Translations under genes and position numbers: made by a program
Notes under the pieces: model-generated
Told to the model about the DNA's origin: nothing
Seen by the model: the letters and a program-made list of their open reading frames with translations, nothing else
Databases searched by the model: none
In this document: piece by piece, positions 1-64,000 of the stretch
Layout of the letters: every line of letters starts with the position of its first letter
Position numbering within the stretch: the stretch's first letter is position 1
Assembly: GCA_020849765.1 (NCBI GenBank)
Contig: JADLAY010000017.1
Span: 44,906-108,905 of the forward strand
Reading direction: 5' to 3'
From: Anaerolineae bacterium
Lineage (GTDB): Bacteria > Chloroflexota > Anaerolineae > Aggregatilineales > Phototrophicaceae
DNA length: 64,000 bases

Positions 1-1575
1 GGCGTCGCCGCCCTGAGCGCGGTGCCCGGCGCGGTCGTGGTTACTGAGGTCGCCTGCCGCCTGCGCCCCGTGAGTTGGATCGCGATTGCGCTCGTCGTTG
101 CCCTTGCGCTCCCGGTAATGGCGCCGCGCTATCCCAACGTCGTCATCGACGAGCCGGTCACGCCGGGCACCAGCATCCGCTACGAGAGCATCTCCGGCAA
201 CCTGGGCGCGGTCGCCACGGCGGAGTACACGCCGCGCTGGGCGCAAGAACGCCCGCTGGCGGAAGGCTCACCCCAATTCTTCGACGATTGGCGCTGGAAC
301 GTCTACGTCTTGCGCGGTAGCCTGCCGGACGACGTCACGATCACAAGTGAGGACGGCGCACAGCGGACGGGCACACGCATCACCATCGACGCGCCGCAAG
401 CGTTCGCGCTCGACGTGCACCAGTTCTACTTCCCCGGCTGGGCGGCGACGCTCGACGGTGCGCCGGTCGAGATCGCGATTGCCGAACCGTACGGCACCAT
501 GCGCATCCAGATTCCGGCGGGCGAGCACACGCTCGAAGTCTGGTACGCAGGCACCGATGCACAGCACACCGGCGATCTGCTGACGCTGGCCGGGCTGGCG
601 ATCTGCGGGCTGCTGCTGACGCGTCGCAAGCAGAGCACGCCGACCGCCTACGTGGACGACGACAGGCGCACGGGATGGATCGTCGCTGCCGCTGCGATCG
701 TGTTCGCGCTGGTCTACGCCGGGATGGCGAGCCGCCCGTCAACGGATGCGCCGTTCACGCCGCCGCAGAATCTCTCGGCGGCGGGCGGCACGTTCGCGGA
801 TGCTGAGGGGACGCCGCAGATCGAACTGCTCGGCGTGAACCTGTCGCAAACGGACGCGATTCAAGCGGGCGACTGGCTCTACGTCGATCTGTACTGGCGC
901 GCGCTCGGCCCGCTCGACCCCGGTTGGCGCTTCGCCCTGACGCTGATCGACCCGACGCTCAGCCTCGTCTGGGCGCAGAGCGATACCGGCGCGCCCGGCG
1001 GCTTCGACCCGACCATCTGGCCAAGCGATCGCTACGTCGTCGACCGGCACGTCCTGCGCATCCGCGAGGATGGCCAACCTTACGTCGCTGATCTGGCCCT
1101 GCGCATCTACAACGAAGATGGCGACGAGCTGACCTACACGGGCGCCCCGCTGCCGTCGATCCGCATCCTCAACCCGACCTGCCCCGCGCCGCCCGTTGAT
1201 TCGACGCCGGTCTCGCTCACGTTTGGCGATGCAATCTCGCTGCGGACCTATTCATGGGAGCAGGATGGGGATACGGCGCGACTCAGGCTCGACTGGACGA
1301 CAAAGACGCCCTCCGGTGAGGACTACGCCCTGTTCATCCATTTTATGCGGGGTGATGAGCTGCTGCTGGCGGCGGATCGCTCGCCGCTTGACGCGTATCC
1401 GTCGTACCTGTGGACGGCGGGCCAATGCCTCGTCCACTATTCGGCCGTCGAGGTGCCGCCCGGCGCCGACCGGGTACTGATCGGCTTCTACGACCGCGCG
1501 ACATTAGCGAGGCTGCCCGCACACGGCAGCGCTGTGACACTCGAAAACGACGGCCTCGTCATCCGGCTGGATTGA
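1..1575 (+). CDS. 5'-truncated CDS: membrane-anchored protein with a large extracytoplasmic region, function unknown (envelope-glycan neighbourhood)
   Basis: Frame 1 is open from nt 1 (no stop upstream of the listed GTG at 22) to TGA 1573-1575. TM-like stretches VSWIAIALVVALALPVMA and LLTLAGLAICGLLLT. No motif I can name. Confidence 0.55.
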   Translation, partial: GVAALSAVPGAVVVTEVACRLRPVSWIAIALVVALALPVMAPRYPNVVIDEPVTPGTSIRYESISGNLGAVATAEYTPRWAQERPLAEGSPQFFDDWRWNVYVLRGSLPDDVTITSEDGAQRTGTRITIDAPQAFALDVHQFYFPGWAATLDGAPVEIAIAEPYGTMRIQIPAGEHTLEVWYAGTDAQHTGDLLTLAGLAICGLLLTRRKQSTPTAYVDDDRRTGWIVAAAAIVFALVYAGMASRPSTDAPFTPPQNLSAAGGTFADAEGTPQIELLGVNLSQTDAIQAGDWLYVDLYWRALGPLDPGWRFALTLIDPTLSLVWAQSDTGAPGGFDPTIWPSDRYVVDRHVLRIREDGQPYVADLALRIYNEDGDELTYTGAPLPSIRILNPTCPAPPVDSTPVSLTFGDAISLRTYSWEQDGDTARLRLDWTTKTPSGEDYALFIHFMRGDELLLAADRSPLDAYPSYLWTAGQCLVHYSAVEVPPGADRVLIGFYDRATLARLPAHGSAVTLENDGLVIRLD

Positions 1576-1612
1576 CGGGCCGCGTTGTGGGGGTTGTGAG
1601 AAGGCTTTTCAA

Positions 1613-1813
1613 TCAGCCGGTTTGACGCACTTCGTCGTCTTCGTCCCAGGCACCGCGTTCCTGGCCCTCGCCGAGCAGGTGCGAGCGGGCTTCGACGACC
1701 TGTTCGAAGTCAACCGGAGCCGGAGCGATCCTGGCGACGCGAGCGTCTTCACCTGAGCCGTCGACCACTTTCGTGCCGAGCGCATCATTCGGGCGGAAGT
1801 TGTCGTGGGTCAT
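1613..1813 (-). CDS. Small acidic protein, 66 aa (paralog A of 2021-2329)
   Basis: ATG 1811-1813 (MTHDNF..) is preceded by GCAAGGAAAACGATC. C-terminus SHLLGEGQERGAWDEDDEVRQTG is nearly identical to that of the neighbour. The listed 81-aa ORF was trimmed to the ATG with an RBS. Confidence 0.6.
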   Translation of the reverse strand: MTHDNFRPNDALGTKVVDGSGEDARVARIAPAPVDFEQVVEARSHLLGEGQERGAWDEDDEVRQTG

Positions 1814-1864
1814 GATCGTTTTCCTTGCCGGGATAGATGTGCAAAATTTCACAATCAAACCCGT

Positions 1865-1915
1865 ATTAAATCGGAAAACGTGACCCTTCGCAAAGGGATT
1901 GTGACATTTGTCACT
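1865..1915 (-). promoter_or_regulatory. Putative promoter of small-protein gene A with an upstream CRP/FNR-like palindrome
   Basis: Minus strand: TTGCGA (plus 1888-1893), 17 nt, TTTAAT (plus 1865-1870). TGTGA-N6-TCAC lies at 1900-1915, 6 nt upstream of the -35. The same layout recurs before paralog B. Confidence 0.4.
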
Positions 1916-2020
1916 AACGAAAACGGCGATCAGGTGACGATCTGCCGCCAGCGGAGTTGTGCTGCTGGGCGCTCGCCGATCGATCCTGAGCGCCGCAGCA
2001 GTCTTCGTCAGATGCGACGC

Positions 2021-2329
2021 TCAGCCCGATTGGCGAACGTCGTCGTCTTCATCGGCCTTGCCGCGTTCCTGCCCTTCGCCGAGCAGACGTGAGCGCCCCT
2101 CGTCGTGATCTTCTTTGTCCGGTGACTTCGTTGACGCTTTGACGTCACGGACGTCTTCGCCCTCGTCGTCGTTCGCTTCATTCTTCTTGCCAAAGGCGTA
2201 GTCACCGTGCGGATCGTCGTCCGCCTTGCTCGCTGGTGTGCGCCCACGCCAACTCACGGACGTCGTATTCTGCAGCGGCGGCGCTTCCTTGTCCTTGCCG
2301 TCCTTCGGCTTTTGTTTGTCGTCGCTCAT
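2021..2329 (-). CDS. Small acidic Lys/Asp/Glu-rich protein, 102 aa (paralog B)
   Basis: These are the last 102 codons of the listed 363-aa ORF. ATG 2327-2329 (MSDDKQK..) is preceded by GCAAGGAAACCATC. C-terminus is SRLLGEGQERGKADEDDDVRQSG. The rest of the 363-aa ORF overlaps the GT4 gene out of frame. Confidence 0.6.
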   Translation of the reverse strand: MSDDKQKPKDGKDKEAPPLQNTTSVSWRGRTPASKADDDPHGDYAFGKKNEANDDEGEDVRDVKASTKSPDKEDHDEGRSRLLGEGQERGKADEDDDVRQSG

Positions 2330-2375
2330 GATGGTTTCCTTGCTGGATATGACCGTAAAGATTACGACCTTCCCG

Positions 2376-2424
2376 ATCTTAGACCGAAAATGCGCTGCCG
2401 CAAAGGACTTGTGACCTATCTCGC
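2376..2424 (-). promoter_or_regulatory. Putative promoter of small-protein gene B with a half-conserved CRP/FNR-like box
   Basis: Minus strand: TTGCGG (plus 2398-2403), 16 nt, TAAGAT (plus 2376-2381). TGTGA-N6-TCGC lies at 2410-2424, again 6 nt upstream of the -35. Confidence 0.35.
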
Positions 2425-3543
2425 TCCCTGCTGGGTGACCCAGCGGTAGACGGCGTCGATCTGCTCGACCATCGCCGCGAGGCTGAGCGATTCCGCTGTC
2501 CGTCGCGCCTCCACCCGCGCCGCCGCCAGCCGCGCCGGATCGTCGAGCAAGCCCCGGATGGCCGCCGCCATCGCCCCGGCATCGCCCACCGGCACGGCGA
2601 CGCCCAGGCCGCGATGATCCGGCAGCATGCCGACCGCGGTGCCGACTGTGGGCAGGCCGCAGGACGCCGCTTCGAGCGTCGCCAGCGGGCCGGTCTCCGT
2701 CCAGGTTGCCATCAGGTGCAGCGCCGCGCGCCGGTAATGGGCGGGCAGGTCGAGGTGATCGACGCGCCCGATCCAGCGCACGCGCTCGGCCACGCCAAGC
2801 TCGACCGCCAACCGTTCGAGCCGCCCCCGCTCCGGGCCGTCGCCGATCACCTCGAGCGTCACGTCGGCGGGTAGCAGCGCCAGCGCGCGCAGCAGCAGCG
2901 CCTGATCTTTGATCGGGATCAGTGAGCCGACGTGGATCAAACGCCGAGGGTCGTAATCGCCGCCGGGCGTGAAATGATCCGTATCGACGCCGAGACAGAC
3001 GCGCTGCAAACGCTCGGCAGGCACGCGATAGCCGGCCCGCCCGATCAGGCCGTCGCTGTAGGCACAGGTCGAGAGCACGGCATCTGCCCGCAGCGCCTGA
3101 CCGACGATCCACCGGCTGAAGCGCGAGCGCTGCAAGCCGTAGCCGACTTCGGGGAAGCTGACCAGTTCACCGCCCAGGATCGAGACGACCGACGGCAGGC
3201 CGAGCTGCCGCCCTGCCCAGGCGGCCAGCGCGCCGGTCTCATCCGCCCACAGGCCATGGAGCAGATCGAACGGCGCCTCACGATGGAGCCGCCGGATCAC
3301 CCGCAGCGCATCGGCCCACAGCAGCAAACGACGCGCGCCGCTGGCTTGCGCCCAGCCAAGCGCCGTCACACCGACGCCGTCGATGCGATAGCGGTCGCGC
3401 CGGTGTGGATAGCGCAGGGCGATCACGTGGACGTCGTGCGTCTCGGCCAGCCGCGCGATCGTGCGCCGCCAGACCGGCAGCGCCCAGTCGGTCTCGTCAG
3501 TGCTGTGGCCGGGGATCAGGATGCCGACGCGCAAGCGCTTCAC
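2416..3543 (-). CDS. Glycosyltransferase, GT4 (Glycos_transf_1-type)
   Basis: 375 aa. N-terminal Rossmann start MKRLRVGILIPG. C-terminal GT1/GT4-like region (..HVGSLIPIKDQ.., ..EASCGLPTVGTAVGMLPD..). 4-nt overlap with the upstream GT39 gene. Confidence 0.8.
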   Translation of the reverse strand: MKRLRVGILIPGHSTDETDWALPVWRRTIARLAETHDVHVIALRYPHRRDRYRIDGVGVTALGWAQASGARRLLLWADALRVIRRLHREAPFDLLHGLWADETGALAAWAGRQLGLPSVVSILGGELVSFPEVGYGLQRSRFSRWIVGQALRADAVLSTCAYSDGLIGRAGYRVPAERLQRVCLGVDTDHFTPGGDYDPRRLIHVGSLIPIKDQALLLRALALLPADVTLEVIGDGPERGRLERLAVELGVAERVRWIGRVDHLDLPAHYRRAALHLMATWTETGPLATLEAASCGLPTVGTAVGMLPDHRGLGVAVPVGDAGAMAAAIRGLLDDPARLAAARVEARRTAESLSLAAMVEQIDAVYRWVTQQGAR

Positions 3544-5156
3544 GGTCGCACCTCGTAGAGCGTGAAGTTGCCGTAGCGCCCGATTTCGTCCAGGCCGCGC
3601 GTCTCACGCAGCCAGCGGACGGCGATCTCCGGGCTGAGGCCGCGCCATTGATTCTCGATCTGCCAGCGGTTGATCAGCAGATAATCGGTCGCCCCATCGC
3701 GCGCGCCGGCCAGCGTCTCCGGCGTCTGATCGTAGAGTTCGCGCGGCTCGAAGCGGGTGTAGCGGCGGAGGGGCAGCGCCAGCCCCAGGGCATAAACGCG
3801 CGCGTCGGGCGGGAGCTGCGTCTCCAACCAGGCGATCACCTGCTTGTCTTCGCTCTGGCGGGCGATGAAGGCCCTCGTGTAATCGACGCCGGTCGCGATC
3901 ATCTGCCCCAGCCCGACCGTGCAGACGATCAGCGCCAGCGCGAGCGCAAACCTGCGAACGCGATGCTGAAGCGTGAGCAACGCCTCCAGGCCGAGCGCCG
4001 CCAGCAGTGCGACCGCCGGGACGACGATCAGTGGGAAGCGGATGTTCTGGTACGGTGTCCCGGCCAGGAAGGCGTATGGCAGCAGCAGCCAGCCGAGGGC
4101 GAGGAGAGTCAGTGGTAGGGGCGCCCTCACCCTAAATCCCTCTCCCTGATGGAGAGGGACTTTCACGAGATCTTTTCGCTCCCCTTCTCCCTGAGGGAGA
4201 AGGGGCTGGGGGATGAGGGTCACAGGAGTCTGTCGTCTCTGCGACAGCGTCAACGCCCACTGCTTCCGCCATAGCAGCGCATAGACCCCAACGGCGACCA
4301 GCGGCGCGAGCCACGGCGACAGATAGATCGGCGCGTAGACCGGCTGCGCGTAGAAGGCGGCGTTGGTCGTCGCATACTCGAAATGTCCGTCGGCGTTGTC
4401 GAACGTGCTGCGCAGAGCATTGGCGGGCGACCAGCCGATCACCCACGGATGATCGAGCGCCGGGTAGGGATTGTTCAGGCTGTAGGCCGTCTGCGCGAGG
4501 ACGATCGGCAGCGCGCACAGAGCGGCGATCCCCAGGTGACGGAGCCTGGCGCGCATCGCGATCAGGGCCGCGATCCAGACCGGGACGAGGCCGAGGTAGA
4601 TCCAGCGCGTGACGACGGCGCAGACGAGCGCGACCGCCGCCAGGGCCAGCAAACCCCCACGCCCCGTGCGACCATAGTGCATGAGACCGAGCGCACTCAA
4701 ACTTGCCCAGAACAGCGCCGGAATATCCGACATGAGGACGACGCTCGACTGGATCGCCTGGCCGCCGACGGCGACGATCAGCCCGGCCAGCGCCGCGCTC
4801 CACGGGCGGCAGCCGCACTCGCGCGCCAGCAGGTAGACGATGGCACTGAGCGCGACGCCGATCAGCAGGCCGACCGCCTGCGCCGCGGCGATGCTCCCGC
4901 CGCTGACGGCGAAGACGAGCCCCAGCAGCGCCGGGTAGCCAAGCGGCCAGTAGAACGGCGGGATCGCCTCGCCATGCGCGAGCGCCGCCGACAGCCGCTC
5001 GGCGAAGTCGGCATAGGCGTAGGCGTCCTGGCCGTAAAGACCGTCGAAGCCCGCCCCGGCGAGCACGTGCAGGCGCAGCGCCAGCGCGACGAGGCAGACG
5101 AAAGCGAGGAGGAGTGAGTCGAGTGAAGGGCGAAGGCGGGGAGTCATACCACTCAC
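3540..5156 (-). CDS. Polytopic membrane glycosyltransferase, GT39/ArnT/PMT_2-like (GT-C)
   Basis: 538 aa with more than 10 hydrophobic helices. N-terminal DAYAYADFAERL-type loop typical of ArnT/PMT-like enzymes. Contains an in-frame repeat insertion (see 4124-4220). Confidence 0.7.
   Translation of the reverse strand: MSGMTPRLRPSLDSLLLAFVCLVALALRLHVLAGAGFDGLYGQDAYAYADFAERLSAALAHGEAIPPFYWPLGYPALLGLVFAVSGGSIAAAQAVGLLIGVALSAIVYLLARECGCRPWSAALAGLIVAVGGQAIQSSVVLMSDIPALFWASLSALGLMHYGRTGRGGLLALAAVALVCAVVTRWIYLGLVPVWIAALIAMRARLRHLGIAALCALPIVLAQTAYSLNNPYPALDHPWVIGWSPANALRSTFDNADGHFEYATTNAAFYAQPVYAPIYLSPWLAPLVAVGVYALLWRKQWALTLSQRRQTPVTLIPQPLLPQGEGERKDLVKVPLHQGEGFRVRAPLPLTLLALGWLLLPYAFLAGTPYQNIRFPLIVVPAVALLAALGLEALLTLQHRVRRFALALALIVCTVGLGQMIATGVDYTRAFIARQSEDKQVIAWLETQLPPDARVYALGLALPLRRYTRFEPRELYDQTPETLAGARDGATDYLLINRWQIENQWRGLSPEIAVRWLRETRGLDEIGRYGNFTLYEVRP
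4124..4220. repeat. Hairpin-pair repeat element (family B), copy 1, inserted in-frame in the GT39 gene
   Basis: Layout: CCCTCACCCTAAA, then TCCCTCTCCCTGATGGAGAGGGA, then a spacer, then CCCCTTCTCCCTGAGGGAGAAGGGG, then GGGGATGAGGGT. Same architecture in inverted orientation at 41581-41700, and a shorter form at 52014-52081. Confidence 0.75.
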
Positions 5157-5335
5157 CGCGCGCGATCCATCGCCAGGGACTCAAGCCCCTGGCTAGGGTT
5201 GCGCCCGGTGAACCGGGCTGCGATGGCCGACGCCACCCGAAAACTAGCCCCGTTTACGGGGCGCAGCCTCAGCCGGATGGTTAACCATCCGGCGGGCACC
5301 AGATCTGGCAACATCGTTCACTTTCGCTTCCCCAT
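5157..5335. repeat. Intergenic cluster of four short GC-rich hairpins
   Basis: CCAGGG-N7-CCCCTGG; CCCGG-TGAA-CCGGG; GCCCCG-TTTA-CGGGGC; GCCGGATGG-TTAA-CCATCCGGC (perfect). Lies between the MerR-family stop and the GT39 start. Confidence 0.5.
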
Positions 5336-6145
5336 TCATACCCGTTGCACCGGGAACTGCACCTCGGTTACGTAGGCATCCGGCGCGATACCCTCGGCGG
5401 GTCCGTGCAGATAGACCTCGCGGCTCGGCCCGGCGATCGGGTAGCCATTCTGCTCGATCCAGCGCATAACGGCGGTGTAGGCGGTGCCGATCGAGTCATA
5501 CTCGCCCTGGTAGATCGTCGTCACCATGTCCGCGCCGGGCAATGCGCGCACCTGGACGCGCCCGTCGCCCTCGCCGCCCACGATGGGCACGACGACCTCG
5601 ACGTCGCAGTCGGACTCGCGGTATTCGCCGTCGTGGAAGATCGCCATCAGCGGCCCGGTCGGCTGGATGCCGCGCGGCATCAGACTGCCGAACAGATCGC
5701 CGACGAGCTGGCCGGTGTGGCTGTAGGTCGGGATGGTGGCCCGCAGCGACGCTACCGTGAGCGACTCGACCGGCTTGAGCACGACTTCGTAGGCGGGCAG
5801 GTCGCCCTCGCGCTCGATCTGCTTGAGCCGCAGCATCAGTTGTTCCAGGCGCTGCTGCTCGGCGGCCATCTGCTGCTCGATCTCGGCGCGGCGCAGGCGG
5901 AACATGCCGCGCAGTTCGTCGGCGGAGATGTCCTCAGCGATCATCTGGCGGATCTGTTCCAGCGAGAAGCCGAGCGCCTTGAGCGCCAGAATGCGATTGA
6001 GGCGCGGCAGTTGATCTGCCGAGTAATAGCGATAGCCGGTCGCCGGGTCGACGCGCGCGGGCTGCAGCAGGCCCTCCTGATCGTAGAAACGAAGCGTCTT
6101 GACGGTGACCTGGCTCAACCTGGAGAATTCGCCGATTTTGAACAT
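5336..6145 (-). CDS. MerR-family transcriptional regulator with a C-terminal GyrI-like effector-binding domain (BmrR/TipA-type)
   Basis: Starts MFKIGEFSRLSQVTVKTLRFYDQEGLL (MerR HTH), followed by a coiled coil, then a GyrI-like C-terminal half. ATG at 6143-6145. The upstream part of the listed 413-aa ORF was discarded. Confidence 0.85.
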   Translation of the reverse strand: MFKIGEFSRLSQVTVKTLRFYDQEGLLQPARVDPATGYRYYSADQLPRLNRILALKALGFSLEQIRQMIAEDISADELRGMFRLRRAEIEQQMAAEQQRLEQLMLRLKQIEREGDLPAYEVVLKPVESLTVASLRATIPTYSHTGQLVGDLFGSLMPRGIQPTGPLMAIFHDGEYRESDCDVEVVVPIVGGEGDGRVQVRALPGADMVTTIYQGEYDSIGTAYTAVMRWIEQNGYPIAGPSREVYLHGPAEGIAPDAYVTEVQFPVQRV

Positions 6146-6235
6146 GCACTCGTCCTTGACTCTCCCTTTAGGGGAGGGTGCATCATGAGAGTAGTGTACG
6201 CCAGCATGCCCATCAGCACTACGCGGAGGAACGCG

Positions 6236-6859
6236 ATGCTCACCAAACTCGACCTCAAGAAAGATCTCAAACACCTGTACAACCCGTCGGCCAAGGACTT
6301 CAGCGTGGTCGAGGTGCCACCGCTGCGCTTCCTCATGATCGACGGCGCGGGCGATCCGAATACGTCGCCGGCCTACACGGATGCCGTCAGCGCATTGTTC
6401 GGCGTCGCTAACGCGATCAAGTTCGCCGTCAAGAAAGCGGGGCTGCTCGATTATGCCGTCATGCCGCTCGAAGGGTTGTGGTGGGCAGAGGATATGACGC
6501 AGTTCAGCACGGACGACAAATCGAACTGGCTGTGGACGGTCATGGTCGCCCAGCCGGAGGTCGTGAGCGAGGCGCACGTCGAGGCGGCACTGGCTGCGGT
6601 CAAACGCAAGGCGCCGTCACCCGCGCTGGATCGGGTGCGCTTCGAGATCTTCCACGAGGGGCTATCCGTCCAGATCATGCACATCGGCCCGTTCACGGCG
6701 GAAGGGCCGACCATCGCCCGCCTGCATGGCGAATTCATGCCCGCGCATGGCTACGTCGAAGCCGGGCAGCATCACGAGATCTATCTGACCGACGTCCGCC
6801 GCGCCGCGCCGGAGAAGTGGAAGACCGTCCTTCGTCAGCCGGTGCGCCCGCGCGGTTGA
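6236..6859 (+). CDS. GyrI-like small-molecule-binding domain protein
   Basis: ATG 6236 with GGAGGA 6 nt upstream. MLTKLDLKKDLKHLYNPSAKDFSVVEVPPLRFLMIDG.. is typical of GyrI-like/DUF-type binders. Divergent from the MerR gene. The first ~300 codons of the listed 504-aa ORF are antisense to the MerR gene. Confidence 0.75.
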   Translation: MLTKLDLKKDLKHLYNPSAKDFSVVEVPPLRFLMIDGAGDPNTSPAYTDAVSALFGVANAIKFAVKKAGLLDYAVMPLEGLWWAEDMTQFSTDDKSNWLWTVMVAQPEVVSEAHVEAALAAVKRKAPSPALDRVRFEIFHEGLSVQIMHIGPFTAEGPTIARLHGEFMPAHGYVEAGQHHEIYLTDVRRAAPEKWKTVLRQPVRPRG

Positions 6860-8085
6860 TCGCCGCCCAAACCGATCATGAGCGCGATGAAAGCCAGCGC
6901 CTCGACCAGCGCCAACGCTTGAGCTGCGCCCACCGCCCCTGCCCGCTCGATCAGCCAGGCGCTGGCGGCGAACTGGACGACGACCGCCGCGCCATTGACC
7001 AGATTGACCCGCGCTTCGCGCCCGCGCGCATAGCCATCAAGCGTACGCCCGCCGCGCAGCAGTCCGAAGGCGAGCGCCAGGCCGAGCCATTGCAGCGCCG
7101 GAACGGCGGGCGTGAAGTCCGCGCCGAAGACGAGCTCGATCAGCAGCGGGGCGAACAGTGCTAGCGCCGCGCCCGCCAGCACGCCATAGCCGAGCAAGCC
7201 GAGCAGCGCCCGGCGGAAGGTCGCCCGCAGGCGTTGAGGATCGGCGGCCAGGGCGCTCAAGGCCGGGAACAACGCGCCGAAGAAGGCGTTCGGCAGCAGG
7301 CGTGCGGCCTCACTGAAACGGTTCGCCGCCGCGAAATAACCCGCCGCATCCGCCCCGGCCAGGCTTTCGAGCAGGATGAAGCTCAGGCGCATCTGTGCGG
7401 CGAAGAAGACCGCCGCCAACCCGAAATGGCCGCTCGCGCGCAGCAGCGGCAGCACAGCCATCCGCCTCCCGCTCGGCGGCGCGTAATGGCGCGCGCGGTA
7501 GATCCACCAGGCTGCACCCAACTGCCCGGCTGAGGTCAGCGTGTTGATCAGGAAGACGAGCAGCAGGCGCGCGCTCATATCGGCGGATGGTTCCGTCAAT
7601 AGAGCCAGCGCCGTCAACGGCAGTTGCACGACCAGCATGCCGATATTCAGCCACGGGATCGGGCGCATGTCGCCGCGCGCGCGAAAGACCGCCGTGTAGG
7701 TGCTGAACAGCGGTTGGATCAGCACCAGCGGCGCGCTGATCTGCAAGCCGATGGCGGTCAGCGGGTCGGTGCTCAGGCTCGGCGCGGCGACGATCAAGAG
7801 CAGCGTCATGCCGCCGCCCATGATCTGGCGGGCGCGCACCGCCGCTCGCACGAGATCACCGCGGCGCGCCTCGTCCTGCGCGATCTCACGCGTCAGCAGT
7901 GTGCCCAGCCCGAACTCGACCCCCAGCGCCAGCGGCATGACCCAGGCCAGCGCCACGCCGTAGATGCCCAGCCCCTCTGCGCCGAGCGCCCGTCCGATCA
8001 GCGCGGCGAGCAGGAACGACAGCCCGGCCGTGCCGACATTGCTGACGGCGAGCGTGATCGTGTGGGTGGAGAGTCGTCCGCGCAT
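6835..8085 (-). CDS. Polysaccharide/oligosaccharide flippase (Wzx/MOP superfamily)
   Basis: 416 aa, about 12 TM. The N-terminus (..ITLAVSNVGTAGLSFLLAALIGRALGAEGLGIYGVA..) is typical of Polysacc_synt proteins. Confidence 0.7.
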   Translation of the reverse strand: MRGRLSTHTITLAVSNVGTAGLSFLLAALIGRALGAEGLGIYGVALAWVMPLALGVEFGLGTLLTREIAQDEARRGDLVRAAVRARQIMGGGMTLLLIVAAPSLSTDPLTAIGLQISAPLVLIQPLFSTYTAVFRARGDMRPIPWLNIGMLVVQLPLTALALLTEPSADMSARLLLVFLINTLTSAGQLGAAWWIYRARHYAPPSGRRMAVLPLLRASGHFGLAAVFFAAQMRLSFILLESLAGADAAGYFAAANRFSEAARLLPNAFFGALFPALSALAADPQRLRATFRRALLGLLGYGVLAGAALALFAPLLIELVFGADFTPAVPALQWLGLALAFGLLRGGRTLDGYARGREARVNLVNGAAVVVQFAASAWLIERAGAVGAAQALALVEALAFIALMIGLGGDQPRGRTG

Positions 8086-8118
8086 GTTCCTCCGAGGCGG
8101 GTGTGATGCGAGGTCGAT

Positions 8119-8199
8119 TGTAGCGGATGGCGACGCAAATCAGGTTGCGGTCTCATGTAGGGGCGAGGCGATGCCTCGCCCTGGGTCGCCCTACATGAG
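8119..8199. repeat. REP-like elements (family A, GTAG-headed palindromes)
   Basis: GTAGGGGCGAGGC-GAT-GCCTCGCCC at 8157-8181, nested in the outer inverted repeat CTCATGTAGGG..CCCTACATGAG (8152-8199). A degenerate GTAGCGGATGGCGACGCAAATC at 8119-8143 resembles the REP at 33380. Confidence 0.6.
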
Positions 8200-8288
8200 A
8201 TGTGGCTGGCTCGCAAATCGTGGTTTGTTGGCCTTACATGGACTGCGGGTGATCGGCTATATTCATCCGGCGCAAAAATCATACCAGT

Positions 8289-9500
8289 ATGGTTCCACAA
8301 CGAAAGTCGCTACACATGCGGGCTCGCAAGGTTGACTACACGGCTGTCTTGATCGCTTATTTCAGTTTCATTGTGCTGGGGATGCCCGGCGCGCTGCTCG
8401 GTATCGTCTGGTCGCCGCACATGCGCGAGACGTTCGCGCTCGACCTGGACGGGGTCGCGGCACTCTATGCCACCGTCAGCATCGGTTATTTCGTCGCCAG
8501 TTTCATCAGCGGGCGCCTGTTCTCACGCTACAACATCGGCCTGCTGCTGACCGGGGGCTGCGCGATTGCGGCCATCGCCTTTACCGGGTATGCCCTGGCA
8601 TCGACATGGGGACTGGTCGTGGCGATCGGGTTTGCGGCAGGCTTCGGCGTCGGCATCCTCGACGGCGGCATGAATATCTACTTCGCCGCGCATTTCGATT
8701 CACGCCTGATGAACTGGCTGCATGCCTCGTTCGGCATCGGCGCGACGCTGGCGCCGTTCATCATCAACATCGTGCTGATCAACAACGGCTCCTGGCGCAT
8801 CGGCTACTGGATGATCGCCGGGTTGTACGTGCTGGTCGCCATCCTCTACTTCGTCACGCGCGCGCGCTGGCTGCCGCTCGATGGCGTGGTTGACCAGGCG
8901 AAAGCACGCAAAGGGACGCCCGTTCGGGATACGCTGCGGCTGCCGATCGTCTGGGTCGGGATCATCTTTTTCGTCCTGTTCGCCGGTCTGGAATCGAGTA
9001 CCGGCCAGTGGAGCAAGACGATTTTCAACGAGTCGCGCGGCGTCCCGGAGACCATCGCCAGCAACTGGGTCGGGCTTTACTGGCTCAGTTTCACCATCGG
9101 GCGCATCTTCTTCGGCTTCATCGTGACGCGCGTCGAAGCCAGCCGCCTGATTCGCATCTGCATGTTCGGGGCGTTGGCCGGGCTGGCCCTGTTCGTCTGG
9201 AATCCATTCCTGGAAAGCGGTCTGCTGGCGGTGGCGCTGTTCGGCTTCATGCTCGGCCCGATCTTCGCCATGATGGTGACGGCGACTCAGGAACGCCTGG
9301 GCGGCACGCATGCAGCCAATGCCATCGGCTTCCAGGTCGCCTCGTCGACGATCGGCATTGGCCTGATGCCGGGTCTGCTCGGCGTGGCGGGCGTCACCTT
9401 TGGCCTGGAGAGCATCACGGTCGCGCTGCTGGTCGTGCTGCTGATCATGACGGTCCTCTACGAACTATGGGGGCGGATGCCGGTGCGCATCGCCGCGTAG
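8289..9500 (+). CDS. MFS transporter
   Basis: 403 aa, 12 predicted TM, MFS-like loop pattern. Alternative start at ATG 8316. Confidence 0.75.
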   Translation: MVPQRKSLHMRARKVDYTAVLIAYFSFIVLGMPGALLGIVWSPHMRETFALDLDGVAALYATVSIGYFVASFISGRLFSRYNIGLLLTGGCAIAAIAFTGYALASTWGLVVAIGFAAGFGVGILDGGMNIYFAAHFDSRLMNWLHASFGIGATLAPFIINIVLINNGSWRIGYWMIAGLYVLVAILYFVTRARWLPLDGVVDQAKARKGTPVRDTLRLPIVWVGIIFFVLFAGLESSTGQWSKTIFNESRGVPETIASNWVGLYWLSFTIGRIFFGFIVTRVEASRLIRICMFGALAGLALFVWNPFLESGLLAVALFGFMLGPIFAMMVTATQERLGGTHAANAIGFQVASSTIGIGLMPGLLGVAGVTFGLESITVALLVVLLIMTVLYELWGRMPVRIAA

Positions 9501-9516
9501 CGTGGGTCAAGAATCA

Positions 9517-9545
9517 GAGGAGCAGCCTCTGGAATGCTGCTCCTC
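9517..9545. terminator. Bidirectional hairpin between convergent genes
   Basis: GAGGAGCAGC-N9-GCTGCTCCTC (10 bp) between the MFS stop (9500) and the minus-strand stop at 9649. No clear U-tract. Confidence 0.4.
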
Positions 9546-9648
9546 AAACGTGCTATCGCTTCAGGTCGGCTGTTACGATATCCGGTCGCTCTCACCGCCA
9601 CTGCTCACAGCCGATGTAAATTCACAGTCTGTTCACCCAGACGTCGGC

Positions 9649-10986
9649 TTATGGAAGCCCCAACCCTCCTGGCAATCCGCCGCCACCGCCGCCCGTCACA
9701 TTGTTGACCACGTCGTTGACGTTTTCGACCACCGGGTCGACGACGCCACCCGTATCGCCGCCGGTCGTCTCATTCACGGTTTCGACGACCGGATCCACTA
9801 CGCCGCTGGTGCCGCCGGTATCCGCGGAATTGAGCACGTCGTTGACCGTATCGACCACCGGGTCGACGACGCCGCCCGTATCGCCGCCGGTCGCGTCATT
9901 CACCGCGTTGACGACCGGATCAATCACGCCGCTGGTGCCACCGCCCGTGCCCGTGGAGTTGAGCACGTCGTTGACCGTATCGACCACCGGGTCGACGACG
10001 CCGGTCGTATCGCTGCCGGTCACGCCATTCACGGTGTCCTGAACGCCGTTGACGATCGGGTCGATGACATTGCCCGCGCTATCGACGACCGGGTAGACGA
10101 TGTTGCCTGCGCTATCCACAACCGGCTCGATGATGTTGCCCGCGCTGTCGACCACAGGCTCGATCAGGCCGATATCGACGATGCTCGGATCGATGGTCGA
10201 GACGACGCCGGTGATCAGGTCGATGAGCGAGTCGGTATCGCTGATAGTGTCGTCGACGATAGTCACGACCGGAACATCCGAGCAATCACCGCCGACGGTC
10301 ACGTCTGAGACGGAGATGAGGCCGGTCGTGCCGTTATCATTGATCAGCAGCAGATCGCCCGTATCGACGCTGCCGACGACGGCCACAGGCGCTTCCGTGC
10401 CGACGGCAATCGCCGAACCGCCGCCTGAACTCGTCTGGATCGAGACGCCCGTCCCACCATTAGAACCCGCCAGGCACGACGTACTGGTCAGGTCGATGCC
10501 ACCCTCGATCAGCAGCGAGCCGTCGGCGGTCGTCGCCATCGAGGCCAGCAGGTCGAAGTTCTCTTCTGAGCAGGCAATGTCATTCGGATCGCCGGTCATC
10601 AGCATGAGGCCGTACCACTGCGCCTGCTGCGGATTCTGCGCCACGACATTCAACACATAGTTGGCACTACCGGGCACGATGCGCAGGCACATACCGCTGA
10701 CGCCGAGCTTCGCCATCATGACGTTCTCCAGCGTCAACTGGTCTGAGATGATGACGTTGAGCGGGTCCTGGTAGTCCTGGCTGGCCGCCATCACGTAAAT
10801 CGTCTGATTATTGAGCGCAGAGAAACGATACTGGTTGGACATCTGCGCGCCATTTACGTATTCCTGAACAATCTGGCCAAAGGGCAATACTGTGGGTACA
10901 GTCTGCGCGCCAGCGGGCTGAGCCAACAGCAGACTTACGAGCGATAGCATAATGAGAGCGACGAGGTAAGGTTTTTGGAGCCGCAT
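9649..10986 (-). CDS. Secreted protein with a C-terminal array of DPVVDxVN-type repeats, function unknown
   Basis: ATG 10984-10986 (MRLQKPYLVALIMLSLVSLLLAQPAGAQT is a signal peptide). The C-terminal ~165 aa are built of [IV]-[DE]-P-V-V-[DE]-x-[VA]-N units with Gly/Thr linkers, ending GGGGGLPGGLGLP. Confidence 0.7.
   Translation of the reverse strand: MRLQKPYLVALIMLSLVSLLLAQPAGAQTVPTVLPFGQIVQEYVNGAQMSNQYRFSALNNQTIYVMAASQDYQDPLNVIISDQLTLENVMMAKLGVSGMCLRIVPGSANYVLNVVAQNPQQAQWYGLMLMTGDPNDIACSEENFDLLASMATTADGSLLIEGGIDLTSTSCLAGSNGGTGVSIQTSSGGGSAIAVGTEAPVAVVGSVDTGDLLLINDNGTTGLISVSDVTVGGDCSDVPVVTIVDDTISDTDSLIDLITGVVSTIDPSIVDIGLIEPVVDSAGNIIEPVVDSAGNIVYPVVDSAGNVIDPIVNGVQDTVNGVTGSDTTGVVDPVVDTVNDVLNSTGTGGGTSGVIDPVVNAVNDATGGDTGGVVDPVVDTVNDVLNSADTGGTSGVVDPVVETVNETTGGDTGGVVDPVVENVNDVVNNVTGGGGGGLPGGLGLP
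9652..10190. repeat. Coding tandem repeats (about 33-nt and about 60-66-nt units)
   Basis: Repeated gtcgacgac(g/c)cc.. / caccgggtcgacgacgcc.. blocks. Protein level: EPVVDSAGNII x3, then TGGDTGGVVDPVVDTVNDVLNS-like x about 6. Confidence 0.7.
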
Positions 10987-11326
10987 ACTGTCACTATCCT
11001 TCAATTAATCCTCCGATAATCTCAACATAAGGTGTCAACCGGACTTTATGACTAAAGGAAGAATTTGTGAATATATGCGCGAGATTTACATTCTTCACAG
11101 ATGGTTGATAGTGCAGACGTTCCGACGCTCAAATGCGCAAGCGCAGGTTGTCTCAAGGGTTCTTTAGGAAAACCTCAAGGGTCACTAGTAGCTAATATAA
11201 ACGACCTTGAAGCCCGATCTGCGGCTCCTGGGGGGATATTTGCTGCATAAATTCGTTGAAAAGTCGCTGGAAATGCATCTTCTGAGGCTCGGTTATTGCC
11301 TGACCAGCGCATTGCAGGCACTAGAG

Positions 11327-12199
11327 CTAACCCGATTCGTCGACGCCGTGGACGATGCCATCACGTTCGAACTCGATCCAGTAGTGATCGGCGAAGGCCG
11401 CCAGCGCGGGGATGCGCCCGATGCGATCGTCGAGCGCAGTGAGTACACGCAGCAACGGAGGGCGCCGCTCGATCACGCCATAGATGTCGCTCGGCGGCAG
11501 CCACAGGCCGAGCGGCTCGACGCGCGTCCGCCGGAACCACGGCGCGAAATCACGTGCCAACTTGCCGGGGGATGGGTAGAAGATGGCGGGGGCGGACAGG
11601 GCACGCCCTGTCCCTACAGGCAGGTCGTGATTTGTAGGGACGTCATGCTTGGCGTCCGCCGTCGTGCGCTTGCCTTCGAAGGTCGTCCCACCGCCCCAGC
11701 GCCGGAAAGCGACGTCGAATTCACCGTGCAGCGCATGCCAGCCGATCTCCCACAGGCACAGCGGCGGCATGACGCCGAAGGCCGCCCGCCCGCCCGGCGC
11801 CACGATCGTCGCCAGCCACGCCGCGAGAGGCTGCCAGCCGCTCAGGCAGTTGAGCACACCGAAGTTGGCGAAGACGAGATCGACCTTCTCCTCCGCCGGA
11901 TATGGATTCAAGTCGCTAAGGTCAAGATGTTCGACGCGCACGTTGGCATACCCGGCCAGCTTGGTGCGGGCGGCATCGAGCATCGCTTCGCTGGCGTCGG
12001 TCGCGATCACATGGACGCCGCGCCGGGCCAGATGCAGCGCATCCTCGCCCGTGCCGCAGCCGAGTTCGAGCGCCGTCTCGCCGGGCGCGATCAGCCGATC
12101 CAGCCGTGCGTGGACGCGTTCGCGCAGGTGACGCGCGATCGGCGAGTCCGTGAAGTCGGCGTCATAGGTCGGCGCGAGCGAGTCGAAAGCTGCAGGCAT
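11327..12199 (-). CDS. Class I SAM-dependent methyltransferase (with an in-frame REP-doublet insertion)
   Basis: Motif I ALELGCGTGEDALHLARRG. Starts 6 nt after the radical-SAM stop (operon). Confidence 0.8.
   Translation of the reverse strand: MPAAFDSLAPTYDADFTDSPIARHLRERVHARLDRLIAPGETALELGCGTGEDALHLARRGVHVIATDASEAMLDAARTKLAGYANVRVEHLDLSDLNPYPAEEKVDLVFANFGVLNCLSGWQPLAAWLATIVAPGGRAAFGVMPPLCLWEIGWHALHGEFDVAFRRWGGGTTFEGKRTTADAKHDVPTNHDLPVGTGRALSAPAIFYPSPGKLARDFAPWFRRTRVEPLGLWLPPSDIYGVIERRPPLLRVLTALDDRIGRIPALAAFADHYWIEFERDGIVHGVDESG
11594..11657. repeat. REP doublet (family A) inside the methyltransferase CDS
   Basis: GGACAGGGCACGCCCTGTCCCTAC, then a 16-nt spacer, then GTAGGGACGTCATGCTTGGCGTCC. 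Translated in-frame as ..HDVPTNHDLPVGTGRALSAP.. The first unit is identical to 39082-39105. Confidence 0.7.
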
Positions 12200-12205
12200 T
12201 GCGCC

Positions 12206-13702
12206 TCAGTCGACCAACCCGCCAACGATCACGGGCGGCGAGGCGGGCGGCAGCAGCGCCAGCCGGTCGAGTTCGGCGCGGGCGGCGGGCAGCGTCAGCG
12301 TGTGGTAGATCATGGCGGCGGTCTGGCGCAGCAGGCCGGGCGAAAGCTGGCGTGGATCGCGCAGCACGTCGCGCAGGGCGGCGCTCGTCTTGCGCGCGCG
12401 GTACTCCTTATGCACGACCGTGTGTAGTTGGCGGTAGAACTCGGTGCGATACGGCCCCTGGTAGAGCATGGCCAGGTCGGCGCTGTCGATCCAGTTGGCG
12501 CGCACGCCCAGCTCGTGCTTAACGTCCTCGTAGAACTTCGTCCCCGGCAGCGGATAGCTGACGCTGATGCCGATGTCGTCCGGCAGCAAGTCGCGCACCA
12601 TCTTGAGCGTCAGCTCGATGTCCTCGCGCGTCTCGCCGGGATAGCCGAACTGCAGGAAGAAGGCGACCTTGACGCCATGCGCGTGCAGTTGGCGCGTCGC
12701 CTCGTAGATCTGCTCGACGGTCGTGCCCTTGTCCATCGCGTCCAGGATCTTCTGCGAGCCGCTCTCGGCGCCGACCCAGACGATTTTCGCGCCCGCCCGC
12801 GCCAGCGCCGGGATGGTGCGCCCGCGCAGCAGCAGATCGACGCGATTGAGGCTCTTGAACGGGATGTGCACGTTTGCCGCGTCGAGTTGGTCGGCGAACT
12901 GCTCGATCCAGCGATCCTGAATGCCCATGATGTCGTCCATGAACCAGATGTGATCCGGCGCGAAGTTCTCCTGCAGCCAGCGCATTTCGGCGACGACGTT
13001 CTCCGGGCTGCGCACGTGATAGCGCTGGCCCCAGATCGGCTTGGCGCACCAGTTGCAGTGGAAGGGACAGCCGCGCGTCGTCACCAGGTTCATGCTGTAG
13101 TAGCCGTGGTGTTCGCGCCAGATGCGGGCGTACTTGTCGCGGTCGACCAGATCCCAGGCCGGGAACGGCAGCGAGTCGAGATCGGCGATCACGGGGCGCG
13201 GCAGCGTGCGCACGACCGTATCCGCACCGTCCAGGTAGGCGATGCCTGGCACGTCGGGCATTTCCGCACGGCCTAGCTGGTCGATCAGCTCCGGCAGCGT
13301 CGCGTCACCCTCACCGAGGATGACGGCATCCGCCCCAGCGTGCAGATAGGCGCCCGGATGATCGCTCGCATCCGATCCGCAAGCGATGACGACGCAGCCG
13401 CGCGCCTTGGCCATGCCGATCATTTCGAGCGCTGCCTCACGCATGCGCAGCAGGCTCATCTTGCTCAGGTAGTTGAAGTTGTCCTCGTAGATGACGGCGT
13501 AGCGCGGCTGATGCTGGGTCAGCGCGGCGTCCCATTCGCCCGTGCCCTCGCTGAGCATCGCGTCGAACAGCGCCACCTTGTAGCCGCGTTCACGCATGAC
13601 CGCCGCCGCGTAGAGCGTGCCGAGCGGCGGGTAGGGCTGCATCGCCTCGTAGAGCTTGGGGTCGAAGCGGAGGAAGTAGGATTGACCAAACAGGATGTCC
13701 AT
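12206..13702 (-). CDS. B12-binding-domain radical SAM protein
   Basis: 498 aa. N-terminal cobalamin-binding-like domain (..PPLGTLYAAAVMRERGYKVALFD..) and CX3CX2C (TRGCPFHCNWCAKP). Confidence 0.85.
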   Translation of the reverse strand: MDILFGQSYFLRFDPKLYEAMQPYPPLGTLYAAAVMRERGYKVALFDAMLSEGTGEWDAALTQHQPRYAVIYEDNFNYLSKMSLLRMREAALEMIGMAKARGCVVIACGSDASDHPGAYLHAGADAVILGEGDATLPELIDQLGRAEMPDVPGIAYLDGADTVVRTLPRPVIADLDSLPFPAWDLVDRDKYARIWREHHGYYSMNLVTTRGCPFHCNWCAKPIWGQRYHVRSPENVVAEMRWLQENFAPDHIWFMDDIMGIQDRWIEQFADQLDAANVHIPFKSLNRVDLLLRGRTIPALARAGAKIVWVGAESGSQKILDAMDKGTTVEQIYEATRQLHAHGVKVAFFLQFGYPGETREDIELTLKMVRDLLPDDIGISVSYPLPGTKFYEDVKHELGVRANWIDSADLAMLYQGPYRTEFYRQLHTVVHKEYRARKTSAALRDVLRDPRQLSPGLLRQTAAMIYHTLTLPAARAELDRLALLPPASPPVIVGGLVD

Positions 13703-13741
13703 CGGCGGTCGGCTTTCGGCTATCCGCTGTCAGCCCTTCAA

Positions 13742-13856
13742 TTGAACCGCAGCCTGCTCCCCCGCGCAAGCGCGAGCCGAAACGAAGGGAAAACTTATGA
13801 ACCACGGAGAGCACAAAGGGGAGATTCTTTGTGTCCTTTGCGCCTTTGCGGTTCAA
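13742..13856. repeat. Inverted-repeat-bounded intergenic element
   Basis: TTGAACCGCA (13742-13751) pairs with TGCGGTTCAA (13847-13856). Internal hairpin CACAAAG-N9-CTTTGTG. Single copy in the window. Confidence 0.4.
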
Positions 13857-13973
13857 CATCCTCGTTCATTCCCATGATTCCTCGATACTCCCCACGCAGA
13901 GGTCTGCCTTACAATGAATATTATCGTGCAAAAAGATTGCTTCTGTCGTGCAGCCACGGAGGACGTCCAGCTC

Positions 13974-15467
13974 ATGAAACGTACTATCTTTGTGGGCATT
14001 CTTGCATCGCTTTTGCTGACGGTCGCGCCCGCCCTCGCCCAGATGCCCTTCGCCGGGCAGACGGTGATCGTGGCGACGCAGTCCGGCACCTCGATCGGCG
14101 GCCCCGTCATCGACTACCGGGAAGCCTGGGAAGCGAAAACGGGCGGTTTCGTCGAGATCATCCAGGTCCCCTTCGGGGAGTTGTTCGACACGATCATGAC
14201 CGATTTCAACGGCGAAGAGAGCGAGATCGACGTCATCATCTACGCGTCGGATTGGTCGGGTGACATCATGGGCGGCGGCCACGTGCTGCCGATCCCGGAC
14301 TCGATCAAGGAGCAAATCGATTGGGGCGACATCCTGCCGCTTTACCGCGAGCGGATCGCCGATTGGGGCGGCGTCACCTATGCGCTCCCGTTCGACGGCG
14401 ACTCGCACATGCTCTATTACCGCAAGGATCTCGTCAGCGCGGATTCGCCATTCGCCGCCGAGTTCGAATCGACCTATGGCTACCCGCTCGGCGAGCCGCA
14501 AACGTGGGCGCAATATGCGGACGTCGCCCAGTTCTTCAACGGGCGCGACGTCGAGACCGCCGGGCTGACCGCGCCGATCTTCGGCGTGATCGAGGCGCAG
14601 AAACCGGCGGCCCAGAGCTACTGGTTCCTGATGACGCGCGCCGCCGGCTATGCCAAAGTCCCCGGCGACCCGTGCTTCTTCTTCACCTGTACTGATGACG
14701 CGCCGATGCAGCCGCTGGTCAATACGCCCGGCTGGGTGCGCGGCCTCCAGGATTGGATCGACGTCAGCCCCTACGGCCCGCCGAACATGATCGAGTCGGA
14801 CGTGACGGCTGTCCGCCGCCTGTTCCCGTCCGGCCAGGCTGTGCTGGCACTCGATTGGGGCGACGTCGGCCCGCTGACGGTCGATTCGGCCCGCTCGTCG
14901 GTCAAGGATCTGGCGGGCTTCGGCGTGCTGCCGGGCGGCGACCAGTATTGGGACCCGTCGCTCAACAATGGCGCGGGAGATTGGGTCTCGCCGGAAGGCG
15001 GCGTCAACCGCGCGCCCTTCATCGCCTTCGGCGGCTGGGTGATCTCGGTCTCGGCACGCAGTGACGTGGCCGACGCCGCGCTCGACTTCGCCGCCTACAT
15101 GGCGGATAAGGATCTGGCGGGCGTGCTGGCGACGACCGGCGGCACCGGCGTCAATCCGCTGCGTGCCAGCCAGTTCGATAACATCGACCTCTGGATCAAC
15201 GCCGGGTTCAGCGAAGAATCGGCGCAGGAATATCTCGACGCCGTGCGCGCGACGATCGCCGATCCGAATGCCGTGCTCGACCTGCGCATCCCCGGCGCTG
15301 CCGAGTACTTCGCCGCCCTCGACGACGAGATCCACCATGCGCTGCTTGGCGAGGTGACGGCGCAGGAGGCGCTCGACGCGGTCGCCGCCGAGTGGGACGC
15401 GATCACCGACCGCTTTGGGCGCGACGAGCAGTTGACGCTCTACCGCCAGTCACTGGGGTTGGAGTGA
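13974..15467 (+). CDS. ABC-transporter extracellular solute-binding protein (family 1, sugar-type), orphan
   Basis: ATG 13974 with ACGGAGGA upstream. Signal peptide MKRTIFVGILASLLLTVAPALAQ. SBP_bac_1-like sequence. No permease or ATPase genes adjacent. Confidence 0.75.
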   Translation: MKRTIFVGILASLLLTVAPALAQMPFAGQTVIVATQSGTSIGGPVIDYREAWEAKTGGFVEIIQVPFGELFDTIMTDFNGEESEIDVIIYASDWSGDIMGGGHVLPIPDSIKEQIDWGDILPLYRERIADWGGVTYALPFDGDSHMLYYRKDLVSADSPFAAEFESTYGYPLGEPQTWAQYADVAQFFNGRDVETAGLTAPIFGVIEAQKPAAQSYWFLMTRAAGYAKVPGDPCFFFTCTDDAPMQPLVNTPGWVRGLQDWIDVSPYGPPNMIESDVTAVRRLFPSGQAVLALDWGDVGPLTVDSARSSVKDLAGFGVLPGGDQYWDPSLNNGAGDWVSPEGGVNRAPFIAFGGWVISVSARSDVADAALDFAAYMADKDLAGVLATTGGTGVNPLRASQFDNIDLWINAGFSEESAQEYLDAVRATIADPNAVLDLRIPGAAEYFAALDDEIHHALLGEVTAQEALDAVAAEWDAITDRFGRDEQLTLYRQSLGLE

Positions 15468-15510
15468 GCCAAGACCTACATACGAATCCAACGGTTATTC
15501 ACTGCACATT

Positions 15511-15534
15511 GGGCGCATCACGATGCGCCCCTAC
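15511..15534. repeat. REP-like element (family A)
   Basis: GGGCGCATC-AC-GATGCGCCC followed by CTAC. Its reverse complement is GTAG plus a palindrome. Confidence 0.5.
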
Positions 15535-15606
15535 TTGGCATTTGGCTGTTGGTGGGTCAGAATGGCCTGCCAATAGCCGATCATTGCAACTGCCAAGAGC
15601 CAGCTC

Positions 15607-16797
15607 ATGACTGAACGCCTTTACTACGATGACTCGTACACCCATTCGTTCACGGCCACCATCACCGAGACATTGACCCACGACGGACACACCGCCGTCG
15701 TGCTCGAACGCACCTATTTCTACCCGACCGGCGGCGGCCAGCCCCATGACACCGGCACCATCGGCGGCGTACGCGTGCTCGACGTGTTCACACGCCCGGA
15801 GGACAAGGCCGTCGTCCACGTGCTCGACGGCGAGGCGGCGGGCGAGGTCAGCTGCGAAATCGACTGGGCGCGCCGCTTCGATCACATGCAGCAGCACACC
15901 GGCCAGCACATTCTCACCCAGGCGTTCGTCCAGACTGCGGGTACGTCCACCGTCGGCTTCCACCTGAGCGAGAACAGCGTCACCATCGACCTCGACGCAG
16001 AAGCGCTGACCCCGGAACAAATCGCCACTGCCGAGTCTCTGGCAAATCAAATCGTCTACAAAGACCGCCGGGTGACGACTCGCCTGATCGACCCGGAGGC
16101 CGCCGAGGGCGTACGCATGCGCCGCGTACCAGAGGCGCTGGCGACCAATGGTCTGCGCGTGGTCGAGGTAGAGGATTTCGATTCGACGGCCTGTGGCGGT
16201 ACACACGTCGCGCGTACGGGGCAGATCGGCGCGATCAAGGTCGTCGGGCTGGAGCGCTACAAAGGTGGCCAGCGCATCGAGTTCCGCTGCGGCTGGCGGG
16301 CACTCCACGACTACGACCTGCGCATCGGCGTGACGGGCCAGTTGACGAGCGCCCTGACCTGCGGCCTGGTCGATCTCCCGGCGGCGGTCGAACGCCTACA
16401 AAACACGAACCGCGACCGTGAGCGGACGATCAAGACGCTGCAAGAGCGGCTAATCGAATACGAGGCGGTCGATCTGCTGGCGAATGCGCAAGAGCGCGAC
16501 GGCGCGCGCTGGATCATCGCCGCCTTCGACGACCGGGATGCGGCGGCACTGCGCTGGCTGGCCGGGCGGCTCGTGCAGGAGCCAGGCGTGATCGTGCTGC
16601 TCGGCATCGGCGGTGAGAAGACGCACGTCATCTGCGCGCGCAGTGCGGAGCTGACGCAGGACATGAACGCAATGTTGCAGACGGCGTTAGCGCCGTTCGG
16701 GGGACGCGGCGGCGGTAAACCGGCGCAGGCGCAGGGTGGCGGCGAAGGAGCATCACGCGATCAGGTGCAGGCGGCGCTGGAAGCCGCGGCGGGCTGA
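15607..16797 (+). CDS. alaX: Alanyl-tRNA editing protein, AlaX-L type (AlaRS editing domain + DHHA1)
   Basis: MTERLYYDDSYTHSF.., HMQQHTGQHILTQAF and CGGTHV zinc/editing motifs. C-terminal GGRGGGKP.AQG (DHHA1). Confidence 0.85.
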   Translation: MTERLYYDDSYTHSFTATITETLTHDGHTAVVLERTYFYPTGGGQPHDTGTIGGVRVLDVFTRPEDKAVVHVLDGEAAGEVSCEIDWARRFDHMQQHTGQHILTQAFVQTAGTSTVGFHLSENSVTIDLDAEALTPEQIATAESLANQIVYKDRRVTTRLIDPEAAEGVRMRRVPEALATNGLRVVEVEDFDSTACGGTHVARTGQIGAIKVVGLERYKGGQRIEFRCGWRALHDYDLRIGVTGQLTSALTCGLVDLPAAVERLQNTNRDRERTIKTLQERLIEYEAVDLLANAQERDGARWIIAAFDDRDAAALRWLAGRLVQEPGVIVLLGIGGEKTHVICARSAELTQDMNAMLQTALAPFGGRGGGKPAQAQGGGEGASRDQVQAALEAAAG

Positions 16798-16816
16798 GAG
16801 AATTCACACAAATTGT

Positions 16817-16840
16817 ACGGGCGGGATATATCCCGCCCGT
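16817..16840. terminator. Bidirectional terminator-like palindrome
   Basis: ACGGGCGGGATA/TATCCCGCCCGT is a perfect 12-bp palindrome between convergent alaX and cyclophilin genes. Weak T-tract. Confidence 0.45.
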
Positions 16841-16852
16841 GCATTGTTCCGC

Positions 16853-18094
16853 CTAGAGTTCCGCGGCGAAGATGTCCGACAGCAGCGCTTCGTAGAGCTG
16901 AGCGCCGACGAAGCGCGTCAGCCACAATTCCGGCCCGGACTCCTGATCGGCGGGGATGATGACCTCCGCCGTGGCGACGAAACGCCCGCGCTGCAAGTGA
17001 GTGAACGCGTGCGTGGCGTCCACATCACAGACGGTCTCGCTGCGCGTGTAGAGTGGGTACTTGAGCAGCACCGGGTTGCTCGGCGTGTAGCCATCGGCCT
17101 CGGCCAGCGTGTCCAGATAGCCATCGGTGATGGCGGCGTGCGCATCCGCGGCGCTCGCGTACGCATCGACCGTGTAGGCGACCTGCATGAACGGCAGTTG
17201 GCTCAGGTCACAGGTGGTCGTCTCAATTGAGTTGGCAACGCGATAGGCGTGATTGTGCGCAGCCAGGAAGTCGGCAAAGGCCGCCTGCTCGCTCTCCGGC
17301 GCGCTGGCCGCCGTCTCCTCGGTCGTGCGGATGCCGCTGCTGGCATCATCGACGATCAGGCCTTCGGGGACGTCCGGGCGAATGACGTCCAGGGCCGCTT
17401 CCACGTCTTCCGCGGTCGTTGTCGAGGTCTCATGCGCCGGCAGATCGACCGCCACTTCAGCCGGGTCGGTCAGGATGACGACCGTTTGCAGCGTCGTGCC
17501 CGGCTCGGGGTCCGTCTCCGGGTCGCGCAGGCGGATCGCGTCGACGTTCGACTGCCCATCGACCACCTTGCCGAAAATAGTGTGCTGGTAATTGAGATGC
17601 GGCGTCGGCACGGTCGTGATGAAAAACTGGCTGCCGTTGGTGCCTGCGCCCGCGTTCGCCATCGCCAGCAGGCCGGGCGTATCGAACGTCAGGTACGGCA
17701 GCAGTTCGTCAGTGAACTGGTAGCCGGGGCCGCTGGTGCCGGTCGCGGTCGGGTCGCCGCCCTGGGCCATGAAGCCCTCGATCACGCGGTGAAAGGTCGT
17801 GTTGTTGTAATAACCGTTGTCAGCCAGGAAGACGAAGTTGTTGACGGTCAGCGGCGTGTATTCTTCGAGCAAATCAATCGTGACCGGGCCGACGTCTGTG
17901 CAGAAGACAGCGTAGTAATCCGCGTTGGCTTCGAGCACCGTTTCCGGGTTTTCGTATTCGCGCGATGCGGGATCGGCGGCGGGCACGGCTTCGGCGCAGA
18001 TGTCCGCGGGGGTGCGCGCCTCTTGGGCGGCGGCGGGCAGCGTCATCGCCAGCACGAGCGCGGCGGCGATCAGCAGGGATAAGCAGCGTTTCAT
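16853..18094 (-). CDS. Secreted cyclophilin-type peptidyl-prolyl isomerase with a ~200-aa C-terminal extension
   Basis: Signal peptide MKRCLSLLIAAALVLAMTLPAAAQ. FHRVIEGFMAQGGDP and SQFFITT cyclophilin motifs. Confidence 0.85.
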   Translation of the reverse strand: MKRCLSLLIAAALVLAMTLPAAAQEARTPADICAEAVPAADPASREYENPETVLEANADYYAVFCTDVGPVTIDLLEEYTPLTVNNFVFLADNGYYNNTTFHRVIEGFMAQGGDPTATGTSGPGYQFTDELLPYLTFDTPGLLAMANAGAGTNGSQFFITTVPTPHLNYQHTIFGKVVDGQSNVDAIRLRDPETDPEPGTTLQTVVILTDPAEVAVDLPAHETSTTTAEDVEAALDVIRPDVPEGLIVDDASSGIRTTEETAASAPESEQAAFADFLAAHNHAYRVANSIETTTCDLSQLPFMQVAYTVDAYASAADAHAAITDGYLDTLAEADGYTPSNPVLLKYPLYTRSETVCDVDATHAFTHLQRGRFVATAEVIIPADQESGPELWLTRFVGAQLYEALLSDIFAAEL

Positions 18095-18329
18095 CTAGAC
18101 TCTCCGTTCAGTCAGGCGGGAGGCTCAATGGTAGCCGATACGCCCAGCTTTGCCAGGGCGGGAGTTTGAGGACAGAGGCACGCCGAAGCACTCATAGTCA
18201 GCCAGACTGGCTTACCGACGTACCATTTGCCAGACGACTTAAGAGGATCATCCTCCCCCATTTTCACGGGGGTTTCGACACTTGGCGTAGAAGATTTACA
18301 AATTTCTTCTATTTGGAAATTATCATGCT

Positions 18330-19367
18330 ATGGCATACGGCAATCGTATGAACTTCTACGGCCACACAAGCCTGATGGAAGGGTCGGTGAATATGAGTTT
18401 GGAGACATCTCACGTGCAGTTGGCGCAAGCGATGGCACATCTCGAAAAAGATGAAACAGCCGAAGCGTTGCGCTTGCTGAATGACCTGATTGAAAAGGTC
18501 GACCTCCTCGACGCGCATCGTTTGCGCTTCACCATCTTGATAAAACGAATCGACAATCCCCATGATCTACGCGCATCACTGGACGTGTTGCGAACGGAAG
18601 CCCCTGATATATACAGCGCCGGGTTGGTGGAACTCGAGACTCAAATTCACAATCGTTTGAGCGAATTGCAGGACGGGATTACCGAAGCCACGCAGCGTGC
18701 CGAGATGCAGTCGTACCTCGACGAATACGACGCACTTGTGGTGTTGAGCGACCTGTTCCCCGTCATTCAGGTTGCCCGTGGGCTGGGCTATATGGCCGCC
18801 GCTCGCATCAGGGACAAAAAGGGGCAACCGGGCACCGAATCCCCCTACGAACATCTGCGGAGATTGCTCGCTAAAGACATGGCGGTCCCTTTCATGCGCG
18901 AACGTAATGAAACGGACAGCGTCGACGATACACAGGCCGAAAGGTGGCGCATGACCGCAGAACAGGCACTGTCTGCGGCGCTGATTTCCTTAACGCCGAA
19001 TCATCCATCCGTTGTCGAGATCCATGAAGTCTTAGGGATGCTCTACGAGGGCATGCATGAATACAGCAAGGCACTGCGGTCCTTTCAGGCCGCAATAGAG
19101 CACGGCAGCAGCAACATGGAGGACAAGGTACACGAACTCACAACGAAGATCAAACAGGAAACAGAGCGTCTGGCACTGGAGCGAGTCGATTCACTCCTGG
19201 CGAACCAACACCTGGACGAAGCCGAAACCTGCCTGGCGGAGTATGCGCCAGATGCGTTGACCGATGCCTGGCACTTACGTTATGCGGAACTCGCATTGCT
19301 ACGTGGTGACCGCGAAACAGCAATGCATCACTACGCCCTCATCCTGCCCCTTGTCCACAACAAATGA
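18330..19367 (+). CDS. All-helical, TPR-like repeat protein, function unknown
   Basis: 345 aa with natural composition in a lower-GC patch. Start uncertain (ATGs at 18330, 18348, 18375, 18390). The stop is 15 nt before the next gene's ATG (AAGGAG RBS), so an operon. Confidence 0.6.
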   Translation: MAYGNRMNFYGHTSLMEGSVNMSLETSHVQLAQAMAHLEKDETAEALRLLNDLIEKVDLLDAHRLRFTILIKRIDNPHDLRASLDVLRTEAPDIYSAGLVELETQIHNRLSELQDGITEATQRAEMQSYLDEYDALVVLSDLFPVIQVARGLGYMAAARIRDKKGQPGTESPYEHLRRLLAKDMAVPFMRERNETDSVDDTQAERWRMTAEQALSAALISLTPNHPSVVEIHEVLGMLYEGMHEYSKALRSFQAAIEHGSSNMEDKVHELTTKIKQETERLALERVDSLLANQHLDEAETCLAEYAPDALTDAWHLRYAELALLRGDRETAMHHYALILPLVHNK

Positions 19368-19382
19368 GCAAGGAGATACCTG

Positions 19383-22124
19383 ATGGACTGGAATGATCCT
19401 TTCGTTGTGAGTAAAGCCTACGCGAAACTCCGCTCCATCGATCCGCCTGTCAATGCCGGATCAGATGCGGCTGTCCTTCCTCACGTGGCATTCAACGTGC
19501 CCGCCGATGACGTCAGGCGCCGAGCGCTTGCGGGTGTGCTTCATCTTCATCGCCAGGGTCGCCAGCAGTTTGATTTTCTGCCGCACCTGGAGACAGCCCT
19601 CCTATATGGCGACTTCGATGAGGAGACCAAACGCACGCTGCGCGCTGAAATCCGGGCGATTGAACGCGAGCGCCAGCAAGCTGCTTTTGCGACGATTCGC
19701 AGACTCAAGCGGAAGAAACTGCATGTCCAACCGAAACGCCGTTCGACAACCCGCCAACCCGCATCGTTTGTGATGCAGGTGACCGACGATAGCTGCATCG
19801 TCCGCTTTGGCTACCGGCTCACTAACGTGCGCGCAGTGCGCTTTGACATGCCCGTCGAGGCGGAAGGCGCGGCGTTACTCAGAACGCTGACTCAGGCTGT
19901 TGAAATCTGGAAAGACCGCCTCAGCCTGGGCCTTGAAGCTGACTTTACCTGGCGCTATTCCAGCGAGGCTCACCGTGTGAATCTGGAGTTGCTGGTTGAG
20001 CTTCATTTGCCGGAACCTGAAATGGCGGAGGAAGTCGTTCGTGGCCTACAAACCATCATTGAAAACCAACAGCCATTTCCCGAAGTCTATCATTTTGCGC
20101 GAATCGTCGAAAGGAAGCATCTTAAGAATTTCTACGGCAGCACATCGTTTGCCAGCGTCGCGGAGATCGTGCGCCATGAAGGTGTGATGGAGTATGAAGG
20201 GAAGAACCTCTATGTGATCTTTCCGGTGAAGGTGGATAGCGACCGCTTACACGATCTCATGGTCTACCTGCGTAGCGCAACGGATGGCAACGTCATCGAC
20301 ATCAAGATACGCCCCTCTGCGGTGACGCGCTCAGAGATCGATGCCGCTCTCGAGGCTATCACCATTGGCGTGAGTTATTATGACGAGGACAGCGAAGAGA
20401 TTCGGCTGAAAATGTCGGAAGGCGCGATCTTTGACCATCAATGGCTGAAAGCGCTGGATGCTTACCGGATGATGCTTTCCCAGATCCACAGCCAGGCTTA
20501 CGAAGTGCGCCTGCGTGTTGCCAGCAAAACGGATATCGACATCTTGCCGCTCGCCACGTTGGCCGGGCGTTCGCTCCTTGGCCTGGGAGCCTTCGACGTG
20601 ATTCCGGCGGCCTATGGTGCTCGGTCAATCGCCCTTGACGATCTGTCACCTCGCACCCGCGCCCCGGCAGAACTATCTCGGTTGCGCCGCATGTGGTCGC
20701 TTGTCGAAACAGCTTTTGTCACCCGCCTGCCACGACCATCTGCGGCGGGCATACCGGGAATCCCAATGACCCAGGTTAAGCCCCACCGGATACCCTCCGG
20801 GCTGCCTGAAGAGGGCTGTGTACTTGGACAGGTCACATCACAGGGAGAAACCACACCCACCCTGGTAAAACTACCTTACGTCGACCGCACACGACATGTC
20901 TATGTCGTCGGCCGAACCGGCACCGGCAAAACGACCATGCTGCATAACATGGCGCTGCAAGACATCGAAAATGGGCATGGTGTTGGGGTGATCGACCCCC
21001 ATGGCGACTTGATCGATGCGTTGTTGGAGCGCATACCGCACCATAGAGCCGGGGATGTTGTCCTGTTTGACCCTGGGGATATCTCGCGCCCGGTGGGTTT
21101 GAATTTGCTCGACGTGGAGGGCCCCATTGCGCAGAATTTGGCTGTCGCCGATTTTATTGGCTTGATGTACAGCATGTACGATCCGGGCCACACCGGGATC
21201 GTCGGCCCTCGATTCGAGCAAAGCGTGCGCAACAGCATGTACACCGCGATGGCAATACCCGGTGCGACCATCATCGACGTGCTGCGCATTATTAGCGATA
21301 ACCGGTACAGTCACGACGTCCAGAAGTATCTCACCGATCCGATTGTCAAAGACTATTGGGAGAAGATATACGACAGCCAGAGTGACTTTCATCGCAGCGA
21401 AGTCAAAGACTACATCACCAGCAAGTTCAGCCGCTTCACATCCGATCGTATGGTGCGGCAGATTATCGGCCAATCCAAGACCAGTCTCAATTTCGCCGAC
21501 ATTTTCAACAACAAGAAGATTCTGCTCGTCAATCTGGCGAAAGGGCGTATCGGCGAGTTCAACAGCCAGTTCCTGGGCTTCATTCTCGTATCGCAATTGT
21601 TGATTGCCGCATTCCAACGTGTGAACCAGGCTGTTGATCTGCGTATCCCATACTATCTGTACATTGATGAGTTTCAGAACTTCGCCACACCCGGCCTGGG
21701 GGCCATGCTTTCGGAGGGGCGAAAATATGGACTGGCGCTCACGCTGGCGCATCAATTCATCCATCAGCTGGATGTCAAAATCCGTGAAGCGGTTTTCGGT
21801 AACGTAGGCACTATCTGCGCTTTCCAGGTTGGGTTGCAGGATGCAGAGTATCTGGCTCGCGAGATGTACCCCGTCTTTGGCACTGACGATCTGGTCAATT
21901 TGCCAGCATATCATGCCGCGTCCAAGATTTTGGCGCACAAACAGACCCTGATGCCGTTTGTGATGCAGACGCTGCCCGAACAGAATCAGCCGCGAAAGGA
22001 AGTTGCTGACGCCATCCGGACTTTCAGTGGCCTGACATATGGGAGTAACGCGGCTGTCGTCGAAGACAACATTCGCGCTCAATTCGCGCTGCCCCTACAG
22101 AAACGTATGGAGCTGCTGACCTGA
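19383..22124 (+). CDS. Large P-loop ATPase of the HerA/FtsK/VirD4-TraD type with an unrecognised ~480-aa N-terminal region
   Basis: Walker A VVGRTGTGKTT (about nt 20905-20940), then VGVIDPHGDL. Walker B-like YYLYIDEFQNF. EGRKYGLALTLAHQ (TraG-D_C/HerA-like). No TM segments. Confidence 0.75.
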   Translation: MDWNDPFVVSKAYAKLRSIDPPVNAGSDAAVLPHVAFNVPADDVRRRALAGVLHLHRQGRQQFDFLPHLETALLYGDFDEETKRTLRAEIRAIERERQQAAFATIRRLKRKKLHVQPKRRSTTRQPASFVMQVTDDSCIVRFGYRLTNVRAVRFDMPVEAEGAALLRTLTQAVEIWKDRLSLGLEADFTWRYSSEAHRVNLELLVELHLPEPEMAEEVVRGLQTIIENQQPFPEVYHFARIVERKHLKNFYGSTSFASVAEIVRHEGVMEYEGKNLYVIFPVKVDSDRLHDLMVYLRSATDGNVIDIKIRPSAVTRSEIDAALEAITIGVSYYDEDSEEIRLKMSEGAIFDHQWLKALDAYRMMLSQIHSQAYEVRLRVASKTDIDILPLATLAGRSLLGLGAFDVIPAAYGARSIALDDLSPRTRAPAELSRLRRMWSLVETAFVTRLPRPSAAGIPGIPMTQVKPHRIPSGLPEEGCVLGQVTSQGETTPTLVKLPYVDRTRHVYVVGRTGTGKTTMLHNMALQDIENGHGVGVIDPHGDLIDALLERIPHHRAGDVVLFDPGDISRPVGLNLLDVEGPIAQNLAVADFIGLMYSMYDPGHTGIVGPRFEQSVRNSMYTAMAIPGATIIDVLRIISDNRYSHDVQKYLTDPIVKDYWEKIYDSQSDFHRSEVKDYITSKFSRFTSDRMVRQIIGQSKTSLNFADIFNNKKILLVNLAKGRIGEFNSQFLGFILVSQLLIAAFQRVNQAVDLRIPYYLYIDEFQNFATPGLGAMLSEGRKYGLALTLAHQFIHQLDVKIREAVFGNVGTICAFQVGLQDAEYLAREMYPVFGTDDLVNLPAYHAASKILAHKQTLMPFVMQTLPEQNQPRKEVADAIRTFSGLTYGSNAAVVEDNIRAQFALPLQKRMELLT

Positions 22125-22566
22125 CAACCCGTAATGCAAAGGCAAGAATGCCACAGAGCATAAGGCGAAGACTGGCTTCAGGTGAGCAAGTACCAACGGC
22201 CAATGAGGCGAGAACTGCCGTCAGGGGTCGTCGGCAGTCACCTGTGGCAATACCCAGGACGTTCAACCAGCGGCGAAGATCGGCTTGAGGACGAGCGCGC
22301 CGCCGAGGCAGACGAAGATGTAGACGAGATTGACGACCGCGCGGGTCGCCCAGGGATGGTGCGAGAAATCGAGCCCGACCGCGCGCCCAACGATCACAAC
22401 GACGGTCGCCAGGTCGTGCAGGCCCGCCCGAAATGACGAACGTCATCAGCAGCGCGATCACACAGCGTGGGATTCGGCCTCTCACACGGAAGGCTCATGC
22501 AACCGATGCTAACGCGGCGGCGTATACGGGGTTACGACTCGTGAACACAAATGCAGGGCATTGATC

Positions 22567-23271
22567 ATGGCGAAGGCACAACCGCAGACGTCCAGGCGAC
22601 ATTCGTGGATCGGCCCGATCCTTGCCGCGGTGATGTTCATCGCCGTCACCGGCGGGCTGATCTACGCCATGAATACGCTCGGCACGGAGCGCTTGCAGCA
22701 GATCGTGCGCGACGCCGGGCCGCTCGCCCCGCTGATCTACATCCTGCTGCGCGCGGCGACCTACGTTTTCGCCCCGCTAACGACCGGCCCGATCCAGATC
22801 GCGAGCGGCGCATTGTTCGGCGTCTGGGGCGGCATTATCCTGTCGGTCATCGGCGAGACGCTCGGCGGCAGCATCAACTTCTTCATCGGGCGGCGCTTTG
22901 GGCGCCCGGTCGCGCTGCGGCTGGCCGGTGAGGAAGGGCTGAAGAAAGCTGAGGAGTACTACCAGCTCGTCGGCGATTGGCGCGGGCTGGTCGTCGCGCG
23001 GTTGGTGCTGTTCGCCATCTGGGACTTCCTCAGCTACGTGATCGGCTTCACGCCCGCGAAGTTCATCCATTACCTGCTCGTGTCGCTGTTCGTCGGCGCC
23101 ATCCCGACGGCAGCGGCCGTCTTCCTCGGCTCACAGTTAGGCGGCGACAATCAAACACTGCTGATCGTCGGCCTGATCGTCCTCTGCGTCGTCTTGCTGC
23201 TGCCGGTGCTGTTCAGCAAGCGCATCCGCCATTGGATGAGCACGCGCGGTTCCGCCAAACCCGGGTTGTAA
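22567..23271 (+). CDS. TVP38/TMEM64 (DedA-related, SNARE-associated) family membrane protein
   Basis: ..PLIYILLRAATYVFAPLTTGPIQIASGALFGVWGG..INFFIGRRFGRP.. is the family signature. ATG 22567 is preferred over TTG 22561. Confidence 0.8.
   Translation: MAKAQPQTSRRHSWIGPILAAVMFIAVTGGLIYAMNTLGTERLQQIVRDAGPLAPLIYILLRAATYVFAPLTTGPIQIASGALFGVWGGIILSVIGETLGGSINFFIGRRFGRPVALRLAGEEGLKKAEEYYQLVGDWRGLVVARLVLFAIWDFLSYVIGFTPAKFIHYLLVSLFVGAIPTAAAVFLGSQLGGDNQTLLIVGLIVLCVVLLLPVLFSKRIRHWMSTRGSAKPGL
23158..23249 (+). repeat. Direct repeat copy A (3' end of the TVP38-family gene)
   Basis: 92 nt, 3 mismatches to 24104-24195 by hand alignment. Confidence 0.8.
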
Positions 23272-23359
23272 GCAGGTGATGGGTTTGCTGCAGCAGGGAT
23301 TAGCCGACTATACTGACACAAAGACTGAGTAGGCTATCAGAAGACAAACGGAGGCACGG

Positions 23360-24061
23360 ATGATGGATGCCAGTTTGATTCAACAAGCATATACCAGCAT
23401 TCAGCAGCACTTTGTCGAAACGGGACGCGCTCCACATTACACCGAATTAGCCTCGCTCCTGAGGATTACGCCCGACGAGGCACGCGCAGTCCAAAGCGCC
23501 GCAGCCAAAGCCGGTGTCGGGTGCTGGATTAGCGCAGACACCGATTACATCGCCTCATGGGCACCCTTCTCAAACATCCCCACCCAGTATCTCGTCACGG
23601 TAGACGGCCAACAAAAATGGTATGCGCAGTGAGGCCTGGAATCGCTGGCCGTGGGCTGGCTCTTTCCGGGCAAGGAAGTGCGCATAGAAGCGCGCTGTCT
23701 TGATTGCGGCGAGTCTATCCTCGTGCGCACAAAGGATGGCGAACTTCTGGACGCAAATCCGGACACCATTATCGGGCACATCAGCCTTCCCATCCGCCAA
23801 TGGGGAGCCGTCGCCAACGCCTTCCTCTGAAGTCACATCAATCTCTTCCGGTCGGAAGAACATGCGAAAAACTGGTTGCTCTATGATCCGTTGTCCGAGG
23901 AGTCGATCATGTCGCTGGCGGAGTGGATGCGGCTTGTCCGTGTCGGCTTGTGGCGCAACCGACTGCAGCCGGATTATCTCGCGCGGGTAGGCGAGTATCG
24001 CGCTGAGTTCCTGGCTACGGTGCATGAGATGGGCAAGACAGGCCCCTTCTGGCAGGTTTGA
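23360..24061 (+). CDS. MerB (alkylmercury lyase)-family protein with two in-frame TGA codons at the catalytic-Cys positions; candidate selenoprotein (alternative: pseudogene)
   Basis: One frame runs from ATG 23360 (GGAGG upstream) to TGA 24059-24061, interrupted only by TGA 23630-23632 and TGA 23828-23830. Motifs WYAQ-U-GLESLA, ARCLDCGESILV and FL-U-SHINLFRSEEHAKNW parallel MerB YAW-C96-ALD, the internal Cys region and F-C159-C-HVHFF..EDW. Confidence 0.6.
23644..23660 (+). other. SECIS-like hairpin 1
   Basis: GCUGGCC-GUG-GGCUGGC: 7 bp (5 Watson-Crick + 2 G-U). The loop starts 19 nt after the A of TGA 23630-23632. Confidence 0.4.
23844..23859 (+). other. SECIS-like hairpin 2
   Basis: UCUUCC-GGUC-GGAAGA: 6 Watson-Crick bp. 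The loop starts 20 nt after the A of TGA 23828-23830. Confidence 0.45.
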
Positions 24062-24103
24062 TAGACCAGGAAACAACTTTAGAGAGCTGATGCTCTCCAA
24101 ATG

Positions 24104-24195
24104 CTGCTGATCGTCGGCCTGATCGTCCTCTACGTCGTCTTGCTGCTGCCGGTGCTGCTCAGCAAGCGCATCCGCCACTGGATGAGCACGCGCGG
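24104..24195 (+). repeat. Direct repeat copy B (orphan duplicate of the TVP38-family 3' end)
   Basis: Encodes an orphan frame MLLIVGLIVLYVVLLLPVLLSKRIRHWMSTRGTSKGDC. Preceded by the hairpin GAGAGC-TGAT-GCTCTC (24082-24097). Confidence 0.8.
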
Positions 24196-24321
24196 CACCT
24201 CCAAAGGCGACTGCTGAGCCGTAAATTCACACGAAACCCGCGAAACGTAGGTCACGAGTCGGGTAGCGCGGCGCATTCTGTGGCAGGATCGGGCCGTCGC
24301 TCAGCGAATGGAGTACTGCCC

Positions 24322-24717
24322 ATGACACATACTCAGACTCAGTCATCCATCACGCCGTTCATGCTCGTGATCGGCATCGCCGTCGCGCTCTTCCTCGTGA
24401 GCATCGTCGCGCCGTTTTACGCCCTGGGGCTGCATCTCGAACCGGCCAATCTGGTCGCGGGCGGCAGCTTCGATCCGAAAGGCTTCGAACTGACCGGTGG
24501 CTGGCTGCGCATGGTCGGCTTCCTCACGCTCACGCTCGGCCCGCTGGCCGTGGCCGTCTGCGGCGGCCTGATCGCCTTCCGCCTGCTGCGACGCGGGGAT
24601 CAGCTTCCCAGCCGTCTGCGCCTCTACGGGGTGATCAGCTGCGCGGCAGCCATCGGCCTGTGGCTGTTCATCTTCTCGCCGCTGGGCCGCTTGATCCTGG
24701 CCTGGTTTCTCGACTAG
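24322..24717 (+). CDS. Small 4-TM membrane protein, function unknown
   Basis: 131 aa from ATG 24322 (MTHTQTQSSITPFMLVIGIAVALFLV..). Four hydrophobic helices. Confidence 0.55.
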   Translation: MTHTQTQSSITPFMLVIGIAVALFLVSIVAPFYALGLHLEPANLVAGGSFDPKGFELTGGWLRMVGFLTLTLGPLAVAVCGGLIAFRLLRRGDQLPSRLRLYGVISCAAAIGLWLFIFSPLGRLILAWFLD

Positions 24718-25862
24718 CCAGCAGGGCGAATACTCGAGGCAGCTTCGATATGAGCGGAGGCTGCCTCTGTCCATGCATCCGCATGGCCGATCGCCCCCTC
24801 CAGCACATCCTCTCGCAAGATCTGCCTCATCTTCTCCGGTTGTTCGTGGAACGGACTGTGAGCGGACTGCTCGAAGGTGTAGAAGCCCTTCAGAGGTGCT
24901 TTGATCTGCTCGAAGTATGCCCTGGCTTCCGGATAGGATGTCGTGTAATCGTGGCTGCCATGCACGAAATAGACGGGCAGCTTCAGTTCCGTCACCACTT
25001 GCGTCAGATCGGTGGCGAGGAGCTGCTCCCACAAGACGGCCCTGGAGAAGAACTTGCCGCGCCACAGGCTGATCTTTTCGCTGACCGTGTATTCCGGGCT
25101 CAGCCAAGATCGCAGGAAGATGCCCGTGATGACCGACCTCATGTCGCGCGTCGTGCCGATGCCAAGGCTGTGCATGGCGTCGTCGCGCAGTGCGTTGTAC
25201 GCCGCGGGCAGCCCATCCGTCATCGTGACGGGCGCTTGCTCTAGCTTGCGCGCCATCCTCCGGTTGCCGTTGGCCTTGAACTGCTGAAGCATGTAGTCGT
25301 AGGCCCACTTTTCGGACTTCAGCTGGTACGTCACCTGGCTGATGCCGATGTAGGCGTGATAGATTTCCGGTGTCCGTGCCGCGACTTGCAGACCGAGAAA
25401 GCTGCCCCAGGAATGCCCCATCAGGTAGATCTTGTCTTGACCAAAGCGCTGGCGCAGATAATTCGTGACTTCGAGCGTATCCGCGATCAGTTGCTCCACG
25501 GTGAGGGTCGCCGCGGACATCCCGGCATGGTAGGAGAGACCTGCGCCGCGCTGTTCCCACCAGCAGACGGTGAAGTCGTTCTCCAGATCCGCCGGATAAC
25601 GCCGGTTGAGGAAGTATGTCGGCATTCCAGGGCCGCCGTGAAGGAAGAGCAGCACCGGCTTCGATAGATCCTTGCTCCTGATGAACATGCCCTGGGCCAG
25701 GCCGTTGATGTTGACATGGATCTTTTCGGACAGGCTGCCCGTCAGTGGGTTGCCATCTTCATCGAGGAGCGGCGCCGGTCTTCCGTGACTCCAGAGCAGC
25801 AGCGCGCCGACCGGCATGAGAAGGCAAATCAACAGGATCGTGATTGCAGGCAACATAGGCAT
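24714..25862 (-). CDS. Alpha/beta hydrolase (proline iminopeptidase/epoxide-hydrolase-like), membrane-anchored
   Basis: HGGPG oxyanion motif (LLFLHGGPGMP). Nucleophile elbow GHSWG. N-terminal TM. Confidence 0.8.
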   Translation of the reverse strand: MPMLPAITILLICLLMPVGALLLWSHGRPAPLLDEDGNPLTGSLSEKIHVNINGLAQGMFIRSKDLSKPVLLFLHGGPGMPTYFLNRRYPADLENDFTVCWWEQRGAGLSYHAGMSAATLTVEQLIADTLEVTNYLRQRFGQDKIYLMGHSWGSFLGLQVAARTPEIYHAYIGISQVTYQLKSEKWAYDYMLQQFKANGNRRMARKLEQAPVTMTDGLPAAYNALRDDAMHSLGIGTTRDMRSVITGIFLRSWLSPEYTVSEKISLWRGKFFSRAVLWEQLLATDLTQVVTELKLPVYFVHGSHDYTTSYPEARAYFEQIKAPLKGFYTFEQSAHSPFHEQPEKMRQILREDVLEGAIGHADAWTEAASAHIEAASSIRPAG

Positions 25863-25999
25863 CCCGTTTCGCAGAGGGAAGGAGGGAAAATCGCCGGGCT
25901 TTGTCTCCGTTTGTCGTTGGGGGAATTAAGGTCACGCTAGACGTGCCGGAGTCCGATAAGGCCGAACTCCGGCACGATTCTGCGCCGCAGCCGAGTCCG

Positions 26000-26494
26000 T
26001 TACGACTCGTTTACAGGCGTGCGCCTGATACGGCGGATGATGTAACGCAGGGTGCCATCCGGCACTTTGACTTCGATCACGTCGCCCTTCTGGCAGCCGA
26101 GCAGGATCTTGCCGACCGGCGATTCGACTGAGACGCCGTCGCCCAGGTAGGCGACTTCCTCGTGGCTGCGCAGGACGAAGGTATCCGTTTCGCTGGTGTC
26201 GATGTCTTCGATGGTGACTTCGTCGCCCATGTCGACGCGATGCGGATCGGGATCTTCCTCAATGATCTCCGCCCGGTCGAGCACCGAACGCAAATAATTG
26301 ATGCGCTCGTCCAGATATTCTTTCTGCACGCGCGATTCGTAATCCGTGCCCTCGTCGTCCGGCTGCAGACCGCCCTCGCGGCGGATGTCGATCAGCTGTT
26401 CGGTCACCTGACGCTGGCGCTCGAGTAAAGCGTCGAGCTCGCGCTTGAGATTGTCATAACCCTGGCGTGTGAGTGTGAAGTTTTCAGCAGCCAT
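26000..26494 (-). CDS. greA: Transcription elongation factor GreA
   Basis: 164 aa from ATG 26492-26494. MAAENFTLTRQGYDNLKRELDAL.. coiled-coil N-terminus and a C-terminal ..SVESPVGKILLGCQKGDVIEVKVP.. motif. Confidence 0.9.
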   Translation of the reverse strand: MAAENFTLTRQGYDNLKRELDALLERQRQVTEQLIDIRREGGLQPDDEGTDYESRVQKEYLDERINYLRSVLDRAEIIEEDPDPHRVDMGDEVTIEDIDTSETDTFVLRSHEEVAYLGDGVSVESPVGKILLGCQKGDVIEVKVPDGTLRYIIRRIRRTPVNES

Positions 26495-26701
26495 TGCACG
26501 CCTCCAATTGTGCGTGTGGTGATTATCCTGAATTGTAGGGCCTTTTGCCCGGACATAGGACAGGGTTCGCGGGTGATGTTCGGCATGTTTACCGGTTGGT
26601 GAGTGAATGGCGACATCTATGGTAATCGCCCCTGTTTCTGTGTAGGATGGAGACTGACACGCGACTCTGGCGTAATGGAGTAGTAAAGCAAGGATAAGCA
26701 G

Positions 26702-27802
26702 ATGCATCGACTTTTTCTGATAGGGGCGGCGCTCGCGGCGGTTTTATTGATCGGCGTGCAGGTGACCGTCGCACAAGACCCGACGGCGACGACTGAGATG
26801 GCCGAGACGGTGGAGAGCCCCATCCCGGAGAACATTCGCCAGTCATTGCTGGCGGGTGGCGTCAATTTGCAGTTTGGCTTTTATGATACGGACAATTACG
26901 AGCCGGAGTCGTTTGACGAGGAACTGCCGTTGATCGCCGAGGCGGGCGCGCGCCACGTGCGGCTGCCGATCAGCATGGACATTCTCGAACGCGATCAAAC
27001 CGGGCGCCTGCGCAGCGACCGCTTCGCCGACGTCAAGCGCTTCGTCGAGCTGGCGCAGTCATACGGCCTGCTCACGATCATCGACGTGCACAACACCGGC
27101 CTGCGCGAATGCGACGGCTGCCCATGGACAGAAAATTACATGTGGGGCGTGGACGTGCCGAGTGTGCGCGAGCGCCACACCAGCCTGATGGTGGCGCTGG
27201 TCACAGAGTTGTATCGCAGTGGTCTGGATCGCGATTGGTTCGTCGTTCAGCCCGCCAACGAGCCGATCTTCTCCAGCAATCCAGGCGACTGGTACGCATA
27301 TCAGGCGGAACTGCTCGGCGAAATGCGCCAGGAGTGCCCGGACTGTGTGTTCTTCGCCATGGCCCACGACTGGCAGAGCATCCAGGCGACCGTCGACAAC
27401 CTCAATCCCCCGCTTGACGATCCGCTGCTCATCTACGACGTGCATTTCTACGAGCCGCTGGCGCTGACTCACTGCGCATTTCCGGGCCAGGAGAACACCT
27501 GCCTCGGATTGGAATACCCCGGCACGTTTACTTCGTGGCGCGGCGAGGAATACTGGGACAAGGCCAAGATCGAAGAGACCTTCCAGCCGCTCGTCAACTG
27601 GCGCGATCAGTATGGCGTGATGGTGCACTTCAGCGAGGTCGGCACTGCTGACCTGCTGGCCGAAGATGTGCGCGCCCATTACCTCGGCGACGTGGTGTCG
27701 ACCCTGCGTGAAGACGGCTTCGGCTACTCGATCTTCGAGTGGCACCGCAACTTCGGCGTCAAGGGCTTCCCGGACGTGCTGGCGGCGGTCTTCCCTAACT
27801 AG
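26702..27802 (+). CDS. Secreted glycoside hydrolase family 5 (cellulase-like)
   Basis: Signal peptide MHRLFLIGAALAAVLLIGVQVTVAQ. RHVRLPI, IIDVHN and QPANEP (catalytic acid/base NEP) motifs. Confidence 0.75.
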   Translation: MHRLFLIGAALAAVLLIGVQVTVAQDPTATTEMAETVESPIPENIRQSLLAGGVNLQFGFYDTDNYEPESFDEELPLIAEAGARHVRLPISMDILERDQTGRLRSDRFADVKRFVELAQSYGLLTIIDVHNTGLRECDGCPWTENYMWGVDVPSVRERHTSLMVALVTELYRSGLDRDWFVVQPANEPIFSSNPGDWYAYQAELLGEMRQECPDCVFFAMAHDWQSIQATVDNLNPPLDDPLLIYDVHFYEPLALTHCAFPGQENTCLGLEYPGTFTSWRGEEYWDKAKIEETFQPLVNWRDQYGVMVHFSEVGTADLLAEDVRAHYLGDVVSTLREDGFGYSIFEWHRNFGVKGFPDVLAAVFPN

Positions 27803-27825
27803 AAACGGCCACAATCCCCTACGGA

Positions 27826-27870
27826 TAAAAACAGGCGGCGCATCGGTCAAAGATGCGCCGCCTGTTTGTT
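27826..27870. terminator. Bidirectional rho-independent terminator
   Basis: AAAA-ACAGGCGGCGCATC-N7-GATGCGCCGCCTGT-TTTGTT (14-bp stem) between convergent genes. Confidence 0.8.
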
Positions 27871-27891
27871 CTCGAACTGTGATACACGGAC

Positions 27892-28428
27892 TCAGCGGGC
27901 GAAGATCGAGATGGTGCCGCTCTCGCCGACCGAGCGCCCATCGACGAACTGCACGGTACTGCTGACGATCACATCCGCCAGGTACAGGTCGGCATACGCG
28001 CCGGACACCGACAGGATCACCCCGGTCGCACGGATGGTAGCCAGGTCTTCACCTTCGGGGTGATGGAAGTTGCCCGCATAATAGCCCTCGATCATGCCGG
28101 CCTCGGTTTCAATCGTGAACATGACCGTCACCTGATGAAATGGCGGTGACGGATTGGACGTCATCTCGCTGACGCGCGCCGTGATGGTGCCCGCGAGCGT
28201 GCCGCTCGCCGACCCCGCCGACATGATGCGGAAGGTCATGCGCCCGTCCGTCAGCAGTTCGATCGTGGGCGGCCCGGCAGCCGCGGTGCTGAAATCCACG
28301 ACGACGGGCGTGCTCGCAAGATTGATGGGTTCAATCATGTCCGCCTCCTGAGCCAGCGCCATGCCGGACAGGCCGACAATAGCGAGGCAGACGACCAACA
28401 GGGTGAGAAAGTGGCTTCGCTTCAACAT
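27892..28428 (-). CDS. Secreted hypothetical protein
   Basis: 178 aa. Signal peptide MLKRSHFLTLLVVCLAIVGLSGMALAQ. No recognisable motif. Confidence 0.55.
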   Translation of the reverse strand: MLKRSHFLTLLVVCLAIVGLSGMALAQEADMIEPINLASTPVVVDFSTAAAGPPTIELLTDGRMTFRIMSAGSASGTLAGTITARVSEMTSNPSPPFHQVTVMFTIETEAGMIEGYYAGNFHHPEGEDLATIRATGVILSVSGAYADLYLADVIVSSTVQFVDGRSVGESGTISIFAR

Positions 28429-28568
28429 GGTTCGCTCCTGAAATAGTGAATGGACTTCTCCAATGAACCATGTTCAGGCGGCAAACCGAAGGCGTCATCC
28501 GCACAAAAAACCGTACAATGATCTCATAATAGCTATTTTACGAAAACTCAGGCAATTTACGGGGTTTG

Positions 28569-30917
28569 ATGGTTCAGGAAATCACCTTCAGTCAATGGCT
28601 CAAGACGCGGCGCAAACTGTTGGATCTCACACAGCAGGCGCTGGCGGATCGCATCCACTGCTCGGTCGAGACGATCTTCAAGATCGAAGCCGGGCAGCGC
28701 CGCCCCTCACCGCAGATCGCGCGGCTGATCGCCGACGAGCTGAACATCCCGGCGCATGAGCAAGACGACTTCATCGGCTTCGCGCGCGCCGAAGCGCCAA
28801 CCCGCCTGCACAGCCACCGAGTCGAGTTCACGCCCTGGCGCGACGCCTTCATTCCCCAGCACAATCTGCCGCTGCAGTTCACGGCGTTGATCGGGCGCGA
28901 GCAGCACGCCCAGGAAGCGCTCGTGCGCCTGCGCGAGGAAGACGTGCGCCTGCTGACGATTCTGGGGCCGCCCGGCATCGGCAAAACCCGGCTCGCGATC
29001 CAACTGGGCAGCGACGCCCTGCTCGACTTCCCCGACGGCGTCACGTTCGTCGAGCTGGCCTCCGTCACCCAGCCTGACCGCGTGATCCCGGCCATCGCCC
29101 GCACGCTCGACATCTCGATTGCCGGTCACAAGAAGCCGCTCGAAAGCCTGCAAGCCTATCTCTACGAGCGGCACACACTGCTCATCCTCGACAACTTCGA
29201 GCAAATCCTGGACGCAGCGCCCGACGTGCATGCCCTGCTGGCCGCCTGCCCGCTGATCAAGGTGGTCGCCACCAGCCGCGCGCCGCTCCGTCTGCGCGGC
29301 GAACGGCAGTTCCCGTTACAACCGCTGGCGCTGCCCGCACGCATCAACGATCTGAATGTCCACGGGCTGGCAGGCTATGCGTCCATCCAGTTGTTCGTCG
29401 ACCGGGCACGAGCTGTACAGCCCGGCTTCGCGCTGAGCGCCGATAATGCCGCCGCGCTGGCTGCCATCTGCGCCCGGCTTGACGGCCTGCCGCTCGCCAT
29501 CGAGATCGTCGCGGCGCAGGTGGCCGTGCTGCAACCGGAGGAAATCCTCGATCATCTGACCGGGCGGCGACTGCTGCAAAGCCAGGGCATGGCCGATGCT
29601 GATCCGCGCCATCAAACACTGAACGCTGCCATCGACTGGAGCTATCGCCAGCTTCATGACGACGAGCAGGTCTTCTTCCGGCGTATGGGCATCTTCGTCG
29701 ATGGCTGTGCGCTCGAAGCCGCTCAGGCTGTCTGCCAGCCGGAGCAGGACATTGTCCAGGTGCTGTCCAAGCTCGTGAGCATGAATCTGCTCAAACGCGA
29801 AACGGGCGCGGGGGGCGCATCCCGCTACCAGATGCTGGATACACTGCGCGCCTTCGCCCGCCAGGAACTGCATGCGCAAGCTGAATGGGATCCGCTTCTA
29901 TCACGCCACGCCGCTTATTTCCACGACTTCGCCCTGGCGCAAGAGGCGAGCGTGCGCAGTCACGGTCAGGTCGACGGCCTGGAGCGCGTCGAGCGCGAGC
30001 ACAGCAATCTTCAGGCGGCGCTGGATTACTTCCTGGCGACAGGGGCATGGGCGCAAGGGCTGACGCTGGCCGGGGCGCTGATCGAGTTCTGGGTCTATCG
30101 CAACCACCTGCTCGTCGGCCTGGATTACGTTCGCGCGTTCCTGGATGCCACGGCGGGCGATCCAGCGCTGCACGCGAGCCGGGCGCGGCTGTTGAACGGC
30201 GCGGCTATCCTGGCCTATTTTGCCGGGGATTATGCCGCCATCGGCCCCTATGCCGAAGCGGCACTCGCGGCAGCACAATCGGCCAACAACCCGCGCGAGA
30301 TCGCCTGGGCCTGCGCCAACCTGGGCATGATGAGCGGCGGCATGCACGATTTCGCAGCGGCGATCCGGTTCTTCGAGCAGGGCATGGCTGCAGCTCAAGA
30401 AGCCGATCTCCCATGGGAGACGGGCAGCCTGCTCAACGGCCTGGGCGAAGTCGCGCGCAGCCAGCGGCGCTATGAGGAAGCGATGCGCTACTACCAGCGC
30501 GGGCTTGCCGATGCCCGAAAGCTGGGGAATCACTGGCTCGCGGCGCACATCCTCGACAACATTGCGCACGCTGCCTATGCCCAGGGGCAGTTCGAGGTCG
30601 CCGCCGCATACACGCGCCAGAGCCTGGAGGCGAGCATGATCCTGGGCGACGAACGCGGCATCGCCATGTGCCTGGAGAAGATGGGCGGGATCGCCATCGC
30701 CAGCGGCGCGCCCGAACGGGCAGCGCACCTCCTCGGCGCGGCGGAAGCCCTGCGCAAAGCCAAGAACGCGCCGGTCGAGGGCATGGATGCCGAGGATTAT
30801 CATCGCTTCGTGGCCGACGTGCGCCAACAGCTCGCCCCGGATGCGCTCGAAGCAGCCTGGCAGTTCGGGGGGCAAACGCCCCTGGCGCAGATCATCGATC
30901 AGGTGCTCAACGGCTGA
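28569..30917 (+). CDS. STAND-type regulator: XRE HTH + NB-ARC/AAA ATPase + TPR repeats
   Basis: HTH FSQWLKTRRKLLDLTQQALADRIHCSVETIFKIEAG. Walker A LGPPGIGKTRLA. Walker B LLILDNFEQ. The C-terminal half is TPR-like. Confidence 0.8.
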   Translation: MVQEITFSQWLKTRRKLLDLTQQALADRIHCSVETIFKIEAGQRRPSPQIARLIADELNIPAHEQDDFIGFARAEAPTRLHSHRVEFTPWRDAFIPQHNLPLQFTALIGREQHAQEALVRLREEDVRLLTILGPPGIGKTRLAIQLGSDALLDFPDGVTFVELASVTQPDRVIPAIARTLDISIAGHKKPLESLQAYLYERHTLLILDNFEQILDAAPDVHALLAACPLIKVVATSRAPLRLRGERQFPLQPLALPARINDLNVHGLAGYASIQLFVDRARAVQPGFALSADNAAALAAICARLDGLPLAIEIVAAQVAVLQPEEILDHLTGRRLLQSQGMADADPRHQTLNAAIDWSYRQLHDDEQVFFRRMGIFVDGCALEAAQAVCQPEQDIVQVLSKLVSMNLLKRETGAGGASRYQMLDTLRAFARQELHAQAEWDPLLSRHAAYFHDFALAQEASVRSHGQVDGLERVEREHSNLQAALDYFLATGAWAQGLTLAGALIEFWVYRNHLLVGLDYVRAFLDATAGDPALHASRARLLNGAAILAYFAGDYAAIGPYAEAALAAAQSANNPREIAWACANLGMMSGGMHDFAAAIRFFEQGMAAAQEADLPWETGSLLNGLGEVARSQRRYEEAMRYYQRGLADARKLGNHWLAAHILDNIAHAAYAQGQFEVAAAYTRQSLEASMILGDERGIAMCLEKMGGIAIASGAPERAAHLLGAAEALRKAKNAPVEGMDAEDYHRFVADVRQQLAPDALEAAWQFGGQTPLAQIIDQVLNG

Positions 30918-31079
30918 CAAACAAGGGCGACTCTGGCCTGCCACGGCAGAATTTACGCCGTATTTACGCGACCCCCTAAACTGTAGGTGGCCCGCCACAT
31001 CAAATTTATCCTAAATTAAGAGGGTGCGGCGCGTGCTTCTGGTGCGCGTCGCTTCTATTTGTAGGGTGGGAGGTGGGCC

Positions 31080-32921
31080 ATGTTTGATTTCCTTATTATC
31101 GCGGTGCCAGTACTCGTGGTACTGGTCGTCCTGGTGGTCGTGCTGCCGGGCCTGCTGCTCGGCCTGACGATCATCGGTGAGCGCCAGGTTGGCGTCGTCG
31201 TCAAGCGCTTTGCAGTGAGCGGGAAGTCGCTGACTCCCGGCCAACTGATCGCGCTCAACGGTGAGGCGGGTTACCAGGCGGATACGCTGGCGCCAGGTTG
31301 GCATTTCGGTTACTGGTCGTGGATGTACAACGTCGTCAAAGTGCCGGTGACCGTGATTCCGCAGGGCGAAATCGGCCTGATCGTCGCGGCGGGCGGTGCG
31401 GCTGTCCCAGCGGATCGCATCCTGGGCAAAGTCGTCGATTGCGATAACTTCCAGGACGCGCGTGCCTTCTTGACGCATGGCGGCGAAAAAGGCCGCCAGC
31501 TCGGCATCCTGACGGCGGGCAGCTACCGCATCAACACGGCGCTGTTCACCGTGATCACACGGCGCAATGCCGACCAGAACGACATGAATCCGGACGATCT
31601 GATGGTCCGTTCGATCGAGCCGGATAAGGTCGGCATCCTGACGACGCTGGACGGCGCGCCGATTCTCGATGGTGAGATCGCGGCGCTGTTCCTGCCGGGG
31701 CACGATAACTTCCAGAATGCGCAGGCCTTCATCGACAATGGCGGCCAGCGCGGTCTGCAGGAGCAGGTGCTGCTGTCCGGCAGTTGGAATCTCAACCCGT
31801 GGTTCGTCAAGGTCGAGCAGGTGCCGATGACGGAGATCCCGATCGGCCACGTCGGCGTGGTCATCTCGTTCATCGGTAAGGCACACGTCGACATCAGCGG
31901 CACGGAGTTTAAGCACGGTGACCTGGTCAACACCGGTCACAAGGGCGTGTGGGCGATCCCGCTCTACCCCGGCAAACACCCGATCAACACGCGAGTCATG
32001 CGGGTCGAGCTGGTGCCGACGACCAACATCGTGCTCAACTGGTCGAACCGGATCGAAGCGCATCATTATGATGCCCGTCTGTCGTCGATCACTGTGCGCT
32101 CGCATGATGGCTTCGGCTTCAGCCTGGACGTCTCGCAGGTGATCCACGTCGGTGCGCTGGAAGCGCCGCGCGTCATCTCGCGCGTCGGCTCAGTGCAGAA
32201 TCTGGTCGATCACGTGCTGGAGCCGATCGTCGCCAACTACTTCCGCAATGCGGCCCAGTCGTACACCGTGCTCGACTTCCTGATCGCACGCAGCGATCGC
32301 CAGCACGAGGCGGCTGAACACATCGGGCGCGCGCTGCGGCTGTACGACGTCGAAGCCATCGATACGCTGATCGGCGACATCAACCCGCCGGCAGAGCTGA
32401 TGGCGACGCTGACCGACCGCAAGATCGCGGAGGAGCAGAACAAGACTTACCGCGTGCAGCAGGAAGCGCAGGCGCAGCGCCAGCAGCTCGTGCGCGCGAC
32501 TTCCCTGGCGGACATCCAGCAGGAGGTCGTCCACAGCGAGCAGGGCGTCAACATTGCCGAACTGCAAGCGCAGGCGGCCATCAAGCAGGCGAGCGGCGAC
32601 GCCGAGTCGATCAAGCTGCGCGCTCAGGGTGAAGCTGAGGCCATTCGTGCCCGCGGCGAAGCCCAGGCCGATGCTTACCGCGCCGGTGCCGAAGCGATGG
32701 GCGAGCAGGGCTACACCGCCGTGCAGCTCATGCAGATCGTCGGCGACCGCGGCGTGCGGATCATCCCGGACATCATGGTCGGTGGTCAGGGTCAGGGCGG
32801 CGGCAGCATGGTCGAGGCGCTGCTCGGCCTGCTCATGACGCAGCAGCTCGGCCAGGGGCACAAGCCGGTCACGGTCGAGTCCAACGGCGCGACCAACGGC
32901 AAGACTGAGCCGTCCGCGTAA
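31080..32921 (+). CDS. Flotillin / SPFH-domain membrane-scaffold protein
   Basis: N-terminal TM (LIIAVPVLVVLVVLVVVLPGLLLGL), an SPFH region, and a long Ala/Glu/Gln-rich coiled coil (..AQAQRQQL..AELQAQAAIKQA..). Confidence 0.8.
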   Translation: MFDFLIIAVPVLVVLVVLVVVLPGLLLGLTIIGERQVGVVVKRFAVSGKSLTPGQLIALNGEAGYQADTLAPGWHFGYWSWMYNVVKVPVTVIPQGEIGLIVAAGGAAVPADRILGKVVDCDNFQDARAFLTHGGEKGRQLGILTAGSYRINTALFTVITRRNADQNDMNPDDLMVRSIEPDKVGILTTLDGAPILDGEIAALFLPGHDNFQNAQAFIDNGGQRGLQEQVLLSGSWNLNPWFVKVEQVPMTEIPIGHVGVVISFIGKAHVDISGTEFKHGDLVNTGHKGVWAIPLYPGKHPINTRVMRVELVPTTNIVLNWSNRIEAHHYDARLSSITVRSHDGFGFSLDVSQVIHVGALEAPRVISRVGSVQNLVDHVLEPIVANYFRNAAQSYTVLDFLIARSDRQHEAAEHIGRALRLYDVEAIDTLIGDINPPAELMATLTDRKIAEEQNKTYRVQQEAQAQRQQLVRATSLADIQQEVVHSEQGVNIAELQAQAAIKQASGDAESIKLRAQGEAEAIRARGEAQADAYRAGAEAMGEQGYTAVQLMQIVGDRGVRIIPDIMVGGQGQGGGSMVEALLGLLMTQQLGQGHKPVTVESNGATNGKTEPSA

Positions 32922-32932
32922 GGCAGTATGCG

Positions 32933-32960
32933 GTGGGGCGAGGATTGCGCCTCGCCCCAC
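32933..32960. repeat. REP-like palindrome (GTGG head), probable terminator of the flotillin gene
   Basis: GTGGGGCGAGG-ATTGCG-CCTCGCCCCAC, 12 nt after the TAA stop. Related to the core at 8157-8181. Confidence 0.5.
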
Positions 32961-32970
32961 TGCGATCTTC

Positions 32971-33291
32971 TCACCAGAACAGATCATCCTTCCGCTTTTG
33001 CTTCGAAACCCTCTTCCGTTCTCGCTTCGGCATCACAAATAGGTGCCAGATGATCGCTGTCAGGAGAAATCCGATCACCGGGCTGACCCCGCCCCCTTCC
33101 ATCCACCACAAGGTTTTTACAAACCCAAGACCTGGGAAAACATCGCGAGGATCGAGATCGGCCAGAAACTGCTGCCACGAGAGTTCAATCGCCAGGTATA
33201 TGATTGCGCCAACCACGAGTGTCGATATCACAAACAAGACGCCGAATTGCACATGCCGGGCAGTTTTGCGCTTTGGATCGTGATCGAACAT
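32971..33291 (-). CDS. Small 2-TM membrane protein, function unknown
   Basis: 106 aa. Two hydrophobic helices and a basic C-terminal tail. Confidence 0.5.
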   Translation of the reverse strand: MFDHDPKRKTARHVQFGVLFVISTLVVGAIIYLAIELSWQQFLADLDPRDVFPGLGFVKTLWWMEGGGVSPVIGFLLTAIIWHLFVMPKRERKRVSKQKRKDDLFW

Positions 33292-33379
33292 GGGCCGGTG
33301 ACCTCTCGAACGCGGTCAAGAGCCTGCTTGATAAGGTATATACAGCCTCGGCCTCGGATATTCCCAGTCGACGCCGGGC

Positions 33380-33404
33380 GTAGGGATTTGGCGACGCCAA
33401 ATCC
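33380..33404. repeat. REP-like element (GTAG + perfect palindrome)
   Basis: GTAG-GGATTTGGCG-A-CGCCAAATCC. Confidence 0.55.
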
Positions 33405-33648
33405 TCCACGTGAATCCCTGGCCTGCGACTATTTTCTGGCGGGGCCGGGGTGTGCCGCGTTATACTGCGCACATCTATCTGTAATCGCAATTCAAGAGCG
33501 CCCACGCGCCTCCGTCGCAGACAGATCATCGATCGGCTGGATGGTTCTAAGCGCGCTGATGGCGCAGAGTCCATCAACGAAAATGGACGGCATAGTTTAC
33601 AGATAGCGATACAGAATTATGCCTTTAAAGGAGGCGGTCTTGACTTAC

Positions 33649-34635
33649 ATGCCTGCAGAAACCCGTTATGATTCCATGCGCTACAACCGGACGGGACGCA
33701 GCGGCTTGCTGCTGCCTGCGGTGTCGCTCGGCATCTGGTACAACTTCGGCGGCGTCGATCCGCTGGAAAATGCCCGCGCCATGATCCACAAGGCATTCGA
33801 CCTGGGCATCACGCACATCGACATCGGCAACAACTACGGGCCGCCGCCCGGCTCGGCGGAAGAGACGCTCGGCCGCATTCTGCGCGACGACCTCTCCAGC
33901 TACCGCGACGAACTGGTCATCTCGGACAAGGCCGGTTACTACATGTGGCCCGGCCCTTATGGCGAGTGGGGATCGCGCAAGTACCTGATCGCGAGCTGCG
34001 ACCAGAGCCTCAAGCGCACCGGCCTCGAATACTTTGACATCTTCTACAGCCACCGGCCCGACCCGGACACACCGCTCGAAGAGACGATGGGCGCGCTCGA
34101 CTATATCGTGCGCAGCGGACGCGCGCTCTACGCGGGCATCTCGACCTACAGCCTGGAGCAGACGCGCGAAGCCTCACGCATCCTGCGCGAACTGGGCACG
34201 CCCTGCCTGATCCACCAGCCGCGCTACAACATGTTCGACCGCTGGATCGAGGACGGCCTGCTCGACGTGCTCGAAGAAGAAGGCATCGGCTGCATCGCCT
34301 TCTCGCCGCTGGCGCAGGGCATCCTGACCAACAAGTACATCCGCGAGATGCCGGATGATTCGCGGGCGCAGAAGCTGTCCGGTCGCTTCCACTGGGGCGA
34401 TGAGGTCAGCGAAGATCGTGTCGCTATGGTGCGCAAGCTGAACGAGATTGCCAAGGCGCGCGGGCAGAACATGGCCCAACTGGCCGTCGCCTGGGTGCTG
34501 CGCAACAAGGGCATGACCTCGGCGCTGATCGGCGCCAGCCGCCCGGAGCAGATCGAGGACGTGGTCAAGGCGCTCGACAACCTGGACTTCAGCGACGAAG
34601 AGCTGCAGGCCATCGAAGGCATCCTGGCCGGGTAA
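33649..34635 (+). CDS. Aldo/keto reductase (YghZ/L-glyceraldehyde-3-phosphate reductase-like)
   Basis: MPAETRYDSMRYNRTGRSGLLLPAVSLGIWYNFGG parallels the YghZ N-terminus. An in-frame TTG at 33640 or ATG at 33619 are possible starts. Confidence 0.85.
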   Translation: MPAETRYDSMRYNRTGRSGLLLPAVSLGIWYNFGGVDPLENARAMIHKAFDLGITHIDIGNNYGPPPGSAEETLGRILRDDLSSYRDELVISDKAGYYMWPGPYGEWGSRKYLIASCDQSLKRTGLEYFDIFYSHRPDPDTPLEETMGALDYIVRSGRALYAGISTYSLEQTREASRILRELGTPCLIHQPRYNMFDRWIEDGLLDVLEEEGIGCIAFSPLAQGILTNKYIREMPDDSRAQKLSGRFHWGDEVSEDRVAMVRKLNEIAKARGQNMAQLAVAWVLRNKGMTSALIGASRPEQIEDVVKALDNLDFSDEELQAIEGILAG

Positions 34636-34648
34636 CTCAGGCGGCATT

Positions 34649-35185
34649 GTGCCGGATGTGATCACCGATCTCGCCGAGATCGAGCAGTTGGCGCGGGCGC
34701 GCCGCGACGAATTCGAGATCCTGCGCTACCAGTTGGAAGCGATGGACGACCTCGACGACGCGGCGCTCGACGCCTTTGTCGATGCGGTCGCAGCGCCGAT
34801 CGTTGCGGCCATCGACTGCACGCAGTGCGCCAACTGCTGCCGCTCGCTCCACGTCTACGTCACGGCGGAGGATGCGCAGCGCCTCGCCGATGGACTGCAC
34901 ATTCCCCTCGACGCCATCGAGACGCGCTACATCAATCGCGAGGCCGCGCAGGCGGACGATGAATGGGGCATGCTGCGCGCGCGCCCGTGTGCGTTTCTCC
35001 AGGGTAAGCTGTGTTCGGTCTACGCGCAGCGGCCGGATGCGTGCCGCCGCTATCCGCAGTTCACGCCGGACTTCCGCTGGACGCTGGCGGATACCCTCGA
35101 CGGCGCCGCCCTGTGCCCGATCATCTACAATGTGCTGAGCGAGATCGTCCGCCGCGTCGACGCGGGCGAACTGAAGGAATCCTGA
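34649..35185 (+). CDS. YkgJ-family cysteine-cluster (CxxCxxCC) protein
   Basis: CTQCANCCRS motif plus a downstream Cys pair (CAFL..CSVY..CRRYP). Confidence 0.75.
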   Translation: MPDVITDLAEIEQLARARRDEFEILRYQLEAMDDLDDAALDAFVDAVAAPIVAAIDCTQCANCCRSLHVYVTAEDAQRLADGLHIPLDAIETRYINREAAQADDEWGMLRARPCAFLQGKLCSVYAQRPDACRRYPQFTPDFRWTLADTLDGAALCPIIYNVLSEIVRRVDAGELKES

Positions 35186-35188
35186 CGG

Positions 35189-35929
35189 CTAATCGCCCTC
35201 GTTATCTTCCGGGCGCGTCAGGCGCATGAAGGCGCGCTCCTGCGGGGAGAGGAAGGTCGGGTATTCGGTCTCGTCGTAAGCTTCGAGGATGCGGTAGCCC
35301 TCTTTGATGTAGCTGCGGATCGTGTGCAGGCTGATGCCCATCTCGTCCGCCGCCAGGTGCGCGGGCATGCCCTTGACGACGCACAACTCAATCGCCTGGC
35401 GCACGCGGTCGGTCAGATGCGGGTACTCGCGCTGCTTGGGCAGCACCGCCGCCGCGTGGATGCGGCTGGACATGTCGTCGCGCCGGCTAACCATGCGCGC
35501 GATCTCCTGCGTGACGAGGAAGTCATGATCGCGGGCGTAGACGATGGCCCAGGCGATTTGCAGGCGCACCTCGTGCTTGAGCAGGTAGGCGCGTGCCCCA
35601 GCACGATCCGCCGCGGCGATCAGGGCCGGGTCGGCGAACTGGGCCAGGCAGATGATCATGACATCCTTGATGGTCGAGCGCATCTTCTTGATCGCGCCCT
35701 CCAGCATCTCCGGGCCGCCCATGTGATCCGAGTCGAAGACGATGATATCCGGCAGTTCAGCCAGCGGCGTCTCCGCCAGGTAGGTCCACATCGCTTCAGC
35801 GCTCTCGGTCAGGAAGGTCACGCGCGTGCGCCGATCCCAGGCGAGGTAGCCGTTGATGGCCTGGAGGGCGTAGTAATCACTATCCAACAGCAAGACCTTG
35901 AGGTTGATATTGCTGATCGGGTCGTTCAT
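35189..35929 (-). CDS. Response-regulator-like protein with a LuxR-type HTH
   Basis: N-terminal REC-like fold (KVLLLDSD.., IVFDSD). C-terminal LTDRVRQAIELCVVKGMPAHLAADEMGISLHTIRSYIKEG. Confidence 0.7.
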   Translation of the reverse strand: MNDPISNINLKVLLLDSDYYALQAINGYLAWDRRTRVTFLTESAEAMWTYLAETPLAELPDIIVFDSDHMGGPEMLEGAIKKMRSTIKDVMIICLAQFADPALIAAADRAGARAYLLKHEVRLQIAWAIVYARDHDFLVTQEIARMVSRRDDMSSRIHAAAVLPKQREYPHLTDRVRQAIELCVVKGMPAHLAADEMGISLHTIRSYIKEGYRILEAYDETEYPTFLSPQERAFMRLTRPEDNEGD

Positions 35930-36093
35930 GACCGTTATGCCCTTCTTGCCCCTGCGGCGTCCACCTGAAATGACCTTCTAAGTATACGCCATCACGCGGC
36001 GCTGAAAATAACAAACATCCTCACAATGTGCAGGCCCGGCAAATTGCGGTATGATCCGCCTCTGATGGCCTACAGCAAGCTGCGAGAGATCGT

Positions 36094-36366
36094 ATGACGA
36101 CCGAATCTCAGGGTCTGGCAAAATTCCCGCCCGTGCGCTGGGCAATGATACATCCGCGCCTCGCCGCCTGGATCGTGCTCTCCGTCGGCATGATCGTGCT
36201 CTTGATCGTCGAAGCGCGCGATGTCGGTCTGCTTCCAGGCCAGTGGCTTGCGCTGTTCGTCGCCTGCGTGCTCGTCTCCGGGCTGTGCATCTGGATCATC
36301 AGTTGGGAAGATGACGACGAGGAAGACGAGACGGTCGATGCCGACTCCGGCCAGAACTCGGCCTGA
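36094..36366 (+). CDS. Small 2-TM protein with an acidic tail
   Basis: 90 aa. Two hydrophobic helices and a DDDEEDE tail. Confidence 0.45.
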   Translation: MTTESQGLAKFPPVRWAMIHPRLAAWIVLSVGMIVLLIVEARDVGLLPGQWLALFVACVLVSGLCIWIISWEDDDEEDETVDADSGQNSA

Positions 36367-36380
36367 AGTCTGAGCCGCCG

Positions 36381-37010
36381 ATGGGCGACTATCCCCCAGG
36401 GTTCTACCTCCAGGCGGCCATTGAGACGCCCTGGAAAGTCCACAACAGCCTGATCCGCCACCTTGTCATCCCGGTGGCGCGCCTCAAGTTTGCGCTGGCC
36501 GGTATCCCCTGGCGGCGCGGATGGATGCTCTACGGCGTGCCGATCCTGCTCAAGCACCGCCAGAGCACGATCGCCATCGGCGACCGGCTCAGTCTGCGCT
36601 CGACGCTGCGCAGCAATCCACTCGGCCCCAATCACCCCGTCATCCTGTGCACCTGGCGCGAGGGCGCGCGCCTCATCATCGGCGACGACTTCGGCATGAC
36701 CGGCGGCTGCATCGTCGCCGAGCAGGAGATCGTCATCGGCAACCGCGTGACCATCGGCGCCAACTGCACGATCATGGACACCGACTTCCACCCGCTCGAT
36801 CCACAAACGCGTCACGCACGCCCGTACGACGCGGCCACCGCCCCCGTGCGCATCGAGGACGACGTGTTCGTCGGCATGAACAGCCTGATCCTCAAGGGCG
36901 TCACCCTCGGCGCAGGCAGCGTGATCGGCGCGGGCAGCGTCGTCACGTCCGACATCCCGCCCGGCGTGATCGCCGCGGGGGTGCCTGCGAAGGTGATCAG
37001 GGGGTTGTGA
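36381..37010 (+). CDS. Hexapeptide-repeat (left-handed beta-helix) acyl/acetyltransferase
   Basis: Repeated [LIV]-G-x4 units: IGNRVTIGANCTI, VFVGMNSLILKGVTLGAGSVIGAGSVV. Confidence 0.8.
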   Translation: MGDYPPGFYLQAAIETPWKVHNSLIRHLVIPVARLKFALAGIPWRRGWMLYGVPILLKHRQSTIAIGDRLSLRSTLRSNPLGPNHPVILCTWREGARLIIGDDFGMTGGCIVAEQEIVIGNRVTIGANCTIMDTDFHPLDPQTRHARPYDAATAPVRIEDDVFVGMNSLILKGVTLGAGSVIGAGSVVTSDIPPGVIAAGVPAKVIRGL

Positions 37011-37119
37011 GCGAACGTATCTGCGTTCATCTGACCACGTGTTGTCGAATATTTGCATCGTCGACTTACGAAATAGATAATAAACGTGGTGTACTTATTA
37101 GGAGTTCTTTCAAACCACA

Positions 37120-38775
37120 ATGCCTAGTGCATTCATCTCTTATCGCCGCGTCGAAAGCGCTGCCCTTGCCACGCTGATCGCCGTCACCTTGCAAGACAAG
37201 CATGGCATTGAAGTTTTCGTCGATACCCGCAGTACCGACGGTGGTGGCCTGTTTCCTGACCGCTTGCGCCGCGCCATTGAACATTGCGACGTATTCGTTT
37301 GCCTGCTTGGCGCGACGACGCTGGAATCCGCCTGGGTGATGGAAGAGATCGAACATGCGCATAACTTGCGCAAGACGATGATCCCGGTCTTCCAGGAACG
37401 TTACGTTCCGCCCAACCCAATTCCCAGCGTACACGTCGAAGCACTGCTGCAATCGGATGGATTGCAGGTTCTTGATGTGCGCAACGTGTACGTCGATCAA
37501 GCTATCTCCGACTTGGCGTCAATGATCAGAAGATCCGTCGGTGCTCCAATGCCGCCGCCCAGGCGAGGCATCGGGTTACCTCTGATTGCCGCAGTCTTGG
37601 TGTTGCTCGCGTTAGTCGCCCTTGGCATCTTCCTGGTGTCTCGCGCCATGGAATCCCCCACTTCAACAGCCAGTCCGACACAGATCGCGGGTGGTGTGAC
37701 CGCCAGCACCACCATCGAGCAACCCACCGCTGCACCGACAGAAGATGCGGCTGGCACACGGGTCGCCCAATTGCAGGCCAGCCTGACCGCCTTGGCGCAA
37801 CTTCAAATCGTAGGGGAAGAAACCGCGACGGCGGACGCCGCAACGCGTGGTGCTGCTGCACAAATCGATGCGACTTTGCGGGCAGCCGCGGACACCGCGA
37901 CCGCGGCTGCCCTCGCTATCACGCAATCCGTATTGGGTGAAACGGCGACTCAGCAAGCCATTGACGCGACCGCGATAGCTAGTGTATCGACAGATACTCC
38001 CACCCCATCCGCGACACCTACGCCTATCACACTGGAATATGCTTACGCCCAGGCAGTAAATTATGATGATGGTCAGGGAAATACGGCATGGACGCCTATT
38101 GCATATACGTTTGGGGATGGCGTGACGATGGTTCTAGTACCGACGGGCTGCTTTTTGATGGGTAGCAGCGAAGGTAATATTAACGAACAGCCCATCAATG
38201 AGCAGTGCTTTGTCGTGCCATTCTGGATCGACCAGACTGAAGTGACACAGGCCGATTTTGTACGTCTGAGTGGACAAAAGGCGGCCCCGAATGAATTTCC
38301 TGCTGACCAACACCCCGTTGAGAATATCACTTGGTTCGAAGCACGTAATTTCTGCGTGTTGCGGGGTGCGCGCTTGCCAACAGAGCGCGAATGGGAATAT
38401 GCAGCCCGCGGCCCTGAAGGATGGATCTACCCATGGGGAAACATGTGGGACACGAGCTATGCTGCATGGAACCGGAGTAGATCGCAAAGAACCGCCATCG
38501 TGGGAACAGCATCAAATGGGGTTTCCTGGGTCGGTGCACAGGATATGAGCGGCAACGTCTGGGAGTGGGCGAGCTCCCTTTACCAGCCGTACCCCTATGC
38601 GGCAGACGATGGACGAGAGGGGGATATGAGAGACCTTGCGGATGCTCAACGTGTGTTGAGAGGCGGTTCTTGGTACTACGTCAGTACTATTGGCCTACGC
38701 GCGCCTACGCGCAGCGGACTCGACCCAATAGCCAAAGACAATCTATTAGGTTTCCGTTGCGCCCGCGATGTCTGA
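37120..38775 (+). CDS. TIR domain - TM - Ala/Thr-rich linker - FGE-sulfatase (SUMF1-like) domain fusion protein
   Basis: TIR_2-like FISYRRVES..CDVFVCLLG..SAWVMEEIEHA. TM IGLPLIAAVLVLLALVALGIFLV. C-terminal WIDQTEVTQADF, ENITWFEARNFC, RLPTEREWEYAARG, RVLRGGSW, GFRCA. Confidence 0.8.
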   Translation: MPSAFISYRRVESAALATLIAVTLQDKHGIEVFVDTRSTDGGGLFPDRLRRAIEHCDVFVCLLGATTLESAWVMEEIEHAHNLRKTMIPVFQERYVPPNPIPSVHVEALLQSDGLQVLDVRNVYVDQAISDLASMIRRSVGAPMPPPRRGIGLPLIAAVLVLLALVALGIFLVSRAMESPTSTASPTQIAGGVTASTTIEQPTAAPTEDAAGTRVAQLQASLTALAQLQIVGEETATADAATRGAAAQIDATLRAAADTATAAALAITQSVLGETATQQAIDATAIASVSTDTPTPSATPTPITLEYAYAQAVNYDDGQGNTAWTPIAYTFGDGVTMVLVPTGCFLMGSSEGNINEQPINEQCFVVPFWIDQTEVTQADFVRLSGQKAAPNEFPADQHPVENITWFEARNFCVLRGARLPTEREWEYAARGPEGWIYPWGNMWDTSYAAWNRSRSQRTAIVGTASNGVSWVGAQDMSGNVWEWASSLYQPYPYAADDGREGDMRDLADAQRVLRGGSWYYVSTIGLRAPTRSGLDPIAKDNLLGFRCARDV

Positions 38776-39313
38776 TTGCGACCACACTTACCCCCAGCGC
38801 AAATCGCCTCGTCTCCGCGACTATGATTACGCACAATCCGGTGCATATTTCGTCACCATCTGTACCTATCGACGTGAGCATCTCTTTGGCGAGGTCGTCG
38901 ATCAACAGATGCATCTGTCGCGGATGGGATCGATTGCTCATGACCTGTGGTACACCATCCCCGATCATCATTCGCAGGTCGAACTCGATGCGTTCGTCGT
39001 CATGCCCAACCATGTCCACGGCATCATCGTTGTAGGGACGCCGCGTGCGGCGTCCGGCGGCGAGAATGATGGGCGATCGGCGGACAGGGCACGCCCTGTC
39101 CCTACGGAATCGCTCGGAGCGATCATCGGTGCGTACAAGTCCGCCGTGACACGCACCGTCAATCAGGCGATGAGGTTGGTCGCGCCGACGGTCTGGCAGA
39201 CGCGCTATGACCATCACATCATTCGCAGCGAGCACGATCTAGACCGCATCCGCGCCTACGTCGCCGACAACTCCGCGCGATGGCTGGATGACACGCTGTT
39301 CACAAAAGGATAG
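38768..39313 (+). CDS. REP-associated tyrosine transposase (RAYT, IS200/Y1 HUH family)
   Basis: YDYAQSGAYFVTICT, HUH motif MPNHVHGIIV, VWQTRYDHHIIRSEHDL..YVADNSARW. The ATG overlaps the upstream stop (ATGTCTGA). Carries its own REP doublet in-frame. Confidence 0.8.
   Translation: MSDCDHTYPQRKSPRLRDYDYAQSGAYFVTICTYRREHLFGEVVDQQMHLSRMGSIAHDLWYTIPDHHSQVELDAFVVMPNHVHGIIVVGTPRAASGGENDGRSADRARPVPTESLGAIIGAYKSAVTRTVNQAMRLVAPTVWQTRYDHHIIRSEHDLDRIRAYVADNSARWLDDTLFTKG
39032..39105. repeat. REP doublet (REPIN-like) inside the RAYT CDS
   Basis: GTAGGGACGCCGCGTGCGGCGTCC (39032-39055) and GGACAGGGCACGCCCTGTCCCTAC (39082-39105) in inverted orientation. Translated as ..GTPRAASGGENDGRSADRARPVPTE.. Confidence 0.7.
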
Positions 39314-39316
39314 CCC

Positions 39317-40732
39317 TCAGCACTCGGCGACGTTGACCGGGATCTGCACGGCGAGGCCGCCCTCTGCCGTCTCTTTGTACTTGTCGCTCATGTCGCGCGC
39401 CGTCTCCCACATCGTGCGGATGACCGCATCCAGCGAGACGCGCGCGTTCTGCGGTGTGCTCTCCAGGGCGATGTGCGCGGCGGTGATCGCCTTCATGGCG
39501 CCCATGGCATTACGCTCGATGCACGGGATCTGCACCAGCCCGCCGACCGGATCGCAGGTCAGGCCGAGGTGATGCTCCATCGCGATCTCGGCGGCCATCA
39601 GCGCCTGATCGACCGTGCCGCCCAGGCATTCGGTCAGCGCTGCCGCGGCCATCGCCGATGAGACGCCGATCTCCGCCTGGCAGCCGCCGAGCGCCGCGGA
39701 AATCGTCGCGCCCGTCTTGAACAGCCCGCCGATGGCGCTCGCGGTCAGCAGGAAGCGCAGCGAATCCGCCTCGCTCGCCTGATGCGCGCAGACGAAATGC
39801 ATCAGCACCGCCGGGATGACCCCGGCTGCCCCGTTGGTCGGCGCGGTGACGACTCGCCCGAAGGCGGCGTTCTCCTCGTTGACGGCCAATGCGAAGCAGC
39901 TCACCCACTTGACCGTGTCCTGGAATGTGCGCGGGCGCGACCGGATCGCTTCGATCCACGAGTCGCGGTCGTGGTAGGTCGCCACATCCATCAGCTTGCG
40001 GTGCATGTGCTGGGCGCGGCGCACGACGCGCAGCCCGCCCGGCAGATCGCCATCGGCATGGCAGCCGCGGTAGATCGAGTCGGCCATCGTCCCCCAGATG
40101 CGGCGCAGCCCGGCGTCGATCGTGACGTCGTCGCGCCAGGCACGCTCGTTTTCGCGTACCATCTCCCAGATCGACAGCCCGTGCCCGTGGCAGCAGTCCG
40201 CGATCTCGGCGGCGCTCATGCATGGATACGGCGCGGTGATCTCGTCCTCGCCGGTCGCCTCACCCTCGCGGACGACGAAGCCACCGCCTATCGAATAGTA
40301 GGTGCCTTCGACGGTCGATCCATCGTCGAGCCGGGCGCTCAGGCGGATGCCGTTGGGATGAAACGGCAGCGATCGGTTGTAGTGGAAGATCAGGTCGGCG
40401 GCGGGGTCGAAGGGGATGATCTTGCGACCCAGCAGCGCGATTTCGCCCGCCATCTCCGTCTGGCGGATGACGTGGCCGACGTGCCGCGTATCACAGCTTG
40501 CCGGGTCTTCGCCGCGCAGACCCATCAGCACCGCGATGTCGGTGCCATGGCCGCGACCGGTCTTCGCCAGCGAGCCGAATAGCTCGACCTGGACGCTCGC
40601 GACCGAGTCGAGATTGCCCGCCGCCTCGAGTTCGTACAGAAAGCGCTCGGCGGCGCGCCACGGCCCCATCGTGTGCGAACTGGACGGCCCGACGCCGATC
40701 TTGAAGATGTCGAAAACGCTGATCCGCTGCAT
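39317..40732 (-). CDS. sdaA: L-serine ammonia-lyase (Fe-S type, single-chain)
   Basis: [24 protein letters not shown] is the canonical N-terminus. 471 aa. Confidence 0.9.
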
Positions 40733-40846
40733 GGTTTGTATCGCTCGCTTCTCGTGTGCGGAATTATACCTCCGGCGAGCGCATCCGTTGCACTCCCTGG
40801 TGTACAGTCGAGCAGATTTTCTTCCGCCCCCGAATGAAAGCCGTCG

Positions 40847-41458
40847 CTAGCGGAATCCATTCCACATCAGGTTCAGGTAGGCGGGCAGAATGTCCTTGAC
40901 GACCTGCTGCGCGGCCTGCTCGGCGGAGATCGGCAGGCCCTTCTCCAGCCACCACGAGGCAATCCCGATGAAGCCGGTGCTGTAGAACTGGAGCGTCATC
41001 TCCAGCGGATAGCCGATGTCGAGCTGCGGATGATCCCGCGTGATCGGCTCGAAGATCAGCTCGTTCAGCAGCGCCTGAAACAACTCGCGAAACAGTGGAT
41101 CGCCATGCTTGCCGAGCAGGGTTCGGTAGAAAGCCTCATGCCGCTCCAGGTGGTGCAAGACGTTCGCCACGACCGGCTCCAATGACGCCGGGTCCTGCTG
41201 CTTATCCCAAACTTTGTAGATTTCTGTGCGCACTTCGCCGAACAGGGTTTTCGCGCAATCTTCCAGCAGTTCGTGCAAGCCGCTGTAATGCAGGTAGAAC
41301 GTCGTTCGATGCAACCCGGCTTGCTGAGTCACGTCCTGGATCGTCAGGCTGGAGAAGCCCCTGTCCGCGATCAGCGCCATCAGCGCATTGCGCAGTAAGG
41401 CGCGGGTGCGAACGATTCGGGGGTCCTGGGTCGCGTCGTTCATCGATACCTTGTCCAT
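40847..41458 (-). CDS. TetR/AcrR-family transcriptional regulator
   Basis: RIVRTRALLRNALMALIADRGFSSLTIQDVTQQAGLHRTTFYLHY (TetR HTH). Start at MDKVS or MNDAT (41443). Divergent from the MMPL gene. Confidence 0.85.
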   Translation of the reverse strand: MDKVSMNDATQDPRIVRTRALLRNALMALIADRGFSSLTIQDVTQQAGLHRTTFYLHYSGLHELLEDCAKTLFGEVRTEIYKVWDKQQDPASLEPVVANVLHHLERHEAFYRTLLGKHGDPLFRELFQALLNELIFEPITRDHPQLDIGYPLEMTLQFYSTGFIGIASWWLEKGLPISAEQAAQQVVKDILPAYLNLMWNGFR

Positions 41459-41580
41459 ATTTGTCGAATAGACAACACAGGCCGTGGAAATGTCGATTTG
41501 TAATTCGAGCCTGTGCGTATAATACAACTTATCGACAGAATGTCGATTAGCGAACCTGCATGGTGTTGGCGCGCCAGCCT

Positions 41581-41700
41581 ACCCTCAACCCCGTCCCCTT
41601 CTCCCTGATGGAGAAGGGGAGAAAAATCGGTTCTGAAAGTCCCTCTCCCTGACGACCAAAGGGAGCACCGAAGGTTGGGAGAGGGATTTAAGGTGAGGGC
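41581..41700. repeat. Hairpin-pair repeat element (family B), copy 2, intergenic, inverted relative to copy 1
   Basis: CCCTTCTCCCTGATGGAGAAGGGG .. TCCCTCTCCC-N..-GGGAGAGGGATTTAAGGTGAGGG. Its reverse complement aligns along copy 1. Confidence 0.75.
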
Positions 41701-41831
41701 AACAAAGAGCACAACGAATGATGACCAAGTCACACTGAGTTCTGCCCCGCCAGCGCGGCCCCGTTCTTGTTTGTCTGTTGAACCGAGTACTTACCGTAAT
41801 CCATTCGCATTGATGCGTGAGGAATCACTTC

Positions 41832-44423
41832 ATGTCCTATCGCCGTATCGGCGCGGCGGCCGTCCGCCTGCGCTATCCCATTATCGTCGCCTGGATTGCC
41901 GCCGCGGTCATCATCACGCTGCTGGCGCCGAATCTATCCGACGTGACGACTGCCGATCTCTCGCAGATGCTGCCGACCGACGCGCCGTTCAATTATGCCG
42001 CGGACATCTACAAAGCCGCCTTCCCCGACTCTGCGGACACGACCGGCGCCGTGATCGTCATCAAGACGACCGATGCCGAGGGCGTCCTCAATCAGGCTGC
42101 GCCCACCTTCGCCGAGCAAACCCGGACGCCCGCCGCTGAATTCATCAGCGAGCTGTGCGCGTGGCTGAGCAGCGACGACGCCCCAGAGCGCATCACCGGC
42201 GTGACCTGCCCCGTGAGCGCTGAGGAAGTCGCCGGGATGACGATCGACAGCAGCAACCAGGTCGCCATGGTTCCGCTCAACCTGGCGGATGGCGACGTCA
42301 TCTTCGAGCAGGTGGTCGCCGACCCGATTCGCGCCTGGATCGGTGAGCATCAGCCGGACGGCATCACCAGCTACATCACCGGGTCACAGGCGGTGATTTC
42401 TGCCTTCGTCGACGCGGCGCTGACGACGGTCGAGCGCACGCTGATCGTGACGGTCGCGCTGGTCGTGCTGCTGCTGCTGCTGATTTACCGCTCGCCGGTC
42501 AGCCCGATCATCCCGCTGACTGCCGTCACGCTGTCGTACCTGATCACGCGCGGAATCGTCGGCGTGCTTGCGGCCAACGTGCTGACCGTCTCCAGCTACG
42601 CCGACATCCTGCTCGTCGTCGTCATTTACGGCGCGGGCACGGATTACTGCCTGTTCCTGATCAGCCGCTTCCGCGAGGAGGTCGCCGGGCACCTGGCCAT
42701 CCCCGAAGCGACGATCACGACCGTCGAAAGCGTGGGCGAGACGATCGCCAGCAGCGCAGGGACGATCTTCGTCGGCTTCACGGCCATGGTCTTCGCGCAT
42801 TTCGGCGTCTTCAACGCCTCCGGCCCGACGCTGGCGATCGGGATCGTCATCTCGTTGATCGCGGGCCTGACGCTCGTGCCCGCGATGCTGTCCGCCCTCG
42901 GCAACCGGGCATTCTGGCCCGGCACAGCCAGGCACCGCGCGCAAGGCCGATTCTACGCCGCGACGTCGAACCTGGTCGCGCGTCACCCGGCGCTGATCAT
43001 GATCATCATCATTGCGGTGATGCTGCCGCTCGGCATCTACGGCTTCAACGCGCCGCTCAGCTACAGTTCGCTCGAAGATCTGCCGGATCACGTCGAGGCT
43101 AAAGCGGGCTTCAACGTGCTTGAGGATACGCTCGGCCCCGGCAACCTGGCACCGCTGACGGTCGTCGTCACCGAGCGCGACCCGGCCACCATGACCGGCG
43201 AGATCATCCAGCTCGAGTCCGATCTGCTGGCGCTTGACGGTGTCGCCGACGTCATGAGCCTGAACAATCCGGTCGGGCAAGGCGGCGAGATCAGCAGCCT
43301 GCTGCGCGTCGACAGCCAGCTGCGCCTGATCGGGAGCTTCCTCTCGTTGGGCAGCACGGAGACGATGCCCGATCTGCAATCGATCAACACGATGTTCGCC
43401 GGCATGCAGCAGTATCTTGACAATCTCGCGGCGAAGTTCCCCAGCATCGCCGATGACCCCGACCTGCTGACGCTCAAGCAGAGCTTCACCAGCCTGTTGA
43501 CCTTCGCGCAGCATCAGGCGGATGTGGCGCCCGCGCTCGAAAACCTGGCGACGCGCTTCGAGTCAATCGACGATCCCTACTTCGACATCAGCGAACTGGC
43601 GAACCTGATGCCCGCCGATTCTGGCATGGCCGAAGGCGCCATGTTCACGCAGTTGATCGACCAGTATCTATCGACCGACCGGCAGAATTACCGCATGACA
43701 GTCATCCTGACCGGCGACCCCAACAGCGGCCAGGCGCTGGATACGCTGCTCGAAATCCGCGGCGTGCTGGATCACTACAAGAACGGCGGCGAAGCAGTCG
43801 TCAACGGGCAGCCCGCCATGCTGGCCGACCTGCGCGACGTGCTCAACTCCGATCTCGTCCTGACCATCGGCGTCGTCAGCCTGGGCATCTTCCTCGTCCT
43901 GCTGGTGATGCTGCGCAGCTTCATCGCGCCGCTGTATTTGATCGCGACGGTGAGCCTGAGCTACTCGTTCACGATGGGGATCACCGATCTCGTATTCCGC
44001 ACCTTCTTCGGAGCGGAGAACGGCCTGTCATTCGTCATCCCGGTCTTCTGCTTCGTCTTTTTGGTCGCGCTGGGCGTCGATTACAGCATCTTCCTGATGG
44101 GGCGCGTCAAGGAAGAAGTCGCGCAGCGGGGCATCGGTGACGGCATCCACGAAGCGGTCGTCGCCACCGGGCCGATCATCACGTCGGCGGGCATCATCCT
44201 GGCGGGCACCTTTGGCTCGATGATGTTCGGCGATGTCGCGGCGTTGGCGCAGCTTGGCTTCTCCGTCGCCGTCGGCATTTTGATCGACACGCTGGTGGTG
44301 CGCACGATGCTCGTCCCGGCGATCACGCTGCTGCTGGGGAAGTGGGCCTGGTGGCCCGGCGGCACCGCGCAGGCGAACACAGAGGCGAAGGCCGTAAGCG
44401 ACGCCCGTCTGGCAAAAGGGTAA
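41832..44423 (+). CDS. MMPL-family (RND superfamily) membrane transporter
   Basis: About 860 aa with two 6-TM bundles and two large loops. ATG 41832 with GAGGAA upstream. Paired with a divergent TetR gene. Confidence 0.8.
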   Translation: MSYRRIGAAAVRLRYPIIVAWIAAAVIITLLAPNLSDVTTADLSQMLPTDAPFNYAADIYKAAFPDSADTTGAVIVIKTTDAEGVLNQAAPTFAEQTRTPAAEFISELCAWLSSDDAPERITGVTCPVSAEEVAGMTIDSSNQVAMVPLNLADGDVIFEQVVADPIRAWIGEHQPDGITSYITGSQAVISAFVDAALTTVERTLIVTVALVVLLLLLIYRSPVSPIIPLTAVTLSYLITRGIVGVLAANVLTVSSYADILLVVVIYGAGTDYCLFLISRFREEVAGHLAIPEATITTVESVGETIASSAGTIFVGFTAMVFAHFGVFNASGPTLAIGIVISLIAGLTLVPAMLSALGNRAFWPGTARHRAQGRFYAATSNLVARHPALIMIIIIAVMLPLGIYGFNAPLSYSSLEDLPDHVEAKAGFNVLEDTLGPGNLAPLTVVVTERDPATMTGEIIQLESDLLALDGVADVMSLNNPVGQGGEISSLLRVDSQLRLIGSFLSLGSTETMPDLQSINTMFAGMQQYLDNLAAKFPSIADDPDLLTLKQSFTSLLTFAQHQADVAPALENLATRFESIDDPYFDISELANLMPADSGMAEGAMFTQLIDQYLSTDRQNYRMTVILTGDPNSGQALDTLLEIRGVLDHYKNGGEAVVNGQPAMLADLRDVLNSDLVLTIGVVSLGIFLVLLVMLRSFIAPLYLIATVSLSYSFTMGITDLVFRTFFGAENGLSFVIPVFCFVFLVALGVDYSIFLMGRVKEEVAQRGIGDGIHEAVVATGPIITSAGIILAGTFGSMMFGDVAALAQLGFSVAVGILIDTLVVRTMLVPAITLLLGKWAWWPGGTAQANTEAKAVSDARLAKG

Positions 44424-44498
44424 CCAACAACCACTCACCCCGCGCGTCATGGGATGCGCGACCCGTCAGACGGCGGTCGCATCCTATGACGGGGCAAG

Positions 44499-44530
44499 AA
44501 AAAACCCGCGTCATTTGGCGCGGGTTTTTA
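44499..44530. terminator. Bidirectional rho-independent terminator
   Basis: AAAAAA-CCCGCG-TCATTTGG-CGCGGG-TTTTTA between the MMPL stop and the tRNA 3' end. Confidence 0.8.
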
Positions 44531-44532
44531 TA

Positions 44533-44603
44533 CTGGGGGACCTGGATTCGAACCAAGATCACCTGGGCCAGAACCAGGCGTTCTGCCGTTGAACTATCCC
44601 CCA
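44533..44603 (-). tRNA. tRNA-Gln (anticodon CTG)
   Basis: Hand-folded cloverleaf. Acceptor TGGGGGA/TCCCCCA; D stem GTTC/GAAC; anticodon stem CCTGG/CCAGG with loop TTCTGGC; T arm CTTGG-TTCGAAT-CCAGG; discriminator G. CCA is not encoded. Confidence 0.85.
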
Positions 44604-44647
44604 TAGTTCGAAGCGAATAGTAGCACAGCCCCCACGCCCGATCAAGG

Positions 44648-46357
44648 CTAAACCCGCGCAGTTCCCAACGGAGTCGGCGCATCGGCGAAAGCGAGCGGCA
44701 AACGCACGCGGAAGGTGCTGCCTTTGCCAGGCATGCTCTCGACCTCGATCGTGCCTTCGTGCGCGTCGACCACCATCTTGGCGATGGTCAGCCCCAGGCC
44801 CAGCCCGGCGCGCGAAGGCGTGCGCGCACCATCGACTTTGTAGAACGGCTCGAAGATGCGCGTCAACTGGTCGGCGGCGATGCCCTCACCCGTGTCGCTG
44901 ACCTCGACCACCATGTGGCGGCGTTCGGCTTCGGCGCACAGGATGATGCGCCCGCCCTCGGCAGTGTGCGCCAGCGCGTTTTCGATCAGATGCGTGAAGG
45001 CGATCTGCAGTTTGGCCTCGTCGGCTTTGACGAATGGCAGGCCGTCATCCATCTGGACGAGGAAGGTCAGCTTGCGCGTGGTCGCCCTGGGCATGTAGTG
45101 CTCGTTGAGGCGGATCAAAAGCGGGCGGATGTCGACCGGCAGCGGTTTCGGATCGTTGACCGCGGTGATCAGCGACAGGTTGGCGATCTGTGTGTTCATC
45201 TGAAAGACGGAATCGCGAATCGCCGACAGGCTCTGATCGATGCGCTGGCTGTCACCGCCATCTTCCAGGATCTTGCCGATCACGTAGCGCGCGCTCTCGA
45301 CGCGGGAGAGGCGTGTGCGGAAATCGTGCGAGACGGCCTGCACGAACTGGTTGAGCAGCGCAAACCGCTCGTGCTGGAGGGTAAGCTGCCAGCGCTGTTC
45401 TTCCTCGCGTTTGCGCGCCGTAATATCGACCACCGCACCATAGTGGCCGATCACGCGTGTGTGGGCGACGTTCCAGTTCGGCACGCGTTTGATCGACAAC
45501 CAGCGCAGCTCGCCATCCTTGCGGAAGATGCGATATTCGCTTTCGACGAGCTGCCCGGAGATGACCGCCCGCAGCCCATCCTGCGCCTTGGCCATGTCAT
45601 CCGGGTGGACAATCGAGAGCACTTCCTCGGCGGGCAGTTCTTCAAAGCTGTAGCCGGTGATGTCCTCGAACGCGTCGGTGATCCACTCGCGCACGTAGCG
45701 CCCGCTGCTGTTGAGCCGGTGATAGAAGGTGTAATCCGACGTCAGGTCGGAGATCATGCGATAGCGATCCTGGCTGGCCTGGAGCGCATGCTGCTTGTTG
45801 GTCTCTTTGCGTTTCCAGTGATAGAGAAAGATCAGGCTGTAGATGCCCGCGATCAGGTTGAAGGCAAGCGGGCCTTCGATGATGTCTTGCAGCGGAACAC
45901 CGAGCACGTACGGCCCGCCGACGAACATCAGGGCACAATAGGTCAGCATGATCACGAACGCGCTGCTGATAGAGACAAACGACGCGGAGAAGATGACGAC
46001 GTTGATCAGGTAGTAGAGGATGTCCATGCCGCGATGCCCGGACAGCAGACCGGACACCAGCAGCGTGATCATGGTCGCTACGCCCGCCCCGGTGAGGACG
46101 GTCGCGCGCAGTTGGCCGTAACGGCTGAAGACGTAAGCGACGATGTAGAGGAAGGCGCTGGCGACGATGACCAGCACTTCGGCGGGGCGCTGGCGCCAGA
46201 CCAGGGGCAGGATGACGATGGTGCTGAAGAGGGACAGCAGCACCACCACCACGCTCAGCGAGGCGAGTGACTGCACATCGTAACGGCGATCGTCGTCCTC
46301 TACTTCGACCCAGGGCGCTGTGATCCTGTTCCAGAGGGACATGAATCGCGTGCGCAT
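44648..46357 (-). CDS. Membrane sensor histidine kinase (multi-TM + PAS + HisKA + HATPase_c)
   Basis: H-box VSHDFRTRLS. G-boxes DTGEGI and GLGLGLTIAK. PAS-like region. Start uncertain (ATG 46357 chosen; the listed TTG is at 46453). Confidence 0.8.
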   Translation of the reverse strand: MRTRFMSLWNRITAPWVEVEDDDRRYDVQSLASLSVVVVLLSLFSTIVILPLVWRQRPAEVLVIVASAFLYIVAYVFSRYGQLRATVLTGAGVATMITLLVSGLLSGHRGMDILYYLINVVIFSASFVSISSAFVIMLTYCALMFVGGPYVLGVPLQDIIEGPLAFNLIAGIYSLIFLYHWKRKETNKQHALQASQDRYRMISDLTSDYTFYHRLNSSGRYVREWITDAFEDITGYSFEELPAEEVLSIVHPDDMAKAQDGLRAVISGQLVESEYRIFRKDGELRWLSIKRVPNWNVAHTRVIGHYGAVVDITARKREEEQRWQLTLQHERFALLNQFVQAVSHDFRTRLSRVESARYVIGKILEDGGDSQRIDQSLSAIRDSVFQMNTQIANLSLITAVNDPKPLPVDIRPLLIRLNEHYMPRATTRKLTFLVQMDDGLPFVKADEAKLQIAFTHLIENALAHTAEGGRIILCAEAERRHMVVEVSDTGEGIAADQLTRIFEPFYKVDGARTPSRAGLGLGLTIAKMVVDAHEGTIEVESMPGKGSTFRVRLPLAFADAPTPLGTARV

Positions 46358-46577
46358 CGTTTCGATGGAATTCCGCGTGATAATGATTGACCTCGACGAA
46401 CTGTTCCCCAGGCGTCCCCATGCCTCATTCACATTGCCAAACGTTGGTGGCAATCCGATGCTGTTCCGCGCGCATCCTGGCAGCGCTTTCGATCTTTAGT
46501 CGATCACAGTATACGGGCAATCTTCGATTCCGAGTCGCGTAATTGATCCGCCGTCCGCTTATGTTGGCGAATGCGCC

Positions 46578-48101
46578 TCAGCCGCCCACCTGCGCCAGCG
46601 CCAGGTCGATCCGGCGCAGCGTTTCGTCCTTGCCGATGATCTCCATCGTCTCGAAGGTCGGCGTCGAAATCGTCTGGCCGGTGACCGCAACGCGCAGGAC
46701 GCCGAACAACTGGCCGTTGCTCAGGCCAAGCTCTTCTGTCAGCGGCTGGATGGCATCGTGCAGCGCCTGCGTCGTGAAGTCGTCGACGCCCGCCAGCATT
46801 GCGCGCGAACGCGCCAGCGCCTGGGCCGTGGCCGCCGCGTCCATCTTCTTCTGGATGATCGCCTCGGCGGGCGCGGGCGTGAACTCCGGCTTGAAGAAGA
46901 AGCCCGCTAAGCCAACGACTTCGTTGAGCGTCTTGATGCGCGTCTGCACCTGCGGTGTCACCTTGAGCAGCAAATCCTGATCGACGGTCAGCCCGGCATC
47001 TTCGAGCGGCTTGCGCAGACGGGCGGCCAGTTCGTCGACCGGCAGTTCGCGGATGTGCAGGCCGTTGAGCCATTCGAGCTTCTCGGTCGGGAAGGTCGAG
47101 TTGGCCTCGTTGATGCGTTCGAGTTCGAAGCGCTCGACGGCATCTTTGATGTAGAAGAATTCGCGGTCATCGCCAAAGTTCCAGCCGATGTTGGCCAGGA
47201 AGTTATCCAGCGCCTCCGGCAGATAACCGGCTTTCATGAAGTCGTGCGCCATGACCGGGATCGGGTTGCCGTGCTTATCCTTCGGCGGCTTGCGTTTGCT
47301 CAGCTTGCCCTTGCCGTCCGGGTTGAGGATGACCGGCAGATGCGCATAGATCGGCGGCTCCCAGCCGAACGCCAGCCACAACTGCCAGTGCACCGGCAGC
47401 GACGGCAGCCATTCGACAGCGCGCATCACGTGCGAGATCTCCATAAAGTGATCGTCGACGACGTGCGCCAGATGATAGGTCGGCAGGCCGTCGGCCTTGA
47501 GCAGCACCATGTCCTGGAGCGTGGCATTTTCGAAGACGACGCGCCCGCGTATCACGTCCTCGATGGCCGTGTCACCTTCGAGCGGCATCTTGAAGCGGAC
47601 GACCGGCACGCGCCCCTCCGCTTCGAAGGCGGCGCGCTCGTCGGCGCTGAGCGTGCGATGCTGGCGGTTGTAGCCCGGCGGCTGCTTGCGCGCCATCTGC
47701 TCCTTGCGCATCTGATCGAGTTCTTCCGCCGTCTCGTAAGCGTAGTAGGCTTTGTCGTTTTCGATCAGCCAGTTCGCCCATGTCTGATAGAGTTCCCGCC
47801 GTTCGCTCTGGATGTAGGGGCCGTAATCGCCGCCGACGTCCGGGCCTTCATCCCAGTTCAGACCCGCCCAGCGCAGCGCCTCGGTCAATTCTTCGAGCGA
47901 GTGCGGCTCGTAGCGTTTCTGGTCGGTGTCTTCGATGCGCAGGATGAACCTGCCGCCGTGGCGCCGGGCGAACATCCAGTTGAAGAGCGCCGTGCGCAGG
48001 CCGCCGATGTGCAGCGAGCCGGTCGGGCTGGGCGCGAAGCGTGTGCGCACGGGACGGTTGGGTATCGGTTCAGTCACGAGTCGTCTCCTGAGGGTCGACA
48101 T
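46578..48101 (-). CDS. gltX: Glutamate--tRNA ligase
   Basis: RTRFAPSPTGSLHIGG (HIGH) and KLSKRK (KMSKS). Alternative start GTG 48077, preceded by AGGAGA. Confidence 0.9.
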   Translation of the reverse strand: MSTLRRRLVTEPIPNRPVRTRFAPSPTGSLHIGGLRTALFNWMFARRHGGRFILRIEDTDQKRYEPHSLEELTEALRWAGLNWDEGPDVGGDYGPYIQSERRELYQTWANWLIENDKAYYAYETAEELDQMRKEQMARKQPPGYNRQHRTLSADERAAFEAEGRVPVVRFKMPLEGDTAIEDVIRGRVVFENATLQDMVLLKADGLPTYHLAHVVDDHFMEISHVMRAVEWLPSLPVHWQLWLAFGWEPPIYAHLPVILNPDGKGKLSKRKPPKDKHGNPIPVMAHDFMKAGYLPEALDNFLANIGWNFGDDREFFYIKDAVERFELERINEANSTFPTEKLEWLNGLHIRELPVDELAARLRKPLEDAGLTVDQDLLLKVTPQVQTRIKTLNEVVGLAGFFFKPEFTPAPAEAIIQKKMDAAATAQALARSRAMLAGVDDFTTQALHDAIQPLTEELGLSNGQLFGVLRVAVTGQTISTPTFETMEIIGKDETLRRIDLALAQVGG

Positions 48102-48124
48102 GAGTGCGGATGATGAATGGCGGC

Positions 48125-48133
48125 ATTATACCA
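48125..48133 (-). promoter_or_regulatory. Extended -10 element (TGGTATAAT) of the gltX promoter
   Basis: The minus strand reads TGGTATAAT. It lies between the upstream hairpin and the gltX start. Confidence 0.45.
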
Positions 48134-48160
48134 GTCGTCGCCAGGGATTTTGAGCCGTGA

Positions 48161-48200
48161 GGGGAAAAGAAATAAGGGCACGCTTGTGGCGTACCCTTAT
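48161..48200 (-). terminator. Rho-independent terminator-like hairpin
   Basis: Minus strand: ATAAGGGTACGC-N5-GCGTGCCCTTAT followed by TTCTTTTCCCC. Confidence 0.5.
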
Positions 48201-48266
48201 GTATCGCGATGGTGAGCGACGTAGGCTTGAATGATCGCGTTAAATTTAGAGTAGGGCACTTTTGCG

Positions 48267-48297
48267 TAAAAAAGAATTAAGGAATCTCAATTCTTCC
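48267..48297 (-). terminator. Rho-independent terminator of the 762-aa gene
   Basis: Minus strand: AAGAATT-N10-AATTCTT followed by TTTTT, about 35 nt after the stop at 48331. Confidence 0.55.
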
Positions 48298-48330
48298 AAC
48301 ACATCTCAATTTACTAACAAAAGTGCCGTT

Positions 48331-50619
48331 TCAAGTGGGCGACACGGGGTTACCCGCAAAGCCGTCCTCGTCCTGCGCCGACGTGCCTTCGCTCTTGTGC
48401 AGTTGCTTGCGCGCCTGCTGCCCTCGCGATCCGTTCGGGTCGAGCGCGAGCGCCTGCTCAAAATGGGCGCGCGCCGCGTCCGGTTGGCCGCACTGCTGCA
48501 GAATCTGCGCATATTCGACGTGCATCGAGGCAGCGATCACGAGCAGCTTCATCGCGCGGTCGTTCGCCGTCTGGGTGGCAAGCGCCAGCGCCTCATCACA
48601 GCGCGCATTGAAGGCCAACGCGAGCGCGTGCGACATCTGCCTGCCCAAGCGGCCATAATCCGCCAGCGCATTGCCGATCAAGGGCCGCGAGTCAAACTGA
48701 CTCGCCACGTCGATCATGTCCAGCGCCCGCGCCGGGTCGGACTCCGTGTTCAGGTAGTAATGTGCAAGACCCTCGTAGCCGATCGCCAGCTCCGGCGCGA
48801 GGCGAGTCGCCGCCTCGAGATACGGCAGCGCCTCGTCGTGGCGCTCCATGTTGATCAGGCAGTAGCCGATGTTCGCGACCAGCATGGCGACGTTCTGCTG
48901 CGCCATAACGCCAGGTCTGCGCACAATCTCGCGCAAGAGCGGCAGCGCCTCTTCGTGCCGCCCCGCCAGCAGCAGCCCGTAGATCTGCCAGATCGGATTG
49001 CCATGTTTGGCGGCCTGCGCGTCGGTCTCATCCGGCGGATAGCCGTTGCGTTCCAGCAGGTGATCATAGTCGCCATGCATGAGCAGACGGACGTTCGTCC
49101 GCGTGTTCGTGTCGCCGAGCGAGAGCAGATAACCGCTGACGAGCGAGCGCGCGAGAACGTAGCCCAGCCCCGCGCTGAGGGCGAACTCGACTGCAATGCG
49201 CGCAGAATCGATCAATTCCGTGAGCACGAACAGCATGCCGGTCATCGCGATCAGCATGAACGCGACCTGCACGAAGTAGCTGAGGATGAAATGCCGGGCA
49301 TTCAAGGGATTGGGCACTGCGTCTTGCGCGTCGAATTCCGGCAGCGACGCCAGGATGGCGCGCGTTTCGGCCCAGCGGCGGCGGCTCTGTCGAAAATTCG
49401 GGATGTAGCGCAGGAAGAAATCGGCGGCGATCAGCAGCAACGGCGTGAGCAGGGAGAGCATCGAACCGGCAATGATACCGTCAGGATCATCGACCGATGC
49501 GGTGGTACCACGATTGAACACGGTCAGCAGGAGCGAGTCATCCGGGCCGGGGGCGAGTTGAACCGGAACCCCGTCCCCCACGTCAGGCAGATTCGCTCTC
49601 CAATGCCAGGTATCGTCCTCGTAAACGTAGACGGCGTCGCCGCTACCTACCCATACGCGCTCACCCAGGACAGCGCCAGCCCAGATGTAATCTTTCATGC
49701 CAATCGAATCCGGCCAGAATTCTTCAGTCTTGCCGTCACGGGTATCAAGGCGCTGCACGCCATAGCCATCCAGATACCAGATCGCCTCACCGGTGGCGCC
49801 GACCAACGAAAGGTACCCGTAGTACTGCGCGGACTCTGAACCCGCGGGCTGCCAGCCATCGCCATCGAAACGCCACAGCCCGCGGTAGCTCAGCCAGAGC
49901 GAGCCATCTGCCATGCGGATGAAGACCGGGGGATAAATCTCGTCGTAGAAATCCTCTTCAATCGACACCCCAGGCAGCGCTTTGATGACCGGCGTGTGCT
50001 TCCAGGCACCCTGCCAGAAGCGCGACAGATTGTTATCGGCGTCGATGACGAAGACACCGTACTCACCCGCGGCGATCGCAAGCGGGACATCCGTCAGCAG
50101 CGTGTCCCGGAACACCTCCCAATGCGCCCCATCAAAGTGGAAGATGTCGCTGCCCGTGGCGCCCCAGAGTTGCTCACCATCGGTGGTGATGCGTGTGTTA
50201 TCGTGCAGTTCGACGCCGGTCGAAAACGATGGATACGAAACCCACAGACCGTTGCGATAGCGACTGAGCAAGCCGCCATCGCCATCGACCGCCCACAGCG
50301 CGCCCGCGTCGTCCATGACCAGATTGATCGTATCCGCCATCACGTCGCCTGACGGCAGGTCGAAGCGGGCCCACTCGCCGCTCGCATCCAGGCGATAGAG
50401 TTGCAGTGAGGGCAGCGTGATTCGGTAGGTGAGGACGACTGCCGGGATCAGCAGAATCAGCAGGATGGCGGCGATGGCATAGAAGCGGATGCGGGCAGCG
50501 CGCCGGTAGCGCTTCCCCTGGGCGATCAAAGCGGGGAGATCGAGGTTGTCATGCGCGGCCAAGGGATGCTCCAGTGCATGTGACGATATCCTTAGCATAA
50601 GGCCGCGCACGATGTTCAT
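48331..50619 (-). CDS. Membrane protein: N-terminal TM, extracytoplasmic beta-propeller-like region, multi-TM block, C-terminal TPR repeats
   Basis: 762 aa. Repeated ..G.LW..DG.. blades. TM cluster around aa 400-520. TPR-like C-terminus (..EALPLLREI.., ..YYLNTESDPARAL..). Confidence 0.6.
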   Translation of the reverse strand: MNIVRGLMLRISSHALEHPLAAHDNLDLPALIAQGKRYRRAARIRFYAIAAILLILLIPAVVLTYRITLPSLQLYRLDASGEWARFDLPSGDVMADTINLVMDDAGALWAVDGDGGLLSRYRNGLWVSYPSFSTGVELHDNTRITTDGEQLWGATGSDIFHFDGAHWEVFRDTLLTDVPLAIAAGEYGVFVIDADNNLSRFWQGAWKHTPVIKALPGVSIEEDFYDEIYPPVFIRMADGSLWLSYRGLWRFDGDGWQPAGSESAQYYGYLSLVGATGEAIWYLDGYGVQRLDTRDGKTEEFWPDSIGMKDYIWAGAVLGERVWVGSGDAVYVYEDDTWHWRANLPDVGDGVPVQLAPGPDDSLLLTVFNRGTTASVDDPDGIIAGSMLSLLTPLLLIAADFFLRYIPNFRQSRRRWAETRAILASLPEFDAQDAVPNPLNARHFILSYFVQVAFMLIAMTGMLFVLTELIDSARIAVEFALSAGLGYVLARSLVSGYLLSLGDTNTRTNVRLLMHGDYDHLLERNGYPPDETDAQAAKHGNPIWQIYGLLLAGRHEEALPLLREIVRRPGVMAQQNVAMLVANIGYCLINMERHDEALPYLEAATRLAPELAIGYEGLAHYYLNTESDPARALDMIDVASQFDSRPLIGNALADYGRLGRQMSHALALAFNARCDEALALATQTANDRAMKLLVIAASMHVEYAQILQQCGQPDAARAHFEQALALDPNGSRGQQARKQLHKSEGTSAQDEDGFAGNPVSPT

Positions 50620-50743
50620 GCGTAAATGTGGCGCTCAGGCGAGGAGGTTTTTACGCATGAGGGATTGTCGAAAACGAGCACCGCTTCTTGCGCACGCCTG
50701 GGGTAAAATCAGCCGCATGAACCTCGATACTGTGAACCGGTAG

Positions 50744-52000
50744 ATGTCTATGGCAACCATTCGCGAACTTCGCTGCTCGCTCTGCAATCACACTTACGCG
50801 CCGGACGCCGTCGCCTACACCTGCCCCGTCTGCGGCGAGGTCGGCACGCTCGACGTGCTCTATGACTACGACGCCCTGCGCGCGACGCTCGACCGCGATG
50901 CGATCGGCGCCAGCCGCGAGGTGTCAATGTGGCGCTATCGAGCGCTGCTGCCGCTCGGCGACGATGCCGAAGTCCCGCCGCTGCGCGTGGGTGGCACGCC
51001 GTTCTATCACGCGCCGCGCCTGGCCGCCGATCTCGGATTGCGCGCGGCCTGGGTCAAGGACGACGGCCTCAACCCGACCGGCTCGCTCAAAGACCGCGCC
51101 AGCGCCATGATCGTCGCCCGCGCGCTTGAGGGCCGCATCCCGGTCGTCTCGACGGCGAGCACGGGCAATGCGGCGGCGGCACTGGCCGGGGTCGGCGCAT
51201 CGGTCGGTGCGGATCGCGTGCGGATCGTCATCTTCGTGCCCGCCAGCGCGCCGGAAGCCAAGATCGCGCAGCTACTCGTCTACGGCGCGACGGTCGTGCT
51301 GGTCGAGGATAGCTACGACGTCGCCTTCGACCTGTGCTTCGCCATCTGCCAGGAGCAGGGCTGGTACTGCCGCAACACCGGCATCAACCCGTTCACCGCC
51401 GAGGGCAAGAAGACCGTCGCCTTCGAGATCGCCGAGGCGCTCGGCTGGCGCGCGCCGGATGCGCTGGTCGTCAGCGTCGGCGACGGCAACATCATCGCCG
51501 GGGTGCACAAGGGCTTCAGCGATCTGCAGCGCCTGGGCTGGATTGACAGGATTCCGCGGTTGATCGGTGTACAAGCAGAAGGCAGCTCGCCACTCGTGCA
51601 CGCGTGGCAGAACGGCACCGCCGCGCAGGACATGCCGCCGGAAGATGCGCAGACGCTGGCGGACAGCATCAGCGCGGGCATCCCGCGCGATCGAGCCAAG
51701 GCGCTGCGGGCGGTGCGCGAGACGAACGGCGCCTTCATCGCCCTGCCGGATGAGGCGATCCTGGCGGCGATCCCGACGTTTGCGCGGCTGACCGGAGTCT
51801 TCGCCGAGCCGTCCGCCGCCTCAATTTACGCCGGGGCGCGACGTGCTGTAGAATTGGGATATCTACACCCGGAGGACGAGGTCGTCTTCCTGGCGACCGG
51901 CAGCGGCCTGAAGGACGTCCGCCGCGCGCAGCAATCCGTCAGCGGTGGGCTGCGCGTGCCGCCGACGCTGGAGGCGATCCGGCAGGTGTTAGGTCTCTGA
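50744..52000 (+). CDS. thrC: Threonine synthase-like PLP-dependent enzyme with an N-terminal zinc ribbon
   Basis: CSLC..CPVC ribbon. PLP-lysine motif NPTGSLKDRAS. STASTGNAAAALA. Confidence 0.75.
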   Translation: MSMATIRELRCSLCNHTYAPDAVAYTCPVCGEVGTLDVLYDYDALRATLDRDAIGASREVSMWRYRALLPLGDDAEVPPLRVGGTPFYHAPRLAADLGLRAAWVKDDGLNPTGSLKDRASAMIVARALEGRIPVVSTASTGNAAAALAGVGASVGADRVRIVIFVPASAPEAKIAQLLVYGATVVLVEDSYDVAFDLCFAICQEQGWYCRNTGINPFTAEGKKTVAFEIAEALGWRAPDALVVSVGDGNIIAGVHKGFSDLQRLGWIDRIPRLIGVQAEGSSPLVHAWQNGTAAQDMPPEDAQTLADSISAGIPRDRAKALRAVRETNGAFIALPDEAILAAIPTFARLTGVFAEPSAASIYAGARRAVELGYLHPEDEVVFLATGSGLKDVRRAQQSVSGGLRVPPTLEAIRQVLGL

Positions 52001-52013
52001 GGCGAACAGAACG

Positions 52014-52081
52014 CCTCACCCCCGTCTCGCTCCGCTTCGACTCCCCCTCTCTGTGCGCGGAGAAGGGGTTGGGGGGTGAGG
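52014..52081. repeat. Hairpin repeat element (family B), short copy 3
   Basis: CCTCACCCCC .. CTCCCCCTCTC-TGTGCGC-GGAGAAGGGG-TTGGGGGGTGAGG. Confidence 0.6.
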
Positions 52082-52177
52082 TTCATGGATAGGTCTTAGT
52101 TGAATTCGATGAGTGCACACGATCAGAAGCTTGATCTGGGCACCGCACATCCTGAAGGGCGAAATGGGGAACGGCAC

Positions 52178-53185
52178 ATGACATCACATCCCCGTTATTC
52201 AATCGTCGCGCCCATCTTCAACGAAGAGGGCAATATCCCCCTGCTCTATGACCGCATGTGTAGGGTCATGGACGGGCTGGGCGAACCGTGGGAGATGATC
52301 TGCGTCAACGACGGCAGCCGCGACCGCTCGGCGGAGCTGCTCGACGAACTGGCCGCGCGCGATTCACGGATCAAGGCGATCCACTTCGCGCGCAACTTCG
52401 GCCACCAGATCGCGGTCACGGCGGGCATCGACTACGCGCTGGGCGACGCGGTCATTCTGATCGACGCCGACCTGCAAGACCCGCCGGAGTTGATCGTTGA
52501 CATGGTCGAGCGCTGGAAGGCGGGCTACGAGGTCGTCTATGCCACGCGCGAACGGCGCGAGGGCGAAACGTGGTTCAAGATCTTCACCGCGCACATGTTC
52601 TACCGCGTCATCCATGCCATCACCGACGTGCACATCCCGGTTGATACAGGTGACTTCCGGCTGATGGATCGGCGCGTGGTCGACGTGCTCAAGTCGATGC
52701 GCGAGCACAGCCGTTTCATCCGCGGCATGACGAGCTGGGTCGGCTTCCGCCAGATCGGCGTCAGCTACGTGCGCGATCAACGGCACTCCGGCGAGACCAA
52801 ATACCCCCTGCGCAAGATGATCCGCTTCGCGCTCGATGCCATCACCGGCTTCTCGTTCTGGCCGCTGCAGATCATGATCTACGTCGCGCTGCTGCTCGGC
52901 GTGCTGGCGCTGCTGGCGATCCCGTTCGTGACGATCATGCGCGTGGCGACGGATACCCTCTGGTTCGAGGGTCAGGCGACCACCATCATCCTGCTGCTGC
53001 TGCTGAGTTCGTTCCAGTTGTTCTTCCTGTTCGTTCTCGGCCAGTACGTCGCGCGCACATATGACGAGACGCGCAACCGGCCGCTCTACGTCGTCGCGCG
53101 CACCGAGGGTTTCGACAGTCAGGATACGGACAAGCACCTGCCACTGCTGACCGAGGAAGCGTTCGAAGTCGAGAGCGGCGACTGA
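52178..53185 (+). CDS. GT2 polyprenyl-phosphate glycosyltransferase (ArnC/GtrB/DPM1-like)
   Basis: YSIVAPIFNEEGNI, CVNDGSRD and LIDADLQDPPE (DXD) motifs. Two C-terminal TM helices. ATG 52178. Confidence 0.85.
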   Translation: MTSHPRYSIVAPIFNEEGNIPLLYDRMCRVMDGLGEPWEMICVNDGSRDRSAELLDELAARDSRIKAIHFARNFGHQIAVTAGIDYALGDAVILIDADLQDPPELIVDMVERWKAGYEVVYATRERREGETWFKIFTAHMFYRVIHAITDVHIPVDTGDFRLMDRRVVDVLKSMREHSRFIRGMTSWVGFRQIGVSYVRDQRHSGETKYPLRKMIRFALDAITGFSFWPLQIMIYVALLLGVLALLAIPFVTIMRVATDTLWFEGQATTIILLLLLSSFQLFFLFVLGQYVARTYDETRNRPLYVVARTEGFDSQDTDKHLPLLTEEAFEVESGD

Positions 53186-53493
53186 CCATCGTCGCGCCGT
53201 ATCGGCACAGTCGGATACTCCAGATCAATCACCTTACGGCGAAGTCGTGCAAATGGACAGAAAGTGTGCACGCGTTCGCCGGACGTTGAAACGCCTGGCT
53301 ATAGCTCATTAAGCGCACTAAAGGCGCTTCATTATCGTTCTTGGTCTATTCTAGCCCCTTCAGTGGGTTTGATTTTTGTTAGCCGTGCGGCTTCAGCCAA
53401 CGGCGGCAACAGCCGAATCATCCACAAGAAATGCATCGCCGTCCCCATCTGTCATCCATTCTCATCTTGTCACTGTCTTCAGACAAATATGAG

Positions 53494-53520
53494 AGGGTGC
53501 GCCGCGATGCACCCTTTTTC
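53494..53520 (+). terminator. Rho-independent terminator with no CDS upstream (candidate 3' end of an ncRNA)
   Basis: AGGGTGC-GCCGCGAT-GCACCCT followed by TTTTT. Confidence 0.6.
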
Positions 53521-53596
53521 GATTCCTTTGCGTGCCTTTCCTCGCGTTTCGGGGTTTAATAAAACGTAGAGAGCGCCTCATGGCGGGGGGTAACAG

Positions 53597-53836
53597 GTGT
53601 TGCAAGACGATACGATGACACGAGAACAGCTCAAAGAAGTGTTGGAGTACCGCAAGCTGGTGCTGCTCTACGAAGCGGTCGATGCTGAAATCGATCAACT
53701 GATCATGCAGCACGGCGGGCGCAGCGAAGACATGCCAGACGCAGACCGCGACCGCTATCGCGATCTGGCACGCCAGCGCGACGATCTGCAGAACGACATG
53801 CGCGCGATGGAGCAGCGCCTGCTCGACGAAGAGTAG
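53597..53836 (+). CDS. Small charged coiled-coil protein, function unknown
   Basis: 79 aa from GTG 53597 (G-rich RBS), or 73 aa from ATG 53615. Natural helical, charged composition. Confidence 0.45.
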   Translation: MLQDDTMTREQLKEVLEYRKLVLLYEAVDAEIDQLIMQHGGRSEDMPDADRDRYRDLARQRDDLQNDMRAMEQRLLDEE

Positions 53837-53845
53837 CGCTCAGCC

Positions 53846-54436
53846 TTAATCGCGGCGCAGGATCAACCAACCCACGATCATAATCGCCGCCCCCGCCGCC
53901 ACCAGGAAGACCATGTTATCGGTTGGCGCGGGCGGGGCAGAGATGCGCGTGCGTTCCTCCTCGGTACGCGCACGACGACGCGCCAGTTCCAGTTCGAGAC
54001 TTTGCAACCCCATCGCCATCGCCCACCTGTGATTCGCGCTGAAGATCGGGCGCAGCAGCGGCGTCAGCGTCTTGAGCAGCGGTTTCTCCGCGCGGATCGT
54101 CCACTCGTAGGTCGCGACCACCCAATCGCCATCCTGCGCGAAGGTCCACTCCCCGTGGCCGACGAAATCACCCTTCGCCTCCAGCAAAATGCGCTTGCCC
54201 CGCTCGATCTCAGCCACGCGAAAGTCCCAGCGCAGCGTGTACGGCAGCCAGCCCTTGGTGTAGAGGCTGATCTCCTCGCCGATGCCGTTCGCATCGCCCG
54301 GCTTGATCCGCTGCACGCCCAGGTAGACGGCGGGCCACCAGCGCGGCAGATCGGTCGCGTCCGCCAGGACGTCCATCACCTCGTCGACCGTCCCCCACAC
54401 CCGCCACTGCGTGATGAAGTGATACTGGTTGTCCAT
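53846..54436 (-). CDS. SRPBCC (START/polyketide-cyclase-like) family protein with a C-terminal TM
   Basis: MDNQYHFITQWRVWGTVDEVMDVLADATDLPRWWP.. ATG 54434-54436 with AAGGAG 8 nt upstream. The C-terminal MVFLVAAGAAIMIVGWLIL is a TM helix. Confidence 0.7.
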   Translation of the reverse strand: MDNQYHFITQWRVWGTVDEVMDVLADATDLPRWWPAVYLGVQRIKPGDANGIGEEISLYTKGWLPYTLRWDFRVAEIERGKRILLEAKGDFVGHGEWTFAQDGDWVVATYEWTIRAEKPLLKTLTPLLRPIFSANHRWAMAMGLQSLELELARRRARTEEERTRISAPPAPTDNMVFLVAAGAAIMIVGWLILRRD

Positions 54437-54637
54437 GCTGATGTGCTCCTTGGGCACTGTGACCGGATGGCGGGAATGCTAGCACGAAGGGGCGAGGATC
54501 TCCCATACTAGATGATCCGTAGCTGGCCGCAACAGCCTTGCCGCGTGCCTAAGGCGAGACCTCAGTCAGGGAATTCGAAGCTGGTTTCGGAAGCAATGCC
54601 TTGTCGGAGCGCCACTCGATAGGCACCAAAACGATCA

Positions 54638-64000: not shown

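Follow-up and report, generated by a model that had tools for sequence, protein, structure and literature searches.

A truncated tandem duplicate in an orphan family of small acidic, predicted disordered proteins from Anaerolineae, with a candidate operator upstream of one copy

Two adjacent minus-strand genes, A and B, in a 64-kb stretch of Anaerolineae bacterium DNA (hereafter the window) are best read as duplicated, lineage-specific genes for acidic proteins that are predicted to be disordered. The proteins may be hydrophilin-like, may dock to a partner through a C-terminal motif, or both, and the shorter gene, A, would be under a dimeric regulator. This reading was given a probability of about 0.6. 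It is ranked above one in which the proteins are specific adaptors, and both are ranked above three unlikely readings, namely a Pup-like tag, a glycosylation substrate and open reading frames that are not genes.

In the preferred reading, B is ancestral, and a unit comprising the 3' end of an upstream glycosyltransferase gene (GT4), a promoter, a leader and B was duplicated in tandem, with subsequent loss of about 36 internal codons giving A. A weak sigma-70-type promoter of its own probably drives each of the two genes. The palindrome at A is most likely the target of a dimeric regulator, of CRP/FNR type to judge from the sequence of the site, which would give A a signal-dependent input absent from B. 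The proteins might then serve as hydrophilin-like cytoplasmic protectants, dock to a conserved partner via the C-terminal motif, or do both. If correct, the pair provides a clean natural case of a disordered-protein gene that duplicates with its promoter and then gains regulatory input. The three genes concerned are as follows.

1613–1813, minus strand: gene A, 66 aa, NCBI IT320_06320 (hypothetical protein), from open reading frame, translation and NCBI call
2021–2329, minus strand: gene B, 102 aa, NCBI IT320_06325 (hypothetical protein), exactly NCBI protein P0001, from open reading frame and translation
2416–3543, minus strand: GT4-family glycosyltransferase, 375 aa, Pfam Glyco_trans_1_4 (2.8e-25) and Glycos_transf_1 (1.8e-23)

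A and B are genuine coding genes. In the NCBI annotation of an Anaerolineae bacterium MAG both are already present as hypothetical proteins, at exactly 66 and 102 aa. Open reading frames of this length in a GC-rich genome that is rich in spurious ones could be non-genes, with the repeated tail reflecting a DNA or RNA element. Purifying selection on both proteins was shown by Nei–Gojobori estimates, with dN/dS of 0.14–0.31 among B-types (dS 0.83–2.1), 0.36–0.44 among A-types (dS 0.55–0.79) and 0.25 for A versus B. These values, well below 1, by themselves effectively refute the non-gene reading. Selection acts on the protein and not on a DNA or RNA element, because the codons of the invariant LLGEGQER differ synonymously between genomes; synonymous change inside the motif codons is near-saturated. 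Start codons and ribosome-binding sites are also kept among the family genes. An Rfam search of positions 1400–2700 returned only sub-threshold noise, and no consensus RNA structure was found for seven leaders (–0.01 kcal/mol).

A 363-aa open reading frame at 2021–3112 on the minus strand was rejected as spurious, being B lengthened on its 5' side by reading through the GT4 gene in a different frame. The part added to B has GC1/2/3 of 0.80/0.74/0.53 compared with a GC3 of about 0.85 in real neighboring genes. The initial annotation had described the larger paralog as hidden inside this spurious frame, in agreement with the codon-position GC, the GT4 overlap and NCBI's own 102-aa call.

Comparison of A with B by BLASTP showed 30 of 58 residues identical (52%, E 7e-15). 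Together with the acidity of the two proteins (pI 4.4–4.7) and the dN/dS range of 0.14–0.44, this bears out the earlier description of tandem paralogous small acidic genes. The tail common to both is exactly S-[HR]-LLGEGQERG-xx-DEDD-[ED]-VRQ-[TS]-G. The initial annotation had reported this tail correctly; the similarity is not confined to it, however, as the N-terminus, M-x-x-D-x-x-x-P-x-D-(G)KDK, and a central GE[DE][AV]R island also align in a multiple alignment with the orthologues. In the same alignment, A corresponds to B minus approximately 36 internal residues. The islands kept in B are the N-terminal DDK..P.D.KDK, VSWRGRTPASK, DYAFG, GEDVRD.K and the C-terminal SRLLGEGQERG..DEDDDVRQSG. 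The orthologues of B are at 54–59% identity, and the orthologues of A are P0004 (60% identity) and P0009. A six-frame regular-expression search over the window and all loci found no further paralogues.

Three word-indexed searches of 5.8 billion protein clusters identified seven distinct family sequences, all from related Anaerolineae/Aggregatilineales assemblies, with one carrier contig labelled Aggregatilineales. Four of these are B-types (window B, P0002, P0007 and P0008, the last being 87 aa long and without the VSWRGRTPASK island) and three are A-types (window A, P0004 and P0009). Searching 1.84 billion 50%-identity representatives exhaustively with the HMMER profile brought back only three family clusters and two long repeat proteins. 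The latter were rejected as relatives, since the motif is absent from both and what they matched was the low-complexity central part of the profile. Scanning the GTDB species genomes with the back-translated motif gave one locus, already known, and the same scan of JGI metagenomes gave 63 chance 9-mer matches and no relative.

No family was found for either protein in Pfam (E up to 1) or NCBIfam (E up to 10), and PADLOC and PHROGs gave no match; the single exception, an E 0.2 hit to a PHROG with no assigned function, was dismissed as noise. A PDB sequence search with the family profile and with the 26-aa tail also returned nothing. The expectation that no described family carries the LLGEGQERG tail was thus upheld across Pfam, NCBIfam, PADLOC, PHROG and PDB, and the motif search proposed at the outset yielded real homologues with the tail, limited to the seven distinct sequences. 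As judged from these searches, A and B belong to a lineage-restricted orphan family. If the preferred reading is right, they would add seven sequences from a poorly studied Anaerolineae/Aggregatilineales clade to the bacterial hydrophilin-like proteins.

The noncoding features around the two genes are listed below.

1962–2001, minus strand: GC-rich stem-loop just 3' of the B stop codon, lacking a U-tract (–28.8 kcal/mol, z –2.1)
1916–1960, minus strand: degenerate relic of the GT4 3' end, from upstream alignments
1900–1915, no strand assigned: palindrome box A, TGTGACATTTGTCACT, GTGAC-N4-GTCAC, 6 nt upstream of the A –35
1865–1893, minus strand: putative A promoter, –35 TTGCGA (1888–1893), 17-nt spacer, –10 TTTAAT (1865–1870)
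1849–1857, minus strand: leader element TGATTGTGA, at or just after the inferred A start site
1819–1829, minus strand: A ribosome-binding region GGCAAGGAAAA, 7 nt before the ATG at 1811–1813
2410–2424, no strand assigned: box B, TGTGACCTATCTCGC, 6 nt from the B –35, overlapping the GT4 stop codon (2416–2418)
2376–2403, minus strand: putative B promoter, –35 TTGCGG (2398–2403), 16-nt spacer, –10 TAAGAT (2376–2381)
2336–2345, minus strand: B ribosome-binding region AGCAAGGAA, before the ATG at 2327–2329

The tail motif, initiation contexts, promoter hexamers and boxes described in the initial annotation were all located at these positions. Their shared layout had been described as a conserved promoter/operator architecture; it does not represent two independently maintained operators but stems from the tandem duplication. 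Alignment of all upstream regions showed that the DNA upstream of A contains remains of a second, degenerated GT4 3' end. The related locus L007 has TCTCAGCAGGTCATCCGGCG-ATAG upstream of its A gene, and this matches TATCAGCAGGTCACCCGGCG...TAG, the real end of GT4 in L001. On this evidence A is a truncated tandem duplicate and B the ancestral form, and the copied unit started within GT4, took in the promoter and leader and reached to the end of B. Common descent accounts for the –35, spacer, –10, leader element and ribosome-binding site that the two genes share, because these were duplicated along with the gene. The window and L007 carry the pair in the same context, so the duplication predates their split. 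In the lineage of L001–L006 and L009, the place next to B that A takes in the window belongs to a pectin-acetylesterase-like gene.

The promoters themselves are putative. Both fell below the 9/12 threshold of a sigma-70 consensus scan. The equivalent of the A promoter in L007 is TTGCGG-16-TAAGAT. For B, TTGCGG-16-TATGAT is kept in L001 and L009, while the –35 of the L007 B gene has diverged. The leader element TGATTGTGA is identical at all nine positions between the window and L007, and a related GAT(T/C)GTGA is found in the leaders of all family genes when the seven leaders are aligned. The initiation contexts are GGCAAGGAAAACGATCATG for A and AGCAAGGAAACCATCATG for B. The ribosome-binding region of A is kept in L007 and is paralogous to the B site.

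Box A is an exact GTGAC/GTCAC inverted repeat, the only exact GTGAC-N4-GTCAC in the 64-kb window. Written as TGTGA-CATTTG-TCACT, it matches the CRP-type TGTGA-N6-TCACA at 9 of 10 positions, in keeping with its earlier description as a near-perfect palindrome. The counterpart in L007, AGTGACAAAAGTCACA (9904–9919), is likewise separated by 6 nt from a –35, there TTGCGG, and 15 of its 16 positions are identical, with the single change in the spacer. The DNA upstream of box A has only 40% identity between the window and L007 over 115 aligned columns. Given this difference and a dS of about 0.8, the box is a clear phylogenetic footprint between these two genomes, on which its conservation rests. 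It is a probable operator of a dimeric transcription factor. L010, the third A-type locus, has lost the entire A-upstream region; AT-rich DNA and a divergent 183-aa open reading frame stand in its place.

Box B matches the CRP-type sequence at 8 of 10 positions, with its distal arm formed by the end of the GT4 coding sequence, namely the final Arg codon and the stop. All three B orthologues (L001, L009 and L007) lack the box; they carry GCCGGAATGAC, GTCGAAATGAC and GCGGCATCACC at this position. In the A-type upstream regions, 8 extra nucleotides complete the palindrome, and the relic GT4 stop codon TAG sits in its left arm. Box B is probably a half-site remnant and not a conserved operator. 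The initial proposal of an operator box at each gene was therefore retained for A, whose box is conserved upstream of the L007 orthologue, but not for B, whose box is missing at the orthologues, an outcome named at the outset as refuting.

The pattern TGTGA-N6-TCRC occurs three times in the window, where 1.3 occurrences are expected, and a count of three is reached in 9 of 100 shuffles. As the pattern is not rare and the promoters are sub-threshold, the weight given to promoters and boxes comes from conservation in relatives and not from window statistics. Compared with known CRP/FNR operators, box A is similar in its 9 of 10 matching positions, its perfect inverted repeat and its conservation in a relative. 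It differs in position, since its center lies near –49.5 (–48.5 for the L007 counterpart), measured from a start site inferred via the –10 with an error of about 2 nt, and not at the canonical CRP/FNR activating positions of –41.5 or –61.5. The B copy also differs, being degenerate and not conserved. No CRP-family gene was found in the window by phmmer with an approximate E. coli CRP query or by Pfam on about 45 open reading frames. A perfect TGTGATAGCTATCACA site is present elsewhere in relatives, so such sites exist in the lineage.

The stem-loop 3' of B may act as a transcript end or as a stabilizer separating B from A. In L007 a hairpin of different sequence occupies this position (–30.6 kcal/mol, z –3.1). 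A terminator scan found nothing at threshold. A hairpin between B and A in both genomes would fit transcription of the two genes as separate units.

AlphaFold2 with the family alignment gave a mean pLDDT of 57.7 and a pTM of 0.12 and showed no secondary structure; on this model the proteins are predicted to be intrinsically disordered. Members of the family have a pI of 4.2–4.8, a net charge of –6 to –19, no Cys and one to three aromatic residues. B has a pI of 4.67, 9.8% Gly and a hydrophilicity of 1.83, and A has a pI of 4.43, 10.6% Gly and a hydrophilicity of 0.82. Hydrophilins are defined by a hydrophilicity index above 1 and a Gly content above 6% (Garay-Arroyo 2000, as cited in PMC7448490). 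Glycine exceeds 6% in all seven family members (6.3–10.6%). The four B-types (6.8–9.8% Gly, index 1.66–1.83) fall within the operational hydrophilin definition on both counts, as does P0004 among the A-types on the index (1.83). The other two of three A-types, window A at 0.82 and P0009 at 0.95, lie just under the hydrophilicity cut-off, which counts against the preferred reading.

Like the hydrophilins and LEA-like proteins (group 1 LEA Em, B. subtilis GsiB, E. coli YciG and Z. mobilis Zmo0994), A and B are small, hydrophilic, Gly-rich and disordered and contain no Cys. They are strongly acidic, whereas LEA proteins and hydrophilins are near-neutral. With respect to LEA_5/KGG, A and B have no Pfam match and no internal tandem 20-mer repeats. 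Their xLGEGQE faintly recalls the QLGEEGY core of LEA-1.

A resemblance to Pup and UBact is also seen, as these disordered modifiers are conjugated via the C-terminal region and A and B have a comparable size (about 60–100 aa), acidity, disorder and conserved C-terminal half, with a Q near the end. This likeness is superficial. Neither protein matches Pup or UBact in Pfam or NCBIfam, even at E up to 1–10, and no Pup-ligase, Dop or proteasome genes were found among the approximately 45 window open reading frames scanned. The C-termini in the family are RQSG, RQTG, RQSS and RQLS, that is RQ[ST][GS] or RQLS, and not the GGQ or GGE of Pup. A Pup/UBact-like function is accordingly considered very improbable.

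Conservation of the A and B proteins is concentrated in short islands. Such islands are typical of disordered proteins that bind partners via linear motifs. The strongest conserved linear motif is the C-terminal LLGEGQER, followed by the acidic patch and [VI]RQ, and eight tail residues are invariant in the family alignment amid otherwise fast-evolving sequence. Islands this strongly conserved, when the protein is disordered, favor the binding of a specific partner over bulk protection. A sequence match between EGQERSAW of E. coli CRP and EGQERGAW of window A was set aside as coincidence, AW not being conserved in the family.

The invariant tail could also mean that A and B are specific regulators or adaptors that dock via the C-terminal motif, in B also via VSWRGRTPASK and DYAFG. 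Candidate partners would be the PMT-like GT-C, GT4, an 884-aa PTPS_related membrane protein, RNA polymerase or the ribosome. This is a possible but less favored reading. The gene order PMT–GT4–B–(A)–884-aa gene, which is constant in all loci long enough to show it, speaks for it; against it, no precedent in PDB or among protein families was found, and sequence analysis of A and B detected no signal peptide or hydrophobic segment. A narrower proposal, considered improbable, is that the LLGEGQER–acidic–[VI]RQ tail is an undescribed docking or processing motif through which the pair controls a conserved partner such as the GT-C/GT4 envelope-glycan machinery, with A under a cyclic-nucleotide or redox regulator of the CRP/FNR type. 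Should this narrower proposal prove correct, the pair would represent a small new regulatory module and not a generic stress filler. The preferred reading, with its protectants and/or motif binders and a regulated A, opens no long-standing question; the family is narrow, and its impact would be limited unless the C-terminal motif binds a conserved partner.

The order of genes in the window is the same as in L007: MFS, Polysacc_synt flippase, GyrI-like, MerR/GyrI-like, PMT-like GT-C, GT4, B, A and the 884-aa gene, the last of which is convergent and follows A. The tandem pair with the same neighbors in L007 answers the check proposed at the outset, the pair recurring next to glycosyltransferase genes in this relative, and the synteny with GT4 as the upstream neighbor recurs in L001–L007. 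The proximity might suggest that A and B are substrates glycosylated by the neighboring glycosyltransferases, given that B carries a conserved Ser/Thr-containing island, TSVSWRGRTPASK, and lies directly after GT4 and the PMT-like gene. PMT-type enzymes work on the outer face of the membrane, and neither A nor B has a signal peptide or export signal. The Ser/Thr island is missing from A and P0008, and B has its own promoter-like element. Glycosylation by the neighbors is thus unlikely.

Synteny among the relatives runs for more than 10 kb over genes that are otherwise unrelated, past the glycan cluster to GH5, TIR-beta-helix and H+-PPase genes. Because it continues so far beyond the cluster, adjacency to the glycosyltransferases is weak evidence of a functional link, and for the adaptor reading too the adjacency may be simple inheritance. 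The initial placement of the pair inside a glycan cluster is fair as a description of location, but with synteny of this length it does not show a functional link to glycan synthesis. In favor of the adaptor reading, the short, rearranged contig of L010 keeps A directly beside the end of the 884-aa gene.

The leaders of the two small acidic protein genes, A (66 aa, positions 1613-1813, minus strand) and B, its 102-aa paralogue (2021-2329, minus strand), share a short element with their relatives in other assemblies:
1849-1857 and 2357-2366 of the window: GAT(T/C)GTGA-like element, with equivalents in the related loci L001, L007 and L009.

This element is kept across genomes in A-type and B-type leaders alike, and lies at the inferred transcription start or just past it. 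Some copies of the leader contain an AAGAT-N13-ATCTT inverted repeat, formed by the -10 region with an ATCTT that lies downstream of it. No RNA structure was supported in the A- or B-type leaders carrying the element.

On the far side of the 884-aa gene, which encodes a PTPS-related membrane protein convergent with A, the two relatives compared carry the same 30 bp, outside the window:
L007:13478-13507 and L001:16089-16118: perfect inverted repeat with halves GAGAGGTTGTGATAG and CTATCACAACCTCTC.

The centre of this palindrome is a perfect CRP-type TGTGA-N6-TCACA, which suggests that a regulator recognizing TGTGA/TCACA is at work in this lineage. A 57-aa gene is found about 100 nt downstream, followed by an OB_ChsH2_C (DUF35-like) gene.

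The neighborhood of A and B also holds a second conserved small charged protein, encoded across the 884-aa gene from the A/B side:
L001:14350-14520 and L007:13102-13272: conserved 56-aa small protein (MASKDYPRSPERRKKRHTREEERVAKREERRQKK...).
It is extremely basic and shows no sequence relationship to A or B.

On the 1.1-kb contig of L010, a 63-aa A-type gene still adjoins the end of the 884-aa gene, and the DNA upstream of it has been replaced:
L010:560-790: A-type gene locus with AT-rich upstream DNA, palindromes and repeats.
The palindromes include ATGTGCATTT-G-AAATGCACAT, and ATGTACAT motifs recur. A divergent 183-aa ORF sits in this replaced region; searches of Pfam and PHROG gave no matches for it.

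Elsewhere in the window, three stretches have low or atypical GC3:
18330-22124, plus strand: 345-aa gene and 913-aa HerA/TrwB-like ATPase gene.
37120-39313, plus strand: 551-aa TIR and FGE-sulfatase-like fusion, then a transposase fragment.
54638-56148, minus strand: low-GC3 island with two protein genes.

GC3 in the last of these is about 0.5, compared with about 0.85 for the genome. One of its two proteins, of 167 aa, has a TIR_2 domain, and for the other, of 331 aa, Pfam gave no match; the two may be a horizontally acquired defense-type pair. The 345-aa protein likewise had no Pfam match; with the ATPase gene (GC3 of the pair about 0.65, on the low side) it may form part of a mobile or defense element. 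The TIR fusion gene has an atypical GC3 of 0.58, and the fragment that comes after it is of an IS200-like Y1 transposase.

Follow-up and report, generated by a model that had tools for sequence, protein, structure and literature searches.

Type IV secretion systems (T4SSs) have VirB4 (TrwK in plasmid R388) as their signature ATPase, and it binds the tails of VirB3 and VirB8. Type IV coupling proteins (T4CPs; TrwB, VirD4 and TraD) carry a motor that resembles the one described below, behind an N-terminal transmembrane (TM) anchor. SIR2-HerA, DUF4297-HerA and MADS (mad8) share with our locus the P-loop superfamily and, in outline, the pairing of a hexameric ATPase with a partner gene. An ‘EccE3-HerA’ module has been described in extended Type III-A CoCoNuT loci (Bell et al., eLife 2024, PMC11090510). 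In CPR/Patescibacteria, which have been placed as a sister lineage to Chloroflexota, VirD4-type homologues are soluble and possibly exapted; most of the 5,713 patescibacterial T4CP homologues lie away from virB4, which provides a precedent for exaptation (PMC12102498).

The window, that is, the whole 64,000-nt stretch of Anaerolineae DNA analysed here, contains a two-gene cassette (genes A and B) that resembles several of these systems in part. Our preferred reading, with a probability of roughly 0.55, is that A and B each supply one half of a soluble motor complex that is specific to this lineage, derives from T4SS ATPases and works without a secretion channel. The cassette and its surroundings contain the following features:

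18100..22200, no strand: low-GC island with the A+B cassette (GC ∼0.55, GC3 ∼0.65)
18295..18323, plus strand: promoter-like site upstream of gene A (TTTACA, 17 nt, AATTAT), a consensus match only
18330/18393–19367, plus strand: gene A, helical (TPR-like) partner, longest ORF 345 aa
19370..19375, plus strand: ribosome-binding site (AAGGAG) that precedes the gene B ATG by 7 nt
19383..22124, plus strand: gene B, 913-aa soluble ATPase of predicted VirB4-like architecture
19383..19721, plus strand: helical head of gene B (residues 1–113), secondary structure from a low-confidence model
19743..20822, plus strand: mid-domain of gene B (residues 121–480), predicted VirB4 N-terminal-domain fold, also EccE-like
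20823..22124, plus strand: P-loop motor of VirD4/TrwB type (residues 481–913), with an all-alpha insertion
20907..20936, plus strand: Walker A VGRTGTGKTT (residues 509–518); G510, T512, G513, G515 and K516 invariant in 43/43
21651..21683, plus strand: Walker B YYLYIDEFQNF (residues 757–767); D762 and E763 invariant in 43/43
21708..21758, plus strand: LSEGRKYG...LAHQF (residues 776–792); E778, R780, K781, A789 and Q791 invariant in 43/43
22263..22442, minus strand: hydrophobic open stub of 59 codons that runs to a stop; GC host-like, no match to any family

Both open reading frames reported in an earlier note on this DNA are present on the plus strand (18330..19367, 345 aa; 19383..22124, 913 aa), as is the 15-nt gap between them with AAGGAG before gene B. 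The 345-aa frame of gene A exists, but the true start is probably ATG 18393 (Met22), giving 324 aa; GGAAGGG sits 9 nt upstream of this ATG, and both gene A orthologues start at the corresponding position. Promoter-like consensus sites number five in the cassette region versus 2.7 ± 1.6 in shuffles. The cassette has a radical SAM gene, a solute-binding protein, an AlaX-like gene and a cyclophilin to one side of it; to the other side lie VTT/TVP38, an alpha/beta hydrolase and a GreA-like gene. No relaxase or T4SS gene lies within ∼8 kb of the cassette in the window, in agreement with the earlier note, and no integrase or transposase does either.

The cassette is the lowest-GC 4 kb of the window. 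GC is 0.546 in gene A and 0.555 in gene B versus 0.65–0.66 in the adjacent cyclophilin, AlaX-like and TVP38 genes, and GC3 is 0.645 and 0.649 versus 0.78–0.89 in the flanking genes. Ranked against all stretches of its own length in the window, the 4,031-nt cassette interval falls in the lowest 0.3%, the window-wide minimum (0.549) begins at 18201, and past ∼22200 GC is back at the host level (0.62–0.66). The low GC and foreign composition suspected earlier are thus borne out by computation, although the dip is not unique in kind; smaller ones occur at 37–39 kb and 54–57 kb. GC3 is anomalous in the window copy only, composition being native in seven other family loci, and the window-copy value agrees with that of the genomes in which its closest homologues, L001 and L002, reside. 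Since only the window copy is anomalous, we infer that it was acquired laterally, and the donor would have been a lower-GC Anaerolineae relative. A search for an att site, integrase or empty site that would support transfer found none, and direct or inverted repeats flanking the cassette do not exceed chance. The downstream border had been read as an insertion site with decayed coding sequence (22125–22560). This reading is not supported: the region contains just the minus-strand stub, which may be a host-gene remnant or a chance frame and probably lies outside the cassette.

The motor of gene B is closest in sequence to the coupling proteins. It matches three Pfam families above their cut-offs, TrwB_AAD_bind (33.8, cut-off 20.5), DUF87 (27.1, cut-off 23.2) and TraG-D_C (24.2, cut-off 22), and T4SS-DNA_transf is likewise among the coupling-protein families that it matches, so the earlier placement in the FtsK/HerA branch with VirD4/TraD is sound. 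TrwB is the sole match in a PDB sequence search, and hhalign gives 94.5% for TrwB versus 1.6% for TrwK. The motifs listed earlier (VVGRTGTGKTT, VGVIDPHGDL, YYLYIDEFQNF and EGRKYGLALTLAHQ) are all found in the translation, and alignment of 43 family members indicates that the catalytic residues are intact. Walker A, Walker B and GRKxG are common to gene B and T4CPs; LSEGRKYG...LAHQF aligns with TrwB KGRKAG...GLQS and, by this alignment, is a putative arginine-finger/sensor region. Gene B differs from T4CPs in its 480-aa soluble N-region, in its lack of relaxase or T4SS linkage and in having no TM anchor. The maximum 19-residue Kyte-Doolittle mean is 1.62 in gene B and 1.48 in gene A versus 2.48 in TrwB (other controls: VirB3 2.39, soluble TrwK 1.25), and the absence of TM segments claimed earlier therefore stands. 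Among species-representative genomes the closest motor sequences are the soluble VirD4-type homologues of CPR/Patescibacteria (38–44% identity, residues ∼500–870). These differ in being only 447–601 aa long and lacking the gene B N-region; they occur as tandem paralogues downstream of a 473-aa TM protein that has no significant similarity to the gene B mid-domain.

The DUF87 match, which is to the HerA central domain, and weak HerA matches in PADLOC and NCBIfam raise the question of a DNA-end-processing or repair ATPase akin to HerA-NurA. We consider this extremely improbable: DUF87 spans residues 481–574 only, the fold matches obtained for the region preceding the motor include no HerA structure, the NCBIfam model HerA_antiphage_2 reaches just 12 bits where its cut-off is 850, and there is no NurA or other nuclease partner.

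The region ahead of the motor points to VirB4. The earlier note called the N-terminal ∼480 aa unassignable; this is right for sequence, with no Pfam family found in 27 members, but the region can be assigned by predicted fold. The mid-domain, which terminates in a conserved linker (RLPxPxxxGxPG), is predicted to adopt the VirB4 N-terminal-domain fold, with modest Foldseek TM-scores (0.34–0.40). That the match is to the N-domain rather than to the motor is read from the Foldseek hit list, which comes without residue ranges. Gene B would therefore have the VirB4 domain order of helical head, N-domain fold and motor. It differs from VirB4/TrwK in that its motor aligns to TrwB instead, in its extra helical head, in a helical/TPR partner that takes the place of VirB3/VirB8 and in the lack of nearby T4SS genes; PF03135 is absent, and the N-domain shows no detectable sequence similarity (hhalign 0.1%). 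No sequence or profile link joins the mid-domain to TrwK, PF03135, CPR proteins or phage proteins. The last of these, from Bacillus/Geobacillus phages (phage G gp155/gp156, a 913-aa protein of phage JL, TP-84 gp48 and D6E), likewise have the mid-domain fold followed by the motor (BFVD E 3.8e-9 to 2.1e-5), and the gene B motor matches phage G gp156 in tblastn (E 1e-18). Sequence similarity to the mid-domain is not significant, however, and the phage proteins lack the helical head and partner and are encoded in early or unknown-function regions.

Gene A appears to encode a helical, TPR-like protein, with TPR-family Pfam matches just under cut-offs. Its orthologues (34–39% identity) lie upstream of gene B homologues, and in each of the four split loci whose sequence extends upstream of B (the window, L001, L002 and L026) an A-type gene sits directly 5′ of it. 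Two of the junctions are gaps, of 15 nt and 55 nt, and two are overlaps, one of 14 nt and one at TGATG. In most relatives the two are fused: proteins of ∼1,420–1,510 aa carry an A-like part in front of B. Gene A is homologous to residues 2–295 of the fused 1,422-aa P0009 (hhalign 99.2%, E 1.9e-19), its profile matches residues 3–300 of P0010 (95.6%), and positions 6–103 of the gene B head profile match P0010 336–432 and P0013 349–438, right after the A-like part. A domain map of 47 relatives gives the fused order as A-like domain, B head, extra TPR, VirB4-like N-domain and motor. The extra TPR (roughly 190 aa) occupies the position of the K/R-rich linker that follows the gene B head (∼residues 100–130), and TPR_19 exceeds its Pfam cut-off in relatives at about 530–630. 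Co-orientation, the short gap, co-occurrence and fusion all support the earlier claim of an operon and functional pair. Judging by the larger number and diversity of long forms, and not by a tree, we infer that the split form seen here is the product of gene fission.

The family is a rare one, with 47 clusters at 50% identity in a set of 1.84 billion representatives, and all members with a taxon name are Anaerolineae/Chloroflexota. No plasmid or phage record contains more than the motor, the N-region being on no plasmid; viral contigs gave no match to the family, and no species-representative genome matched the N-region pattern. Views reaching at most 10 kb to either side of each gene show unrelated neighbours, and no T4SS gene or relaxase, in 11 family loci besides the window; homologues have neither a T4SS context nor one conserved housekeeping context, so the earlier finding survives this check. 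Given the reach of these views, T4SS genes could sit elsewhere in the genomes. Gene B might be a dispersed or remnant conjugative part, a coupling protein or VirB4 whose partners are elsewhere or lost. Its best sequence matches are T4CP families, a distant relative (P0005) is a coupling protein next to a relaxase and a serine recombinase, and coupling-protein genes can sit far from virB4 (PMC12102498). We nevertheless regard this as quite improbable: both proteins lack a TM anchor, integrases and transposases are absent from the 11 loci as well, and catalytic motifs and full length are kept over deep divergence, which argues against decay. We also know of no T4SS ATPase with a constant fusion to a helical array.

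A role in anti-phage or anti-plasmid defence, with the helical/TPR module as sensor of some invader component and the motor either acting on the invader's DNA or switching on something else, is possible but doubtful. The family is accessory, rare and patchy, the window copy was apparently acquired laterally, and the helical part evolves fast (in the same ortholog pairs, 34–39% identity in A versus 74–76% in the motor). Conflict genes adjoin or approach some members: NB-ARC-WD40 beside P0015, E2-CBASS/ThiF ∼7 kb from P0055 and nSTAND1-RelA ∼4 kb from P0013. These are not conserved, however, are common in Chloroflexota and are absent at 5 of 10 family loci with flanking sequence; the native composition of seven other loci also weighs against defence. 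MADS mad8 is the only PADLOC match of gene B beyond short Walker-A-region hits (E 3.4e-15), but it reflects a generic P-loop, and MADS is an eight-gene operon rather than a two-gene cassette. One published precedent keeps a defence role in play: in predicted defence operons, an EccE3-like plus VirB4-like ATPase is accompanied by a small helical protein (PMC11090510). Compared by description, the EccE3-HerA module differs: here A+B stand by themselves, CoCoNuT, VWA and TerY-P genes being absent from every locus, and the partner is 324–345 aa and often fused. The earlier analogy to HerA with a variable second gene breaks down on the partner, which is one and the same homologous helical protein across the family and is usually fused; moreover, the N-domain is not HerA-like, and no effector domain (nuclease, SIR2, TIR or pore) occurs in A, B or the fused forms.

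FtsK/SpoIIIE, Streptomyces TraB and DNA uptake by exapted T4SS parts are analogues for a cell-biological role in filamentous Anaerolineae, where the motor, docked to a cellular structure by the helical array, would move DNA or proteins at septa or between cells, or take up DNA. Native composition and housekeeping neighbours in most loci, a strongly conserved motor with invariant catalytic residues and its occurrence as a single gene without partners fit such a role, as does the possible exaptation of the related CPR homologues (PMC12102498). It is unlikely all the same: a core function is hard to square with so rare a family, no species-representative genome matched the N-region pattern, the module is apparently laterally mobile in the window genome, and neither a membrane anchor nor a conserved neighbour points to a cellular structure.

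We thus hold the anatomical and evolutionary statements about A+B with considerable confidence, would call the pair an ‘autonomous TPR-guided translocase’ at even odds, and would assign any specific biological role only tentatively. We conjecture that, in a soluble complex of T4SS-ATPase descent, A would still bind the head or N-domain of B, the surface at which VirB4 receives the tails of VirB3 and VirB8, and the helical array would recruit either a partner or a substrate, which the hexameric motor would translocate or remodel with ATP. DNA would be the likeliest substrate, since the motor resembles those of coupling proteins and contains an all-alpha insertion. For these Anaerolineae, the A+B module would be an accessory gene set.

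The cassette comprises two adjoining genes, both read from the plus strand:

18330..19367, plus strand: gene A, the helical TPR-like partner (345 aa as the longest ORF)
19383..22124, plus strand: gene B, the ATPase (913 aa)

As the earlier note had claimed, the two ORFs are separated by 15 nt and an AAGGAG precedes B; it lies 7 nt ahead of the ATG. Candidate starts for gene A are 18330 (longest ORF), 18348 (implied by the 339-aa protein in the NCBI record) and 18393; the last of these, Met22 of the longest ORF, is most likely the true start, judging from a GGAAGGG upstream and from the orthologues, which start there. The low GC that had been suspected for the cassette holds once it is computed: GC is 0.546 in A and 0.555 in B versus 0.65–0.66 in the genes bordering the cassette to left and right (cyclophilin, AlaX-like, TVP38), GC3 is 0.645 and 0.649 versus 0.78–0.89 in the flanking genes, and the A–B interval falls in the lowest 0.3% of the window's 4-kb stretches by GC. 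The neighbours are ordinary genes: a radical SAM gene, a solute-binding protein, an AlaX-like editing protein and a cyclophilin on one side, and a VTT/TVP38 protein, an alpha/beta hydrolase and a GreA-like gene on the other. The GreA-like gene (26000–26707, minus strand) has an N-terminal extension of ∼75 aa and a GC3 of 0.67, low relative to its neighbours.

The downstream border had been read as decayed coding sequence, consistent with an insertion site. The supposed decayed sequence comes down to a hydrophobic open stub of 59 codons (22263–22442, minus strand) between the cassette and the VTT gene; its GC is host-like, its 59-aa product matches no family, and it may be either the tail of a disrupted host gene or a chance ORF. 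The insertion site fared no better: no repeats flank the cassette, and searches for flanking repeats, att sites and terminal inverted repeats returned short matches at chance level only. Terminator-like sites show no excess over shuffled sequence, and the sole Rfam match over the whole window is a tRNA-Gln at 44533–44603. In an empty-site comparison, synteny was not conserved at the locus of the best orthologue of the cyclophilin (L034, 48% identity). The window contains other, smaller GC dips at 37–39 kb and 54–57 kb. The first includes a second low-GC islet (37120–39313, GC3 0.58) whose 551-aa product joins a TIR domain (TIR_2, E = 1.2e-15) to an FGE-sulfatase domain (E = 8.8e-42). An IS200-like Y1 transposase gene (38768–39313) directly adjoins the fusion gene, which looks like a separate mobile, conflict-type gene. 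The second includes a 331-aa ORF (54638–55633, minus strand) whose GC3 of 0.51 is the window's lowest and which matches no Pfam family.

B carries an intact motor of the VirB4/VirD4 clade. All four ATPase motifs quoted by the earlier note are found in its translation, and residues ∼480–913 score above the Pfam cut-offs for TrwB_AAD_bind (33.8 bits, cut-off 20.5), TraG-D_C (24.2, cut-off 22) and DUF87 (27.1, cut-off 23.2). By hhalign, the motor matches TrwB, a VirD4-type coupling protein, at 94.5% (E = 7.5e-8) versus 1.6% for TrwK, the VirB4 of plasmid R388, and TrwB is the sole solved structure in the PDB that matches B by sequence. NCBIfam TraD/VirD4 models match far under their curated cut-offs (SXT_TraD, 45.9 bits against 366; TOL TraD, 30.7 against 647). 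With PADLOC, the sole match beyond short ones to the Walker A region is mad8 (residues 499–803, E = 3.4e-15). The Walker A lysine K516, Walker B D762/E763, R780/K781 and Q791 are invariant in 43 of 43 family members. The absence of a TM segment from both proteins is borne out by 19-residue hydropathy, which peaks at 1.48 in A and at 1.62 in B (residue 726, within the motor); controls gave 2.48 for TrwB (residue 52), 2.39 for VirB3 and 1.25 for the soluble TrwK.

Ahead of the motor, the mid-domain (residues 121–480) is, by predicted fold, a VirB4-type N-domain. The first ∼480 aa had been called unassignable, and by sequence they are: they have no Pfam family match, and PF03135 (CagE_TrbE_VirB) matches neither B nor any of 27 mid-domain sequences at a threshold as loose as E ≤ 10, with TrwK scoring 4.5e-35 as a control. 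TIGR00929 gives 10.9 bits on B against a cut-off of 643, and hhalign of the mid-domain gives 0.1% with TrwK and <1% with phage G gp156 and TP-84 gp48. By fold, an assignment can be made. An AF2 model of residues 1–470 from four sequences was unusable for fold search (pLDDT 49.6), and a model of residues 121–480 from a 27-sequence alignment reached a pLDDT of 84.6 and a pTM of 0.84. Three fold searches with the latter concur. The five top Foldseek matches are all TrwK chains (E = 1.8e-5 to 1.6e-3), and since no RecA-like ATPase appears among the top fold matches, it is the N-terminal domain of TrwK (residues 15–400; PMC9259494) that is matched, not its motor. Among viral models, the fold is matched best by gp156 of Bacillus phage G (E = 3.8e-9), a 913-aa protein of phage JL, gp155 of phage G and one protein that bears the name ‘Component of type IV transporter system’. 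This name is the description of PF03135, which matches TrwK at residues 178–382, within its N-terminal domain. The order and proportions of B are also those of VirB4, with an N-domain of ∼360 aa followed by a motor of ∼430 aa and an extra helical head (residues 1–113) in front. Because its mid-domain fold matches TrwK and its motor aligns to TrwB, B is VirB4-like in build and coupling-protein-like in motor sequence.

Gene A shows TPR-type matches that stay under the Pfam cut-offs: ARM_TT21 (25.2, cut-off 27), TPR_2 (23.2, cut-off 27) and TPR_14 (20.9, cut-off 23.5). TPR_19 rises above its cut-off in fused relatives, but in a segment that A does not have. Homologues of A with 34–39% identity lie directly upstream of B homologues at two relatives' loci (L001, L002), and at a third, L026, an A-type gene (A profile E = 3.6e-40) directly precedes the B homologue with a stop/start overlap, TGATG. 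In all, an A-type gene precedes B in four of four split loci with upstream sequence. Most relatives are single proteins of ∼1,420–1,510 aa. Over their first ∼300 residues these long forms show homology to A (hhalign: P0009, 99.2%, E = 1.9e-19; P0010, 95.6%); next come a match to the B head, an extra TPR segment (TPR_19 above cut-off), the mid-domain and the motor. Sequence homology therefore indicates that A and B of the window are two pieces of what is usually one polypeptide, which speaks strongly for their acting as a single complex. We infer a gene fission in the window's clade because long forms outnumber and out-diversify split ones, a criterion of number and diversity, not of tree topology. 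In a member at locus L024 (3000–5553) the break falls elsewhere, and the reading frames for 528 aa (mid-domain and Walker A) and 325 aa (remaining motor) overlap by 11 nt; a frameshift, pseudogene formation or faulty assembly may account for it.

The cassette was compared with several known systems. With the coupling proteins (VirD4/TrwB/TraD), B shares a nucleotide-binding domain that has Walker A and B motifs and an all-alpha insertion and is recognised by their family models. Strictly speaking B is nevertheless no coupling protein, for it is not anchored by a TM segment and is not linked to a relaxase or T4SS genes within the ≤10 kb covered on each side; its curated subfamily scores also fall below the cut-offs. 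With VirB4 (TrwK/CagE/TrbE), B shares the N-domain fold followed by a motor, but not sequence membership: PF03135 is absent and TIGR00929 falls far below its cut-off, so B was rejected as a VirB4 by sequence. Its motor sequence is nearer TrwB than TrwK, and where VirB4 would have an adjacent VirB3, the gene upstream of B encodes the soluble helical A, not a VirB3-like TM protein. A soluble common ancestor of VirB4 and VirD4 has been proposed by Guglielmini et al. (PMC3548315), and B, being soluble and pairing an N-domain of VirB4 type with a motor of VirD4 type, is at least reminiscent of it.

HerA proteins carry a HerA-type N-terminal barrel ahead of the motor, which B does not have. The DUF87 match covers residues 481–574 only, that is, the Walker A region common to the whole superfamily, and NCBIfam HerA_antiphage_2 gives 12.1 bits against a cut-off of 850. 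HerA systems pair the ATPase with an enzymatic effector (NurA, SIR2, DUF4297), whereas the only matches of A are sub-threshold and of TPR type. Membership in HerA–NurA, SIR2–HerA or DUF4297–HerA was accordingly rejected on the wrong N-domain and on the lack of a nuclease, SIR2 or DUF4297 partner, and a HerA-like role in repair, to which the DUF87 match might point, is highly improbable. MADS is an operon of eight genes, mad1–mad8 (bioRxiv 10.1101/2023.03.30.534895), that includes methylation genes; the cassette has only two, and MADS membership was rejected. The nearest published account is that of an ‘EccE3-HerA’ add-on carried by Type III-A CoCoNuT loci, in which an EccE3-like domain and a VirB4-like ATPase form one fusion, accompanied in the operon by a small helical protein (PMC11090510); the likeness is drawn from that description. 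That add-on sits between VWA genes in a McrBC-type operon, whereas the cassette stands alone: no VWA, McrB/C, HEPN or TerY-P gene occurs near it or in any of the 11 other loci.

The family is rare. A word-indexed search with B found five relatives, namely four full-length proteins (59–100% identity) and one distant coupling protein that adjoins a relaxase and a recombinase; the same search returned only A itself for A and only one relative, P0052, for the mid-domain alignment. When 1.84 billion representatives were searched exhaustively by HMMER, the N-terminal alignment brought up 47 relatives. Many are nameless, and those with a named source come from Anaerolineae, Anaerolinea sp. and Phototrophicaceae. 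All of the latter are labelled ‘hypothetical’ or ‘TPR repeat protein’ bar one, a partial, motor-only cluster member labelled ‘type IV secretory system conjugative DNA transfer family protein’. Searches of plasmid and phage records found nothing beyond the motor, with identities of ≤32% for matches spanning all of it and 37.7% for one two-piece partial match (458–763). Two patterns searched against viral contigs gave no confirmed relative.

At the 11 other loci, covered to at most 10 kb either side of the gene, there is no conserved neighbour and no T4SS gene, relaxase, integrase or transposase. In the window, as the earlier note stated, relaxase and T4SS genes are missing nearby; none occurs within ∼8 kb of the cassette. 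Although the motor recalls a coupling protein, a remnant of a T4SS or conjugation system is very unlikely. Conflict-type genes do occur near some members (NB-ARC-WD40, E2-CBASS/ThiF, nSTAND1-RelA). These neighbours are inconsistent from locus to locus. A defence or conflict role is less likely than not, and the anti-phage function envisaged by the earlier note is unsupported. In seven other loci, the GC3 of the family gene equals that of its neighbours. Since the composition of the window copy matches that of the L001 and L002 genomes, which hold its closest homologues, we infer that it was recently acquired laterally from a lower-GC relative within the Anaerolineae. Family genes elsewhere follow unusually long non-coding stretches of ∼370–580 bp (L027 9631–10000, L029 9570–10000, L032 7424–8000, L033 7513–8000 and L002 619–1100), compared with 236 bp for the window copy; a leader or regulatory element could reside there.

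The closest motors in species-representative genomes belong to soluble coupling-protein homologues of Patescibacteria (38–44% identity to B). In this phylum, 5,713 such homologues have been counted, mostly far from virB4 and maybe exapted (PMC12102498). Two loci show a conserved module (L008 7932–13107, L014 7982–13141) consisting of a 473-aa protein with N-terminal TM helices, a middle ORF (∼180 aa in L008, with a 359-aa ORF overlapping that position in L014) and two tandem soluble coupling-protein-like ATPases of 447/467 aa and 601/593 aa, whose motors are 41–42% identical to that of B; the 601-aa protein of L008 ends in a treble-clef zinc finger. The module was considered as a split version of B and rejected, as the 473-aa protein has no significant similarity to the mid-domain (hhalign 0.3–2.5%, for a single sequence and a three-sequence profile). 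Bacillus and Geobacillus phages likewise encode proteins of 550–913 aa with a B-like mid-domain fold and a motor. These include gp155–gp156 of Bacillus phage G, two adjacent copies (L039 2196–6338), and gp48 of Geobacillus phage TP-84 (L040 4218–6482); some of the phage proteins are annotated as MsbA-like, which looks wrong.

How the cassette might work can be sketched by analogy. The tails of VirB3 and VirB8 bind VirB4 at its N-domain region (PMC9259494). A may likewise bind the head or N-domain of B, in the region those tails occupy on VirB4, and B would form hexamers as its relatives do. The helical array would recruit a partner or substrate, which ATP hydrolysis would then translocate or remodel; DNA would be the likeliest substrate because the motor is of coupling-protein type. 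A cell-biological role is unlikely though conceivable.

The cassette is real, and its anatomy is of more interest than the earlier note could see: we read it as a T4SS-type ATPase that has been exapted and now stands alone with its helical adaptor. We conjecture, with a probability of roughly 15% for the reading as a whole, that it represents an unrecognised class of cytoplasmic, channel-independent translocase, combining a VirB4-type N-domain, a coupling-protein-type motor and a TPR adaptor of its own. Such a class could be a surviving relative of the proposed soluble VirB4/VirD4 ancestor, kept in the Chloroflexota/Patescibacteria lineage, and may have taken on a new use as a sensor-motor, immunity against mobile DNA being one example.

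Conjugation and many pathogen secretion systems have VirB4 and VirD4 as their engines, and the two are nearly always studied within the membrane machine. This family shows an engine of their type alone in the cytoplasm, permanently tied to a helical adaptor and kept intact across deep divergence in the Anaerolineae. It provides a two-gene, or even one-gene, system for studying the function of the VirB4 N-domain without a T4SS, and, should it turn out to serve in defence or DNA handling, the repertoire of such modules would gain a new type of motor. Its present value lies mostly in its architecture and in the evolutionary link, which bears on the divergence of the two ATPases of T4SSs from an ancestor that was soluble, and on what thousands of ‘orphan’ coupling-protein homologues do, in Patescibacteria and elsewhere.

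Follow-up and report, generated by a model that had tools for sequence, protein, structure and literature searches.

The locus considered here raises two connected questions: how the 3' end of a membrane protein gene came to stand on both sides of a MerB-like gene, and what kind of protein the enclosed gene encodes. All features described lie on the forward strand of the window, the 64-kb stretch of DNA that was analysed as a whole. The upstream gene (22561..23271, starting at TTG 22561 or ATG 22567) is native and encodes a TVP38/VTT-family membrane protein with orthologs at 86% amino acid identity in the Anaerolineae MAG CHL11 (locus L001) and 88% in GCA_014860775.1 (locus L089). A repeat search aligned 23152-23259 with 24098-24205 (108 nt, 93% identity, 946 nt start-to-start), and blastn delimited a core of 92 nt at 23158-23249 and 24104-24195 (96.7% identity, 3 mismatches), exactly the repeat that the first-pass annotation had described. 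The two copies align gap-free, which favours the duplication claimed there, and over a slightly wider core (23152-23249, 98 nt) they are 94.9% identical and differ at 5 positions. Within the window, a 28-mer taken from the core has exactly two occurrences, and matches were obtained in 0 of 100 shuffles.

The first copy (23152..23259) forms an attL-like junction and comprises the final transmembrane helix of TVP38 together with its basic stretch. Its assignment to the 3' end of a TVP38/DedA-like gene is borne out by a Pfam VTT_dom match (62 bits), and this copy is the working end of the gene, which is still intact after the insertion; a diverged replacement tail (SAKPGL*) runs to 23271. The second copy (24098..24205) forms an attR-like junction and corresponds to the orphaned ancestral 3' end of TVP38. 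It contains the orphan 38-codon frame noted earlier (24101..24217, ending in ..TSKGDC) and runs on into the ancestral tail (TSKGDC*) and then into ancestral intergenic DNA, collinear with L001 and L089. Relative to both outgroups, it carries the substitutions C->Y and F->L; the ATG of its frame is a C-to-T change relative to the ACG codon of L089, and no Shine-Dalgarno sequence is visible upstream. Copy 2 thus appears to be a displaced ancestral end without evident function, with no sign of the genuine paralogous gene that the first-pass annotation had named as a finding that would count against its reading.

Beyond the core, the tails (23250-23271 and 24196-24217) match at 12 of 22 nt and stop at the same codon. 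Only 0.33% of random 22-mers from the window match the tail of copy 2 as well as the tail of copy 1 does (P=0.003), and a weaker repeat homology probably extends as far as the stop codons. The tail of copy 1 is as long as those of copy 2, L001 and L089 and stops at the same position, and its divergence from the tail of copy 2 resembles that between the tails of different genomes (50-59%). Tail length, stop position and the 12 matching nucleotides argue that the incoming DNA may itself have carried a TVP38-like end.

Both relatives have an empty site, which the first-pass annotation had proposed to look for. In L001 and L089, the TVP38 stop codon is directly followed by the intergenic DNA and the small membrane protein gene that in the window stand after copy 2, so the occupied arrangement is not common to all relatives. 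This native neighbour (24322..24717) shares 71% amino acid identity with L001 10991-11371 and also lies downstream of TVP38 in L089; synteny is otherwise colinear over more than 20 kb. The two empty-site relatives are fairly distant, at about 80-85% nucleotide identity. Over the 98-nt core, either copy is 78.6-79.6% identical to L089, far below the identity of the copies to each other, so that the duplication is younger than the split from L089. In addition, GC3 is 0.67 in the MerB-like gene versus 0.89 in TVP38 and 0.86 in the small membrane protein gene. Empty sites, a copy identity exceeding ortholog identity and a foreign GC3 together support the earlier reading of a cassette-insertion scar at the 3' end of the membrane gene and, in relative terms, that of a recent acquisition as judged from these sequence comparisons.

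The insert measures 848 bp and holds the MerB-like gene with a leader of about 88 nt and a trailer of 36 nt. That this is the only gene between the copies was correctly recognized before, but it is not one plain open reading frame, being interrupted by two in-frame TGA codons (23630-23632 and 23828-23830). The leader (23272..23359) is specific to the insert and carries GGAGG at 23350-23354, 5 nt before ATG 23360; neither leader nor trailer has a homolog elsewhere among the loci fetched. A promoter scan of the insert returned no consensus sigma-70 promoter, and a TTGCTG-18-TATACT arrangement visible by eye fails the scan criteria. The small hairpin reported at the right end does fold as claimed (24078..24101, core 24082-24097); its 3' arm overlaps the CAAA with which copy 2 starts, and it is not kept downstream of MerB-like homologs. 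The insert encodes no integrase, relaxase or transposase, and none of these was detected among the large ORFs of the window besides a distant IS200-like fragment.

The gene was also sought in other flanking sequence, as the first-pass annotation had suggested, and it was found at 87 other loci in unrelated contexts, where nucleotide homology detected by blastn is limited to the coding sequence (23360-24065). TVP38 is a neighbour at 0 of these 87 loci; among the 45 loci whose neighbours were compared, no family recurs in more than 3, and no conserved neighbour offers a clue to function. Repeats flank the MerB-like gene at five loci (L043, L050, L057, L069 and L032), but they are unrelated across hosts and consist of REP-like palindromes with more than two copies, of repeats outside coding sequence or of terminator hairpins. 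A common cassette structure with flanking repeats was rejected on this ground: the repeats elsewhere are never duplications of a gene 3' end, so the structure seen in the window is not a shared feature of a mobile cassette.

The cargo gene (23360..24061) comprises 233 codons with TGA at codons 91 and 157 and matches Pfam MerB (PF03243) with an E-value of 1.7e-22 and 80.1 bits against a gathering threshold of 27. In alignments with PDB structures, the two TGA codons coincide with the catalytic residues Cys96 and Cys159 of MerB, giving a predicted active site of Sec91, Glu94 and Sec157 accompanied by a conserved CxxC motif at 113-116; E94, C113 and C116 are invariant or nearly so across the family. 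Among 83 homologous loci, both positions are TGA in 75 and the combination is Cys/TGA in 7, so that 82 of 83 loci have TGA at codon 157 and 75 have it at codon 91, where TGC or TGT stands in 7. A natural homolog, P0077, has Cys at both positions. The TGA positions are kept in loci down to about 50% identity, the reading frame is kept past both of them across homologs, and dN/dS downstream of each TGA is 0.07-0.17. A structure model of P0077 retrieved MerB or MerB2 as its top 11 Foldseek matches; this model has low confidence at residues 144-183, around the second catalytic position. In all, more than 530 metagenomic relatives were detected, from sediments, soils and wetlands; carriers include Anaerolineae, Rokubacteria and many uncultured lineages, in which the gene stands alone in varied contexts. 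One carrier is a 5.2-Mb Anaerolineaceae contig that contains UCC53724.1. In public annotation, the homologs appear as hypothetical proteins with a length of about 156 or 90 aa.

Each TGA is followed by a SECIS-like hairpin. Bacterial SECIS elements are characterized by an apical loop of 3-9 nt with G in its two leading positions, an upper stem of 4-16 bp, a distance of 16-37 nt from UGA to the loop and an MFE of at most -7.5 kcal/mol (PMC13188914), and both hairpins agree with all four constraints. Hairpin 1 (23634-23671, behind the UGA at 23630-23632) has an MFE of -23.8 kcal/mol (z -2.65), a 7-bp upper stem, the apical loop GUG and 18 nt from UGA to loop. In this region, 91.9% of cells pair compared with 60% or less in slid controls, codon entropy is 0.47 versus 0.735 for the remainder of the gene, and the hairpin is weaker where codon 91 is Cys. 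Hairpin 2 (23844-23859, behind the UGA at 23828-23830) has an MFE of -8.0 kcal/mol and the form CUCUUCC-GGUC-GGAAGA(A/G), with the loop GGUC, a 6-bp stem and 19 nt from UGA to loop. Its stem-loop sequence is essentially invariant among 70 distinct sequences: the codons CTC, TTC, CGG, TCG and GAA are used in 99-100% of cases, and normalised entropy is 0.19. A conserved in-frame UGA, Cys homologs and bSECIS hairpins, three features by which bacterial selenoproteins are recognized, are all present, and the cargo is predicted to be an intact selenoprotein gene in which both catalytic Cys residues are replaced by Sec, a point that the first-pass annotation does not raise.

Of 44 ORFs in the window, 23 end in TGA, which makes it the most frequent ordinary stop and rules out a global TGA reassignment. 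Neither tRNA-Sec nor selA, selB or selD was found in the 64-kb window, which was covered through its 44 large ORFs and by tRNA and Rfam scans; it holds one tRNA (Gln), and Rfam returned nothing besides that tRNA. A scan of the window for other in-frame TGA codons, as an indirect sign of Sec use by the host, gave 65 candidates, a result that cannot be interpreted in such GC-rich DNA.

As a whole, the locus is rather probably explained by an insertion of single-crossover type that duplicated the TVP38 end, with a two-Sec MerB-fold selenoprotein as its cargo. A foreign gene with its leader and trailer would have been inserted at the 3' end of TVP38/VTT in an Anaerolineae-like bacterium, in a recombination that would have duplicated about 100-120 nt of the target, leaving copy 1 to keep the membrane gene intact with a substitute 7-residue tail and copy 2 displaced. 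The first-pass annotation had specified no mechanism; the most likely route would be a single reciprocal crossover joining the chromosomal 3' end to a TVP38 3'-end segment of similar sequence on a circle. We infer a circular intermediate of roughly 946 bp, recombining in a Campbell-type or attP/attB-like manner; the crossover would leave attL-like and attR-like direct repeats, between which recombination could excise the unit. The polarity of the mismatches is largely what such a crossover should give: the outgroup-like state is found in copy 1 at 23186 and 23212, and in copy 2 at 23232 and in its tail. At 23157, copy 1 is the derived copy, opposite to expectation, and with only 5 sites to compare, simple decay of copy 2 would fit equally well. 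The single crossover is kept as a working hypothesis, since the polarity evidence is only partly clean and does not settle the exact route. A donor with TVP38 adjacent to the MerB-like gene was not present among the 87 loci, and the fall in identity between core (95%) and tail (55%) would need an att-like identity segment or later gene conversion.

The same outcome could have been reached by an illegitimate route, through homology-facilitated recombination of a linear fragment, template switching during replication or repair of a widely staggered break, with the new tail of copy 1 being insert DNA that happens to stop early. This is possible though unlikely. No recombinase gene accompanies the insert, its leader and trailer lack homologs among the fetched loci, and there is a possible 4-nt microhomology (CAAA) at the right junction; moreover, the tails of TVP38 orthologs differ in length, so that many accidental tails would be tolerated. 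An accidental tail, however, would have to stop at exactly the orthologous codon and match that of copy 2 better than 99.7% of random 22-mers. As a rule, homology-facilitated illegitimate recombination also removes recipient DNA and does not duplicate it, and known transposases leave target duplications far shorter than about 100 nt. A quite improbable alternative is that the occupied arrangement is ancestral and nothing was recently acquired, the empty relatives having lost the MerB-like gene by recombination between the repeats. Precise deletion is indeed favoured by direct repeats of about 100 nt, and the comparison covers two relatives, both at the fairly large distance given above. Loss would nevertheless have had to occur twice independently, and continuous gene conversion would be required to hold the copies at 94.9% identity while they stand at about 79% to L089; this reading also has against it the GC3 of the gene, which is foreign to its flanks, and the lack of vertical linkage between the gene family and TVP38 in 87 loci.

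It is very improbable that the arrangement is an assembly artefact, in which strain variants with and without the gene were threaded into one contig. The relatives are metagenome-assembled genomes, and a repeat length of about 100 nt is close to that of reads or k-mers, but the copies differ at 5 core positions and in their tails, and at the right junction (24097/24098) unique insert DNA runs into the beginning of the repeat, a join that requires real reads and not a shared k-mer; the otherwise colinear synteny also speaks against threading. The reading of the TGA codons as inactivating mutations or ordinary stops, which would make the cargo a pseudogene or three small genes, is scarcely credible. 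It has on its side the short hypothetical proteins given by gene callers and public annotation and the lack of visible Sec machinery in the 64-kb window. It is opposed by the 75 of 83 loci in which both of these catalytic positions are TGA, by Sec/Cys interchange at both sites, by purifying values of dN/dS after each TGA and by SECIS-like hairpins with frozen synonymous sites, and for the family it is effectively refuted.

With an insertion carrying a two-Sec cargo as the preferred reading, the encoded protein would be a MerB-fold enzyme in which both metal-binding catalytic Cys residues are Sec, each UGA being followed by its own SECIS hairpin, and Glu replaces Asp as the proton donor. By analogy with MerB, an organometallic substrate would be bound between the two selenolates and its carbon-metal bond cleaved by protonolysis, and the cargo is presumably expressed in its host. 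It is plausible, though short of probable, that the gene represents an uncatalogued and widespread family of MerB-fold diselenols (Sec/Glu/Sec) with a CxxC motif, distinct from SaoL and from the MerB of mer operons, and travelling as a mobile single-gene unit here caught shortly after integration. Such a family would combine two separate SECIS elements within one short gene with movement between uncultured bacteria (Anaerolineae, Rokubacteria and others). It would provide a natural organometal site with two selenolates, at which Hg(II) and other soft metals would be bound far more tightly than by MerB, implying a different substrate or a mechanism of sequestration or hand-off. A two-Sec branch with a much wider distribution than SaoL would extend the prokaryotic selenoprotein catalogue, correct hundreds of truncated "hypothetical protein" annotations and offer a testable system for the effects of selenolates on carbon-metal bond cleavage and metal release. 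It is also relevant to Hg-Se antagonism, a question of long standing, and to the cycling of organometals in sediments, soils and wetlands. With regard to genome dynamics, the locus represents a clean and datable acquisition of a single gene whose target gene still works; the site is available in one occupied and two empty forms, and reversible excision is what its repeat structure would predict.

Among known systems of gene acquisition, the locus invites comparison with att-type integrative elements. Some integrative elements insert into a gene's 3' end and bring a substitute for it, which results in attL/attR direct repeats, and CIMEs are integrase-less forms that are cis-mobilizable. Like these, the present unit has direct repeats equal to the 3' end of the target gene, a left copy that keeps the gene intact with an element-supplied tail, a right copy that is the displaced native end, and high identity in a core segment with low identity beyond it. 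It differs in that the repeats enclose only 848 bp with one cargo gene, that neither the insert nor the window contains an integrase, and that a unit with the same ends was not found elsewhere among the loci compared. Campbell-type or homology-facilitated illegitimate recombination likewise duplicates a short homologous segment on both sides and requires no dedicated recombinase; here, however, no donor with a TVP38 3' end beside the gene was observed, and simple homologous exchange does not explain the step in identity between core and tail. Like an integron cassette, the unit is a lone promoter-poor ORF of about 0.9 kb and might circularise, whereas the repeats here are host coding sequence; the integron reading was rejected, as inspection of the boundaries revealed no attC-type site or GTTRRRY core and the window contains no intI. 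A transposon target-site duplication, for which 2-15 bp would be expected, was rejected as well, given a duplication of 98-120 nt, no terminal inverted repeats and no transposase nearby.

With respect to the cargo, MerB-type selenoproteins were first recognised in 2022 as SaoL, with one Sec each. The SAO locus encodes SaoL (NF040728) as its MerB-like selenoprotein (Haft & Gwadz, bioRxiv 10.1101/2022.07.06.499078; also listed in PMC13188914 and PMC9312934). Literature searches for a two-Sec MerB returned only SaoL, those for Chloroflexi selenoproteins returned nothing useful, and we could not find a description of the present family, which is widespread and truncated in current databases. It shares with SaoL the MerB fold (PF03243), Sec at the position of MerB Cys159 and routine truncation at UGA in databases. 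SaoL, however, has a single Sec in a CU dipeptide, whereas the cargo family has two (MerB positions 96 and 159), and the residue before its second Sec is A, N, L, R, G or K, never C. SaoL has Asp at the proton-donor position, where the cargo family has an invariant Glu, and it resides in a conserved nine-gene locus of strict anaerobes, whereas the cargo gene is stand-alone in varied contexts; no SAO neighbourhood surrounds it in the window, where its neighbours are TVP38 and the small membrane protein. Identity with SaoL is ruled out by these two Sec residues, the missing CU dipeptide and SAO locus, and a score of 43.2 bits against the NF040728 cutoff of 140.

The cargo is likewise distinct from canonical MerB, as its scores with the equivalogs NF009710 and NF033555 are 39 and 36 bits against cutoffs of 193 and 200, its triad is Sec/Glu/Sec, and no mer operon (merR, merT, merP, merA) occurs beside it among the ORFs of the window or recurs in 45 loci. 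Its resemblance to MerB and MerB2 (PDB 3F0P, 3F2G and 5C17) lies in the fold (Foldseek E about 1e-8, TM 0.50-0.57), with the same N-terminal helical domain and core and all three catalytic positions aligned. Where MerB has Cys96, Asp99 and Cys159, however, the cargo has Sec, Glu and Sec, and its family has, in addition, the conserved CxxC motif (113-116) and an extension of the C-terminus by about 40 residues.

A repeat search of the window recovers a 108-nt direct repeat with 93% identity (23152-23259 and 24098-24205, spaced 946 nt), within which blastn delimits a 92-nt core (23158-23249 and 24104-24195) that is 96.7% identical, corresponding to three mismatches. A 28-mer of this core is present in two copies in the window, and 100 shuffles yielded no match. 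The left copy (copy 1) belongs to a VTT/TVP38-family gene (22561/22567..23271; Pfam VTT_dom), whose final transmembrane helix and basic stretch it encodes, while the right copy (copy 2) begins 36 nt past the stop codon of a MerB-like gene, with a 6-bp hairpin (24082-24097) immediately in front of it, and opens an orphan 38-codon ORF (24101..24217). This arrangement agrees with the first-pass annotation, which had described a 92-nt repeat with three mismatches, assigned one copy to the 3' end of the TVP38-like gene, and placed the other after the MerB-like stop and a small hairpin, at the head of an orphan frame. Taken alone, the repeat is ordinary; the moderate-to-high interest of the case derives from the predicted selenoprotein cargo.

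The accompanying proposal that the repeat is an insertion scar and the MerB-like gene a relatively recent acquisition is supported by comparison with relatives. In the Anaerolineae MAG CHL11 (L001), the one syntenic relative with a TVP38 protein (86% amino acid identity) in a genome-collection scan, colinearity at about 76-84% nucleotide identity extends over window positions 8227-18166 and 22495-32961, and a small membrane gene comes immediately after the TVP38 stop, with greA next in line. L001 lacks a counterpart of three window segments: 18167-22494, the MerB region (23239-24357), and 24719-25960, which carries an alpha/beta-hydrolase. The site is likewise empty in the closer relative GCA_014860775.1 (L089; TVP38 88% identical), where the 3' end of TVP38, together with the DNA beyond it, aligns with copy 2 and its continuation (24103-24381); the ancestral gene end is therefore copy 2, now displaced, and copy 1 serves as the current end. 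Over a 98-nt core the copies are 94.9% identical to each other and 78.6-79.6% identical to L089, which places the duplication, or the last homogenisation of the copies, after the divergence from the empty-site genomes. In addition, GC3 is 0.67 in the MerB-like gene versus 0.89 in TVP38 and 0.86 in the small membrane gene. In 87 other homolog-bearing loci, the nucleotide match to the window does not extend beyond the coding sequence (23360-24065), and TVP38 is never a neighbor; no neighbor family recurs in more than three of 45 loci. Horizontal insertion with target duplication is thus considered highly probable, and an assembly error that merely simulated the duplication very improbable, as the two copies differ and the right junction is unique.

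The route of insertion can be outlined from the seven-residue tails beyond the core, SAKPGL* (copy 1) and TSKGDC* (copy 2), which end at the codon where the L001 and L089 tails also stop. The two tails match at 12 of 22 nucleotides, a level reached by only 0.33% of random window 22-mers, and all pairwise tail identities among the four sequences fall within 50-59%. On these grounds the copy 1 tail looks like a genuine yet foreign TVP38 tail, which points to a TVP38-like 3' end on the incoming DNA. A plausible mechanism would involve a circle of roughly 946 bp bearing such a segment and a single reciprocal crossover between it and the chromosomal gene, generating on the left the native left part followed by the element tail and cargo, and on the right the element left part followed by the native tail, exactly the observed layout. 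The five core mismatches, judged against the outgroup, mostly fit a single crossover (the outgroup state is seen in copy 1 at 23186 and 23212 and in copy 2 at 23232), although 23157 runs contrary to its prediction, and simple decay of copy 2 (C->Y, F->L) fits them equally well. No recombinase was detected in the insert or among the large ORFs of the window, and no donor arrangement was found. Illegitimate recombination is the main rival route, and the single crossover specifically is held tentatively, at slightly less than an even chance. The repeats beside homologs at other loci prove to be REP-like elements or terminators instead of duplicated gene ends; the duplicated gene end therefore belongs to this one event and not to a shared cassette. 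One such palindromic intergenic element of about 95 nt (GCCTAAC..CTCGCTGGAGCGGACGCAGC...GCTGCGCCGCTCAGCTCGAG..GTTAGGC) lies on both sides of the MerB-like gene and is common to two contigs of one metagenome, L050 (128-204, 1168-1250, and 1883-1959) and L069 (714-808 and 1661-1755).

Within this 8-kb stretch, native genes are each bracketed by window-specific DNA, which marks it as a local hotspot of gene gain. The segment 18167-22494, with a low GC3 of 0.64-0.65, lies directly upstream of TVP38 in place of a cupin gene in L001 and encodes a 345-aa protein without a Pfam match (18330..19367) and a 913-aa P-loop ATPase with TrwB/TraD/VirD4-, DUF87/HerA-, and TraG-D_C-like matches (19383..22124); the segment might represent a conjugative-element remnant or a defence-type NTPase pair. 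Upstream of TVP38, each of the three genomes compared has different DNA. The alpha/beta-hydrolase gene (24714-25862, minus strand; GC3 0.78) sits between the small membrane gene and greA, which are separated by only 38 bp in L001, and no direct repeat was found flanking this insertion (24719-25960). The greA ORF (26000-26707, minus strand) spans 235 aa versus 177 aa in L001; its N-terminal 58 codons are probably untranslated, with the true start near 26533. Elsewhere, 37120-39313 encodes a 551-aa protein (GC3 0.58) that pairs a TIR domain at its N-terminus with an FGE-sulfatase domain at its C-terminus; the 181-aa ORF that comes after it partially matches an IS200-like Y1 transposase, and the region may be a defence-type island. 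A low-GC3 pair (0.48-0.51) adjoining gyrA (54638-56148, minus strand), comprising a 167-aa TIR-domain protein and a 331-aa protein without a Pfam match, is likely another acquired module.

The MerB-like frame (23360-24061) runs through two in-frame TGA codons (23630 and 23828), both read here as Sec. Its Cys-substituted translation matches Pfam MerB (E=1.7e-22), and both TGAs align with the catalytic Cys96 and Cys159 of solved MerB2 and MerB structures. A metagenome scan yielded more than 530 relatives. Many homologs in databases have a length of about 156 aa, their sequence stopping precisely at the second TGA, and some stop at the first; public records from Rokubacteria and Anaerolineaceae MAGs name such 156-aa products 'hypothetical protein'. 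TGA occupies both positions in 75 of 83 loci examined, TGC or TGT precedes a second-site TGA in seven, and one shows an aberrant state; a natural homolog (P0077) has Cys at both sites. Translation past both TGAs is conserved up to a common C-terminus, with dN/dS of 0.07-0.17 in the segments following each. JGI 'full-length' homologs show W at both sites, and the DNA underlying one of them (P0004) reads as stop codons under table 11; such calls on short contigs (P0001-P0004 and similar entries; L091, 896-1609) apparently used a TGA=Trp code, hiding the Sec codons. Since ORFs of the window most often use TGA as their ordinary stop (23 of 44), no global code change is involved. No Sec machinery was found within the 64-kb window. 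At one metagenomic locus (L008; 519-1283 and 1891-2727), the two-Sec gene as called is longer at the N-terminus by about 45 coiled-coil-like residues and has an ArsR (HTH_5)-LMWPc fusion gene upstream of it, a single instance of a possible metalloid-resistance context.

Each TGA is followed by a hairpin that fits the published bacterial SECIS constraints as quoted in PMC13188914. Hairpin 1 has a 7-bp upper stem, a GUG loop, 18-nt spacing, and -23.8 kcal/mol; hairpin 2 has a 6-bp stem, a GGUC loop, 19-nt spacing, and -8.0 kcal/mol. Standard pairs fill 91.9% of hairpin 1 cells across the family, compared with at most 60% in slid controls. Synonymous sites under both hairpins are frozen: normalised codon entropy is 0.47 under hairpin 1 and 0.19 under hairpin 2 versus 0.735 elsewhere, and five consecutive codons under hairpin 2 reach 99-100% usage. 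Among six distinct Cys91 sequences, hairpin 1 is weaker (mean -8.7 versus -11.3 kcal/mol, one-sided p=0.014) and one has lost the loop G, which is what relaxed SECIS constraint would produce.

By analogy with MerB chemistry, the metal of an organometallic substrate would be coordinated by the two selenolates (Sec91 and Sec157), with Glu94 as the proton donor to the departing carbon. Given the great strength of Hg-Se bonds, letting go of the product would be a problem for such a site; the conserved CxxC (113-116) may act as an internal metal acceptor, or the physiological metal may be other than mercury.

In the literature searched, whose coverage is incomplete, SaoL (NF040728) was the only MerB-type selenoprotein found. 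SaoL has one Sec, a CU motif, and a nine-gene SAO locus in strict anaerobes, whereas the window protein has two Sec residues and no CU motif, and its family lacks a conserved neighborhood. It scores 43 bits against the SaoL model (cutoff 140) and 36-39 bits against MerB equivalogs (cutoffs 193-200). Unlike MerB, the family carries an invariant Glu at the Asp99 position, and it also has the conserved CxxC. A model of the all-Cys member adopts the MerB fold, with the top 11 Foldseek matches all being MerB or MerB2 (E about 1e-8). The cargo is accordingly filed as a MerB superfamily member that is neither SaoL nor MerB proper and, within the incompletely searchable literature, as a new two-Sec variant.

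Follow-up and report, generated by a model that had tools for sequence, protein, structure and literature searches.

Among the closest described relatives of the gene reported here are MerB (EC 4.99.1.2; plasmid R831b; PDB 3F0P/1S6L) and Bacillus MerB2 (PDB 5C17). The MerB signature consists of Cys96 and Cys159, the metal-ligating catalytic residues, and the proton-donating Asp99, together with the buried Cys117. Surveys of mer genes based on this signature demand all four residues and would miss the protein described below (PMC8261052). The superfamily also includes SaoL (NCBIfam NF040728), which is the 'Organic mercuric lyase MerB2' selenoprotein of Peng et al. 2016 and has been treated by Haft & Gwadz 2022/2023. 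Proteins with two or three selenocysteines (Sec) form only a small subset of the 119 prokaryotic selenoprotein families and subfamilies listed in a 2026 review. Where the table in that review gives a motif for such multi-Sec entries, the Sec residues lie close together (UxxU, UxxxxU) or in fused domains.

The gene occupies positions 23360 to 24061 of the window (the whole 64-kb stretch of DNA that was analysed) on the forward strand, as do all features described below. By translation it comprises 233 sense codons, including two UGA codons predicted to specify Sec91 and Sec157. The frame opens at ATG 23360, with a Shine-Dalgarno-like GGAGG (23350 to 23354, read from the sequence) 5 nt upstream, and closes at TGA 24059-24061, which is directly followed by an in-frame TAG. 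Its only interruptions are TGA 23630-23632 (codon 91) and TGA 23828-23830 (codon 157).

Such a frame might be a pseudogene, or might represent a split gene whose three pieces are each translated on their own. In favour of this explanation, standard ORF calling yields fragments only, as seen in the ORF list of the window, and one relative (L116) looks decayed: its site 1 reads TAG plus TCA, and its site 2 reads GTA. The comparative data argue against it. We fetched 160 related loci, and 145 genes were included in a codon alignment. TGA is present at exactly these two codons in 148 of the 160 loci, which come from at least five phyla. Taken separately, site 1 is TGA in 148 loci, TGC or TGT in 11 (all followed by TGA at site 2) and TCA in one, while site 2 is TGA in 159. 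No additional in-frame stop occurs in any of the 145 aligned genes, and their amino-acid identity to the window protein is 0.57 before, 0.50 between and 0.50 after the TGAs. The residues that follow each UGA (G-L-E... after UGA-1 and S-x-M-N-L-F-R-S-E-E-H after UGA-2) are among the best conserved of the protein, and the second of these stretches is its most conserved motif. These conserved segments have neither a start codon nor a ribosome-binding site of their own, which is also at odds with separate translation. The selenoprotein criterion of a conserved, selected frame downstream of the UGA is satisfied. We conclude that the gene is intact and not the product of decay; the pseudogene and split-gene explanations can practically be dismissed.

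Another criterion, that the in-frame UGA be kept among orthologues and aligned with Cys in homologues, is satisfied at both sites. Cys is found at both UGA columns in more distant homologues and, at the UGA-2 column, in the protein representatives P0006, P0077 and P0003 as well as in distant homologues. The residue preceding UGA-2 is Leu in the window and Ala, Asn or others in relatives; it is never Cys in the fetched loci. Carriers belong mainly to the Desulfobacterota, Chloroflexota, Nitrospirota, Actinomycetota and Acidobacteriota. The TGA/TGA gene is present in complete genomes, among them CP070811.1, CP070639.1, CP070630.1, OY969814.1 and OY969584.1. Carriers with isolate or near-isolate genomes include Desulforhabdus sp. 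TSK (NZ_BQXM01) and Syntrophobacter sp. SbD1.

Each TGA is followed by a SECIS-like hairpin. On folding, element 1 (23634 to 23671) forms an upper hairpin of 7 bp (23644-23650/23654-23660) with the loop GUG (23651-23653). Element 2 (23844 to 23859) forms a 6-bp stem, UCUUCC/GGAAGA, with the loop GGUC (23850-23853) at +23 to +26 counted from the U of the UGA. A G(U) apical loop about 20 nt 3' of the UGA, the third selenoprotein criterion, is thus present at both sites. Across the family, the upper stem of element 1 is paired in 141 of 141 sequences and its loop residues G+22/U+23 are invariant, the loop itself being of 5 nt (CGUGC or GGUCA) in most members and GUG in the window. The six pairs of element 2 are formed in 143-144 of 144 sequences and its loop is GGUC in 150 of 159. 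At both sites the conserved stem length is 6 bp only. Element 1 of the window also includes an 8-bp lower stem (23634-23641/23664-23671). This was considered as a family feature and rejected: it is specific to the window, being paired in 52% of sequences across the family, no better than shuffles.

Single-sequence folding does not raise either hairpin above dinucleotide shuffles (z = -1.2 and +0.2), so that their significance rests solely on comparative data. RNAalifold and pair counting revealed no compensatory substitutions in the stems; since the stems are invariant, there are no double changes to count. In place of covariation we used a synonymous-site entropy profile and Cys-form controls. 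In the 145-gene codon alignment, synonymous entropy is 0.7-1.0 over most of the gene and, outside the hairpin codons, never falls below 0.44. Its collapse is limited to codons 96-99 (0.36/0.53/0.60/0.08) and 158/162-166 (0.02/0/0.05/0/0.15 for codons 162-166). The site-1 stem is intact in 148 of 148 Sec genes compared with 5 of 11 genes with Cys at this site, with a mean dG of -7.9 and -5.3, respectively. In the DNA of a Cys/Cys homologue (L167) both hairpins are absent, and the F-R-S-E of element 2 is recoded as TTT CGT TCT GAA. The hairpin constraint is tied to the UGA and is weaker or lost where Cys replaces TGA. An Rfam scan of 23300-24150 at E<=10 gave no match.

The frame could also be intact and its UGAs decoded otherwise, either as Trp or Gly in an alternative code or by hairpin-stimulated near-cognate insertion of Cys or Trp. 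Two observations speak for this: many database gene calls have W at both sites, and Sec machinery has not been demonstrated in the host genome. ARAGORN found no tRNA-Sec in the 64-kb window or in any fetched locus. A tblastn search with an approximate E. coli SelD query gave no match in the window or flanks, no sel domain was found in 40 window ORFs, and selA, selB and selD are absent from the window and the locus flanks. A scan of the window for TGA-joined ORF pairs gave no further selenoprotein gene, only adjacent-gene or off-frame artefacts. Against non-Sec decoding, TGA is the ordinary stop of 22 of the 43 large ORFs in the window and the commonest stop there, so that no code change need be supposed, and the loci are spread over many phyla with the standard code. 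In addition, the UGAs fall only on columns that are Cys in homologues, and the hairpins have a G-U loop of the fdhF type at the fdhF spacing. The W is most simply explained as an artefact of gene callers that take TGA for Trp: in the close relatives whose DNA was read, the codon is always TGA and never TGG. This check does not include the contigs of the W/W proteins themselves. We consider any such decoding a remote possibility.

Selenocysteine is favoured over decay because of the TGA/TGA conservation, the Cys homologues, the confinement of synonymous constraint to the hairpins and the loss of the hairpins with Cys. It is highly probable that both UGAs are decoded as Sec, although there is no direct evidence of selenium incorporation and the Sec machinery of the host genome beyond the window has not been seen. 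With the same high confidence, inferred from sequence comparison and without selenium incorporation having been shown, we regard the gene as encoding a genuine two-Sec selenoprotein of the MerB superfamily.

The first-pass annotation, made from the sequence alone, had described the ATG and upstream GGAGG, the single frame with two in-frame TGAs and the fragmentary ORF track, all of which held. The two hairpins it had drawn at 23644-23660 (7 bp, GUG) and 23844-23859 (6 bp, GGUC) fold as described. The GGUC loop that it had placed at a similar distance in E. coli fdhF was verified on the E. coli sequence, where this loop lies at +22 to +25 from the U of the UGA, and its use of TGA as an ordinary stop of neighbouring genes also held. 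The orthologue tabulation it had suggested gave the TGA/TGA and TGC/TGT counts reported above and no pattern of frame decay. Its preference for Sec over decay, with a SECIS-like hairpin after each TGA, is strongly supported by the comparative data.

The membership of the protein in the MerB family is also well supported. It matches the Pfam MerB profile PF03243 over residues 70-193 (E=1.7e-22, 80.1 bits against a cut-off of 27). Columns were assigned from phmmer alignments to the solved MerB (1s6l/3f0p family) and MerB2 (5c17). UGA-1, the codon of the predicted Sec91, falls on the column of MerB Cys96, and UGA-2, that of the predicted Sec157, on the column of Cys159, the position of Sec in SaoL. 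Glu94 (GAA, 23639 to 23641) falls on the column of Asp99, the proton donor in MerB. All 145 genes in the codon alignment have Glu at this column, as do at least 90% of the sequences in a 22-sequence protein alignment, where the exceptions are Asp; in the more distant Cys/Cys homologues the column is Asp or Glu. A CxxC motif, Cys113-Leu-Asp-Cys116 (23696 to 23707), places Cys113 on the Cys117 column, with Cys116 as an additional cysteine of the two-UGA MerB-like family. The Cys113-x-x-Cys116 pair is invariant in protein alignments of 22 and 38 sequences and present at 99% in the 145-gene codon alignment.

Structural evidence was obtained from a 58% identical homologue (P0004), whose AF2 model has a pLDDT of 95.7 and carries Trp placeholders at both UGA sites. 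In a Foldseek search of the PDB with this model the only significant matches are MerB and MerB2 (E ~1e-9, TM up to 0.67), which account for all of the top 11 (E 2e-9 to 1e-6). The window protein has the MerB fold and the MerB column assignment, the structure having been modelled on the homologue and not on the window protein. The MerB family layout proposed at first pass, the position of the TGAs on the Cys96 and Cys159 columns and the replacement of Asp99 by Glu all held. Its label 'lyase' is an inference from the fold and active-site columns.

In the window, the gene is bracketed by two copies of a 108-nt direct repeat with 93% identity and a spacing of 946 nt. The left copy (23152 to 23259) is the 3' end of a VTT/DedA-family gene (22561-23271). 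The right copy (24098 to 24205) carries a 38-codon remnant ORF (24101-24217) that duplicates the C-terminal helix of the VTT protein. Neighbours include this VTT/DedA-family protein (VTT domain), an alpha/beta hydrolase, GreA and others. Clustering of 897 neighbour ORFs from 144 loci gave no recurrent gene neighbour, the largest cluster being a histidine kinase found at 16 of the 144 loci. No mer, sao, hgc or sel genes occur among these neighbour ORFs. For the loci examined, the gene stands alone, outside a mer or SAO operon, mostly in anaerobic lineages.

Our full reading, which we favour by a modest margin (probability about 0.6), is that the gene encodes a two-Sec MerB relative that cleaves a carbon-metal(loid) bond, the activity being inferred from the fold and active-site columns. 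According to this proposal, each UGA would be recoded by its own hairpin, 11-13 nt downstream within the coding sequence, presumably by means of SelB and tRNA-Sec as in E. coli fdhF. Sec91 and Sec157 would take the places of the metal-ligating catalytic Cys96 and Cys159, and Glu94 that of the proton-donating Asp99. The resulting Sec/Sec/Glu triad would carry out protonolytic cleavage of the carbon-metal(loid) bond: the two selenolates would bind the soft metal centre of an organomercurial or related organometal(loid), while Glu94 would protonate the leaving carbon. One may speculate that Cys113-x-x-Cys116 helps the tightly held metal to leave or reduces a diselenide between the two Sec residues.

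Several points tell against a lyase. A bis-selenolate would be expected to hold Hg(II) very tightly, making release and turnover problematic without a partner. Characterised MerB differs in having Asp where this protein has Glu, and Cys160 where it has Ser158. There is also no conserved neighbourhood and there are no mer genes. Taken alone, lyase chemistry, which is inferred from the fold and active-site columns, could as easily prove wrong as right, and for mercury as the substrate we would lean towards the negative.

The main rival accepts a two-Sec protein but not a lyase. Here the protein would bind or sequester a soft metal or metalloid, or act as a chaperone, sensor or redox module; in the redox form, a Sec91-Sec157 diselenide cycle would be resolved by Cys113/Cys116. 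In support, the gene occurs alone without conserved partners and an additional conserved CxxC is present. MerB holds Hg(II) until MerA takes over and a MerB variant binds Cu (Christakis 2021, PMC8261052; Haft & Gwadz). Two selenolates would have a still higher affinity for Hg, and this speaks for a stoichiometric role. Moreover, prokaryotic selenoproteins are mostly redox proteins (PMC13188914). On the other side, an acid is kept at the proton-donor column (Glu in the close clade, Asp or Glu in distant members), as expected for catalysis and not for simple binding, and the whole MerB core together with the motif after Cys159 is conserved in the two-UGA family. On balance we rate this rival as falling well short of even odds, and retain the lyase reading as our preferred one.

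A bolder version of the lyase reading is conceivable, though unlikely, in which anaerobes would use the protein to demethylate methylmercury (or another organometal) independently of a mer operon, its hosts being the sulfate-reducing, syntrophic, iron-reducing and Chloroflexota guilds. If true, this would provide a degradative counterpart of the methylation proteins HgcA/HgcB, which are also listed as selenoproteins (2026 review), and a bis-selenolate active site unlike that of any characterised enzyme. It would have been missed by mer-gene surveys because gene calling breaks its gene up and because the Cys/Asp/Cys signature is missing. Sulfate reducers, syntrophs, iron reducers and Chloroflexota are commonly linked to mercury methylation. 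The carriers of the two-UGA family include these anaerobic groups.

The branch is widespread. Species-representative genomes contain over 550 matches (roughly 554 carriers in GTDB), and metagenome contigs with a gene of the branch are no fewer. In databases these appear as fragments of 90, 156 or 77 residues, as 'hypothetical protein', or as full-length proteins in which Trp fills both sites. Along the profile, protein representatives stop at position 90 or ~155, or begin at 93 or 159. The 'full-length' calls have W at both sites, where their relatives read from DNA have TGA.

The first-pass annotation could not say whether Sec-containing MerB homologues had been catalogued. One is already known: SaoL, whose single Sec is confined to the Cys159 column. 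Neither a further Sec at the Cys96 column nor the two-UGA clade itself is catalogued in the sources searched. The family is absent from the 2026 table (119 families) and from NCBIfam release 20; PMC12013261 and PMC9879109 were covered only indirectly.

In the two-UGA protein, two Sec residues that lie far apart, each served by a SECIS of its own, would come together at a single metal site and take the place of the two catalytic cysteines of an enzyme that is well studied. This would offer a natural test of the effect of Se-for-S substitution on carbon-metal bond cleavage and metal release. The family, to which mercury-resistance surveys based on Cys96/Asp99/Cys159 are blind, provides a concrete candidate that can be tested for organometal turnover beyond the mer system.

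Compared with MerB and MerB2, the window protein has the same fold and belongs to the same Pfam family, and chemically analogous residues fill its three active-site columns as well as that of the buried Cys117. It differs in that identity is only ~16-19%, Sec/Glu/Sec replaces Cys/Asp/Cys, and Cys160 becomes Ser158. It does not meet the canonical MerB models NF033555 (35.9 bits against 200) and NF009710 (39 bits against 193). Nor does it meet the MerB signature, the corresponding columns being UGA(Sec), Glu, UGA(Sec) and, for Cys117, Cys. The mer operon context (merA/merR/merT/merP) is absent at the window locus.

SaoL is similar in being a MerB-superfamily selenoprotein with Sec on the Cys159 column, whose database copies are routinely truncated at the UGA and whose hosts are anaerobes. 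However, its one Sec lies in a Cys-Sec (CU) dipeptide, and its Cys96 and Asp99 columns still hold Cys and Asp. The window protein has Leu-Sec-Ser in place of Cys-Sec; its Cys96 column holds a second Sec and its Asp99 column Glu, and it further has an additional CxxC and a C-terminal extension of ~60 residues. SaoL is encoded in a nine-gene SAO locus, mostly in Firmicutes, whereas the two-UGA family has no conserved neighbourhood. The NF040728 equivalog model is not met (43.2 bits against a cut-off of 140), and both the CU dipeptide and the SAO locus are absent for the window gene.

The hairpins resemble the fdhF SECIS of E. coli, which is also a short intragenic hairpin just after the UGA with G-U in its apical loop. 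The GGUC of site 2 is identical. Loops lie at +22 to +26 here and at +22 to +25 in fdhF, and the apical G/U at both sites is within 1 nt of fdhF G23/U24. Unlike fdhF, no conserved lower helix or bulged U was detected in the two-UGA family, and SelB binding is an inference only. Finally, the Cys/Cys members of the branch (for example P0006, P0241, P0242, P0245 and P0283) have the same architecture, including the C-terminal extension RLxxDY...GxxGxFW, with Cys aligned to both UGA positions and Asp or Glu at the acid column. They are ordinary proteins encoded without UGA and share ~20% to 60% identity with the Sec/Sec clade.

The gene under study occupies positions 23360-24061 of the forward strand, on which all of its elements lie. 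It opens with an ATG at 23360, preceded 5 nt upstream by a Shine-Dalgarno-like GGAGG (23350-23354), ends at a TGA (24059-24061) and contains exactly two in-frame internal stops: TGA codon 91 (UGA-1, site 1; 23630-23632) and TGA codon 157 (UGA-2, site 2; 23828-23830). Standard ORF calling of the region yields fragments only. Translating both internal TGAs as Cys gives a protein that Pfam MerB (PF03243) recognises at 80 bits (E=1.7e-22; gathering score, 27). A phmmer alignment with the solved MerB and MerB2 chains assigns codon 91 to the Cys96 column, Glu94 to Asp99, Cys113 to Cys117 and codon 157 to Cys159, while the Cys160 column is Ser. TGA is the usual stop of 22 of the 43 large ORFs in the window and is therefore not reassigned in this genome. 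The first-pass annotation, made from the sequence alone, had described the same ribosome-binding site, start, frame, TGAs and ORF fragments. It had also proposed a MerB family member with TGAs at Cys96 and Cys159 and Glu for Asp99, and had argued against genome-wide recoding. The description was confirmed by direct reading, and the other claims held in the profile match, the alignment and the stop-codon count, respectively.

The protein has the MerB fold, for which the structural evidence is a predicted model of the homologous database protein P0004 (58% identical in alignment A1; 38-sequence alignment input, pLDDT 95.7, pTM 0.90). In a Foldseek comparison of this model with the PDB, the only significant matches were MerB and MerB2, at 15-19% identity, with E values between about 2e-9 and 1e-6 and TM scores no higher than 0.67. 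The model's N-terminal part also shows a weak resemblance to winged helices of the LexA type.

Two internal stops could also be a sign of gene decay. The relatives obtained by protein search include many of 155-158 residues with Cys at site 1 that end exactly before site 2, some of 134 residues that stop exactly before site 1, and 'full-length' database entries with Trp at both sites. We read the DNA of 80 relatives from species-representative genomes (out of 554 found) and of 80 from metagenome contigs (out of at least 556 confirmed). Sites 1 and 2 are TGA/TGA in 148 of these 160 loci and TGC or TGT/TGA in 11; the remaining locus, L116, is damaged. These are the closest relatives of a TGA/TGA query, and the figure of 93% TGA/TGA is valid for that clade, not for the whole superfamily. 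A codon alignment of 145 distinct genes shows no further in-frame stop in any of them; compared with the window protein, their amino-acid identity is 0.57 ahead of the first TGA, 0.50 between the two and 0.50 beyond the second. The family's most pronounced motif, S-x-M-N-L-F-R-S-E-E-H, lies directly 3' of the second TGA. The paired TGAs are a conserved family feature and not a sign of decay: the gene is intact and under selection. The first-pass annotation had favoured Sec over decay and had proposed tabulating TGA against TGC or TGT in orthologues; the argument held on these locus counts and on the lack of extra stops. L116 itself resembles a pseudogene: its site 1 holds TAG and TCA, its site 2 GTA.

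The gene occurs in members of the Desulfobacterota (Syntrophales, Syntrophobacter, Desulforhabdus, Geobacteraceae), Nitrospirota, Chloroflexota (Anaerolineales, Dehalococcoidia), Actinomycetota, Acidobacteriota and others. When 1.84 billion representatives were searched exhaustively with a profile, 1303 matched (414 at E<=1e-10); among them the footprint of two UGAs is visible as fragments that end at profile position 90 or about 155, or begin at 93 or 159. None of the fetched relatives carries TGG at either column, and the Trp in database proteins is probably, and most simply, the result of gene callers reading TGA as Trp; the DNA of those proteins' own contigs was not included. Trp is present at both sites in 23 of 38 proteins examined (public metagenome calls, including P0001, P0002, P0004, P0007 and P0009-P0011), and other public gene calls of this family are fragments of 90, about 156, 63 or 77 residues. 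Family statistics derived from protein databases are therefore distorted. The gene represents a large, systematically mis-annotated family.

Selenoproteins are classically recognised by a UGA that aligns with Cys in homologues. Both sites satisfy this: Cys occupies both columns in the homologues P0006 and P0077, as it does in numerous more distant full-length homologues sharing the C-terminal extension (for example, P0241, P0242, P0245 and P0283). Site 1 toggles between Cys and Sec among the nearest relatives of the window protein, with TGC in P0005 (locus L161, 79% identical) and TGA in loci L081 (82%) and L082 (75%). Site 2 (the Cys159 column; columns 7-9 of alignment A3) is TGA in 159 of the 160 similarity-fetched loci and Cys in none, site 1 being the one that varies; Cys at site 2 is confined to homologues that are more distant or were fetched separately (P0003/L168, P0006/L167 and P0077). 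In L168 (563-1273; P0003, JGI sample 3300067036), site 1 is TCA (Ser) and site 2 TGT (Cys) with both SECIS-like hairpins intact, suggesting that Sec coding was lost very recently.

Each UGA is followed by a hairpin of bacterial-SECIS geometry. The site 1 upper stem (23644-23650/23654-23660) has 7 bp and a GUG loop, and the site 2 stem (23844-23849/23854-23859) has 6 bp and a GGUC loop; both fold as the first-pass annotation had described. In E. coli fdhF, the reference SECIS gene, whose real sequence we checked, the GGUC loop lies at +22 to +25 from the U of UGA (G23 and U24), compared with +23 to +26 at site 2 here and a G-U at +22/+23 at site 1; the first-pass annotation had given the fdhF loop correctly. 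The gene region has no Rfam match at E<=10. Single-sequence folding is no better than for shuffled sequences (z = -1.2 at site 1, +0.2 at site 2), and the case for the hairpins therefore rests wholly on comparative evidence. The 6-bp upper stem pairs in 100% of the 141 sequences compared at site 1 and in 99-100% of the 144 at site 2. In the site 1 loop, G at +22 and U at +23 are invariant; at site 2, 150 of 159 sequences have a GGUC loop. No compensatory substitutions occur in the stems of the 141/144 sequences; covariation is uninformative because the stems do not vary. An 8-bp lower stem, also present at site 1 in the window, was rejected as a conserved element (paired in just 52% across the family).

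Synonymous-site variation is the test that does inform: in columns with a conserved amino acid, normalised codon entropy runs at about 0.7-1.0 over most of the gene and collapses only in the codons of the two hairpins (0.36, 0.53, 0.60 and 0.08 at codons 96-99; 0.20 at codon 158 and 0.02, 0.00, 0.05, 0.00 and 0.15 at codons 162-166), nowhere else falling below 0.44. At site 2, the codons CTC TTC CGG TCG GAA (Leu, Phe, Arg, Ser, Glu) are fixed across phyla. The site 1 stem is intact in 148/148 TGA genes (mean dG -7.9) and in 5/11 Cys genes (mean dG -5.3), several of which no longer have the G-U in the loop. The Cys/Cys gene L167 has neither hairpin (dG -0.5 and 0.0) and encodes F-R-S-E as TTT CGT TCT GAA; this is a single clean example, not a statistic. 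The synonymous-site profile and the Cys-gene controls show that the hairpins are functional elements whose constraint depends on the presence of UGA.

The gene lies in ordinary chromosomal surroundings (GyrA, GltX, tRNA-Gln, GreA, cyclophilin and others), with no mer, sao, hgc or sel genes among them. Similarity to relatives is confined to the gene itself (23360-24065), and no neighbour recurs across 144 loci except a generic histidine kinase in 16. On either side of the gene lies one copy of a 108-nt direct repeat (23152-23259 and 24098-24205; 93% identical, 946-nt spacing) that duplicates the 3' end of the upstream VTT/DedA-family gene. The repeat looks like a scar left by the insertion or recombination that brought the gene in, and fits a gene moving alone. 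The repeat-bearing flanks are common to no relative, and the duplicated 3' end has left a 38-codon remnant ORF at 24101-24217 (MLLIVGLIVLYVVLLLPVLLSKRIRHWMSTRGTSKGDC). Abutting the right copy, about 20 nt past the TGA-TAG stop, is a 6-bp hairpin (GAGAGC-UGAU-GCUCUC, 24082-24097) without a T-run or a G-U loop at SECIS spacing. A TPR protein and a 913-residue TrwB/TraG/HerA-like P-loop ATPase (18330-22124) lie just upstream of the VTT gene, and an HTH-AAA/NB-ARC-TPR (STAND-type) protein (28566-30917) follows the MerB-like gene at a distance of about 5 kb; these may flag a region around the insertion that is variable or rich in mobile elements. Further away, a gene for an N-terminal TIR domain fused to an FGE-sulfatase (SUMF1-like) domain (37120-38775) is directly adjoined by an IS200-like Y1 transposase fragment (38768-39313).

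We infer that both UGAs would be decoded as Sec through SelB and tRNA-Sec (probability about 0.9). MerB uses Cys96 and Cys159 as Hg ligands and Asp99 as proton donor to the carbon (PMC8261052); here UGA is found at both metal-ligand columns and a conserved acidic residue at the proton-donor column. By analogy, the likeliest activity is cleavage of a carbon-metal(loid) bond by a Sec/Sec/Glu triad, an inference that could as well prove wrong as right. Organomercurials are one candidate substrate, though we would not bet on them. The main rival explanation is that the protein acts stoichiometrically. In its favour, a bis-selenolate would grip Hg(II) very tightly and no MerA partner is nearby; we consider it possible but not the better supported reading. 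If the protein is instead a lyase, release of the tightly held metal may be aided by the conserved Cys113-x-x-Cys116 pair or by cellular thiols, or the substrate may be a different organometal(loid).

Mercury-gene surveys demand a Cys96/Asp99/Cys159/Cys117 signature (PMC8261052) and would leave out the family described here. We found this family in no selenoprotein catalogue searched (Haft & Tolstoy 2025 being covered only indirectly, via a 119-family table). That table, the most complete published (with a 'No. of Sec' column, and covering Haft & Tolstoy 2025 and deep-Sep 2025), has SaoL, with one Sec, as its only MerB entry. MerB is absent from the main texts of BSepDB 2026 and deep-Sep, and an NCBIfam scan gave no match to the two-Sec 'metal-binding' MbdU (NF045648) or the UxxU protein (NF041115), whose motifs differ. 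The first-pass annotation had left open whether Sec-containing MerB homologues were catalogued: the one-Sec protein is. The annotation's overall observation held, and its Sec interpretation is supported by the comparative evidence. The gene very likely encodes a genuine MerB-superfamily selenoprotein, in all probability with two Sec; activity, substrate and host Sec machinery are not established. A MerB-like selenoprotein was already known as 'MerB2' from 17 genomes (Peng et al. 2016) and was named SaoL (NF040728) by Haft & Gwadz. SaoL belongs to a nine-gene SAO locus and has a single Sec, in a CU dipeptide at the Cys159 column; its Cys96 and Asp99 columns retain Cys and Asp. The window protein, in contrast, has no CU motif and no SAO locus, has an additional predicted Sec at the Cys96 column, and scores below the cut-offs of both the SaoL model (43 bits; cut-off 140) and the MerB equivalogs (36-39 bits; cut-offs 193-200). 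MerB-like selenoproteins as such are thus known; what is new is the replacement of both catalytic cysteines, with two SECIS elements and outside any SAO context.
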